DNA from: Phyllobates terribilis
Lineage: Eukaryota
Length of the DNA stretch: 64,000 bases
Direction of reading: 5' to 3'
Assembly: GCF_046119375.1 (NCBI RefSeq)
Contig: NW_027362767.1
Span: 422,902,001-422,966,000, forward strand
A program made the position numbers and the translations under genes. Shown here piece after piece: positions 1 to 64,000 of this stretch. The notes under the pieces are model-generated. The model saw nothing but the letters and a program-made list of their open reading frames with translations, had not been told where the DNA came from and searched no databases. Position 1 is the stretch's first letter; every line of letters starts with the position of its first letter.

Positions 1-9
1 AGGGAGGTA

Positions 10-1647
<1,638 letters not shown>

Positions 1648-1650
1648 TAC

Positions 1651-1762
1651 GTCCCGGCTCAGCCTTCCCTGGATGGACCAGCCTCAGGGAGGAACGTCCA
1701 GGCTCAGCCTTCCCCGGATGGACCAGCCTCAGGGAGGTATGTCCAGGCTCAGCCCTGCCTGG
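1651..1762. repeat. 45-bp tandem repeat, about 2.5 copies, in the DXO 3' region
   Basis: Unit gtccaggctcagccttccccggatggaccagcctcagggagg at 1651-1695 and 1696-1740, plus a partial copy. Confidence 0.8.
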
Positions 1763-1863
1763 TAATGCGCTCCATATAGTCAGCAGACCTCGGCCAAGGC
1801 AGGTATAAAAGGTCCAGTGTCCTCGTCCCCAGAAGTATGGCTGCTCGTTCTCTGGCCACCGCC

Positions 1864-4800
1864 TCATGACGCCTGTGATATCGCCTCCACATACCAGTCG
1901 GGGACGACCGACTGATCAGAATCTGCTTCGACGGTAAAAGTGACGTCTTCACCCGGCTCCCAGGAGAACACAAAGACGACTCTATGGAGGATCAGGGAGA
2001 ATGATAAATGAGATTACCCGCAGCTGCTCCGAGATATTACTGCGGCACTAGCGGACAAGCCTTGCTCCGCAGCAGGAGGCGAGCGCCACAGACGACATCC
2101 TGTCCGGGGGCTTGTACGGACCTGTCCGGTTTACTAGTATAAGATTATAAGGTTCACACCCGATACCTGTTGACTGTGCACAAGTCCTGGCAAGCACCTG
2201 ACGACAGGACGTCATCACCTCCCAATGTGGATGTGAGTGGTGTCAGAGCAACCCTTTAATTATTCCCTCTGCTGCTGAGGAGCAACTGGACATAAAGCAA
2301 TTGATACAGACTTCAGTATCTGAGACATTAGCTTCCTCCGTCACCCGGAGGCAGCGCTTGATAGGATGCCCGTCAGTTTTACACTTATTGCCGTGTCCTT
2401 TATGGGTTTAAAAAATTCAAAAAACATGGCTGCTTCACCAAAAACAGTAGCACATGTGGGCACAGGATGTGTGAGTCCCACTGACTTCAATAGAGCTGCA
2501 ATACCAGATACAACCCATGAACAGGTGTGGCGCTATAAGAAAGCTTAATCCCAGGCAAACCCCTTTACGAGAGAGACGGCTTCTTACCTGGGGTCATCTG
2601 TGGTCACCACTTTCTTGATATAACTGAGGAAGGCGTTACAGAAGTTCATACACACGGCCGGATCCCAGCTCTGTCTGTCACCCTGCACCAAGGACAAATA
2701 CAAATGTTTCTCTGTACGACGACCTCCAATATGGTGGCGGCAGCAAGTGACTCTGTTACCCGGACTAAGTGAGAGATCTCCGACGTCCTGAACTTCTCCA
2801 GAGACACGATTCTTCCTTGTGGATTCCGAAATCCGGCGACGATGAGGGGGATCCCAAGCAGGAAGGACTGGCACCACCACTTCAGGAGTTTATACCTGGA
2901 GGGGGGAGAGAAGACGTTCATCTTTTATACAGTCCCCTGAGGGGAAGGGTGAGGGGTGTACATAATATCGGCTATGGCTGGCACCGGTGGAAGCTGCGCT
3001 GTTGGTGTGAGGTCCGAATCTGGGCACTCGTCTTCAGCTCTACGTAGCAGGATGGCGGTGAGGGATTTGTGCTGCTCGGGTCTTTGCAGTCCACCTCTCC
3101 GGAAACCAGGAAGGAATGAGATGCCAGGCGGCCCAGCAAGACGCTGCAAAAGCCCTCATTGGTGTTCACAACTTCAGACGGGCATGGAGCGCCATCAGGA
3201 GAATCTGGGTAGAAGATGTTATATAGGGAGCGATTTCTTACAGTCCTTCCATCCCCAGGTCCAATGTTACTAGGGGTTCCCCGAGAGGATATAAAGGAGA
3301 CGGACGCACCTACACACATGTAGCTCTCGAACTTGTACCCAGAGTACATCAGCTTCTCCTGCTCTCGAGTCCTCTCTTTCCTCTTCCTGTAAGCGGCAGC
3401 AGTCTCCCTCTCGCTGATATACAAGGTTCCCTTAAACAGCGTGACGGCCAGGATCCAGCCTTCTTGGCTTTCATACGGGGTGCACAGAATCTTAGTGAGG
3501 TGACCCCGCCAGGTGACAAAGTCTCGGTCCACCGGTCTGGAGGAAGAAAAATGTTATTAGGAAACTTTTGTAACTGGAATGGTGCACGGTAATGAAAATT
3601 TTTGGCTAAAAATGGGACTTTATATGTTGCAAAATAAATGTATTTATGCTACAGCTTTTCCAAAATCATCACCTTGGCAACTTTTTTGATACTTGTAGAC
3701 TGGTCCTGCATGAAGATTTTATTCCTGACACAGGTGAAGTGACCAAATATCATCGGCTAAATCGCAGCGTAATGCAGATGAATGGGGGGGGAGGGGTGTT
3801 GCATTGTGATCTGCAAAGCACTATGACCGTGACAAACAAGTTGCAAAAAAAAAAAAAAAATTCAACCAGTTCCTCTTTGCTTGTGACGTCATGGTTGTGT
3901 GACCAGAGTTGTGACCAAAACCGTAGTGTTGCCCCTCAGTCTTGCAATCCTAAATATGTTGCACTTTACGCCAAAAAGTTAACAAAGAGCCCTCTTCTCA
4001 TCACTTTTGATACATGTGGCCCCTAATATTCCTCTCCCGAGACTCCAATTTGTAGCTTTCGGACTCCATAAATGCAGCTTTAACTTCACACACGTTGCTC
4101 CGCCGCCATGATGAATGTAAACTGGGAAGTTGAAAGCAGCCGCCCTCTAAATATTTGTTTAGGGCGACAATGCCACTTTTTGATCCCCTATGCTCCCATG
4201 TATATACACGCACGCACACCTTTCCCCGTGGCCCCCCATGTATATACACGCACGCACGCCTTTCCCCGAGGCCCCCATGTATATACACGCACACACACCT
4301 TTCCCCGAGGCCCCCCCTGTATATACACGCACACACACCTTTCCCCGAGGCCCCCCCTGTATATGGCCCCTAATATTCCTCTCCCGAGACTCCGATTTGT
4401 AGCTTTCGGACTCCATAAATGCAGCTTTAACTTCACACACGTTGCTCCGCCGCCATGATGAATGTAAACTGGGAAGTTGAAAGCAGCCGCCCTCTAAATA
4501 TTTGTTTAGGGCGACAATGCCACTTTTTGATCCCCTATGCTCCCATGTATATACACGCACGCACACCTTTCCCCGTGGCCCCCCATGTATATACACGCAC
4601 GCACACCTTTCCCCGAGGCCCCCATGTATATACACGCACGCACACCTTTCCCCGTGGCCCCCCATGTATATACACGCACGCACACCTTTCCCCGTGGCCC
4701 CCATGTATATACACGCACGCACACCTTTCCCCGAGGCCCCCGTGTATATACACGCACGCACACCTTTCCACTAGGCCCCCCCTGTATATACACGCACACC

Positions 4801-7800
4801 TTTCCCCGAGGCCTCCGTTTATTACACACACTTTTCTCAGCGGCCCTCGTGTATAAACACACACGCACGCACCTTTCCCCGAGGCCCCCGTGTATATACA
4901 GTACAGACCAAAAGTTTGGACACACCTTCTCATTTAAAGATTTTTCTGTATTTTCATGACTATGAAAATTGTACATTCACACTGAAGGCATCAAAACTAT
5001 GAATTAACACATGTGGAATTATATACTTAACAAAAAAGTGTGAAACAACTGAAAATATGTCTTATATTCTAGGTTCTTCAAAGTAGCCACCTTTTGCTTT
5101 GATGACTGCTTTGCACACTCTTGGCATTCTCTTGATGAGCTTCAAGAGGTAGTCACCGGAAATGGTCTTCCAACAATCTTGAAGGAGTTCCCAGAGATGC
5201 TTAGCACTTGTTGGCCCTTTTGCCTTCACTCTGTGGTCCAGCTCACCCCAAACCAGCTCGATTGGGTTCAGGTCTGGTGACTGTGGAGGCCAGGTCATCT
5301 GGCGTAGCACCCCATCACTCTCCTTCTTGGTCAAATAGCCCTTACACAGCCTGGAGGTGTGTTTGGGGTCATTGTCCTGTTGAAAAATAAATGATAGTCC
5401 AACTAAACGCAAACGGGATGGAATAGCATGCCGCTGCAAGATGCTGTTGTAGCCATGCTGGTTCAGTATGCCTTCAATTTTGAATAAATCCCCAACAGTG
5501 TCACCAGCAAAGCACCCCCATACCATCACACCTCCTCCTCCATGCTTCACGGTGGGAACCAGGCATGTAGAGTCCATCCGTTCACCTTTTCTGTGTCGCA
5601 CAAAGACACGGTGGTTGGAACCAAAGATCTCAAATTGGGACTCATCAGACCAAAGCACAGATTTCCACTGGTCTAATGTCCATTCCTTGTGTTCTTTAGC
5701 CCAAACAACTCTCTTCTGCTTGTTGCCTGTCCTTAGGAGTGGTTTCCTAGCAGCTATTTTACCATGAAGGCCTGCTGCACAAAGTCTCCTCTTAACAGTT
5801 GTTGTAGAGATGAGTCTGCTGCTAGAACTCTGTGTGGCATTGACCTGGTCTCTAATCTGAGCTGCTGTTAACCTGCGATTTCTGAGGCTGGTGACTCGGA
5901 TAAACTTATCCTCAGAAGCAGAGGTGACTCTTGGTCTTCCTTTCCTGGGGCGGTCCTCATGTGAGCCAGTTTCTTTGTAGCGCTTGATGGTTTTTGCAAC
6001 TGCACTTGGGGACACTTTCAAAGTTTTCCCAATTTTTCAGACTGACTGAACTTCATTTCTTAAAGTAATGATGGCCACTCGTTTTTCTTTACTTAGCTGC
6101 TTTTTTCTTGCCATAATACAAATTCTAACAGTCTATTCAGTAGGACTATCAGCTGTGTATTCACCTGACTTCTGCACAACACAACTGATGGTCCTAGCCC
6201 CATTTATAAGGCAAGAAATCCCACTTATTAAACCTGACAGGGCACACCTGTGAAGTGAAAACCATTTCCGGTGACTACCTCTTGAAGCTCATCAAGAGAA
6301 TGCCAAGAGTGTGCAAAGCAGTCATCAAAGCAAAAGGTGGCTACTTTTAAAAACCTAGAATATAAGACATATTTTCAGTTGTTTCACACTTTTTTGGTAA
6401 GTATATAATTCCACATGTGTTAATTCATAGTTTTGATGCCTTCAGTGTGAATGTACAATTTTCATAGTCATGAAAATACAGAAAAATCTTTAAATGAGGT
6501 GTGTCCAAACTTTTGGTCTGTACTGTACGTGCGCACCTTTCCACTAGGCCCCGTGTATATACACGCACACACACACCTTTGCCCGAGGCCCTTATGTATA
6601 TACACAAACCTTTTCAGTAGGCCCCCGTTTATATACACGCACCTTTCCCCGAGGCCCCCGCGTATATACACGCACACCTTTCTCTGAGGCCCCCCATGTA
6701 CATACACGCACACGCACCTTTCCCCGAGGCCCCCGTGTATATACACGTACACAGAAAAAAGAGAGGGGTCGCTCACTGGTCTATTGCAGCAGGTACGTGT
6801 TCACACTATTAGAAGTTTGACAGCCTTTTTTCTGACCATGTGTCCCTCCCATTCAGTCACAGGTGGTTTTAACTAGCTCTACCAGCCCATACATTGTAGG
6901 TTAAAAGCCCAAGCAGAGACATATTGTCCATACAGGCTTACAGCCCAAGAGTGGCATATCCAGTGGTAGCGTAGCGTAGTTTCCCATCATACGAAGGTGA
7001 CCTTGTCGTGGTTGATGGGCACACATAAATTGGCCAAATTATGCGCAAAAAACCTTCATTTTTCAAAGTGACATTAGTCTAGATACGCAAAAAACCTTCA
7101 TTTTTCAAAGTGACATTAGTCTAGATACAATATTTCTTATATTTTCATGTATGGAGTGCCGAAGTTCTTTTTGCAATTGAGATTACTCTTTTCTTCAGAG
7201 CACCCGAATAGACCAGTGAGCGACCCCTCTCTTTTTTCTATTAATCATTTTTGGGATCCCGCTCCTGGAGCATTGCAGCAGGTACGTGTTCACACTATTA
7301 GAAGTTTGACAGCCTTTTTTCTGACCATGTGTCCCTCCCATTCAGTCACAGGTGGTTTTAACTAGCTCTACCAGCCCATACATTGTAGGTTAAAAGCCCA
7401 AGCAGAGACATATTGTCCATACAGGCTTACAGCCCAAGAGTGGCATATCCAGTGGTAGCGTAGCGTAGTTTCCCATCATACGAAGGTGACCTTGTCGTGG
7501 TTGATGGGCACACATAAATTGGCCAAATTATGCGCAAAAAACCTTCATTTTTCAAAGTGACATTAGTCTAGATACAATATTTCTTATATTTTCATGTATG
7601 GAGTGCCGAAGTTCTTTATACACGTACACACACCTTTCCCCGAGGCCCCCGTGTATATACACGCACACGCACCTTTCCCCGAGGCCCCCGTGTATATACA
7701 CGTACACACATCTTTCCCCGAGGCCCCCGTGTATATACACGTACACACATCTTTCTCCGAGGCCCCCCGTGTACATACACGCACACGCACCTTTCCCCGA

Positions 7801-9398
7801 GGCCCCCGTGTACATACACGCACACGCACCTTTCCCCGAGGCCCCCGTGTACATACACGCACACGCACCTTTCCCCGAGGCCCCCGTGTACATACACGCA
7901 CACGCACCTTTCCCCGAGGCCCCCGTGTACATACACGCACACGCACCTTTCCCCGAGGCCCCCGTGTACATACACGCACACGCACCTTTCCCCGAGGCCC
8001 CCGTGTATATACACATCTTTCCCCGAGGCCCCCGTGTACATACACGCACACGCACCTTTCCCCGAGGCCCCCGTGTACATACACGCACACGCACCTTTCC
8101 CCGAGGCCCCCGTGTATATACACGTACACACATCTTTCCCCGAGGCCCCCGTGTATATACACGTACACACACCTTTCCCAGAGGCCCCCGTGTACATACA
8201 CGCACCTTTCCCCGAGGCCCCCCGTGTATATACACGCACACACATCTTTTCCCGAGGCCCCCCGTGTACATACACGCACCTTTCCCCGAGGCCCCCGTGT
8301 ATATACACGCACACGCACCTTTCCCCGAGGCCCCCGTGTATATACACGTACACACATCTTTCCCTGAGGCCCCCGTGTACATACACGCACACGCACCTTT
8401 CCCCGAGGCCCCCCGTGTATATACACGCACACGCACCTTTCCCCGAGGCCCCCGTGTACATACACGCACACGCACCTTTCCCCGAGGCCCCTGTGTATAT
8501 ACACGTACACACACCTTTCCCCGAGGCCCCCGTGTATATACACATACACACACCTTTCCCAGAGGCCCCCATGTATATACACACACACACACACCTTTTT
8601 CCTTCAGGATTTCCATTCCCTCGCAGAAGTTCTCGGTTCTCTTTCACCCATGTTAGGATATGCAGGAGGCCCTCTTTCTCGTCTTCGTTTCGTCGCACGT
8701 AGCGATCCTCAAATCCGTCCATCACGTCCCATCCAGGGGCAGCTGCTCCGCTCTCCATCCCTGCGGGGGGACTCAGAAAACGGAGACGACGAGCATCGCC
8801 ATGGTAACATCGCTTCTCATCCAGAGAGAAGGACCCCAGCTCTGAGGGCAACCTGTAAAAGGGGAAGGAGCCCTGGTAGAAGGAGGGCTGGGTCCTCAAG
8901 GAGGAGCTGTGCGGGTTCTTGGGAGGAGGTAAATGTGAGTTGTCCAGACATCTTTTATGGCTTATCGCTAAAACATAAAATAGACATTAGAGGATAATTC
9001 TGGGCAATAGGGGGGCTGGCATGAGGGTCTTCATGCTACATTTACTGTGGATCATACATTGCAGACCTCCATACCCTCCACCCCACCAGGACATATAGGA
9101 GACTCGTATATGGGCTCTGAGCAGAGCGTTTCTACATTACAGAGGCACCCCCATGCCCAAGTGACTGCCGACAGCACAGACCATGGCAGCTTCAGCTACA
9201 CTGACAGCCCTTAAGTCAACGTGAGCTCCAAGGACGGCGCTGAGACTGAATAACGACCCCTTCATAATAAAGTACAATAGAAATCATGGCTTTATTATAA
9301 CCACAACCCCCAGCAAGCCCACATACATACCAAAAGCTCCCACTGCTACTACTGACACTCTCCTCACCTGCTCTGTCTCTCTGCACACTCTCATCCAT
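1864..9398 (-). CDS. DXO: Decapping and exoribonuclease protein DXO (DOM3Z), 399 aa, 7 coding exons
   Basis: Exons (minus): 9398-9368, 8967-8595, 3536-3310, 3204-2985, 2895-2760, 2682-2588, 1981-1864. All GT-AG with consistent phases; total 1200 nt. Motifs FPFYRLPSELG, VTWRGHLTK, MYSGYKFE, SGEVDC, YVELKTS, KLLKWWCQSFL, VCMNFC and FSWEPG match recalled vertebrate DXO. The short first exon (MDESVQRDRA) is the least certain. Confidence 0.95.
4021..4896. repeat. 36-39-bp minisatellite (gtatatacacgcacgcacacctttccccgaggcccc) with a 347-bp tandem duplication, DXO intron 2
   Basis: Repeated unit is visible directly. The block at about 4021-4367 is repeated 347 bp downstream (identical MMNVNWEVESS ORF starts at 4108 and 4455). 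Confidence 0.9.
4899..6525 (-). mobile_element. Tc1 transposon with about 265-bp TIRs; transposase has a TGA at codon 26, otherwise open
   Basis: TA flanks; ends CAGTACAGACCAAAAGTTTGGACAC. ATG at 6114 (MARKKQLSKEK), TGA at 6039-6037, then an open frame to 5062 with WSDES, FQQDNDPKH and SPDLNPIE. Inserted at a TA of the minisatellite. Confidence 0.96.
6530..6750. repeat. Continuation of the DXO intron 2 minisatellite after the Tc1 insertion
   Basis: Same gtatatacacgc...ctttccccgaggcccc unit. Confidence 0.85.
6783..7612. repeat. Local duplication of about 340-380 bp (6783-7160 and 7271-7612); an inverted 32-bp copy lies at 6755-6786 / 7208-7240
   Basis: gcagcaggtacgtgttcacac...gtgccgaagttctt occurs twice. 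The first copy has an extra internal 46-bp duplication. Confidence 0.8.
7616..8594. repeat. 36-38-bp minisatellite array abutting the DXO exon 2 donor
   Basis: Roughly 26 units of gtgta(c/t)atacacgcacacgcacctttccccgaggccccc. It explains the repetitive ORFs at 7552-8899. Confidence 0.92.
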
Positions 9399-9685
9399 TT
9401 TCCTGCTCTATCACTTTAAGTGGAGTGATGACGTATAATGTAGGCGGCGGACGGTCTGGACCTCTCGGCCCCCGTACATGTCACATCTACAGTGGGAGGG
9501 TCTGTAGTTACACTAGAGGACGATCTGCAGGTTACAGTCCTGTCTCCTGTGCACTCAGGACGCTGACACTCTTCCGTCCATTGGGTAGAACAGGTCCTCG
9601 TCTCCGGGAAGATGGCGGCCGGGTCAGTCCGGCTCTGACTACAGTCTGTGTCTGTAGCGGAGCTCAGGGGACGTGTGGGCTGGAG
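9399..9685. promoter_or_regulatory. Bidirectional CpG-rich promoter region for DXO and STK19
   Basis: DXO ATG at 9398 (minus). CpG-rich, with TGACGT (9429), ETS CTTCCG (about 9571) and YY1-type AAGATGGCGG (9609-9618), followed by a strong plus-strand donor GAG|GTAAGT at 9685/9686. DXO and STK19 are head-to-head in mammals. Confidence 0.65.
9600..9685 (+). other. STK19: Putative non-coding first exon of STK19 carrying an 8-codon uORF (9612-9638, MAAGSVRL*)
   Basis: Donor GTAAGT at 9686; candidate acceptor ctttatctttatctgtacag at 15630, 38 nt before the STK19 ATG. The exon start is approximate. Confidence 0.55.
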
Positions 9686-9914
9686 GTAAGTGAGTGTGTG
9701 ACAGCTGATGTCTGTACCCGGGGGATAGTCACCTACTGCCCGAGAGCCGGACCGGGGAGAGCCGTGTGCACCGACGTATTACCTCCCCTCAAGAGGAACC
9801 TACAGTCATCAGTGCGAGTGTAGGATCTGTATAAGTGTGCCAGGGACCTCTGCCCGGGACGGACTCTGAGGCCCACAGCACCATAGATGCCTCTGCCTTT
9901 GGCAAGCGCAGATG

Positions 9915-12900
9915 CCCCTGTGTCGCCCCCCCCCCCTCCCCTGTGTCGCCCCCCCCCCCTCCCCTGTGTCGCCCCCCCCCCCTCCCCTGTGTCGCCCCCC
10001 CCCCTCCCCTGTGTCGCCCCCCCCCCCTCCCCTGTGTCGCCCCCCCCCCTCCCCTGTGTCGCCCCCCCCCCTCCCCTGTGTCGCCCCCCCCCCTCCCTGT
10101 GTCGCCCCCCCCTCCCCTGTGTCGCCCCCCCTCCCCTGTGTCGCCCCCCCCTCCCCTGTGTCGCCCCCCCCCCCGTGTCGCCCCCCCCCTCCCCTGTGTC
10201 GCCCCCCCCTCCCCTGTGTCGCCCCCCCTCCCCTGTGTCGCCCCCCCCTCCCCTGTGTCGCCCCCCCCCTCCCCTGTGTCGCCCCCCCCTCCCCTGTGTC
10301 GCCCCCCCCTCCCCTGTGTCGCCCCCCCCTCCCCTGTGTCGCCCCCCCCTCCCCTGTGTCGCCCCCCCTCCCCTGTGTCGCCCCCCCCTCCCCTGTGTCG
10401 CCCCCCCCTCCCCTGTGTCGCCCCCCCACCCCTCCCCTGTGTCGCCCCCCCACCCCTCCCCTGTGTCGCTCCCCCCACCCCTCCCCTGTGTCGCTCCCCC
10501 CACCCCTCCCCTGTGTCGCTCCCCCCACCCTCCCCTGTGTCGCTCCCCCCACCCTCCCCTGTGTCGCTCCCCCCCCCTCCCCTGTGTCGCTCCCCCCCCC
10601 TCCCCTGTGTCGCTCCCCCCCCCTCCCCTGTGTCGCTCCCCCCCCTCCCCTGTGTCGCTCCCCCCCCTCCCCTGTGTCGCTCCCCCCCTCCCCTGTGTCG
10701 CTCCCCCCTCCCCTGTGTCGCTCCCCCCTCCCCTGTGTCGCTCCCCCCCTCCCCTGTGTCGCTCCCCCCCCCTCCCCTGTGTCGCTCCCCCCCCTCCCTT
10801 GTGTCGCCCCCCCCTCCCCTGTGTCGTCCCCCCCCTCCCCTGTGTCGCTCCCCCCCCCTCCCCTGTGTCGCTCCCCCCCCTCCCCTGTGTCGCTCCCCCC
10901 CCTCCCCTGTGTCGCTCCCCCCCCCTCCCCTGTGTCGCTCCCCCCCCCTCCCCTGTGTCGCTCCCCCCCCTCCCCTGTGTCGCTCCCCCCCTCCCCTGTG
11001 TCGCTCCCCCCCCTCCCCTGTGTCGCTCCCCCCCTCCCCTGTGTCGCTCCCCCCCCTCCCCTGTGTCGCTCCCCCCCCTCCCCTGTGTCGCTCCCCCCCC
11101 TCCCCTGTGTCGCCCCCCCCCTCCCCTGTGTCGCTCCCCCCTCCCCTGTGTCGCTCCCCCCCCTCCCCTGTGTCGCTCCCCCCCCTCCCCTGTGTCGCTC
11201 CCCCTCCCCTGTGTCGCTCCCCCCCTCCCCTGTGTCGCTCCCCCCCCCCTCCCCTGTGTCGCTCCCCCCCCTCCCCTGTGTCGCTCCCCCCCCTCCCCTG
11301 TGTCGCTCCCCCCCCTCCCCTGTGTCGCTCCCCCCCTCCCCTGTGTCGCTCCCCCCCCTCCCCTGTGTCGCTCCCCCCCTCCCCTGTGTCGCTCCCCCCC
11401 TCCCCTGTGTCGCCCCCCCCTCCCCTGTGTCGCCCCCCCCTCCCCTGTGTCGCCCCCCCCTCCCCTGTGTCGCCCCCCCCTCCCCTGTGTCGCCCCCCCC
11501 CTCCCCTGTGTCGCCCCCCCTCCCCTGTGTCGCCCCCCCCTCCCCTGTGTCGCCCCCCCCTCCCCTGTGTCGCCCCCCCCTCCCCTGTGTCGCCCCCCCC
11601 CTCCCCTGTGTCGCCCCCCCCTCCCCTGTGTCGCCCCCCCCTCCCCTGTGTCGCCCCCCCCCCTCCCCTGTGTCGCCCCCCCCTCCCCTGTGTCGCCCCC
11701 TCCTCCCCTGTGTCGCCCCCCCCTCCCCTGTGTCGCCCCCCCCTCCCCTGTGTCGCCCCCCCCTCCCCTGTGTCGCCCCCCCCTCCCCTGTGTCGCCCCC
11801 CTCCCCTGTGTCGCCCCCCCTCCCCTGTGTCGCCCCCCCCTCCCCTGTGTCGCCCCCCCCTCCCCTGTGTCGCCCCCCCCTCCCCTGTGTCGCCCCCCCC
11901 TCCCCTGTGTCGCCCCCCACCCCTCCCCTGTGTCGCCCCCCCACCCCTCCCCTGTGTCGCTCCCCCCACCCCTCCCCTGTGTCGCTCCCCCCACCCTCCC
12001 CTGTGTCGCTCCCCCCACCCTCCCCTGTGTCGCTCCCCCCACCCTCCCCTGTGTCGCTCCCCCCACCCTCCCCTGTGTCGCTCCCCCCACCCTCCCCTGT
12101 GTCGCTCCCCCCACCCTCCCCTGTGTCGCTCCCCCCACCCTCCCCTGTGTCGCTCCCCCCACCCTCCCCTGTGTCGCTCCCCCCACCCTCCCCTGTGTCG
12201 CTCCCCCACCCTCCCCTGTGTCGCTCCCCCCACCCTCCCCTGTGTCGCTCCCCCCACCCTCCCCTGTGTCGCTCACCCCCCCTCCCCTGTGTCGCTCCCC
12301 CCCCTCCCCTGTGTCGCTCCCCCCCTCCCCTGTGTCGCTCCCCCCCCTCCCCTGTGTCGCTCCCCCCCCTCCCCTGTGTCGCTCCCCCCCCTCCCCTGTG
12401 TCGCTCCCCCCCCTCCCCTGTGTCGCTCCCCCCCCTCCCCTGTGTCGCTCCCCCCCCTCCCCTGTGTCGCTCCCCCCCCTCCCCTGTGTCGCTCCCCCCC
12501 CCTCCCCTGTGTCGCTCCCCCCCCCTCCCCTGTGTCGCTCCCCCCCCTCCCCTGTGTCGCTCCCCCCCCTCCCCTGTGTCGCTCCCCCCCCTCCCCTGTG
12601 TCGCTCCCCCCCCTCCCCTGTGTCGCTCCCCCCCCTCCCCTGTGTCGCTCCCCCCCCTCCCCTGTGTCGCTCCCCCCCCTCCCCTGTGTCGCTCCCCCCC
12701 CCTCCCCTGTGTCGCTCCCCCCCCTCCCCTGTGTCGCCCCCCCCTCCCCTGTGTCGCTCCCCCCCTCCCCTGTGTCGCTCCCCCCCCTCCCCTGTGTCGC
12801 CCCCCCCTCCCCTGTGTCGCCCCCCCCCCTCCCCTGTGTCGCTCCCCCCCCCTCCCCTGTGTCGCTCCCCCCCCCTCCCCTGTGTCGCTCCCCCCCCCTC

Positions 12901-15276
12901 CCCTGTGTCGCTCCCCCCCCTCCCCTGTGTCGCTCCCCCCCCTCCCCTGTGTCGCTCCCCCCCCTCCCCTGTGTCGCTCCCCCCCCTCCCCTGTGTCGCT
13001 CCCCCCCCTCCCCTGTGTCGCTCCCCCCCCTCCCCTGTGTCGCTCCCCCCCCCTCCCCTGTGTCGCTCCCCCCCCTCCCCTGTGTCGCTCCCCCCCCTCC
13101 CCTGTGTCGCTCCCCCCCTCCCCTGTGTCGCTCCCCCCCCTCCCCTGTGTCGCTCCCCCCCTCCCCTGTGTCGCTCCCCCCCCTCCCCTGTGTCGCCCCC
13201 CCTCCCCTGTGTCGCTCCCCCCCCCTCCCCTGTGTCGCTCCCCCCCCCTCCCCTGTGTCGCTCCCCCCCCTCCCCTGTGTCGCTCCCCCCCTCCCCTGTG
13301 TCGCTCCCCCCCTCCCCTGTGTCGCTCCCCCCCCTCCCCTGTGTCGCTCCCCCCCCTCCCCTGTGTCGCTCCCCCCCTCCCCTGTGTCGCTCCCCCCCTC
13401 CCCTGTGTCGCTCCCCCCCCTCCCCTGTGTCGCTCCCCCCCCTCCCCTGTGTCGCTCCCCCCCCCTCCCCTGTGTCGCTCCCCCCCCTCCCCTGTGTCGC
13501 TCCCCCCCCTCCCCTGTGTCGCTCCCCCCCCTGTGTCGCTCCCCCCCCTCCCCTGTGTCGCTCCCCCCCCCTCCCCTGTGTCGCTCCCCCCCCCTCCCCT
13601 GTGTCGCTCCCCCCCCCTCCCCTGTGTCGCTCCCCCCCCCCCCTGTGTCGCTCCCCCCCCTCCCCTGTGTCGCTCCCCCCCCCTCCCCTGTGTCGCTCCC
13701 CCCCCCTCCCCTGTGTCGCTCCCCCCCCTCCCCTGTGTCGCTCCCCCCCCTCCCCTGTGTCGCTCCCCCCCCTCCCCTGTGTCGCTCCCCCCCCTCCCCT
13801 GTGTCGCTCCCCCCCCTCCCCTGTGTCGCTCCCCCCCTCCCCTGTGTCGCTCCCCCCCTCCCCTGTGTCGCTCCCCCCCCTCCCCTGTGTCGCTCCCCCC
13901 CCTCCCCTGTGTCGCTCCCCCCCCTCCCCTGTGTCGCTCCCCCCCCTCCCCTGTGTCGCTCCCCCTCCCCTCCCCTGTGTCGCTCCCCCTCCCCTCCCCT
14001 GTGTCGCTCCCCTCCCCTCCCCTGTGTCGCTCCCCCTCCCCTCCCCTGTGTCGCTCCCCCTCCCCTCCCCTGTGTCGCTCCCCCTCCCCTCCCCTGTGTC
14101 GCTCCCCCTCCCCTCCCCTGTGTCGCTCCCCCTCCCCTCCCCTGTGTCGCTCCCCCTCCCCTCCCCTGTGTCGCTCCCCCTCCCCTCCCCTGTGTCGCTC
14201 CCCCTCCCCTCCCCTGTGTCGCTCCCCCCCTCCCCTGTGTCGCTCCCCCCCTCCCCTGTGTCGCTCCCCCCCTCCCCTGTGTCGCTCCCCCCCTCCCCTG
14301 TGTCGCTCCCCCCCCTCCCCTGTGTCGCTCCCCCCCCTCCCCTGTGTCGCTCCCCCCCCTCCCCTGTGTCGCTCCCCCCCCTCCCCTGTGTCGCTCCCCC
14401 CCTCCCCTGTGTCGCTCCCCCCCCTCCCCTGTGTCGCTCCCCCCCCCTCCCCTGTGTCGCTCCCCCCCTCCCCTGTGTCGCTCCCCCCCCCCCTCCCCTG
14501 TGTCGCTCCCCCCCCCCTCCCCTGTGTCGCTCCCCCCCTCCCCTGTGTCGCTCCCCCCCTCCCCTGTCGTCCGCAGTCTCTTCCCCCGTGTCGTCCCCCC
14601 TCCCCTGTCGTCCGCAGTCTCTTCCCCCGTGTCGTCCGCAGTCTCTTCCCCCGTGTCGTCCGCAGTCTCTTCCCCCGTGTCGTCCGCAGTCTCTTCCCCC
14701 GTGTCGTCCGCAGTCTCTTCCCCCGTGTCGTCCGCAGTCTCTTCCCCCGTGTCGTCCGCAGTCTCTTCCCCCGTGTCGTCCGCAGTCTCTTCCCCCGTGT
14801 CGTCCGCAGTCTCTTCCCCCGTGTCGTCCGCAGTCTCTTCCCCCGTGTCGTCCGCAGTCGCCCCCCTCCCCCGTGTCGTCCGCAGTCGCCCCCCTCCCCC
14901 GTGTCGTCCGCAGTCGCCCCCCTCCCCCGTGTCGTCCGCAGTCGCCCCCCTCCCCCGTGTCGTCCGCAGTCGCCCCCCTCCCCCGTGTCGTCCGCAGTCG
15001 CCCCCCTCCCCCGTGTCGTCCGCAGTCGCCCCCCTCCCCCGTGTCGTCCGCAGTCGCCCCCCTCCCCCGTGTCGTCCGCAGTCGCCCCCCTCCCCCGTGT
15101 CGTCCGCAGTCGCCCCCCCTCCCCCGTGTCGTCCGCAGTCGCCCCCCCTCCCCCGTGTCGTCCGCAGTCGCCCCCCTCCCCCGTGTCGTCCGCAGTCGCC
15201 CCCCTCCCCCGTGTCGTCCGCAGTCGCCCCCCTCCCCCGTGTCGTCCGCAGTCGCCCCCCTCCCCGTGTCGTCCGC
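9915..15276. repeat. 5.4-kb C-rich (plus) / G-rich (minus) satellite with three unit classes
   Basis: Units are cccctgtgtcgc(t)ccccccct (19-24 bp) to about 14560, 24-bp gtctcttcccccgtgtcgtccgca (about 14566-14855) and 28-bp cgcagtcgcccccctcccccgtgtcgtc (to about 15276). No stop codons, hence the 800-1800-aa ORFs. Confidence 0.97.
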
Positions 15277-15668
15277 TGGCGCCCTCTATGTCTTGCCTTG
15301 GTGTAGGGTGATGATCACACACACACACGACCGTACACCAGGCACAGATCCCCCTATGACCGTGTCACTGAGGCCTCAGCCGTCCTCCACCTCTCTATAA
15401 TCCGCCTCATGTGTGACTTTGTCTCCAGACCTGTATTATAGAGGGTGGAGGCGCCGGGGCGTGTGAGCGCGCTCTTTCTGTGCCTGTCAAACCTCGCTTA
15501 TGTTTCCTGCTTGTTCTGCCACCACCAGCACTTTCTGCAGTGAAGACGATGGCGGCCGTGCAGCAGATACAACTGTGACACCGATCCCTGATATAATCGT
15601 CCTCTCCAGACTTTATCTTTATCTGTACAGGAGGCCGGACGTCTCCCACCCCAGCCCCGTTCCCCTTC

Positions 15669-18600
15669 ATGGACCGCAAACGCAAGCTGATCTGTGACCC
15701 CTTTAGAGTGAAGAAACCGCGGGAGGAAAATCTGAAATCTGATGTGAATGTGTATCCGTCACCATATCCAGGTAATGCCACCATCAGGAGACCGTAACCA
15801 CGCCGCGGCCACGGCAGGCGACATAAAGGAGTATGCCTATCATGTACGTATGTGACATCCATGGGGGGGGGGGGGTTGTGCCTGTACACCCACCTCTCAC
15901 AGCAGTGACCCTGTTCTCAACAGATGCGACCTCAGTGGTAGGAACCCCAGGTTGTCATATGTCTACGCCCAGAATGTAGACGATAGGAATAGCTCTTTAA
16001 ATTGAATCTGTCACCAGGTTTTTTCCACCTAACCTGAGAGCAGCCTGATGTAGGGACAGAGATCCTGATTCCAGTGCTGTGTCACTTACTGCTTGCTATA
16101 ATTTTGATAATCTCCTGCTGATAAAATATATATTCTATCAGTAGAGAACTAACCAGGGTAGTCCCCATTATTCTGTATAACCTTGCTTCCTCCGCTTATT
16201 GGCCTCTTTCTGCCTATGCACAGTGTACAGAGAAAGAGGCCAATCAGTGGTGTGGGTGGGGGTTATACAGAGCTCAGCATTCAGAGGACTGCTGGATCTG
16301 CAGCAGAGAACGCAGAGCTTTATCTGGATAGTTTCCAGACTTCCCGTTCCAGCAGAAAGCAGCGTACGTGGTACAGACCTCTGCTGGGACAGATACAGGT
16401 GGAAACTGTCAGCATGGTCTATAAGAATAATAATATGTTACTAGCAGGAGAGGAGTAATGTCCTCATGGACCTCCAGAGCCACATACAGATATGTGACGG
16501 CTGCACAGAATGTCAATGGAATCATTGTCAGACCCTTATACACGGCCCCCAAAATGCTAAGAGGTGCCCCCTACCGGCTTGCTTTGGAGGTGAGTGTCAG
16601 GAGTGATTCGTTGTCGCCTCCTAATACATATAAAGGATCATCAAATCTATTCTATATAAATCAAATTAGCGTAGAATTTACCAAAATTTGCGGATTTTTT
16701 GGCTGCTATTTTTCTGGGTTCCAATGGGCCAGAAAAGGGTAAAAGTACTTTGCTCGCCCTTCACCTCTCCCTTCACCTCTCCCTAAAGCACCAGTTCCTG
16801 CCCTGATGCACAGATCACCCCAACGTCTCACTCATTGAGAGGCTCATCAGGGAGGATTCTGGGTTGCTACATGTAACAATATCATTACTAGATGAGGCCC
16901 AGTGTTTATTTGGAACCTTCCACTATCTGTTTTTTTCCCATTTGTATATATGTATCCTGTGCAGTATTTCACTTTCTTATGTTCTCTCAGATTTCACAGA
17001 GAAACCTCAGGAAGCCGCATCCTATCTGTGGGAACTATTCCCACGCAAACTATTCAATGACAGTCTCTCCCCCATGTTCTTAAGACATCAACTGTACAAC
17101 CTCATCCGAGATCGCACCACCGTAGATAGATTACTGGTGAGTCCTAATAGTTATGTGTCTGCACATAGGAGCAGTATTATAGTAGTTATATTCTTGTACA
17201 TAGGGGCAGTATTATAGTAGTTATATTCTTGTACATAGGGGCAGTATTATAGTAGTCATATTCTTGTACATAGGGGGCAGTATTATAGTAGTTATATTCT
17301 TGTACATAGGAGGCAGTATTATAGTAGTTATATTCTTGTACATAGGAGGCAGTATTATAGTAGTTATATTCTTGTACATAGGAGGCAGTATTATAGTAGT
17401 TATATTCTTGTACATAGGAGCAGTATTATAGTAGTTATATTCTTGTACATAGGGAGCAGTATTATAGTAGTTATATTCTTGTACATAGGAGGCAGTATTA
17501 TAGTAGTTATATTCTTGTACATAGGAGGCAGTATTATAGTAGTTATATTCTTGTACATAGGAGCAGTATTATAGTAGTTATATTCTTGTACATAGGGAGC
17601 AGTATTATAGTAGTTATATTCTTGTACATAGGAGGCAGTATTATAGTAGTTATATTCTTGTACATAGGAGCAGTATTATAGTAGTTATATTCTTGTACAT
17701 AGGGGCAATATTATAGTAGTTATTAACTTGTACATAGGGGGCAGTATTATAGTAGTTATATTCTTGTACATAGGGGGCAGTATTATAGTAGTTATTAACT
17801 TGTACATAGGGGGCAGTATTATAGTAGTTATATTCTTGTACATAGGGGGCAGTATTATAGTAGTTATATTCTTGTACATAGGAGCAGTATTATAGTAGTT
17901 ATATTCTTGTACATAGGGGCAGTATTATAGTAGTTATATTCTTGTACATAGGGGGCAGTATTATAGTAGTTATATTCTTGTACATAGGGGCAGTATTATA
18001 GTAGTTATATTCTTGTACATAGGGGGCAGTATTATAGGAGTTATATTCTTGTACATAGGGAGCAGTATTATAGGAGTTATATTCTTGCACATAGGGGCAG
18101 TATTATAGTAGTTATATTCCTGTACATAGGAGCAGTATTATAGTAGTTATATTCTTGTACATAGGGGCAGTATTATAGTAGTTATATTCTTGTACATAGG
18201 GAGCAGTATTATAGGAGTTATATTCTTGTACATAGGGAGCAGTATTATAGTAGTTATATTCTTGTACATAGGGGGCAGTATTATAGTAGTTATATTCTTG
18301 TACATAGGGGGCAGTATTATAGGAGTTATATTCTTGTACATAGGAGCAGTATTATAGTAGTTATATTCTTGTACATAGGGGCAGTATTATAGTAGTTATA
18401 TTCCTGTACATAGGAGCAGTATTATAGTAGTTATATTCTTGTACATAGGGGCAGTATTATAGTAGTTATATTCTTGTACATAGGGAGCAGTATTATAGGA
18501 GTTATATTCTTGTACATAGGGAGCAGTATTATAGTAGTTATATTCTTGTACATAGGGGGCAGTATTATAGTAGTTATATTCTTGTACATAGGGGGCAGTA

Positions 18601-20380
18601 TTATAGTAGTTATATTCTTGTACATAGGGAGCAGTATTATAGTAGTTATATTCTTGTACATAGGGGGCAGTATTATAGTAGTTATATTCTTGTACATAGG
18701 GAGCAGTATTATAGTAGTTATATTCTTGTACATAGGGGGCAGTATTATAGTAGTTATATTCCAGTACATAGGGGGCAGTATTATAGTAGTTATATTCCTG
18801 TACATAGGGGGCAGTATTATAGTAGTTATATTCTTGTACATAGGGAGTAGTATTATAGTAGTTATATTCTTGTACATAGGGAGCAGTATTATAGTAGTTA
18901 TATTCTTGTACATAGGGAGCAGTATTATACTAGTTATATTCCAGTACATAGGGAGCAGTATTATAGTAGTTATATTCTTGTACATAGGGGGCAGTATTAT
19001 AGTAGTTATATTCTTGCACATAGGGGGCAGTATTGTAGTCGCTATGTTCTTGCACATAGGGGGCGCAGTAACAATTAAATAAGTACAACTCCTAAAATGC
19101 AGAAATTCTTTCTTGTAGAGCTCTTTACAGCAGAAGGGGGAGGTGTGCCTTATCCAGCCTGGTTTTGACCCTGACACTTTCCTTGTGGTCAGGAAGGAAG
19201 ATTTTCTAGGAGCTGTCATTAGAAGCATAGATGGAAGTTCTGGAGCCCCCGTCGTCCGCCGCTTCCTGGACTCCAGCCTTTTCTCTCCCTCTAAAATGAG
19301 TTACAACCGGGAAGAGATGATGGAGAGACACCGGTTCAGCGATGCAGAGATCACGTAAGGATAGGACATTGTGTTATAGGGATGACAGAAGGGTGAAATG
19401 TAAGAAGCAAATGTTCCCCTCCCTTACAATGTATTCTAAAAGAGGATCCTGTTTTGCTGAGTTTCATCTCATTATATGTTTTTCTCTCAGGCAGCTGGTT
19501 CGTGCCGGGCTTCTCACCGTGAGGGATGCCGGGAGCTGGTGGCTATCCATCCCCGGAGCCGGCAAGTTTAGCAAACATTTTATAAAAGGTAACTAATAAT
19601 CAGGCCGAAACTCAGTCGCCATAGTGTAAGGCCATCCTCTTACAAGATCCTGTAGTCTCATGTTCATGGTAATTCCAGTCTTGTGTTTGTCCTGACAATG
19701 CTAGTCACATAGTAGCCCTCATCATCTTATACTCATTGTTAGGCTCATAGTGCCAGTTTCGTGGTAAAGTACTTGTTCCTGCGTCTGTGTAAGTACTGAT
19801 AGTGTACCTGCCATGATACAGTTCTAATGCATTCAGGGTCCGTTGCTGTAGGGGAGGCTTAGTGGATGAATTTGCCGCCGGTTGCCCAGCTCTGGTCTAT
19901 ATATTATGTATTCCCATCTCTCTAATGATTTGTCCTTACACCTTTTGTGTATTCTGCAGGACGGAAAGCTCTTATTTCACAGATCAGCCGCTCCCGATAT
20001 AAAGAAGTCCTTCTCACCGATCTGTCCAGTAGAAAACCTCCCCCTGCCCTGAAACTAGGAATGGAGTATCACATTCACGACATCATTGGGGCCGGGCTAG
20101 TGGACTGGTGAGTGGCGAGACGTCCAGTAATGATGTGTGGCATTACCTGGAGCAACAAGTTAGATTTTATCCATTATTTTATATGAGGCTGAAGTATAAT
20201 AACTGCACAGATTCCATTCACTGACAGCAAACCTAAATCTGTAAAATGGTTAATGATTATTGTTTGCCATACCTAGTAATAATGGTAATTGCTTGTGTAA
20301 TGTCACTAGATCCTCGCCCTTTTCTCTTTTTCAGTGTTCCCACGCCCTCCGGGACCCTCCTGCGTCTATCAAACTTGTAG
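15669..20380 (+). CDS. STK19: STK19 (WHR1), tandem winged-helix transcription-coupled repair factor, 258 aa, 6 coding exons
   Basis: Exons 15669-15771, 16991-17136, 19119-19354, 19491-19588, 19960-20107, 20335-20380. GT-AG with consistent phases; total 777 nt. Motifs LFPRKLF, DRTTVDR, LTVRDAGSWWLSIPGAG, YHIHDIIGAGLVDC and SGTLLRL. Confidence 0.95.
17161..19062. repeat. 30-33-bp AT-rich minisatellite (about 60 units) filling STK19 intron 2
   Basis: Unit gcagtattatagtagttatattcttgtacatagg(g/a). It generates the spurious MYKNITTIILPP and YIGSSIIVVIFL ORFs. Confidence 0.96.
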
Positions 20381-20498
20381 CTCTTCCCTTCTCTCACCGT
20401 GCCTTGTCATTCACATTCCTGGTGTCTGCAGAGATTCACAATAAGCCTCATCATCCACCTGATGTGACCACGTTCTACAATGTATATGTGGGAAATAT

Positions 20499-20504
20499 AA
20501 TAAA
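20499..20504 (+). terminator. Probable STK19 polyadenylation signal AATAAA
   Basis: 118 nt after the stop codon, with T-rich sequence downstream. Confidence 0.55.
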
Positions 20505-22145
20505 GTCGTCATTTATTTATTCATCACTTTTGTCTTCTGTCCCAACTTATTTTCGATCAGTTATGTTTGTGATATGAGGGTGGACCGTCTACTATGGTGT
20601 CCATGTGTTTCTGGGGGTCAACATTGCATCACTCCAGAGCCCATCAGGCTGCCTATGTGACCCTAAGAGCAAATATTTGCAAATCAGATGTTGGCTGGAA
20701 CACATAATGCAACTTGTAAAGAGACAAACCAATCAAGAGAAAAGAAAACGTAACACTTAGGCAACAAATACCTAGGTAATCTGTGACGTTTGATTATAGA
20801 TATTGTGGTTGATTCCATCTCTTTACTAGTCTTTAGGTGCACAAAGGCACAAAGTTTCATGGTGCAAACAGGTAGATTTCTTAAAGTTCATAAATCTCTG
20901 GGATAAAGGTAAGGAAAAATAAACAGTCCATAGGGGATCACAGAGTGGACTCACCTGTTCAAAATTAAGTCCATTCTTAGTCAGACCCTGGCAGAGACTG
21001 ACCACCATACAATAGGTCTTTCCACCTCCACACACAGGCAGCACAGCTGCCTTAAATAGGCCCACCAAATCCTGGAGTGGAGTTATGGAGGCAACCAGTC
21101 CCACCCAGCTCTTCTGACCGCTCCTAAAACCCAGACCCAAAAATCTGGGCCCATTAAAAAAAAAAAAACCCTCTCAGCAACTTATCGTTGCTGGAGCCTT
21201 CTTTTCCAGGACTCCCATCACTGAGGCTAGCCACCTTGGTGGCATATACCTTTCATCTAAGACCTTGCCAGCTGCTTTCCTACAATATATATTGCATATA
21301 TTTCTAACATTCAAAGTCAAGAGAGTGATCCAGAATGTTTGAAAGGGTTGTCTGATCTTTAAAAACAAGCAACTTTGTAATATACCCCTCTTAAAATCTT
21401 CTCCATTCTCAAGAATGGGATTCTTAAGTCTACAGTTTACAGCTTGTTGCCAAAGTTCCCGGCCAACCTCAAAGGTAGCCGATTTCCTAGGTAAGGGGAA
21501 CGCGGGTGCAAGATCACTGGATCTGGCCAGCTGCAGTGCTCCTCTGATGCTGCAGAGGCAAAGCTGTCTCTGCGAGCAGCATCTGATCGAATCATCGACT
21601 CAGCCGTGTCACCTGCCCAAACTGTCAGTCATCGGGGGCGCACCGTCCACCGACAAGCGTGAAGCCAGGAGGCAGAGGAGCAGTGCGCTTCTCATGGAAA
21701 GTGAAACAACCCCTGTAAGAGAAGAGATCAATGTCTTTCACATACAAAGGCAATGAATTTTCTTGGATGGAAGCAGCGTTCACAAGTTCAAAGTTATAGA
21801 AACACCGGCTACACAACCTGTACGTGGTAGAAAGAAGAAGTCACCGGCTCCCGCCAGATTCCTGCTCAAAAACTCTCAAATGTCTGCTGAAGACCTGCAG
21901 AAAGACTTGTGTCAGCAGGACATGTTTTTTTTAGGCTCAAGATTTAATCCTCCTTTGATTTGTTCATAATTTTTCTTCTCCTTTTTCTTCTTCCAATGAA
22001 TAAACGTCCTATGGCAAGGTTTACACGTATATGGAATTCTGTATGATTTTAGTATTAAATAAAAAAATTTTTTTGATGTGTTGTTTTTAAAATATGTAAT
22101 GAAAGAGGCGGCTCTTTAAATTAGTGATAAAAACACGCCTTCATG

Positions 22146-22181
22146 TCCCTGATGAAGCCTGTTTTTGGTGAAACCTTGGGA
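22146..22181 (+). ncRNA. Degenerate minimal type I hammerhead remnant (Penelope pLTR-like)
   Basis: tccc-CTGATGA-a-gcc-tgttttt-ggt-GAAAC-ctt-ggga: core and stems I and II are present; stem III and the cleavage triplet are decayed. Confidence 0.45.
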
Positions 22182-23125
22182 GTGTAGTTTTTACATTTTC
22201 TTTTTTTGCCGAATTTGGATTGTAATATTGTGGGTATATTGAATAAACCGTCCTAGAATCCAGATCTTGTAAAAAAAATTATTTTGTGATATGTTCAGCT
22301 TCATATTTTAGAATAAAAAAAAACTCTGAAAGAAAGCGAAGTGGTGGAAAAGCTGATTCCATCAAACAAGTACGTATCACCAGAGGAAGGCAACGGGAAA
22401 ACTCTACGATCTGTTTTACAGCATAGTCATCGGGTGAAGAAATTAAAAATCCTGATTCGCTTCAAGGGAGTTTCATGTAGAGTGGTCTTATGTTTTCATG
22501 ATTAAAGGGGTTCTCCGCTACTTTTATATTGATTGCCTATCTGGCACCTCCACCAGTCAGCTGTTCTGGCCAGATGATCAGTTGCAGCTCCATCAACCGA
22601 TATTCTACAGAACATCAATATAAAAATAGTGGACAATTCCTCTAATAGATGAGTGGTTTCCGGGTGATGATTTTATGGATGTTTCATTGTCTCTGGACAC
22701 CTACTTTGCATCATGGATGTGACAACAATAGTTGTATATGCGGCATAAATGATCTGTGGCATTCAACATCTACACAAACCGAACTACAGGGACCAAAGTC
22801 AAGTGATGTCCTTATTGACCATCACCTGTGACTTGGAGATTGCTGCAGAACAACATCTTTGGTGCCAAAAGTTTCTTCTGGACTAGCAGTTCACCCTTAC
22901 ACATGGCACCAGAAATGCTAACGGGGTCATCCCTAATTCTTGGCCTACGATCACTTGATGTTTGGAGTGAGACTAATTTTTTTTTTTTCCATCGTCTCCC
23001 TTTGATCTTATTATCTCTTGGTACATTATCAGAAATAGATTAAATGCGTAGTAAGAAAATACTTTTGTGACTTCTTCATGAACAACATGAGCTAAAGAGG
23101 AGCAAAGCTGAAGGGTGATAATGGA

Positions 23126-24423
23126 TAGGGATGAGCGGACCTGTGGCAGTTCAGGTTCTGGTACCTGACGGAACTTTAGTACAACGTTTGGTTTGGGTAT
23201 CAGAACCGTACACAAACTTGAACCCAAACCCCATTGAAATCAATAGTGACCCGAACTTTGGAAGTGGAAAAAAATCTCTTTCTTTCTTTCTCTCTCTCTG
23301 TTTTTCTCTGTCTCTTTCTTTCTCTCTTAATCCCTTTTTTCTCTTTCTCTCTTAATCTTTTTTTCCCTTTCTTTTTCTTTCTTCTTTTTCTCCCCTTTTC
23401 TCTCTATTTCTTTCTTAATCTTTTTCTCATTTTTTTCTTTTTTTTCTCTTTCTCTTAATCTCTTTTTTCCCATTTTCTCTCTCACTCTTAATCTTTTTTT
23501 CTTTCTTTTTCTATTTTTCTTTCTCTTAAGGCCCCGTCACACTAAGCGATGCAGCAGCGATCCCGACAACGATACGACCTGTCAGGGATCGTTGCTGCAT
23601 CGCTAATACATCGCTGGGGAGCTGTCAAACAGGCAGGCTCACCAGCGATCAGGGGAGCAGCGATATCGTGGAAAGAATCGTTCCACGATGTCCTGCTCCC
23701 GTTACCAGCCTGCTGCAAGCAGGAGCAGGCTGGTAACTATGGTAAATATCGGGTTACTAAGTGCGCGTGTGCCCCTAGTAACCCGCTGTTTACCATGGAT
23801 ACCACTCTGCTACGGTGCGCTGGAGCCTCCGCTCACCGTAGCAGAGTGGTATCTATGGTAAACAGCGGGTTACTAAGTGCGCGTGTGCCCCTAGTAACCC
23901 GCTGTTTACCATGGTTACCAGCCAGATCGTTGGTCCCGCTGGTCACACACAGTGATGTGTGCTGGCCAGCGGGAGGCCGACGACCAAAAAATGGTCCAGG
24001 ACACTTTGCAACGATCAGCGACCTCACAGCTAGCGATATCGCTTAGTGTGACGGGGCCTTTAATCCTTTTTTCCTCTCTCTTTCTATCTCTTAATCTTTT
24101 TCTCTTTCTTTCTCTTAATCCTTTGTTTCTCTATCTCTTAATCTCTTTTTTCCCCTTTTCTCTCTTTTTCTTTCTCACTCTTAATCTTTTTTTTCTTTCT
24201 TTTTCTTTCTCTTTATTTCTATCTTTCTTTCTCTTTAATCCTTTTTTCTCCCTCTTAATCTCTTTTCTTATCTTTTTCTTTCTTACTCTTAATCTTTTTC
24301 CTCTTTCTTTTTCCTCTTTCTTTTTCTCTCTCTTCACCCGGAAGTCCAAACACTAATACAAACTTCCGGGACAAGTCTGTGTTTGGAGTTTGGCACTTTA
24401 AAGTTCGGGTTCTCTCATCTCTA
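23126..24423. mobile_element. Non-autonomous hAT element with CT-rich interior
   Basis: Perfect 8-bp TSD ATAATGGA (23118-23125 and 24424-24431); imperfect TIRs TAGGGATGAGCG / CTCTCATCTCTA. Confidence 0.85.
23529..24059. mobile_element. PIF/Harbinger-type MITE nested in the hAT element
   Basis: TTA TSD on both sides; TIR AGGCCCCGTCACACTAAGCGAT; internal palindromes. Confidence 0.85.
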
Positions 24424-25129
24424 ATAATGGACTTTATTGGATTTTTTTTGCGAAAATGTGGCAACTGATTAACGACAATCATGGCGTTTTGTTTCCTGTT
24501 TCCTTTTGGTGTTCAACATACTCTTTAAAATACTTTTTTCTTTTGTCATTTCTTTATTTTTGATTTGGGCAAAGGACCGGTGAAGAGGTGATTATAATTT
24601 TTTTTAATTTTTTTAATAAAATTTACTAATCTCTCAGAAGGATCAAGATGGCGGCAAAAGGAGCCCCGGCAGGCACCTGGATGGCATGGTGACGTATCAG
24701 CTCTTAGCTGTATAACCCCAATTATAAATTCATCAAGTCACAAGGTCTTGTGCTCATCCCCTCCCTAAATGCTGTGTATACTAAAGCGCCTGTCATGGAG
24801 AATAATATGTCTGTGGTAAACATGGCTGGTGGGGACACATAAGAAGTAAAGTGGCCATTGTGGAAAATGGTTTATGTGGTAAATGTCACTGGGTGGGACA
24901 ATCTTGGCGAATAATATTTCTGTGGTAAACACTAAAGTGTCCATTTTGGCAAATACTCCGGTTTCTGTGGTAAATGTCACTGTAGAGACTTATATATTGA
25001 GAAATAAAGCGCCATTAATGACAGTAATGTGTGTATGATTTCACAGCAGGGTCCCCATTGATTTGAAGGGGGTCACTGACTGAATTTTTGGCGCGCAATG
25101 CTTCATTACGTCATAAGGTCCACTAGGTC

Positions 25130-25326
25130 GTTAATGCGCCTGCGCAGAATATCCCAACGCTCCTGTTAAATTATCCAGCCTATGAGTGACGTGTCTCGCG
25201 GCGGTCAGCTGACCGGACCCAAGTCATGTGACAAGGAAACGTGTGCTTGTCAGTCAGTAGGTAGAGCTCGGTGCGGGATGAGCTGCCCGCCACCATAGAG
25301 GGAGGAGGACAACAAGAGAGCTCACC
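25130..25326 (+). promoter_or_regulatory. NEU1 promoter with CLEAR/M-box motif
   Basis: GTCATGTGAC at 25223-25232 (TFEB/MiTF-type), palindrome GGTCAGCTGACC at 25203-25214, and NRF1-like TGCGCCTGCGCA near 25135; CpG-rich. Confidence 0.65.
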
Positions 25327-28300
25327 ATGGAGGACCTGACAGCCGCCCGCCGCCTCTCCACAGCCCTGCTGCTCATGGCCCTGCAAAGCACGGCCACCTG
25401 CGCGGCCATCAACCAGGTAGAGACCTATCGTAAAGGGAGGGCGCAACCTAGTGTCGCAAAGAGCACCCTGCAATTGCTTACCTGGCAATTCCTGCCTGCT
25501 GTGATGGAGGATTTTTTTTCCCATTCACTATCAGCAAGCAGAGATCTTTATAAAAGACTTCAGGTATAATTGTGCTTCAACATGCCAGACAATCGCTTAT
25601 CCTGCAACTACCTAACAGCACCCATACAATCGCTGTGGTCGCCAGGAAGATGCCATTCTCCAAAATTAAGATACAATTGCTTAAATAGCAATTCCATAAT
25701 GCTTTTTACTAGGACTTTTCAGATCTCCTCTGCTCCTCCTACTGTACGGGGGTCTGTCCTCGGACCCCGTGCACGATGCGGGAGCTGAGCTGCCACTTTG
25801 CAAAAATAAGATACAATTGCTTAAATACCAGTTCCAGTTGTTGTTGTCCCTAGGATCTCCCTCCGATGGCTGAGCTTTGCATTATCGCTGCTGTCGCCAT
25901 CACTACCCGTGATTGCTATTTAGGCGATTTTCCTAGTGTTTTCTGCTTTATTTTATTGCATGTGAATGAACGGCATTAGGGCGTGCTCGACCACACCTGA
26001 GTACGGCATGTAGAAACATTGTACCACAGGCTGATATGTGAGGCAGGGGGGACACTACAACTCCCAGCATGCACAGGGCTGTGGTTTGCAGACCATTGAG
26101 GGTTAATATGCAGCGAGCTGAGCTCCCCGGATGAGGAGGTCTGTGGTCGCGGCTGTGACCGTTAGATGCAGCGATTGTCGGTCTGATCATCTGATCGATG
26201 GAGGAGCAGATAAAGCAGCGCCACCAGTTATTCCGGGAGGTGTCATTGTGCCCGCGGAACGCACAGCCGTCCTTAAAGGGGAAGTCGTGGTTAATTCCAT
26301 GATAACCCCTTATAGGGCAGTGCTTATCCTATTATATCTCTTCCCATGTGGTGCCCGTCACAGCGCCAGGCAGCTACCTGTAATAGAGAGGAGAGATAAG
26401 CGGTGCCGGACGCTGATCACCGCTTACTCCCATCACAAGGCGATGATTATACATCGTTATAGACGGATTACCTCCGGACGACCATGATGTGTATTCCAGT
26501 GGTCCGCCTGGGGCTTAAAAGGGTTGTCCAGAATTAGAAAAAATTGTCTCCTTTTATGTCAGGAACAGCGCCACCCCTGACCATGGGTTGTATCTAGTAT
26601 TGCAGCTCGGGTCCATTCACGTCATTGGGTATGAGTATCAATGCCAGACAAAACCTGTGTTCCGGGGGAGCTGCTATTTCTTAAAGAAAGCAAGTGTTTC
26701 TAATCCTGGACAACATAGTAACTTCATGCAAGTGACCACTAGAGGGCACCGCTGCACATCCAGACATGGTCACCTATAGAGGGCATTGTGTGGCTAGACT
26801 TGGGGTGACTACATTGACACTATGTCCAGCTTACATGGCAAAACTGAAGTTGCTTTTCCTTTTTTTTTTTATTTATTTTTCCCATTTCCCCCCTGTTCCC
26901 CCTAGGTGGCGCCAGTCATCTCAATGGAGCAGTTGCTGTGGGTCAGTGGCCGAGTGATCGGGGAGGTGGACACGTACCGTATTCCCTTAATCACCTACAC
27001 CCCTCAGGGGCATCTCCTTGCGTTTTCTGAAGCTCGGAAGCACTTCTCTGCTGACTGGGGGGCAAAGTTCATCGCCGTGCGGCGCTCACATGATGCAGGT
27101 AGGTGGGACACTTAAGAGAGCACAGAGGATAAATCTGTTTTCTCTTACCCATATATATGTATTATATATGGCTGTCAATATTACTTCTGATGTAAAAGCT
27201 CCATTAACCCAGCTGCTGCTAATAGTCCTGGTTCAGTGGATGTTTAGTGGTGGTGTCGCCATCTAGTGGCTAATGGGGAGCACAGCAGTAGTTAAGAGGA
27301 AGTTAAACTGAAATCTCCCCTTAAGCCTGGTTTAATGTCTTATCTGGGTAAGTTTTTAACCATTCATGCTACTTAGGGCTCGCTTTTAATCTACTGATCC
27401 CCAGTAGGGAGATCTAGCATCACACGCAGATAATTCAAACCAATGGCTGACCATGTAACGCATATATAGATGGGTCGGGTCTGGCAGACCGGACTCCACT
27501 CTTACCCTTTGTCACAAACCGATCGGAGCCACGTGCCCCTGATCCTTCCTCACAACTTCTGTGAGTTCCGGGTTTAGGATAATGTGAAGCAAGCTTATAA
27601 ATTTTTTATATTTATTTACTCAAAAGAGCGATGCTAAGTACAATATATACAAGCGGTTACGAGATATATATATATATATATTTCAGACAAATGCAGTAAT
27701 ACGATACAGTAAAATTAAAAGGAATATAACACACTTTCATCAAAGGTCTCTGGACACGGCAGGAAGGATGCTGTCATGGGTCCAGGGCGGTTCCTTGGGT
27801 CTTTCTGCACATCTGTAGCAACAGGTGATCCTCAACAGAAGACCCCCTCCTCTCTCACAGAGGGACACATTTATAAGTAACTTGGGCAGGGCAGAAAATA
27901 GGCGATTTACATGTAATCTCCTCTTCCCTTCTATCAGACATTTTATAATCCATTTCCCAGCAATATTCTCAGTGTAAGGTGCGCATGGTAATTGATCTAA
28001 CACAAGAGCTTCCCCTGACTTCAGAGATAACTCAATTAGCTATTCCTCATTGCCATGATTCAATTAGCTCCCCCATACTCTTGTCAGGAATAGGCGTTTG
28101 CGCTACAAAGGTATATATCCTAGCTGACCTGTATTCAATTCTCTCCTGGCTTGTCACCCTGGAATCGAATGGAGGCTCCCAGGGGTTGATGTATTGAAGG
28201 GAAACAAATGCTAATGTAAATACTTTGTCCTCTCTGAGGTGAGACTGCAGGCCCAGGTACCCATTGTGTTAATGCTGATTACCTGGAAGCAGCAGGAAGA

Positions 28301-31300
28301 AGGGGGGAACACATGGCCCTCCAACCCTCTGCTGACCATCCTGTATGCCAACCTCCAATACAGTGTCCTATAGCACAAGCAGAACATCTCACCTTGTACA
28401 TAGTACACATCATATTGCAGGCTGCTATCATTATGGTCTATGAAATAACTATCCCATCAATGGTGCAATATATGATGTTGTCCCTCACACCTAGCACTAT
28501 ACCTTTCTCTCATGGCATATTCCTTACATTGGTCAGCTGCTATGACAATCAATATTACTCGTTATAAACATTTGTCGTGTCACTGTGAACGCCTTCCTGG
28601 GCAATAGCATCCTTTTGGTAATTGCCTTTTGGAGCCGGCATAGTAACGTAATGGTAATTAAGTCATATCCTGACTGTGGGGAATACACCATTTCCCCTGG
28701 GGTCCTTTGAAGTCAGACAGACTAGCATTCCTGCTGAGACCTTCATCACTGGAAATATGAATTTCCAGTCCCTGGACTCGCCACACCCTTCTATGCTAAT
28801 CTATATATTGATGTGTCTGCAGGTTACACATGGGGTCCCACCGCCTTCATAGTGGATGACGGGACGACCCCGGACGGACTGAGCCTCGGCGCGGTGGTGG
28901 TGGATGACGATACGAAGAACATATTCTTGGTTTACACGTTGTGTGCCCATTACCTCCAGTGCGGAGTCTCCAGCGTCATGGTGACCAACAGCTCGGATGA
29001 CGGTATCACCTGGAGCACGCCGAGGAATCTCTCCCGAGAAATTGGCACCAAAATGTTTTCCCCCGGGCCAGGATATGGAATCCAAGTGGGTGGAGGGTCG
29101 AGTTTGTGACCAGATAAATAATTTCGTCCGCTTTGGATATTAAAGCAATTTGTTTTTCTTTGTTATACACAGAAAAAGTTTTCTCCAAAGATGGGGCGCC
29201 TGATTGTCTGCGGGCATGGGACGCTGGACGAGGACGGCATCTTTTGTCTCTTAAGTGACGATCATGGGAACAGCTGGAAGCAGGGGGGAAAGCTGGAGGG
29301 GCTGCCGTTCAAGCAACGTAAGCGGACAGGGGACTTTAGCCCGGATGAGTGTCAGGTAACGGGAATCTCGCAGCATGTGACCCACTATCCTCCGTGCTGC
29401 AGCTAACCGCCTGCTCTTCTCTCCCACACAGCCCTATGAACTCCCGGATGGCACCGTGGTCATTAACGCCCGCAACCAGTACTTCTATCACTGTCGCTGC
29501 CGAATTGTGTCCTTCTCCACCGACGGCTGTGACACGCTTCCTCTAGAAAATGTCCGCTTCGATGAGGGTCTACCGGACCCAGCGGTGGCAGCCGGTGTTT
29601 TGTACAAAGGCGGCGTCACCTACTTTGTCAACGCAGCCAACCAGTCTAAAAGTAAGACTGACAATCGGCTTGTTCTGGTAGAAGTCTGAGCTGTACAGGG
29701 GTATACGTGGGGCAGCGCCATAACTAGAAGGTGTCCGGTGCCGCAGACTTCCACACCAGGAGGTGAGCGGCGCTGATGACTACAAATCTGCACGTACCTG
29801 TCAGGACGCAAGATACCGGCCACGTACATCATCTGCACCACCATCTCCTGACTGTGCAAGCGAGCGGTACTGGACAACCTATTTAACCTCTTCATGTGGT
29901 GGCCAATTTTCATTTTTTTTCTTCTAAGAACCATAACTTTTTTTTTTTTTTCTCGTCGACATAGCTATCCATTTTATTCTGTAATGCACTAAAAACAGAA
30001 ATGGTGAAGAGGGGGAAAAAAAATAATTGTGCAGTAAAAATGATCTGAGAATGTGATTCTCCAGCTACGTACAATAACGGCGATACCGAACTTGTAGAAA
30101 AGATGCTGACATTTGTAAAAATAAAGAGAAAATTATTGTTTTTTTTTTTTTTTTTTTTTTTTTTTATCGGTAATTATTTTTCTATCAATGGAGCTTGTGT
30201 TTTTTTTTTTATTCATAACATTGTGGGGTATATATGAAGTTTTGATCTTTTTATTGCACTTTTTTTTAGGTAGGTGTGATTACCGAAAAACCCAAAATTC
30301 TAATGTTTTATTTTTAGTTGTTATTTATATAGATATTTTATTATGCATTTGTATTAAATTATTTATATAAGATTATTATTGATTAAAAATATTTTTATTC
30401 ATATAAATAGTAATCTTATATAAAAATGTTACTAAAAAATGTATAATTTTAATAATAAAAAATATATAGACTTTCACTTTTAGATTTCAATCTCCTTCAG
30501 GGTCTTGAACTTTGTTCTATATGCTGCAATACTTACAGCGTATACACCATTTTATTTTTTTATTTTTCTCCGTAAATCAATAGTCCAAATGAAAATAAAT
30601 AAGATATATTACAAAGTTTATCTTAGAGAGATCCGCTTATTTCTCCTCCTGGACTGATCCTTACTCTGTCATTTCAGTCACTACAGATGTTTCCCATTAC
30701 TGAGATAAGAGATGACAGTTGGTGCTTTTCAAATTTAATGAAGAGGGGAGGAGCCAGCGGAACACACAGACATTCTACTGCAAGTGCCATAGGAGATGAC
30801 AGTTGGTGCTCAAAGTTCTATGGCACTTGCAGTAGAATGTCTGTGTGTTCCGCTGGCTCCTCCCCTCTTCATTGAATTTGAAAAGCACCAACTGTCATCT
30901 CCTGTCTCAGTAATGGGGAAACATCTGTGTTCACTGCAGACATATTTTACCCATAGTTTGAGAATGAAAGATCAGTCCTGGAGGTGAAAGAAGCAGATTT
31001 CTCTAATAAATATTACAACGTTTCTTACTGTCATGTGTACTATTGATTTATGGGAAAAAGAAAACGAGGGAGGGCTCTTTAAGTATTGCACTACATAGTA
31101 AACATGATGGTCTCCCATGGAGGTTAGCCATAGGCTGGCTTCATAGGAGGACTGACAGCGATGAGGGGTGGAGGGAGTTGATGGGCAGTTTCCCCGTCAA
31201 GGTGTCGCTGTCAGTGATTGACATCAGCATTTAAATGGTCACTCTGGTCGCTGCTGCTTAGTGTCGCGGTAGAGAGGGGGCCATAACCCCTGCGGCTTTC

Positions 31301-31547
31301 TCCTTACACTCCTCTGTCCCTTCCTCCAGGAGTTAACCTCACCCTGCGGTGGAGCTTCGACTTCGGGGACTCTTGGGAGCAGAATTCCATGCAGGTCTGG
31401 CCCGAAGCCAGCGGCTACGCCAGCCTCACCACCCTGTCCCGTAACATCGAGGACAGCGAGAACATCTACATCATCTACGAGAAAGGAAGGAAAGACATCA
31501 CAGAGTCCATCGCTTTTGTGAAAGTCAACCTGTATGGGAACATCTGA
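25327..31547 (+). CDS. NEU1: Lysosomal sialidase-1 (neuraminidase 1), 388 aa, 6 exons
   Basis: Exons 25327-25416, 26906-27098, 28823-29085, 29173-29355, 29432-29651, 31330-31547. GT-AG; total 1167 nt. Signal-peptide-like N-terminus, YRIP motif, Asp boxes ([31 protein letters not shown]), catalytic YE (IIYEKG) and C-terminal YGNI (YxxPhi). Confidence 0.97.
26734..26750 (+). promoter_or_regulatory. CTCF-consensus motif
   Basis: GACCACTAGAGGGCACC; motif match only. Confidence 0.45.
27255..27270 (-). promoter_or_regulatory. CTCF-consensus motif
   Basis: Minus strand reads GCCACTAGATGGCGAC; motif match only. Confidence 0.5.
27510..28547. mobile_element. Possible solo LTR in NEU1 intron 2
   Basis: TGTCACA...TATGACA termini and a minus-strand AATAAA region. 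No TSD found, so this is tentative. Confidence 0.3.
30683..30927. repeat. Near-perfect palindrome (about 110-bp arms), core of a MITE in NEU1 intron 5
   Basis: 30683-30792 pairs with 30818-30927 with few mismatches. Confidence 0.88.
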
Positions 31548-33789
31548 GCCCCCGCCCAATACTGAGGCACGGACTTCACCCCCTTCTCCCCAAAAGACAT
31601 CATATCAGATGAATGGACTCATAAGACGTCTTTGTCCTCTCCACTTTTTCCTCCCACTTTAAACACTCTGCATCCAGCTGAGAATCACACATGGAGGTAT
31701 AAAGAAGGCTTCCAACTTTAGGGACCTCTCTTAACAAGCGAGAGCACCTCCGACCATAACAGCTCTTCTCTGGAGGTACCACTGATGTCTCTCCTTTATA
31801 TGAGCAATCTCTGGAGCTCCCTTTTACGTGGACAACCCCTTTAAGCTTGAAAAATAATTTTCCCCCATATTTGGTAAATTGTAGAAGATCTAAACACCAG
31901 GAATGAAAAAAAATAAATCGCAAGAACGACGCTGCCCACCCGAAAGCCACTTGTCAAACTGTTTGGGGGAGGACCCCTTTAAATGCTCACATTCTGGTCC
32001 CCTGCATATAAGATCTGGACTCTCACCGTCTTCATTCATTCTTGATGTTTCTTGGCCCTAATCGAACTAATAAGGTGAATGGACTGAGCTTTATCTGTGA
32101 TGTATAGCTGACGATCACTCTAACCTTTGGGTGTGGGATAGGATGCAGACTGCGTGTGTGAACACGGTCCTCTAAACAGTCGCTGTATAATATGCTTATA
32201 TTAAGTAACAATGGAGAAAATGTAACCGAGGTAATCAGTTTACAGATGTAGCAGAGCCGAGCTTGTCATTCAGTGCCAATTACTAAACCTGCTGCATGCT
32301 CCTGGCTCTCGGATGCCGACTGGGCTCTGCTATATCTGCAGGTTGTGTTCCATTGACTTGAATGAGTTGCAGTACCACACACATACTGTAGACAAATATA
32401 GCGCTGTCGAGCAGCCGTGTTTTTTTTTTTTTTTTTTTTTTCTTTTCTAATTCTGTACAACCAATGTGTACATGTACAGGACGTATGTTGGAGAATATTG
32501 GGCACAGATATTGGACGGATGTCTCTGAAACTAAAAAAAATCAAAACAATTTGTAGTTAATAAATTATTTTGGAATGTATTTTGTGTTTTTTATATATAT
32601 TTTTTTTATATTTGCAGCTTGGTTTAGGCTGTGGCTAGAGAGTGACTTTGGCATCGACATAGGCGAGTGATCGCTCTGCACCCCCACTAATGTAGTTTAA
32701 TGCAAGATGCAGCAACCACAACTACTTGATTGCAAAAAAAAAAAAAAAAAAAAGTGCAACTGGTTCCGACTTTTTTTTTTTTTTTTTTGCAGTTTTCTTG
32801 TTGCGATACTGACCCCATTCATCTGCATTACGTTGCGCTTTAGCACAGACAATCTTTTTATCATTTTTTCACAATCTAACCCTGACTCTAAGCAGCTTTC
32901 CAAATATTCTTGGTTTCAAATCTACCATTTTGTGTACACAGCCCCTATTCAGACTTGCCTGTCTCCATGGTTACAGACTACAAACTAACATTTTTTGTCG
33001 TCACAATTCAATTGATCTGTCCCTTACTTGGTAATCTAATGAATGTGTGCTAGCAAAGGGGGACGTGGGATGGAACTGGTTGCAAAGGTGGACGTACCCT
33101 CTAAAGCTCCTTCTTGCCCCTTTTTATCGGGGCTCTTATCCCTCAGGCTTTATTGAACATTTACTTTTTTTTCACGGACGGTTTAGTTTCCTTTTTTTAT
33201 TGTATTATTTGTTTTACTGTGATGAAAATCTGATTCCCCAACCCCAACCCTGATTTCCTGCAGGGCTACCGCTTATACATAGCTGCCAGTCTGAACAAGC
33301 AGAGCTGCAGTGTAAACAATGGAAAACGACCAACGCAGAAGGATAAATCACAGACCCAAAAGTAGGGATTTCTGTGTAACCTTACGTTTAGCGCATGCAT
33401 GCATATTAGAGAATTGCATCTATAGCAATCCCTGCTTTCCTGAGCAGTGCAGGCACGGCCAAGACAATGTCAGGTCCAGTAGTCGCGTGACTACAGCTGT
33501 CATTCTCAGCCATCATGTGGCATAAAGCAAGGACACTGCAGATGCCATCTGGGCCCGCGGCTATAGCTGCTGCACAGATGTAAGGAAAATTTACTGTTTT
33601 CTGAACAGAAAGATCATGGCTTCGGAAATTTAGTTGTAGACCTATTAAGTGTTAAAAACATTGCTTTCAACTTGCTTAAGATGAACCAATGTGTGGCAAA
33701 TGGGCCAAAAAATGTAAGCCAACCAGAGGCTGTGTAATGATAGACAAATCATTAGGCATCAGCACAAAGAGCACCCGCCGGGATCGTCA

Positions 33790-34222
33790 TGCAGCCGTAC
33801 ATCACCAAGCACAAGGCTGAGTGTTGGATGAAGTGGTGTAAAGCCGCCACCACTGGACTCTGGAGGAGACCTGTTCTGTGCAGTGATGGATCACACTTCT
33901 CTATCTGCGTCTGATGGAGGAGTCTGGGTTTGGTGATTCCAGGAAGATGTTACCCCCTGTCCCCTCCTGCTGTACAGATGGTTGAGGGGGATGATGCTAT
34001 GGGCTGTTACCAGGGTTTGGATTTGACTCCTGATGCACATGGCTGGGACAGGTTGGTGGAAGAACATGTGCGGGCTTTGTGCGGCTGCTCCTCAGCCCTA
34101 TCCAAGACCGGAGAGTGTGAGCCCGGTCTGACCCCACAAATGCCCTTTTGGATGAAAGGACAAAAATTCCCACAGACTCCTCCAAAATCTTGTAGAAGAG
34201 TGGAAGCTGTAATATCTATATA
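33790..34222 (+). mobile_element. Old, degraded Tc1 transposase fragment
   Basis: Decayed WCKA..HWT, VLxSDGS.F and VWVW segments, broken by frameshifts. A related piece lies at about 47870-47930. Confidence 0.55.
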
Positions 34223-34226
34223 TTAA

Positions 34227-34597
34227 AGAGGACCCATCACTTACCATGAATGTGTAATTTTTTTTTACCCGGTGTAAATGCCGCTGTTCTCCTGAATCCG
34301 GCGATGTTTTTCTTTTCTTCCTGCTTCTCTCCGTTCCTGAGATATGGCCGCCTCTTCCCTGTACGTATATCTGGTCTTGTTAGCCAAATGGGTGTGTTCA
34401 TGACCTCTTACCTATGGGATTCTTCTTGGCTTTAAAAAAATAGATTTATATAGAGGGAACTAGAGGCCATATCTCAGGAATGGAGAGGAGCAGAAAGAAA
34501 AGAAAAACATCGCCGGATTCAGGAGAACAGCGGCATTTACACCAGGCAAAAATAATAATGATGATAAATGATAATAAACCTTTATAGCAGGTTGTCT
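34227..34597. mobile_element. TTAA-flanked (T2/Kolobok-type) MITE upstream of ATP6V1G2
   Basis: TTAA at 34223-34226 and 34598-34601; internal inverted arms of about 75 bp (ggtgtaaatgccgctgttctcctgaatccggcgatg...). Confidence 0.7.
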
Positions 34598-35250
34598 TTA
34601 ATGAATGAATGTTCCCATAGGTGTATTGTTCAGGGGTCCCAAAACGTTTGTCCATATATTAAGTGTATGTAATTATATATAATCTATATACTCCAGTGAG
34701 ACATATGTAATGCTTCCTGTCCCCTGTGGTGGCGCTGTTGCTGCCAGGATTCTGCTGATAATGAGGAGTCATCAGTTTGTTGTGTACAGTGGACGCTAAG
34801 TTATAAGCAATCATCATATATTATTGATTTCTAATTACTGCAAAAATGTAGTAAATCTCCCAGTAATGAACGTAGAAGAATTGATGCTACCTGTGTGCAG
34901 AGGTCTTGGTGCGGGGGAGGGGGTGTGCTGCTGCTGCTGCTGCAGAGCTGTGATTGTTTCTTTCTTTCCATGTAATGTATATAAAGATGGTGGCAGCTGA
35001 GCAGCCGTAGTACCAAGATATAGAGGAAGATGCTGAGGATGGAGGGAGGGACCGCCGTGTGTATGAGAGGAGGGGAGAGGATGCTGGAGATGGCAGGAGG
35101 GGGAGGGAGAGGATGATGCTGAGGAGGAGGAGGAGGAGACGTGTGTGACTGCAGCCAGAGCAGAGGACACCGAGCAGCCGGAAAAATACACAGGTCACAA
35201 ACCGCTGGCCGGTGCATCTGTATATATTCTATATACCCCGCAGTGACGCC

Positions 35251-37923
35251 ATGACCAGTCAGTCCCAGGGCATCCAGCAACTGCTGCAGGCCGAGAAGAG
35301 AGCGGCCGAGAGGGTGTCAGAGGCCAGGAAACGTAAGATTATNNNNNNNNNNNNNNNNNNNNNNNNNNNNNNNNNNNNNNNNNNNNNNNNNNNNNNNNNN
35401 NNNNNNNNNNNNNNNNNNNNNNNNNNNNNNNNNNNNNNNNNNNNNNNNNNNNNNNNNNNNNNNNNNNNNNNNNNNNNNNNNNNNNNNNNNNNNNNNNNNN
35501 NNNNNNNNNNNNNNNNNNNNNNNNNNNNNNNNNNNNNNNNNNNNNNNNNNNNNNNNNNNNNNNNNNNNNNNNNNNNNNNNNTCCCTTGACCTCCTCCATG
35601 AACTCCCAGGTCAGGAGGTCTATTATTGCTGACCAGTTATCTTATCACTAGATGCCCCCCACTACCCGTTCGCCCTTTATTTATGGGCAGCTAATATTTA
35701 TATTCTATGCTGCATTTTGATTTGAAGCCATTGGGTGTAATGTTTTGCTCCTTTCCTATAGGTAAGGCCCGGAGACTGAAACAAGCCAAGGAGGAGGCCC
35801 AGGGAGAGATCGAGCAATATCGGATAGAAAGAGAGCGGGAATTCCAGAGCCAGCAGCGCACCGTACGTAGACGGCGGGTATTATTCACTAGTTGGCGGTA
35901 GTATGTTCAGTGCATGGCGATATAGTGATAGAAGTCAGCGTCGAATGATCACGCTAAAAAAAAACAACTGCAAATTGAAAGCAGTAATCGGAGGCCGATC
36001 CTTGGATTTTGGCCCTGGATTTTCCATCAGATGTGGCATTCAATGGGTTAAACCACATGTGGCTCCCAATAATCGTCACTTATTTTTTAATTTCGATTTT
36101 TGGTGGGAAACAATGAATGTTTACTTTATATCATAAGTCAATGTTTACATTTGGAGAAAAATTTTGTTCAATTTACCAATTTAGTTGCAATTTTTGTACA
36201 TCAATATCGGAGATCTGTGGCTTTTTGTTTGGTGAAATTGTGACTTTGTGTTGGACATATGTAAATATTTACTACTTTATGTAACATTGCCCTAACCTTC
36301 GCTCTTACCCTATTAGGATTAGGGCTATATAGGGTTAGAAAAACAAAAAATAGAATAAAAAATAAATATATCTTTTACCCGTGGGTATACTACTATTATG
36401 GTATATTTTGTACCATATTTTTTGGAGCAAATTCAGTGATAAATCTCCTCCATTACTTTTTGACTGCAGCATTAAAGGGGTATTCCCATCTCCAATATCC
36501 TACCTATCCCACTATGTACTAGGTATAATAATCGCAAATAGCAAGGAAAATGTGACAACTAAATGTCACAGAGGGGAAAAAAAAAGTTTCCCAGAATTTT
36601 ACAAAAGCTTCCCTAGAGCATTAATGGGGTATTCCCATCACCAAGATCCTATCCCAATATGTAGTAGGTGTAATAATGATAATAATAGCAAATACACTAC
36701 AATTGGAAATGTAGTATAGTTCTTCTGATTAGCTATGTCACTACATTTCTAATTGAAGGTATTTGCTAATATTATTATTATTACACCTACTACATATTGG
36801 GATAGGATCTTGGAGATGGGAATAACCCTTTAAGTGCTAGAATTAACTTAATCATCAATGGTTACCCTTAACAAAATCTCTATCTATACATCACCAGTTC
36901 CTCTTTGTCAGTAATCACATGTTAGCAAAGAGGGGAAAGTTCAAGTTCCCCAACTTTTCAGTATGGGAGGCCAATAAATGCCATGTTCGTCACGGCAAGG
37001 GGCAGTAAGGTGAATTAATCAACTACAGAAGGAAGGCCCCCTTTATTTTAGGGTATTACTTACCTCCTCTCTTTTTGTAAAAAACGTAAAGAATTTGATT
37101 TATCATTTGCGATTTATTAAAGTTTCTTTTTTTTTTACCTTGTCGTAATTTTTTTTTGGGCTCCAAATTCTTCAAAACGGCACACGCGGTTCATGAATTT
37201 GGCGCAAAGTCAAAAAAAAGTATTTTATTTTTCTTTACTTTAATCATTTTTTTTCATCCTTTTAAAAAAAAGGTCTCACTTTTGTCTTAAAACGCGTCAC
37301 ACTAACAACTCCGCCAGAAATCTTACTCCCCGTGAGGTGTGCCAAAAAAAAAAATATTATGACATTTGCTAAAAGTGTAAGTTCATCAAAATGTATAAAA
37401 ATCTAGATAAGTAAAGTTGTTGGAGGAAATAAAAAAATACATAAAAAAAAAAGAAAGATAAATTTAAAAAAAAAATAGCGCAAAATTTATAGAGAATAAA
37501 ATTGCTCCAGAAAAGTGGAGAAATGTCAGTTTGAAGCTTGTAGACCCCAATGCAAAATCTCCAACAAGGGCCCCGCGGGTGTCCGGGGGTGACTGCACCT
37601 TGCACCCACTATCCGCTGGCCCCGAACTCCTGACGTTGCCACGAAACCAGGGTCCTGCACTGTAATAAGGAGGGGGGGTATTTTGATTTTTGGTCGGGTC
37701 TCTCCTTTGTATCTTATATGTGTTCTGATTGGCTTCTTGCACACAGGCTTTGGGCACCCAGGGTGACCTGTCCTCTGAGATTGAGGCCCGAACCCGGCAT
37801 ACGCTCCAGATGGTGCAGAGCAGCCATGGGAAGAATAAAGAGGCCGTGCTGAGGAGGCTACTGAGCCTCGTGTGCGACGTGAAACCCGAACTGCACCCCA
37901 ACTACCGCTTCACCAACTACTGA
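35251..37923 (+). CDS. ATP6V1G2: V-type proton ATPase subunit G2, 119 aa, 3 exons
   Basis: Exons 35251-35332 (82 nt), 35762-35862 (101 nt), 37747-37923; begins MTSQSQGIQQLLQAEKRAAE. KARRLKQ, CDVKPELHPNYR and the MHC class III context favour G2 over G1 or G3. Confidence 0.92.
35343..35581. other. Assembly gap (239 N) in ATP6V1G2 intron 1
   Basis: Run of N. Confidence 1.
36625..36829. mobile_element. T2/Kolobok-type MITE in ATP6V1G2 intron 2, with a partial copy at about 36475-36550
   Basis: TTAA flanks; long TIRs gggtattcccatc..caagatcctatcccaatatgtagtaggtgtaataat. Confidence 0.8.
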
Positions 37924-38434
37924 GCGCCCCGCCGGTGCCCCCTGTGCCCGTGTGTATGTGGAGTGCAAGTGTCCATGTTGTGTACAGCAGGAGGCGCTCG
38001 GCGCCCACGCGGCTGCAGTCTCAGTAGACCTCACATATCCCAGGGGAAGATTTTGAGAAGAAGCCCCCTTCCCTCCGGCCGCTGCTGTATCTTTACCCAT
38101 ATTCCTCTATGTTATCTAATTCAGAAACAATAAAGGCACAACTTGTCATGTAAACCTCTCCTGCGCTCCATGCCCATGACATAGAACCAGAGACCCCACT
38201 TGTATCTAATAATCTCACTGCTGAGGGTTTGTTTCAGTTGCATGCAGACTAGACAACCCCTGTAAGATTTATCAGCCTGAGACGTCTTAAAGGGGTTGAC
38301 CCAAGTTTGTAAGTTATCCCCTCTCCAGTAATGTAACTAGAGTCCAGTGGGTCACGGTGCGAGATTTGGACCGGCCCTCCCCATCTTGGTATAGGTATAT
38401 GTATATGTCCCTCATTTTGATATATATATATATA

Positions 38435-40084
38435 CAGTTAGGTCCATATATATTTGGACAGAGACAACATTTTTCTAATTTTGGTTCTAGACATTACCAC
38501 AATGAATTTTAAACAAAACAATTCAGATGCAGTTGAAGTTCAGACTTTCAGCTTTCATTTGAGGGTATCCACATTAAAACTGGATGAAGGGTTTAGGAGT
38601 TTCAGCTCCTTAACATGTGACACCCTGTTTATAAAGGGACCAAAAGTAATTGGACAATTGACTCCAAGGCTATTTCATGGACAGGTGTGGGCAATCTCTT
38701 CATTATGTCATTCTCAATTAAGCAGATAAAAGGCCTGGAGTTGATTTGAGGTGTGGTGCTTGCATTTGGAAGGTTTTGCTGTGAAGTAAACATGCGGTCA
38801 AAGGAGCTCTCCATGCAGGTGAAACAAGGCATCCTTAAGCTGCAAAAACAGAAAAAACACATCCGAGAAATTGCTACAATATTAGAAGTGGCAAAATCTA
38901 CAGTTTGGTACATCCTGAGAAAGAAAGAAAAAGCACTGGTGAACTCATCAATGCAAAAAGACCTGGGCGCCCACGGAAGACAACAGTGGTGGATGATCGC
39001 AGAATAATCTCCATGGTGAAGAGAAACCCCTTCACAACAGCCAACCAAGTGAAGAACACTCTCCAGGAGGTAGGCGTATCAATATCCAAATCTACCATAA
39101 AGAGAAGACTGCATGAAAGTGAATACAGAGGGTTCACTGCACGGTGCAAGCCACTCATAAGAATCAAGAATAAAAAGGCTAGACTGGACTTTGCTAAAAA
39201 ACATCTAAAAAAGCCAACACAGTTCTGGAAGAACATTCTTTCGACAGATGAAACCAAGATCAATCTCTACCAGAATGATGGAAAGAGAAAAGTATGGCGA
39301 AAGCGTGGTACAGCTCATGATCCAAAGCATACCACATCATCTGTAAAACACGGTGGAGGCAGTGTGATGGCTTGGGCATGCATGGCTGCCAGTGGCACTG
39401 GGTCACTAGTGTTTATTGATGATGTGACACAGGACAGAAGCAGCCAAATGAATTCTGATGTATTCAGAGCCATACTGTCTGCTCAGATCCAGACAAATGC
39501 AGCCAAACTGATTGGTCGTCGTTTCATACTACAGATGGACAATGACCCAAAACATAAAGCCAAAGCAACCCAGGAGTTTATTAAAGCAAAGAAGTGGAAT
39601 ATTCTTGAATGGCCAAGTCAGTCACCTGATCTCAATCCAATTGAGCATGCATTTCACTTGTTAAAGACTAAACTTCAGACAGAAAGGCCCACAAACAAAC
39701 AGCAACTGAAAACCACCGCAGTGAAGGCCTGGCAGAGCATCAAAAAGGAGGAAACACAGCGTCTGGTGATGTCCATGAGTTCAAGACTTCAGGCAGTCAT
39801 TGCCAACAAAGGGTTTTCAACCAAGTACTGGAAATGAACATTTTATGTACAATTATTTAATCTGTCCAATTACTTTTGGTCCCTTTAAAAACAGGGTGGC
39901 ACATGTTAAGGAGCTGAAACTCCTAAACCCTTCATCCAGTTTTAATGTGGATACCCTCAAATGAAAGCTGAAAGTCTGAACTTCAACTGCATCTGAATTG
40001 TTTTGTTTAAAATTCATTGTGGTAATGTCTAGAACCAAAATTAGAAAAATGTTGTCTCTGTCCAAATATATATGGACCTAACTG
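38435..40084 (+). mobile_element. Tc1 transposon, full length, one frameshift near 38930
   Basis: About 220-bp TIRs CAGTTAGGTCCATATATATTTGGACAG. ATG at 38792 (MRSKELS), then the frame to 39837 with STDETK, QMDNDPKH and SPDLNPIE. The right flank is TG rather than TA. Confidence 0.95.
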
Positions 40085-40111
40085 TGTGTATATATATTAT
40101 ATATATATATA

Positions 40112-41738
40112 CAGTACAGACCAAAAGTTTGGACACATTCTCATTTAAAGATTTTTCTGTATTTTCATGACTATGAAAATTGTACATTCACACTGAAGGC
40201 ATCAAAACTATGAATTAACACATGTGGAATTATATACTTAACCAAAAAGTGTGAAACAACTGAAAATATGTCTTATATTCTAGGTTCTTCAAAGTAGCCA
40301 CCTTTTGCTTTGATGACTGCTTTGCACACTCTTGGCATTCTCTTGATGAGCTTCAAGAGGTAGTGACCGTGAATGGTCTTCCAACAATCTTGAAGGAGTT
40401 CCCAGAGATGCTTAGCACTTGTTGGCCCTTTTGCCTTCACTCTGCGGTCCAGCTCACCCCAAACCATCTCGATTGGGTTCAGGTCTGGTGACTGTGGAGG
40501 CCAGGTCATCTGGCGTAGCACCCCATCACTCTCCTTCTTGGTCAAATAGCCCTTACACAGCCTGGAGGTGTGTTTGGGGTCATTGTCCTGTTGAAAAATA
40601 AATGATGGTCGAACTAAACGCAAACTGGATGGAATAGCATGCTGCTGCAAGATGCTGTGGTAGCCATGCTGGATCAGTATGCCTTCAATTTTGAATAAAT
40701 CCCCAATAGTGTCACCAGCAAAGCACCCCCATACCATCACACCTCCTCCTCCATGCTTCACGGTGGGAACCAGGCATGTAGAGTCCATCCGTTCATCTTT
40801 TCTGTGTCGCACAAAGACACGGTGGTTGGAACCAAAGATCTCAAATTTGGACTTGTCAGACCAAAGCACAGATTTCCACTGGTCTAATGTCCATTCCTTG
40901 TGTTCTTTAGCCCAAACAAGTCTCTTCTGCTTGTTGCCTTTCCTTAGCAGTGGTTTCCTAGCAGCTATTTTACCATGAAGGCCTGCTGCACAAAGTCTCC
41001 TCTTAACAGTTGTTGAAGAGATGTGTCTGCTGCTAGAACTCTGTGTGGCATTGACCTGGTCTCTAATCTGAGCTGCTGTTAACCTGCGATTTCTGAGGCT
41101 GGCGACTCGGATAAACTTATCCTCAGAAGCAGAGGTGACTCTTGGTCTTCCTTTCCTGGGGCGGTCCTCATGTGAGCCAGTTTCTTTGTAGCGCTTGATG
41201 GTTTTTGGAACTGCACTTGGGGACACTTTCAAAGTTTGCCCAATTTTTCAGACTGACTGACCTTCATTTCTTAAAGTAATGATGGTCACTCGTTTGTCTT
41301 TACTTAGCTGCTTTTTTCTTGCCATAATACAAATTCTAACAGTCTATTCAGTAGGACTATCAGCTGTGTATCCACCAGACTTCTGCACAACACAACTGAT
41401 GGTCCCAACCCCATTTATAAGGCAAGAAATCCCACTTATTAAACCTGACAGGGCACACCTGTGAAGTGAAAACCATTTCCGGTGACTACCTCTTGAAGCT
41501 CATCAAGAGAATGCCAAGAGTGTGCAAAGCAGTCATCAAAGCAAAAGGTGGCTACTTTGAAGAACCTAGAATATAAGACATATTTTCAGTTGTTTCACAC
41601 TTTTTTGTTAAGTATATAATTCCACATGTGTTAATTCATAGTTTTGATGCCTTCAGTGTGAATGTACAATTTTCATAGTCATGAAAATACATAAAAATCT
41701 TTAAATGAGAAGTGTGTCCAAACTTTTGGTCTGTACTG
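40112..41738 (-). mobile_element. Tc1 transposon, second copy of the family at 4899-6525, same codon-26 TGA
   Basis: TA flanks and the same TIRs. ATG at 41325, TGA at 41250-41248, open frame to 40273. Confidence 0.96.
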
Positions 41739-41768
41739 TATGTATATATGTATATATATATACACACA

Positions 41769-42142
41769 CAGCTCTGGCAAAAATTAAGAGACCACTGAAC
41801 ATTTTTATATTGGAAAACATGGAAGGACTGGTGGAAAGCATGGCAAGACGCATGAAAGCTGTGATTAAAAATCATGGTTATTCCACCAAATATTGATTTC
41901 ACAGTTAAAACATGAGTAATTTGACGTCTGAAAGCACTGTTTCTCTGTTTCTTTTTTAGTATTTTGACGATTTCTCATTTGCTGCAAATAAATACAAAAT
42001 TTTTAGCTTTGAATTTCGGAGACATGTTGTCAGTAGCTTATAGACTAAAACAACAATGTACATTTTACTCAAAATATACCTATAAAGAGAAAATTCTGAG
42101 AAAATGAAAATTTTGCAGTGGTCTCTTAATTTTTTGCCAGAG

Positions 42143-42144
<2 letters not shown>
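41769..42144 (+). mobile_element. Internally deleted non-autonomous Tc1 (about 375 bp)
   Basis: TIRs CAGCTCTGGCAAAAATTAAGAGACCACTG; keeps a transposase C-terminal remnant (SMARRMKAVIKNHGYSTKY*). Confidence 0.85.
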
Positions 42145-42177
<33 letters not shown>

Positions 42178-42264
42178 GCCTTCCATCATGGTCTATATGC
42201 TTCCCTTCTTGTCCCTATCCTGGTATATGTATCCATTATCCTGGGCCCCTTCCTGGTATACATA

Positions 42265-43621
42265 CAGGTGCATGTCACTAAATTAGAATATCATCAAAAA
42301 GTTAATTTATTTCAGTTCTTCAATACAAAAAGTGAACGTCCTATATTATATAGAGTCATTACAGAGTGATCTATTTCAAGTGTTTATTTCTGTTAATGTT
42401 GATGGTTATGGCTTACAGCCAATGAAAACACAAAAGTCATTATCTCAGTAACAAAAAACACCTGCAAAGGCTTCCTAAGCATTTAAAAAGGCCCCTTAGT
42501 CTGTTTCAGTAGGTTCCACAATCATGGGAAAGACTGCTGACTTGACAGATGTCCAGAAGGCAGTCATTGACACACTCCACAAGGTCCCAGAGTCTGGAGG
42601 AAGGGTGGAGAGGCTACAATCCAAGCTGCTGGAGGTCTCGTGTGAAGTTTCCACAATCGGTGATGGTTTGGGGAGCCATGTTATCTGCTGGTGTAGGTCC
42701 ACTGTGTTTTATCAAGACCAAAGTCAGCGCACCCGTCTACCAGGACATTGTAGAGCACTTCATGCTTCCCTCTGCCGACAAGCTTTTTGGAGATGGAAAT
42801 GTCATTTTCCAGCAGGACTTGGCCCCTGTCCACACGGCCAAAAGTACCAATACCTGGTTTACACAACAGTATCACTGTGCTTGATTGGCAGCAAACTCAC
42901 CTGACCTTAACCCCATAGAGAATCTATTATAGAGAATCTATGGGGTATTGTCAAGAGAAAGATGAGAGACACCAGACCCAACAATGCAGACGAGCTGAAG
43001 GCTTCTATCAAAGCCACCTGGGCTTCCATAACACCTCAGCAGTGTCACAGGCTGATCGCCTCCATGCCACATTGCCGCATTGATGCAGTAATTGATGCGA
43101 AAGGAGCCCCGACCAAGTATTGAGGGCATTTACTGAACATACATTTCACTAGGACAACATTTTGGGTTTAAAAACATTTTTCAAGCTGTTGTTATAAAGT
43201 ATTCTAATTTACTGAGATAATGACTTTTGTGTTTTCATTGGCTGTAAGCCATAATCATCAACATTAACAGAAATAAACACTTGAAATAGATCCCTCTGTG
43301 TGTAATGACTCTATATAATAGATCCCTCTGTGTGTAATGACTCTATATAATAGATCCCTCTGTGTGTAATGACTCTATATAATAGATCCCTCTGTGTGTA
43401 ATGACTCTATATAATAGATCCCTCTGTGTGTAATGACTCTATATAATAGATCCCTCTGTGTGTAATGACTCTATATAATAGATCCCTCTGTGTGTAATGA
43501 CTCTATATAATAGATCCCTCTGTGTGTAATGATTCTATATAATATGACTTTCACTTTTTGTATTGAAGAACTGAAATAAATAAACTTTTTGATGATATTC
43601 TAATTTAGTGAGATGCACCTG
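42265..43621 (+). mobile_element. Internally deleted, degraded Tc1 with a tandem array in the right TIR
   Basis: TA flanks; TIR CAGGTGCAT..CACTAAATTAGAATATCATCAAAAAG. MGKTADLTDVQK start is fused to VKFPQSVMVWG...FQQDLAP, followed by C-terminal remnants. Confidence 0.9.
43285..43540. repeat. 8 x 32-bp tandem repeat
   Basis: aatagatccctctgtgtgtaatgactctatat x8; the last copy has one substitution. Confidence 0.95.
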
Positions 43622-44949
43622 TATATCCCCCATCATGGTATATATGTCCCCCATTCTGCCGCTGTTCTTGAATGCATAGAAAAAAACAAACAATTATCCT
43701 CCCCTTCCCCCCGCTCCCCCGCCGTGCAGCGTCCTCTTCTGAAGCCGGCAGCTGACTTCAGCATCCAAGAGACGAGAGCGGATGACGTCACTGCCATGTG
43801 CTCAGAGTCACATACACGCCGTCGTCAGCTGCTGGTGTCGGCAGACCTCTACCCGCATGGGCCCGGTTACGCCCATGCCCCTATCCGTGAGAATGCTGGT
43901 GGTCCCACTGATGGGACTCCTGCCGATCCCGATAACCGGGGCTCTGCTGCTCCCCGGAGATAGCTGATTGCTGCATTCGGTTGGTATTCGGCAGTCCATA
44001 AAAAATGATGGAGCAATGGTGGTGCCTGTCATCGTCCACCACTTCTTTCACATGGAGCACTCTGAGTCCCAGGCTCTCAGGATCGTTGGTTGTCCTTTTG
44101 GGCCCCTCTAGGTTCCAGGGCCCAGATATGACTGCAATCCCTGCACATAGTATTTGTTACATACATTTGGATTAACTAGACAAAGAACAATTGCAACAAA
44201 CCCTCAGCTGTGAGAAGTAATAGAACTACACAGACAATGTAACAGAGAAGGTTTCCGTTCACTGACAGCAAGCACAGCGCCTGAGAATGGTGAGTAACTG
44301 AAATGCAAATGGCAAGATAAAAACTGTTTAGGTTCTGTGTGCCATTCAGGAGTCTAGGAAAAGCTGGGTGTCAGCAGTGATGTTCTCCATGGAGGTTGTC
44401 GCCCAACTTTCCCAGAAACAGATATAACTGAAAAACATATATAACAGAAGAGGGCGACTCGGGCGTATATGTACCGGGAAATACCGGACACCCGAGTTCT
44501 GTACTTCTCTGCCCCCTAGAGGCAGAATGAGGAATTACACAAACTATAGACTGATCGCTCTCAGACCGACACACTGTACAGAATTCACATACCTTTATGA
44601 AAAACTGTAACATTCTCACTGTGCAGGGGCATGCAGTCTATTGTTCTCTGTTATCAGATGTGGTTATAGTAGTTTTTGCATTGATGAAAACTGCAATAAC
44701 ATAAGAACAAAGGGTTCAGTCAGGTTAACGTTCACACCCAGGCCCTTCCCAAACCTCCGATAATGAGCGATGCATGACCTCAGCTGGATGTAGCGATCAG
44801 CAGAACAGTCATACGGGTGATTCACATCCGACCCATGAACACCACAGACGAGCATGTGCACTATATGGAGAAGGGTAGAAGGCAGGCGCTGTAATCATTG
44901 AATTTGGGTTTGCACTCTACTCCATTGCCCCTTGTGTATGACATGCGTC

Positions 44950-47525
44950 CCCTCACCCCCCCAGTATATAACACCCGGCTCCTCGCCCCCGGTGTATAAC
45001 ATACAAAACCACTACCCCGGTGTATAACACATGGCCCCCCTCTCCCGATATATAACATCCAAAACCACTACCCCGGTGTATAACACCCGGCCCCTCGCCC
45101 CAGTGTATAACGTGCATTCCCTCAACCCCCAGTGTATAACACCCGACCCCTCGCCCCGGTGTATAACATGCGTTCCCTCACCCCCCAATGTAAAACACCC
45201 GGCCCCTCGTTCCCAGTGTATAACATGTGATCCCTCACCCCGGGTGTATAACCTCCGGTCCCATTGTCCCCAGTGTATAACACCCGACCCCTCGTCCCTG
45301 GTGTATAACACCCGACCCCTCGTCCCCGGTGTATAATACCCGACCCCTCGTCCCCGGTGTATAACATCCGACCCCTCGTCCCCGGTGTATAACACCCGAC
45401 CCCTCGTCCCCGGTGTATAACACCCGACCCCTTTTCCCCGGTGTATAACACCCGGCCCCTCATCCCCGATGTATAACACCCGACCCCTCATCCCCGGTGT
45501 ATAACACCCGACCCCTCGTCCCCGGTGTATAACACCCGACCCCTCGTCCCCGGTGTATAACACCCGACGCCTCGTCCCCGGTGTATAACACCCGACCCCT
45601 CTTCCCCGGTGTATAACACCCGACCCCTCGTCCCCGGTGTATAACACCCGACCACTCGTCCCCGGTGTATAACACCCGACCCCTCGTCCCCAGTGTATAA
45701 CACCCGGCCCCTCGTCCCCAGTGTATAACATACAAAACAACTACCCCGTGTATAACACACGGACCCCCTCTCCCAATATAACATCCAAATCCACTATCCC
45801 GGTGTATAACACCCGACCCCTCTTCCCCGGTGTATAACACCCGACCCCTCGTCCCCGGTGTATAACACCCGACCCCTCGTCCCCAGTGTATAACATACAA
45901 AACAACTACCCCGTGTATAACACACGGACCCCCTCTCCCAATATAACATCTAAAACCACTACCCCGGTGTATAACACCCGGCCCCTCGCCCCAGTGTATA
46001 ACATGCGTTCCCTCACCTCCCAGTGTAAAAAACCCAGCCCCTCGTCCCTGGTGTATAACATGTGTCCTCTCACCCCCCAATGTATAACACCCGGCCCCTC
46101 GTTCCCAGTGTATAACATGCGATCCCTCACCCTTGGTGTATAACCTCCCGTCCCATTGTTCCCACTGTATAACACCCGACCATTCGTCCCCAGTGTATAA
46201 CACCTGACCCTTCGTCCCCAGTGTATAACACCCGACCACTCGTCCCCAGTGTATAACACCCGACCCCTCGTCCCCAGTGTATAATACCCGACCCCTCGTC
46301 CCCAGTGTATAACACCCGACCCCTCAACCCCAGTGTATAACACCCGACCCCTTGTCCCCGGTGTATAACACCCGACCCCTCGTCCCCGGTGTATAACACC
46401 CGGCCCCTCGCCCCAGTGTATAACGTGCATTCCCTCACCCCACAATGTAAAACACCCGGCCCCTCGTTCCCAGTGTATAACATGTGATCCCTCACCCCGG
46501 GTGTATAACCTCCGGTCCCATTGTCCCCAGTGTATAACACCCGACCCCTCGTCCCCGGTGTATAACACCCGACCCCTCGTCCCCTGTGTATAATACCCGA
46601 CCCGTTGTCCCCAGTGTATAACATCCGACCCCTCGTACCTGGTGTATAACATCCGACCCCTCGTCCCCGGTGTATAACACCCGACCCCTCGTCCCCGGTG
46701 TATAACACCCGACCCCTCGTCCCCGGTGTATAACACCCGACGCCTCGTCCCCGGTGTATAACACCCGACCCCTCTTCCCCGGTGTATAACACCCGGCCCC
46801 TCATCCCCGGTGTATAACACCCGACCCCTCATCCCCGGTGTATAACACCCGACCCCTCGTCCCCAGTGTATAACACCCGGCCCCTCATTCCCAGTGTATA
46901 ACATGCGTTCCCTCACCCCTGGTGTATCACACCCAACCCCTCGTCCCCAGTGTATAACACCCGGCCCCTCGACCCCAGTGTATAACACCCGGCCCCTCAT
47001 TCCCAGTGTATAACATGCGTTCCCTCACCCCTGGTGTATCACACCCAACCCCTCGTTCCCAGTGTATAACACCCGACCCCTCGTCCCCAGTGTATAACAC
47101 CCGACGCCTCGTCCCCGGTGTATAACACCCAACCCCTCGTTCCAAGTGTATAACACCCGACCCCTCGTCCCCAGTGTATAACACCCGGCCCCTCGTCCTC
47201 GGTGTATAACACCCGGCCCCTTGTCCCCTGTGTATAACACCCAGCCCCTCGACCCCAGTGTATAACACCCGACCCCTCGTTCCCGGTGTATAACATGCGT
47301 TCCCTCACCCCTGGTGTATAACAACCGGCCCGTCATCCCCAGTGATAAAACACCCGACCCCATTGCCCCCCAGTATATGACATGCGTCCCCTCGCCCCCG
47401 GAGTATAACATTCAGCCCCATTGTCCCCACTGTATAACACCCGACCCCTCGCCCACAGTGTATAACATCTGGCCTCTTACACCCGGTGTATAACATCTGA
47501 CCCTTCGCCCCCGGTGTATAACCTC
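44950..47525. repeat. 28-bp minisatellite (about 2.6 kb) with higher-order blocks
   Basis: Unit gtgtataacacccgacccctcgtccccg; source of the GRVLYTGDEGSGVIHRG ORFs. Confidence 0.95.
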
Positions 47526-48379
47526 CGGCCCCCCACCATGCCGTCTACACTTACAACCATGTGACAGAACGGCTGAGGCTGCGGCGCTCACTGATACCAG
47601 CGCGGTCCTGTAATAGGAGCCACTGGGGTAACAAGTCCGTCCATGACATTTCTTCCTCCATTACCTGTGAGTGATATTATTGAGAAGGAAGGATCCGCAG
47701 CAACTTAGACCCCGTAACATTACAGAGCGAGGGGTTGAGTACTGAGGAGCAGAGAGCAGAAAAGTCACCACTGCTCGGCTGACCCCATAACTGCAGAGTC
47801 CAGACCTCCTCTGGTATAACATCAGCACAAACACTGCGCCGAGGAGCTTTACGGCCGAGCAGCTACATGCAGCCGTACATCCCCAAGCACAATGCCAAGC
47901 GGTGGATGGAGTGATGTAAAGCTGCCACTCCCAGAAACACGGAAGCTGTTGTTTCTCCATATTAATGTCCATGGATGCTGGAGGTGGGGAGCGGGATAAG
48001 AAAAGCTCCTGTTGATGAATGTGATGGCATTGTAGACGAGCAATCAGTTTCGTGGTACCGACCTCTGTTTCAGTCCTTTGTTGCAGCTGGACTTCATTCC
48101 TGTGGCTGACATCACTTTGGTGCCTCTGTTGCCTCACAAGGACATGACAAGTGACTACACCTCGACGTTGCGGGACCTGATTTTTGCAATCCACTGGTGA
48201 GAAATGGATCATGGAGTCACAAGGCCAAATTCAATATACAGTACGTAAATAAATAATAATTTAGAAAATTGGAACTGCATTACTACCATAGAAAATAGGT
48301 GAACGCTACATTATGTACATATTCAATATAGCTATAGAAAAATTACAATAAAAAGAAGGTACTTAGCGCATATGACGAG

Positions 48380-48921
48380 CCCCCTGGGGCCGGTCCCCTA
48401 CTGCAGCCTGATCCCTCCGCTTTAGTGTGAATTCAGGCGCACGGGTGTCATCCCGCACTCGCCGTGCCCCTGGGATCCCTTCTGTCTCTCTCTGGAGCCT
48501 TTCCCTCTGCTCCGGTTTCTCTCCTCACTTTCCTCCTGTTGGACCCCTCTCACTGGGCCCTATTCCTCACTCTCCACTGAACCGTGCTCCTGCTCCAAGC
48601 ACTAGAACAGGAGACTCCCCTTGCTCCCCTGAGCAGAACTCCTTCTAGATGTTTCCACCCTTCCTTTTATACTCTACTGTCTGTGCTCCACTGACCTTCT
48701 TCCTCCACCCACCTCCTCCACTTAGTTCCACCCTCCAGACAGGGACCAGGGACTGTGCTCTCCCTCAGGAGCAATCTCGCCCTTCCCTAATGAAGTAGTG
48801 TAGTGTTGGATGTGGGTGTTTGGGTCCTGGGTAGTGCTCCCTCCTTACCTGAGAGTGGGGTACCACACCTCTGGATGAGTTGCAGTACCTCTGTGGCAAC
48901 TGGACCCGCAGGGGCGTCACA
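48380..48921. mobile_element. Partial LTR of the same family as 55133-56383
   Basis: Shared blocks ggggccggtcccct..gcctgatccctcc and ctccctccttacctgagagtgggg..cagtacctctgtggc; ends GGGGCGTCACA. Confidence 0.7.
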
Positions 48922-50127
48922 CATAAATTGACCAATATATGGGAGCCCAAGAGCCATTGTCCAGGCGTACCTCATTGTTGGGTCCCTGTCCTGATAAGAC
49001 ACCTCTCCTGGACTAAAAAGCCTACAATGTATGGGGCAGGGAGGAACCAGCTAATTAAAACCACCTAAAGCTGATGGGAGTAGGAGAACACATGGCACAG
49101 GAGTTTGCTACAAACAGAAAAACTGACCAGCGCATCCAAACTAGTGTATACAGGTGCCAGCAAAGACAATAATTCTAAGAGAAAATATAGCTGCACTCGG
49201 AAATGCTAAGTATAATACATTTAGAAAATTGGAACTGCATTACTGCCATTACTACATCCTTCCTGCCCTCACACTTTCTACCTCCTCGGTCGCCACTCAC
49301 ATCAGGGACACCCACGTCATGAGATTCTGCTCACTAGTCAGACCATAGGTCCACTTTTACTGCACACTGGGCCCTATCTAAAGTTCCTTCACCTTAGCCT
49401 CTCTCACTCTGGGCTAGTCCCAACTATTAACTTCAAGTTTCCCTACGGTCGGGCAGAACACAACGCCAACACTAATAACGCATATCACAATTCACATTAT
49501 GCAATGCAGCAATATGCATGTTCTTAAAGGGGGACCATGGGCAGTATGTCCATCTCCTTACATGTACTATGTGGCTGAACTAACAAAGGAAAAAACTAAC
49601 ATCATACAGATTAATATCGTGGGTTTGTTTTACCAGGGATCAGCCGAACACAAAGACGTCTTCATGTGACCTTTGGTCTATCCCGACACCTACAGACTTC
49701 TTTATCAGAAGATATTTATTTAAAGGCACCTATAATTTCCAAACAATTTTATATACAATGGGGGCTGCTACAATATGTGCTGCCGATAGTTAGGGTGCGG
49801 GTCATGAGATACACCCAAATCGGTCAAAAGACCACTCTGAAGTGTGCAGCTCCTGCATGGGCTGAATACTAAGTTTATGGGCCCGAACCCATTTTTTTTA
49901 TTCCCCTATATAGCTACAAACTAAAATATTTAAATCTTTTAATTCTCTTTTATCTGATCTTGGGTATATGGAGAGGATAAAAAAAAAGTTAAAATTGACT
50001 TACTTTACTCCTGCCGTAAACCTTGAGTTTATTGTTTCAAACAATATTTTTGTATCATCTCAGTTTCAGCATTGGACAACCTGCGGCCCATCTTCCTATG
50101 ATGGGAATGTATCCAGACTTCTAATTA

Positions 50128-50505
50128 GGGACCGTTCACGCGACCGTAAAAAAACCGACAGTACTCGGACCATTGTTATTCAATGGGGAGATGAGCGATT
50201 TTTTTCACTGACCGAATCTGAGTGCATAAAAAAAAATCGCAGCATACACTAGTTTGTTCCATTAATTGGATGAGAGTCAACCGTTCAAGTCTATGGGTGG
50301 ATGAAAAAAAATGGATGCCATAAAAAGACACAGTACCACATCAGCTTTTTACGGATACATTGCAATTTTGTAACATAGGAAACTTAAATGGTTAATAGCT
50401 GCTGCTGTAAAAAAATGGATGATAAGTGAAAAAAAAATCAGCCAAATTTTCTGGATGAAACTCAGAATGATTCTTTATACACTATATGCTGGTGTGAACC
50501 GAGCC
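50128..50505. mobile_element. Degenerate Harbinger-type MITE
   Basis: TTA flanks and imperfect GG..GTTCAC terminal repeats. Confidence 0.5.
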
Positions 50506-50615
50506 TTAGAGACAACATCTTTCAGGTGATTGGTGTTGATCATTTAAAGTCGCCACAAGTTAATAATTCTTCCCTGTTTTTCTTGCTTTGCAAGATATGG
50601 GAACGGAGGAATTAA

Positions 50616-52751
50616 AGGGAATCTGTCCCCCTCCTTGGATGTATGTAACATAATAATATGGGCATACAGGTTAGAGAATAGTTAAAATAGTCATACCTGT
50701 GTGCCCATGTCTGCGGTCTTGTTGAGGAGAAATCCTTTTTTATTCGTTTGTGGTAACGAGTAGTGATGAGCGAGCATGCTCGTTACTCGAGTTTTACGAG
50801 CATGCTCGGGTGTTTTCCGAGTATCTTCAGCATGCTCGGGTGTTATGTTTCAGTCACTCCGTGCCCATGATTTGCGACTGTTTGACAGCTTTAATACATG
50901 TGAGGAATGCCTAAGAAACAGGCATTCCACACATGTATTAATGCTGTCAAACAGTCGCAAATCATGAGCACGGAGTGACTGAAACATAACACCCGAGCAC
51001 GCTGAAGATACTCGGTGAGCACCCGAGCATGCTCGCCGAAAGGGTTAACAGAACATACTCGCTCATCACTAGTAAAGAGTTCTTCCAGGCTCTGGGGCGT
51101 GCGGTGCGTAAAAGGAAGCGATGATACCCCTGAAGAGCCCTGACGTGATGCGACATTAGTGAGGAAAGACTGCCATCTGCTGGATGGGCAAAACCACGAA
51201 GAACCAATTGATGCCAGAAGAATTGCAGGGGGAGCTAGTTCTTTTGCTGGATCTTATTAGGTGACTCACATGACAGAAGCCCTGTGCATGAGGATTCGGG
51301 GCCAAGAAGGAGAGTGGAGCAGACACGGACCAGGGATGGCGCCGAGGCCAGCGTGACAGGCCTCAACAGAAAGCCTACACCACCAATGTGCCGGTCATCG
51401 CTTGACAAGGTCCTGACGACGCCCGGTGAGACCCAGAGTTCAGACTGCACCAGTCAAGACCCAGAGTCTTGAACTGCACTGGTCCAGACCCAGAGTTCAG
51501 ACTGCACCGGTCAAGACCCAGAGTCCCATACTGTGCTGGGGTCAAGACCCAGAGTTCAAACTGCGCCGGTCAAGACCAGGACCTGTGCCCTACGCAGGTC
51601 AAGTCTCAGAGGCCAGACGACACCCGTCAAGAGTCGGGACCCAGTCCTTTCCGCCTCAGGCACAGGAGACATCCACCGACGGTAAAACACTGAAGATCCA
51701 CAAGGAGATGACGATCGAAGGAGGAGCACGCCTGCGGTTACAGAGGGACAGCACGAGTGAGCAGGGCTGTCACTTCCAGTTATAACATACGATACCGGGG
51801 TTAGGGCAACAGGTGGGGAGAGGGCCAGTTGGTGCTTGGAAGGCCCAATGCTCTTTAATAGACTTTGTCAGAAAGACTTACGGCCTAGTGGGAAAACCCG
51901 GTGACCCCATCTAGGGCCAGAACTTCAGGAAGAACTAACATAGTAGCTCCCATGAACGGGCGTACCACATTTGTAAGGAGAACATTAGCAAAATATTTTG
52001 AAGGACTTCTCTGTTATTATAATTGTAACGTTGTATGTTCATTGATGATTTGTATTGTTCAAATAGCATGATTGTTCCGTAACTAATGTAAATTCCGGCA
52101 GTATCTGAACAGAAATAAACCGTTCACTGACTGCTCCTGCCTTATGTTTTCTGTGCGATGCATGCAGTTACTTGCATTACGTGGCGTCCGGAAGAAACCT
52201 CAGTCTTCTTTAGCGTACCAGCCCCCTCCCATGAGCGTCACAGTGCCCTGTGACGTGTAGTTGTGCCCCCGCAATCCCGCGTCTGCTCCCTGCAATAGCG
52301 CGATTACGCTTGATGCTTCCGCCCTTCTATGAGCATTGGCTTCTTCTGCGCCGGCGAGTCAATGTAAGTGGGGAGTCGGGAGTACAACTTATCCCTGCGC
52401 ACGCCGGAGGCCACTGGAGTGGAAGTAGCAGTGACGCGCCGGCGCTTGCGTAGAAGAAGCCAATGCCTATAGAATGGCGGAAACATCAAGTGCAATCGCG
52501 CCATTGCAGGCGCGGGATTCCGGGACACCACTACACAGGGCACTGTGACGCTGATGGGAAGAAGCTGGTACGCTAATGAAGACCAGAGACAGAGCTTTCT
52601 TCCAGGCATCGCAAGCCCAAAAGCCTGGAAGAGCTCATCACCATGAACAAATAAAATACGATTTCTGCACAAGACCGCAGATATGGGCATACAGGTATGA
52701 CTATTTTAACCGTTCTATAACCTGTATGTCCAAGGAGGGGACAGATTCCCT
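50616..52751. mobile_element. Non-autonomous T2/Kolobok-type element (about 2.1 kb)
   Basis: TTAA/CTAA flanks; TIR AGGGAATCTGTCCCC; subterminal inverted atatgggcatacaggt blocks; internal fold-back at about 52195-52585; about 35-bp tandem repeats at 51428-51610. Confidence 0.8.
50761..51071. mobile_element. Palindromic hAT MITE nested in the T2/Kolobok element
   Basis: TIR TAGTGATGAGCGAG; TSD gtaacgag/gtaaagag (7 of 8 match); almost entirely self-complementary. Confidence 0.85.
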
Positions 52752-53491
52752 CTAAAAACAACCCTTTGGAATTTGATCAGTTGCCTTTTATTTTCTCCAT
52801 TACGGTATAATCATTATATTCCTAATATGAGACAACTCCCCAGCTCTAAATTCTGGCAAAATAAAGGCCATTTGGAAGCCCTGGTAAATGACAATTTTGT
52901 GTTAAAGGGTTAATTTACTTTGGACAATTCTGACTTTTTCAGAAATCTGCAATTACGAAGAGCATTTCGATCCATCCTTTGATCTTATAACCTCAGGGAA
53001 CAGTCGTCAATAATATTCTAGGCATTAACAAAGTATAATATGTACCTGGGATAAACTGATTATTTGAGTAACTATATATATATTTTTTCACCTCTCCCTC
53101 CCTGTTCCCTCTTGTTCTTCAAGGAGGGACTTGTTGGTTATGGGTAGGATTTTGGTTGGGTTTATTCTGTTAGATGTACTTTTTTCTTTCTATATTTCCT
53201 TTTTTTTGAATAATTGTATGAATTATTAGATAAAAATAATAAAGAGTAACTAATTATAAAAAAAATGCTGATTACCCTTTAAGTATCCTTGAAGTTGTAG
53301 GGCGAATTATGGTCTATTTATTCGGTGGTTTGAGATAATAAAGGGGTTAATGGTTATAGATCAGCAGAGTGCACCTATTGGTCTTTCCTTGTTATCCTAT
53401 AGCACACTAATGGGGATTTTATGCTCCTGGAACAAAGGTCAGGTGATAGCATTTTGTTTAAATTGTCTTCTGTCTATTTATTAACCTACTA

Positions 53492-54074
53492 GTCCCATAA
53501 GGGTTGCCGTGACGTGGCGGGATAGCTTTTACATTATTTTGATCAAAATTATGTTAACTAAATACCCTTTATTATTTATCATTATTTTTGCACTGTGCGA
53601 TTTATCCATTTACTTCCAGTTATTTGGGTATTTTGCTTGTCTTTGGTTTTTCTCTGTCTAGTGGCCTTATGTGAACATGCATTTACATTTTGCATGCACA
53701 TCAATTTACGTTTCAGTTCAGACTTCCAGGTTTTTTCTTTGTAGTTTAGTGTGCTTCAGTGCATATAAGGGTGTGGCCGCCCTTTGTCTGAGCTGAAAGG
53801 TTCATTCTGCCTCTCAGGTCTATGCTTCTACTAGGGGTTCAGTCTCTCTGCCCTTATCCATATGTATGTCACTTGACAAATGGTAAGGTTTTAATATTAG
53901 AGTTAGGACTGTCCCATAAGGGTTGCCGTGACGTGGTGGGATGGCTTTTACATTATTTTGATCAAAATTATGTTAACTAAATATCCTTTATTATTTATCA
54001 TTATTTTTGCACTGTGTGATTTATCCATTTACTTCCAGTTATTTGGGTATTTTGCTTGTCTTTGGTTTTCCTCT
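53492..54074. repeat. About 163-bp direct repeat pair (53492-53655 and 53911-54074)
   Basis: gtcccataagggttgccgtgacgtgg...tttggtttt(t/c)ctct repeated with a 419-bp period. Confidence 0.8.
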
Positions 54075-54228
54075 AGTTCCCCTCCTCCCCTGTGTTTTTT
54101 TCTTCTGTGTTCCTGAAGGGTTAGGTTGTATTGTTGGGAAGTATCTCTCTTTTTCTTTTTTATCTTACATAGATATTACATTTGGGGCACTCCTAACTGT
54201 GTGGATCCACATGGATGAGAGGGTTTAT

Positions 54229-55132
54229 TGTTGCCTTCTAATTCTCCTTCTGGCAGAACATCCTAAACTTCCTGCAAGAAGTACAGATATTTGGCCTGTC
54301 AGCAGAACTGGGAAGAAAATTGTCCCAGGAACCACTTATCTAAAAGTTTATGAAAGCAGTTCAAGGAATTTGGCCACCAATCATAGACCCAGTACCCAGA
54401 TGGGATTTGAACCTTGTCTTGGATCAACTCTGTAAAGCTCCTTTTGAACCTCTGAAGTCGGCATTGTTGTCTTCTAATTCTCCTTGCAGAACATCCTAGA
54501 CTTAATGCACAAAGGTTTTGACAAAGGTCTCAAGCCTATTACTATCAGAGTACAGATATTTTCCCCGTCAGCAGTACTAGGGAGAAAATTGTCCCAGGAA
54601 CCACTTATCTAGAGGTTTATGAAAGCGGTCCAAGGAATTTGGCTTACAATCATAGATCCAGTTCACAGATGGGATCTGGACCTTGTCTTGGATCAACTCT
54701 TTGAAGCTCCTTTTGAACCTTTGAAGTCGGCAGATATAAAGTATTTATCCCTCAAGACCAGTTTTCTTTTGGCTATCCTGTCTGCAAGGAGAGTGAGATT
54801 TAGGCTCTGGCTTCCAGAAAGCCCTATCTTATATTTCTACAGGATTGAGTTCTGTTAAGAACATTAACATCTTTTACCCTGAAAGTGTCTTCCTTCTCTA
54901 ATAGTATCCAACAGATAGAGCTGCCAGGTTCTTACCCAGATCCCTCTTCCAATAAAGAAAGAATCCTGTATTTCCTGATGTTGGCAGGACTCGTGTGCGA
55001 GCCGCACAAAACAGTACAGGAGGTCGGAACATCTCTTCCCTTCCTTCTCAAAGAAGCACAGGGGTCAGAAGATATCAAGGGTCTAATTATCTAGATGGTT
55101 GAGGCAGACTATTACTATTTGCTATGAGCAAG
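54229..55132 (+). mobile_element. DIRS-like retrotransposon tyrosine recombinase pseudogene fragment with internal tandem duplication
   Basis: RWDLDLVLDQL..APFEPL, LSLKTSFLLAILSARRV and ISR..SRWLRQTITICY. The segment 54229-54463 is duplicated at 54465-54733. The frame resumes at 56384 (AGCQTPQV). Confidence 0.8.
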
Positions 55133-56383
55133 TGACACCCCCCCTGGGCCACGGGGTACTCGGTAGCCGGCCCGGTCGATGCTGGGGGATGTCACAGTGG
55201 CAGTGACCCGGTCCGTGACTCATGGCGGTCAATAAAAGGGGACGTGTTCGTGACGCCACCTGTGGTATGCGGCTATATGGAGCCGCCGCTGCGGTGCAGA
55301 TCCTCTGGAGCTGATGGTGACGCAGCAGAGTTGGTTCAGCTCTCCACAGGCAGAGCTTAGCTCCAGGGCAGTATATAGTGATGTTATGAGGTAGATGTTG
55401 TTGGTGCTGTGTAGTGCAGGGCTGGTGATGGTGCAGCAATAATTCCAGGACACAGTGGGGTGTAGTCTTCAGATTTTACTCACAGTTATCACGCTGCTCC
55501 AGGTTACAACTGCCAGCTTATAACCACCCACATCGTCCTGCATTCACCAAGGAAAGGGTTCAGCAGCTCTCAAGTATTTCAGGAGTACTTAAACGGGACC
55601 CCGTTCTATATTCCTTTCACGGTCGTCTTCCCTGCGCTGGCTCTCACCCTCCTGCCCTGCGCCTCACAATCAGTGTCCCAAGCCAGTAGCCTCGGATCTT
55701 CTCGGCGACCTGCAGTCCCCTGAATCCTATGCGGCCACCTTTTCGGCGATGTAATTGTGGTTTGGGCAGCAACACCTTGAAAGTACAGTAGCCTCCGATT
55801 GTCTAGCTGAGCCTGGGTGCTCTCCACTAGTTTAGGGGCCGGTCCCCTCTGCGGCCTGATCCCTCCACATCTGTGTAGATTCGGGCGCACGGGTGGCTTC
55901 CTGCACTCACCAGGATCCCCTCTGTCTCTGGAGCCTTCCCTCTGCTCTTGTCCTCTATCAGTCTGTCCTCCTGGGTCTCTCAGACTAGGCCCGCTCCTTC
56001 CTCCTCTCTTCCTGAGAAGAACTTCTTCAGAGCTCCTGCTCCCAACACTCTCTCGCTCTTCTGACTCTCTCCTCAGACTGACCTGACTCCTTCAAGATGG
56101 TTCCCTTCTTATACTCCTACTGACGGTGCTCCCCTGAACTACTTCCTCCACCCACACCCACTACATGGTTCCCCCTCTCTCGGTTCCCCCCACTTCCAAC
56201 CAGGGACAGGGCTCAGCATTGTAAACTTGCATCTTGCCCCAGCCTGCTGGTCTGGAATTATGTAGTGTTGGATGCAGGTGGGTGGGTCCCGGGCAGTACT
56301 CCCTCCTTACCTGAGAGTGGGGCACCACACCTCTGGGTGAGATGCAGTACCTCTGTGGCGACTGACCCTGCAGGGGCGCCACA
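55133..56383. mobile_element. Solo LTR (probably Gypsy-type) inserted into the DIRS fragment
   Basis: 4-bp TSD CAAG (55129-55132 and 56384-56387); termini TGACACCCC...GGGGCGCCACA; removing it restores the DIRS frame CYEQ|AG. Confidence 0.75.
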
Positions 56384-56408
56384 CAAGCAGGCTGTCAAAC
56401 TCCACAGG

Positions 56409-57165
56409 TGTAACGCTGGAGGATGTATGTAATGCTGGTTGATGTGGACCCACTGCGCCAATGGCCGAGCTTGCCCTGAAGGGGCATCACTAAGTGTCCA
56501 CTGGGTCTTCACAAGAGCCTCTGCTGGTGAGGATAGGTTGGGCTGCCGGTAGACACCAGGTACCACTCCAGGGCAATCCCCGACGCTGCAGCAGCTGACC
56601 AGAGGGTGAGAAGAATGGGTACCAGGTACAGGAGGGAAAAGACAAAGACGGGGTCAAATGGTCCAAGATCGGGACAGGCAGCCCAGGTTCAGCATACGTA
56701 GCCAAGGTCAGGAGCGGAGAGGTCAGACAGGATGGGTATACGAGTCGGATCAATGGGAGAAACAAAGCACACATGCACACAACATGCACTAACATGCACA
56801 CAAGCAAACTGACTAGTAGGAAACAACGTTCAGGCCTGGAGTGGTGGGAATCCGGGGGTCTCTTCAACAAAGGGATGCTGCTCAGTGTCTTGGGCCTAAG
56901 CTCAGTCTGTGGTATATTGAGGCTTCACTGACACACGGAACACAAAGTACGGATGCTCCCCGACCTTACATCCTGCGACGACATAGAGAATCCTGCGTCC
57001 TTCCTGGTTTCCGAAATAATATCTCCGTTTGTCAGTGATGCTCGTATACCCGTCCTGTCTGACATCTCCGCTCCTGAGGTCAGATCACGTCCCTCCAGGG
57101 TAAACCCGGCCCGTGGCACAGTGTATCCACATCCACAAGCGTTACATTCACCCTCCAGCGTTACT
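56409..57165. mobile_element. LTR-like element with short inverted termini
   Basis: TGTAACGCTGGAGG at 56409 and CCTCCAGCGTTAC at 57152-57164. No TSD confirmed. Confidence 0.45.
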
Positions 57166-57886
57166 TTACATGCAGGCCATGGAGTGGTGGGAGAAGTTGC
57201 CTAATATAGAGCCTGCTGACACGGGATTGGCCAGGGAACCTAATCTCTGCAGGACACAGCAGGGTTAAATTCCTGCATAGACGGGCCATGCCCCCCTAAT
57301 GCCAAATGGAAACAGAATCAGATGCAGCAGTGCTGCCAGAGGCAAAACTCAGCGAGCCAGCCTAACGCGAGTAGAAGTCATGCTGTGATCGTGGTAGGGT
57401 GGGGCTAAGGAGTCATGCGACTTACCGCCATGAAAACAGGCTATAAAAGCCCACTCAACTAGGGCTATGGCCACCTCATGGGCACAAGGGAAGAGGGGAT
57501 CTAGTAGGTATATACAGTATATAGACAGAAGGGAATTTAAATTAATTGATATCTCCTGTCTTTTGTTCCAGGAGGATAAATTCCCCATTGGTGCTGCTTC
57601 TTCGTATTAAAGGAAAGAGAATTCAGGGTAAGAAATTACTCTTTATTTCATCTGAATTGGTCTAAAATTCTTTATAGGAGATTGCACTTTTGGTTTTCTG
57701 TTGAGTTAAAGCAGAACTCTATCCTGCCAGTAAAGTGCAGTATAGGCCATTTTTAAAGCCTAACATGGAGATTTTTGTGTATTACTACTGTTTTATCTGA
57801 TGTGCCATTTTTGGGTTGTTTGCCATTTTGATTCCTTCTTTCTCTCTGATATCCTTCACTGAAGGCAGACTACATTTCCCATAATT

Positions 57887-59533
57887 CCCAAAAAAGGAAA
57901 ACAAAGGGAGCTTAAATGGTAGAAAAGAGGCAATTTTATTACATCAGATAATATAACACATCATAATAGTATAATCTTTACACAGACAACTAAGGTGCTT
58001 AGTGCCAGGAGGCACAGCACCATACAACCCACAAACCCGTACCCACTGCTGAATTGTCTAAAGAGAGATGTAAACAGTGAATAAGAGAAGAGGCAGGGCA
58101 AGCTTGAGTGAATACGGAAGGGACTGTGGGCTATATCCAACTATAGGCATAAGTGTGCCACAACAAAATCATGAGCCAGCAGTCAATAAACAACATTAGC
58201 CTTACCAAGGTTGGAACAGAAGAGTTGTAGGGTGCTGTGAGTGAAAGGATCAGTGACAGTGAATGCCTCGACGCGCGTCTCGCCTGAAGATGTTTGGCTT
58301 TCTCAAAAGGCTGATTAGATGGCAGGTACAAGGACCTTTAAATACGCCCCCAAAGAAGATCATGTACTCAGCACATGACCGCAAGTTGCTTAGAGCAGCC
58401 GTAGACATGGCCGCAGCGCTATGTATGGCGCATGCGCTGGGGGTACTCCATCACTGCCGCGCGCGCCCAGGCCGTCATGCCACCCGCGCATGGACGAAGG
58501 GCCAATGCGCAGAAGGCATAAGATAGCTGGGCGCGCGCCGGGCGAGGGAGACCACCGGAACGCATGCGCACAGCGCCAGTATCACAAGTGAAGGCCAGGG
58601 GGAAGAAGAAATTTGTGATGGTAGGACATGGAGTCTCATCATAGAAAAGCCGATAAACAAATATATGCATATAACATCATGTCACATCAATACAGTGTGA
58701 TCCGCAAACAATAAAGAGTATAACAGATCAAAAGCCACACAAAGCAATAAATATACACAATAATGCAAAGTTCACGCAACAATGGTGAACAATAATGGTA
58801 CACTGTGTGATTCTATATCAAAAAAAGGAGGGGTCACAGCTGATCGTATTCTAAATGTTCATCCTAAAGCTTCATGATAAGAGATAGAATTAACATAATT
58901 CATGTCCAATTAAAGGTCCTTGTAGAAATGCATATCAATTCCTCAAGGTAGCACACTAAATAAGAGGTAATAAAAAAAGTCATTAAAAACAAGATAATGG
59001 AGGAAAAAGCAAAATTAAAATACCAAATGCCACAGAAATGCTACATAGAGTCTGCAGGAGAACCAAACCAAAAAGAACAAGATCACAAGAAGGAGGCGAA
59101 ACTCAAAGCCTCACTGAGGCCCAGTGGGCTCACCATATCCAATTTAACCATCTACCTGGCCTCCTTTTGGGCCAGACGCTGTTTAACATTACCCCCCCCG
59201 AGAGCCAAGATGTACTTCCTCTATCCCACGCACTTTTAATGTTTTCGGATCACAATTATGTATTGCCTTAAAGTGACGTGGTAGTGTCTTAAGCTCTCGG
59301 GGGTTGGTCACCGTCCTGGCCGTGCCAATGTCCCGCACGTGCTTACGTACCCTCACTCGCAGCTCCCTTGATGTCAAACCTATATATATCAAACTACATC
59401 CGCAGGAAGCATAGTATATCACATTGCTAGTACTGCAGGAGATGTAATGAGCAATTTTGAATTCACGGGAGCAGTCGGAGGATATGAAAGAGACCCAGCG
59501 CAGGACATTGGCGCAGGCGAGACATTGGCGCAG
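57887..59533 (-). mobile_element. 5'-truncated Penelope-like retroelement (GIY-YIG end plus pLTR)
   Basis: Minus-strand YISCSTSNVIYYASCGCSLIYIGLTSRELRVRVRKH...LAQKEAR*...SPLGLSEALSF (about 59480-59083), with a frameshift and a stop; hammerhead motif downstream; flanked by a direct repeat of about 38 bp. Confidence 0.85.
58265..58311 (-). ncRNA. Minimal type I hammerhead ribozyme motif, U3-A8 variant with an A14G change
   Basis: gcctt-UUGAGAA-a-gcc-loop-ggc-GAGA-c-gcgc-GUC-gaggc; stem I gcctt/gaggc; palindromic ACGCGCGT across stem III. Confidence 0.7.
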
Positions 59534-60203
59534 TGATATCCTTCATTGAAGGCAGACATTTCCCATAATGCCCTTGGCTTTGTAGAGGGGACAGACTCTC
59601 ATCATACCTTCACTTGCTATACTAAGTCCTATTTGAGGGTAGCAGAGATAAATCAGTAACATAGAACTACTGTCTCCTCATTGTATTGTTTCAGTGTATG
59701 CTATATGATGCAGGTTCAGCCTGTCTCCCCTGCCTCCTGCTGGTGATGAGTTTCTCCCTGTCAGCCCTTACAAGTCGGTGATAGCAGAGATAGGTTGAAA
59801 CTGTGTTACATAGGATACAAAACAGATTTTGCACGCAGCAAAGGAATATGATATGGGTCCCAAACTCCTGTTATGTGGGAGAATGAATGTATTGGTGGTC
59901 ATGATGCCCAGTACCATTTCACTTAAAATCTATGGCGTCTATGGAGGCGAGTAAAAATGTCGGCTATCTTCATCAGTCATATAGACATTAAATAAACAGA
60001 TATTGCAGATATTGATAGTGACCATTGTCAAGTATAACAACAGAGGGAGTCGAGTAGATCCTACCGCTGCCTACAATAATCAGGACAATTATGCAATTGA
60101 CTGACGAGTGATAGATGAGGCCGCGACTGCTCCCACTACTAGGTCGATTATTTGGGAACTCACAGTGAGCGTATGGTATATACACTTCCGATTCCAGCTA
60201 ATG

Positions 60204-60205
<2 letters not shown>

Positions 60206-60276
<71 letters not shown>
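60206..60276. repeat. (TA)n microsatellite, about 35 units
   Basis: Seen directly. Confidence 0.98.
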
Positions 60277-60281
<5 letters not shown>

Positions 60282-61795
60282 CCCGGTACGGTCACTGCCA
60301 ACTCCACAGTAACAAAAGGGGACTACAATCTGACACCACCAATCAGTTATACAGGCCGACTGGATACCAGTTACAGGTAGCGTATGGCTTCAGGGGTGCG
60401 GTTTACAGAGCAAGAGGAACAGAGCTATTCAATTTTATATATTTAATCCGGAGTGGTAGGCAGTGTTTATAAAAAATATACAAAGATGATGCAAAATGGA
60501 AACCAAACAATACTCTATATGCAATGGCATAAAATAAAAAGGAATAATGAAAGAAGTACTAAACCTGATGTAGCAGGAATGGCTCTTATCTTTATGGAGG
60601 GAAGCACTCCGATTAGGAAAATGGAACACTCTAACAGCGAACTATGTCTTCCAGAAAACACAACTAAAGAATCCCAAATTCTAGTTTTTAATAGATCAAG
60701 GTTACACTCACATATCTCACCTTGGTGAGCTTATATGGGGGGCTGGTTGTGGGATGTGCTAGGTCTTTTAGAAGTTTATGAGATCCCCAACTTACAGGAT
60801 ATCTTTGCCCTTGGAGGTCCCAGGTGGTAGATATTGTTGTCATGTTTCCTTTCATTATTTTACCTTTCTATAGAGATGAAACATAGCATAGATAGCATCA
60901 TCCATTGGTGTGATTAAGTTGGAGGTTTTAGAATGGTCTCACGGTGACGTGAATGAATGCGTTATGTTCATTCCCTAGCTACGACGCCGAAAATATATCT
61001 CCCATAAATATCGGATCGATGCGAACCCCAATATTCATCACTGACCACTGACTCGAAAGTGTCTCAGACCTGTGCTTTGAACAGAGGAAATTCTTGCCTT
61101 GGAAGTGTACTTCTTCATCTCTGTGTAAACAAATCCCAGGTTTAGTGTCTGGCTCTCAGAGCAGATCTCCTACTGTAATTACCTGGTCACTACATGATGT
61201 CCCTACTTCAATAGTGGTTGAAGTGACGGCTCTCTCTCACTTCCCCAGTTATAATTAGTTTCTCACTTCCCCAGTTATAACTGATCCCATATGTTCAATC
61301 TGAGGGTGATCTATCCCATCTCTGGAGATGTCTTTATGGATTTTTAATTTTTCTCTACAACCACTGATTAAGTCAAATTTTTGGGGCCCTTGTTTAAGTG
61401 AACAATTGGAGTCCCAACAGAGGGGCTCCCAGAGATCATGCATTTATCATCTATCCTGTGGATACCCCTTTTCAGTATATGGAAGTATTGTTTAGGCATT
61501 CTGTGACGGTATTATTTGAAAACAGAATGATAGCTCTATTTGGGCAGTATCTTAATGAAGACTTGTCAAATATCCTTAATCCCACCCAAATCTTTAAATA
61601 GACAAAAATAAAACAAAATCGAAAAAAAAACGAAAAAAAGTAGAAAAGATTGTAGCCTCTTGACCTTGACATACTTATGTCAGACAGTAAGAGACATAAC
61701 TCCATTCTACTGGTGTCCATCTGCATCAGCATGGTCAATACTTGATGTTCAATAATGTATGAGAAGGAACCATCTTGTGGTTCCATGAGTCTGGA

Positions 61796-62968
61796 TCATA
61801 TTCTTGTTTTCTCATAATTTTTCTGTGCCCAGCTCAGTTTGTGATACCTGAGCCATAACCTGTTGTCCCAGCAATACTCAGGTGATAGCACCTTGGATGG
61901 TAAATATTCCAAAGTTAGGTATCTGTTGAGATGGCTTTCATCATGCCATATAGCTTCTACACCCCTTTTCTTGTCTTCTAAAATGCCCTTCAGGCAGCTC
62001 GAAGTGAGGTTGGTGAGAAGTGTGGGCTTTCCACCAAACACTGCTCCATGGTAATAAAAAGTACCGGCCCATGGAGGTATGAAAGCCATAGATAAAGGGT
62101 TCCTTTCAAGGGGATATTCCTTTCTGTTTGCTAAGTAATATCCAGAATGTAGCTGAGCCACAAGGTCACCAAGAGTTTCTGGTCCGTAATTGGAGGAGAA
62201 TATCTAGAGATATGAAGAGAAGAAAGAAAATGTAAGTGTATAGTTCATTGTTTGTAGATCTATCTATCTATTTCTTGTGTCCTAATGGTTCACCAAGTTT
62301 TCCAAGCACCAAACTGTAGACCACTGGTCAACAAAGTAAACTTACCTGATCAACATCCATACAGAAAAGGTAATCCACTTCATCATGAGCCAGGGGCAGC
62401 ACTAGATCTCTCAGATCCATCATGCGCAACATTGAGATGTCCTGCCAACGTGCCCGGTTGGTCACTTGGAGGGTTATTATGGACATACCCGATCGTTCAT
62501 GGATTCTGGGCACATCTGATGGACGGTCAGTGAGGATATAGACTACGCAAGGTAGCCCAGGCATGAAGAAGCGATTGGCAGAGACAAGAAAGTCTTCAAG
62601 GTAGGTGTCAAGATACCTGAGGAGACAAGAGCGGAGATGACCTATGTCTTCCAGTCACACATCAACTTTGCAGTATGCACAGATTTTTCCTTTCTCTCTC
62701 CTTCCACGTTACTTTCCACCATGCCTGTCGAGTTTCTGCATATTATTCCCTCTATCTTGGAATAAACTGCCACATGATAGCCCACATACGTCCTGTACGT
62801 TGCGCTGGAAAATAAATCATGAACACTCACTTCCCAACTGCAAATACTGAGAGACCAACCACAGTTCCACGAGCCCGATGAAGAAGATTTTCCTCCTCAC
62901 GATCAAATGTTCCTTCCCACACGATGGGAGCTCCCCAAGACGTTATAGAAGACACCTTAGGAAAGCAT
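61796..62968 (-). CDS. GT6-family alpha-1,3-glycosyltransferase (A3GALT2/GGTA1-like), catalytic-domain exons; 5' exons not found in the window
   Basis: Exons 62968-62831 (138 nt), 62616-62346 and 62203-61796; GT-AG, in frame, no stops. Motifs WGAPIVWEGTF, GLSVFAVGKY, WQDISMLRM, CMDVD, FYYHGAVFGG, WHDESHLN and KVLSPEYCW. Confidence 0.92.
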
Positions 62969-64000
62969 CTGTAAGGGAACTGAGCGTGAGCTAAAGTCTT
63001 ATACAGGTGCATATTAAACCAGTCTAATCTTGACATTTTAATTGTCATCTAAGGCTATTACTCTATGGCAACCTTAGGTCTTGGATTTTTTTTTCCTCCT
63101 GAAGGATAATATTAATGTCAGGGTGTCTTCCAATTATACAGAAGTATTGCTGTAGAGACCTAGTCTATAGATCATCCTCTTTTTTTATCTATAGAGATCA
63201 AAAATCGTAATGGTGCCCCTCCCTGAAGTGCAGAAAAACATGCAGTGAAAAAGCGCAATTCCCCCATTTTTTTTGCCAAATTTGTCTTGTTTTTTTTCTT
63301 TTTTCTTTAGTGTTCAGAAAAAATCAGAGTTTAAAAAGAATAATTGCTTTGTGTCACCATATTTAAAGACACATAACATTTTTTTTTCTGTTGATGGAAG
63401 TGCGTGAGGGCTTGTTTTATGCGAGGAGAGCCGCCATTTTAATTGATACTATTTTCGGTTACATGAGATGATTTGATTGCTGTTTGTGGCATTTTTTTTT
63501 TAGGGAGGTGCAGTGCGAAACACCACAATTCTGGCGTTTCGATTATTTTTCTGTTTATGGCTGTTACTTCATGGGTTGATTAATTTTATATTTTGATAGA
63601 ACAGATACGGCGATAACAATTATGTTTATTTTTGTTTAGTTTCTTTATTTTTAATGGGGTTGATTTGAATTGCATTTATTTTTTTTAGACGTTTTGTACA
63701 TTCTTTTTCTTATTCTGTTACTATGTTGAGTGCAGCAGTGAAATCTTCACGGCTTCTGCACTCTGCACACATACTCAGCTCTGCCCAGCGAGTGTAAAGC
63801 CTCATTCAGACGTCTGTGACAGACGTCACTGGTTGCTGCGCTCTGTACATTGAAGCTCAGCTCATTAGCTGGTGATAAAGTCATCCCGCCTGTTGCGCCT
63901 ATGGGCTGCAGTAAAGCCTCATTCAGATGTCTGTGGATCATAACTGTCTGAATGAGGCTTTACACTGACTGAGCAGAACTGATTCAGTGTTCAGAGAGGT

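Follow-up and report, generated by a model that had tools for sequence, protein, structure and literature searches.

Why should a gene of the ABO/alpha-gal glycosyltransferase family (GT6) lie among MHC class III genes in a frog? The human GT6 genes ABO, GBGT1, GGTA1P and GLT6D1 lie on 9q33-34, on the chromosome arm that also carries ATP6V1G1, and A3GALT2 lies at 1p35. The initial annotation of a 64,000-nt stretch of Phyllobates terribilis DNA (hereafter the window) suggested that the frog gene could be an MHC-paralogon ohnolog of the blood-group family, retained in frogs and lost in mammals, with a lineage-specific translocation as the alternative. The window contains the following features.

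2587..3553, minus strand: DXO/RAI1 exons (Pfam RAI1/DXO; approximate ORF bounds)
19929..20108, plus strand: STK19 exon (Pfam Stk19; approximate ORF bounds)
28738..29686, plus strand: sialidase (NEU1-like) exons (Pfam BNR_2; approximate ORF bounds)
35257..37920, plus strand: V-ATPase G subunit gene (ATP6V1G2 by position), the nearest gene found to the left of GT6 (Pfam match at 35.3-37.9 kb)
61796..62203, minus strand: GT6 exon C, with the HGA donor motif, the WHDE catalytic motif, the C-terminal W-x-x-K-x-Y...R and the stop codon
62204..62345, minus strand: extra GT6 intron of 142 nt, phase 0, GT-AG, after DVDQ
62346..62616, minus strand: GT6 exon B, with the DVD metal-binding motif (DVDQ) at its end
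62830..62968, minus strand: GT6 exon A, with the stem and the WGAPIVWEG motif to FAVGK; joints seen in contigs

Positions 61796-62968 of the minus strand hold a complete GT6 gene with three coding exons bounded by GT-AG ends, all of which matched PF03414 above the cut-off (163, 93 and 39 bits). The catalytic domain reported as intact is part of a complete gene and is split by the extra intron rather than forming one block. A further exon, 3.9 kb outside the window end, encodes the transmembrane segment and is included in one contig from run X14; the start-codon exon of the gene was not located. Exons C and A match protein record P0003 at 100%, and exon B is identical by reading. Both introns are spliced out in contigs from three of four runs (X6, X7 and X14, from three studies). 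No RNA label is recorded for these runs, yet their joints fall at the GT-AG ends; in the DNA-type run X5 the introns are not skipped. A PF03414 search of this genome gave 15 matches, corresponding to seven GT6 genes, and the intron after DVDQ is found in the MHC-linked gene only, the other six being ABO-type genes with a single long catalytic exon. An Eleutherodactylus gene model resumes at the start of exon C, a mere hint of the extra intron there. At position 61356, in the 3´ untranslated part, all four runs carry three extra bases relative to the window.

Pfam matches, from a scan of 289 ORFs of at least 55 aa outside tandem repeats up to 55 kb, placed DXO, STK19 and NEU1 in the same window as GT6, as first annotated, and the reported 24 kb to ATP6V1G2 corresponds to 23.9 kb from stop to stop. 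We take the V-ATPase G gene to be ATP6V1G2 from its position and from its likeness to the human sequence. Beyond the window, where names such as SKIV2L-like and C2/Bf-like were read from domains, a SKIV2L-like helicase and a DUF4661 gene lie to the left of the DXO-STK19-NEU1-V-ATPase G genes, and a gene with Sushi and trypsin domains, of the C2/factor B type, lies at 423.17-423.21 Mb to the right of GT6 (422.96 Mb). The ~190 kb between GT6 and the C2/Bf-like gene is mostly transposon sequence, and no N runs were found in the window and the next 200 kb except at 35343-35581. Class III genes lie on both sides of GT6 with no gap between. Farther along the same chromosome (C7) are a TNF-family cluster at 422.08-422.43 Mb (0.5-0.9 Mb to the left), an A2M-family, C4-like gene at 425.6 Mb (2.6 Mb to the right), MHC class I genes from 427.2 Mb (4.2 Mb) and class II beta at 428.4 Mb (5.4 Mb). 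C4 was missed on C7 by a search with ANATO; the C4-like gene came from the A2M search. With the order TNF-family, SKIV2L-like, DXO, STK19, NEU1, ATP6V1G2, GT6, C2/Bf-like, C4-like, class I, class II beta, the frog GT6 gene is within the MHC proper. NEU1 also adjoins the V-ATPase G gene in the catshark and lungfish MHC tables.

Repeats are frequent in this region. The DXO to STK19 interval contains a 5.4-kb GC-rich tandem array of 22- and 28-bp units (window 9915-15284), and three long Tc1/mariner-type transposase frames were seen at 5062-6036, 38839-39837 and 40273-41247, two of them near-identical 324-aa copies. An open hAT transposase frame of 1237 aa with a BED finger occupies 3188-6898 of locus L028, and 30 kb in the span of the C2/Bf-like gene (L040-L042) are 94-97% locally repeated.

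Chromosome C7 also bears a 9q block at 237-276 Mb, 150-185 Mb from GT6, and this counts for an intrachromosomal move of the gene and against an old MHC position. The stomatin-like match is 148 Mb from GT6, and the MHC-linked gene is not in a DAB2IP-STOM neighbourhood. No GGTA1-type gene was found near the frog stomatin-like and C5-like genes, close to the place that GGTA1 occupies in mammals. Two ABO-type genes with the AGG motif lie at 274.0-275.9 Mb (region of L002, L003 and L054), 1.1 Mb from the stomatin-like gene and 1.8 Mb from the C5-like gene.

Four trees were built from 103, 67, 85 and 46 chosen GT6 rows, excluding tandem-duplicated models and one bacterial fusion. In all four, the amphibian proteins joined those of sharks, with support of 95, 94/92 (mixture model; below star), 99 and 98/97. 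In the tree with 98/97, GGTA1 was separate at 97/94 and A3GALT2 at 97/95. The GGTA1 clade comprised bichir, sturgeon, paddlefish, lungfish, reptiles and mammals, and the A3GALT2 clade comprised ray, horn shark, lungfish, gar, teleosts and one mammal-like row. The trees gave no resolution of the branching among the MHC-linked, GGTA1 and A3GALT2 lineages and the lampreys, which leaves the split undated relative to the genome doublings.

Topology tests bear on the placement of the frog protein. With 46 rows, AU tests rejected ABO orthology (p 0.003; the LGG, AGG and MGA motifs are also absent) and A3GALT2 orthology (p 0.0025, with mammals represented by one row). The protein does not nest in either; the initial annotation had counted nesting in a recent frog-specific ABO/A3GALT2 expansion against its own reading. 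Grouping with amniote GGTA1 (p 0.032) and with amniote plus lungfish GGTA1 (p 0.014) was rejected as well. Amphibians as sister to all bony-vertebrate GGTA1 were not rejected (p 0.127 with 46 rows, 0.20 with 34 rows). With 34 rows, rejection was also not reached for amphibians joined with amniote GGTA1 (p 0.097) or with ABO (p 0.23). Separately, ABO-like genes with an MAA motif on C8 at 135.4-135.7 Mb (L005, L006) group with an axolotl gene in a clade of amphibian sequences; mammalian ABO and the C7 copies sit together in another clade.

How widely is the lineage distributed? When exon C was searched (best 120 of 341 matches), the top matches, at 62-100% identity, belonged to 20 genera of anurans, ranging from Discoglossus to ranids and dendrobatids, with two copies in some species. 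Together with searches using the lungfish protein (best 120 of 1202) and the catshark protein (best 120 of 1310) and a profile search, the members among the matches listed come from these 20 genera, from axolotl and from sharks and make up a single clade; the lineage is not specific to frogs. No Xenopus protein was among the best 120 of 341 exon C matches, which agrees with PMC5377540, where only ABO genes are reported in X. tropicalis. No member of the lineage was found in amniotes, lungfish or ray-finned fish among the matches listed. The gene is retained in frogs, as proposed, though not in frogs only, and by the matches listed the loss extends beyond mammals. In horn shark, the MHC-linked lineage and A3GALT2 are both present. 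No genome with both an MHC-linked member and a GGTA1-clade gene was found among the matches listed, in which caecilian, newt, coelacanth and chimaera rows are absent. A 50%-cluster search added no clade member among the 18 HxA-type representatives placed. GGTA1-clade rows outside mammals were also recovered (P0075, P0215, P0228, P0262, P0263, P0043, P0071 and P0145); the presence of such genes in lungfish, sturgeon, paddlefish, bichir, tuatara, lizards and turtles speaks against a mammal-only origin of GGTA1.

Outside frogs, positions were obtained from chromosome lengths and accession order rather than from direct coordinates; the shark and axolotl proteins include XP_041068307, XP_041068289, XP_038672264 and XP_069491101. 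The axolotl copy is on a sequence of 848,590,089 bases; PMC12619710 places the end of the core MHC on axolotl chromosome 13 at 821.1 Mb, with genes ~21 Mb further (~843 Mb). The catshark copy is on a sequence of 163,470,629 bases, with an accession 175 away from that of MHC-linked b2m, and catshark chromosome 13 is given as 163 Mbp in PMC9992475. LOC119976138, 1.2 Mb from neu1, is a candidate for the catshark locus. The white shark copies are on a sequence of 115,848,844 bases; the last gene of chromosome 19 is at 115.61 Mb in the PMC10751288 supplement. Their accessions are 59 and 77 below that of an MHC II beta. On a monotonic accession-to-GeneID scale from four MHC proteins, with pairings partly inferred and 0.7-1.4 proteins per ID, they interpolate to ~80-107 Mb, an arithmetic estimate, in a chromosome whose MHC interval is 76-115 Mb. 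By this indirect evidence, an MHC chromosome carries the gene in axolotl and in two sharks (white shark and catshark), and the linkage appears to extend beyond frogs at chromosome level. Six 9q33-34 marker symbols were absent from the shark MHC-chromosome sheets and occurred only in the sheets for chimaera, reedfish chromosome 9 and lungfish chromosome 12. In lungfish, ~24,000 accession numbers separate the GGTA1-clade protein from the MHC proteins, which puts it off the MHC block. A counterpoint is that no such GT6 gene is named for the MHC chromosomes of sawfish and reedfish, in sheets that give gene names; in the shark sheets, unnamed LOC rows might conceal one. Class-I-like and GT6 accessions are ~290 apart in Bufo bufo, 800-1000 in B. 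gargarizans and 1800 in Rana temporaria, a weak indication of proximity, at chromosome level at best.

We consider it very probable that the frog gene belongs to an old MHC-linked lineage distinct from GGTA1, and probable that it is the MHC-side whole-genome-duplication ohnolog of GGTA1, which sharks and amphibians have retained. According to PMC5377540, GGTA1 has DAB2IP and STOM as its neighbours in the 9q33 paralogon, giving the frog gene a paralog in another MHC paralogon (the lungfish copy being off the MHC block), and paralogons 6 and 9 are proposed as sister regions in PMC10751288. One HAA-type gene in the proto-MHC would have given rise to copies in MHC paralogon 6 (the frog GT6 gene) and paralogon 9 (GGTA1), of which sharks and amphibians would have retained the MHC copy and bichirs, sturgeons, lungfish and amniotes GGTA1. 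The ohnolog first suggested is supported, as an inferred step, with GGTA1 rather than ABO as the probable twin. The main weakness of this reading is that no genome with both genes was found among the matches listed and that all loci outside this frog were placed indirectly. The A3GALT2 site at 1p35 is not known as a classic MHC paralogon site, which is a further point against it. The same trees and synteny would result if a local or segmental duplication had produced an old paralog that reached the MHC ahead of the shark/bony split; GT6 genes move often (PMC5571153), and the lamprey rows leave the split undated. We regard this as unlikely, however, as the position of GGTA1 in the 9q33 paralogon (PMC5377540) and the proposed sister relationship of paralogons 6 and 9 (PMC10751288) fit a doubling without an extra move.

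Could the frog gene instead simply be GGTA1, an ancestral MHC gene that moved to 9q33 in some lineages, with fast amphibian evolution skewing the tree? The distribution complementary to GGTA1 among the matches listed is the pattern that one moving gene would give, the automatic names are GGTA1-like, and amphibians as sister to bony-vertebrate GGTA1 were not rejected (p 0.127). However, the placements expected from the species tree were rejected (p 0.032 and 0.014), ray-finned fish, lungfish and amniotes would each need a move of their own unless the amphibian gene had moved back, and H at the Q247 site and a small residue at the W249 site are common to the shark and amphibian proteins. We find such a simple orthology rather improbable. 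A frog-specific transposed copy of ABO or A3GALT2, or an assembly mis-join, might be suspected from the repeats that abound both in the 24 kb from ATP6V1G2 to GT6 and in the 190 kb beyond. We judge either to be very improbable, given the AU rejections (p 0.003 for ABO, 0.0025 for A3GALT2), the gapless class III flanks and the relatives placed, indirectly, on the MHC chromosomes of three distant species. The same flanks and the indirectly placed axolotl and shark relatives speak against a lineage-specific translocation.

What might the product of the frog gene do? By alignment, frog D159, D161, H214, W248-H-D-E251, W287, K290 and R296 match bovine alpha3GT, whose catalytic and UDP-binding residues are all conserved. 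Trp287, at the bovine W356 site, presumably excludes fucosylated acceptors. The best PDB match was GGTA1 (E 3.5e-82, a mutant chain), and the predicted model (pLDDT 87.5) has a GT-A fold and an N-terminal membrane helix at 2-24, with a TM of 0.87 and 46% identity to bovine alpha3GT. PF03414, DXD and WHDE are all present and place the protein in CAZy GT6, with the GT-A fold and membrane helix as predictions. A code table in PMC5377540 lists HGA as conferring galactose-only (B-only) activity in an A-transferase background, and PMC6351642 gives HAA as the motif of GGTA1 and iGb3 synthase; from His214-Gly-Ala, galactose is predicted as the donor. The product is thus predicted, from its residues, to be a UDP-Gal alpha-1,3-galactosyltransferase. 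At the Q247/W249/W250 pocket, frogs have H/G/Y and sharks mostly H/A/F, with W249 kept in six of six GGTA1-clade rows of the alignment, and this alteration probably means an acceptor differing from that of GGTA1. GGTA1 prefers N-glycan LacNAc; the open pocket of the frog protein points to some other acceptor. As a Golgi enzyme, the protein would be a metal-dependent, retaining transferase that adds Gal to a terminal beta-galactoside without fucose, and its predicted product is Gal-alpha1,3-Gal carried by a glycolipid or a mucin-type chain. The absence of alpha-gal on amphibian fibroblasts reported in PMC12047429 and PMC8601398 counts against this reading, but such an acceptor would fit it.

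The frog protein keeps DVD, H280, WHDE, W356, K359 and R365 of GGTA1, but changes Q247 to H, W249 to G, W250 to Y and A281 to G (HAA to HGA), has almost no stem and an extra intron, and belongs to a separate clade encoded in MHC class III rather than at DAB2IP-STOM. With A3GALT2 (iGb3 synthase) it shares His at the 247 site and a His-x-Ala donor motif, but it falls in a separate clade and its gene is not beside ZNF362/TRIM62. With the ABO A/B transferases it shares the GT6 fold and an H-x-G-Y acceptor stretch resembling HPGY; it differs in clade, in His at the 266 site and in Trp, where ABO has Ala, at what we take to be the fucose-side position. It is thus predicted to work like GGTA1 or iGb3 synthase while belonging to none of GGTA1, A3GALT2 and ABO. 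Like the MHC paralogon ohnolog sets (ATP6V1G1/2/3, C4/C5, B3GALT4), it pairs a class III gene with a 9q33-34 relative; unlike them, its MHC copy is missing in mammals, with none among the Xenopus matches listed, and would therefore be omitted from human- or Xenopus-based paralogon maps.

Because public records name it GGTA1-like, the protein was already known; of its identity as a separate, MHC-linked lineage, no description was found in the literature searched (subscription papers and the axolotl annotation may bear on this). In the available portions of the main texts of PMC12619710, PMC12863176, PMC10751288, PMC9679377, PMC10210626 and a 2026 TLR preprint, galactosyltransferase terms gave no matches. 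The automatic GGTA1-like names constitute a hidden-paralogy trap. Published histories derive GGTA1 from A3GALT2 in mammals (PMC5571153) and confine alpha1,3GT to mammals (PMC8601398). We give about even chances to the broader view that the blood-group family is a proto-MHC family, with a third galactose-transferring lineage in the shark and amphibian MHC for >400 million years, producing Gal-alpha1,3-Gal as a self glycan where this sugar is said to be lacking, and reciprocally lost with GGTA1. The lineage, if as proposed, would change both histories, and the ABO/alpha-gal family would join the gene sets that trace the proto-MHC. The lineage provides a concrete enzyme for asking whether sharks and amphibians make Gal-alpha1,3-Gal.
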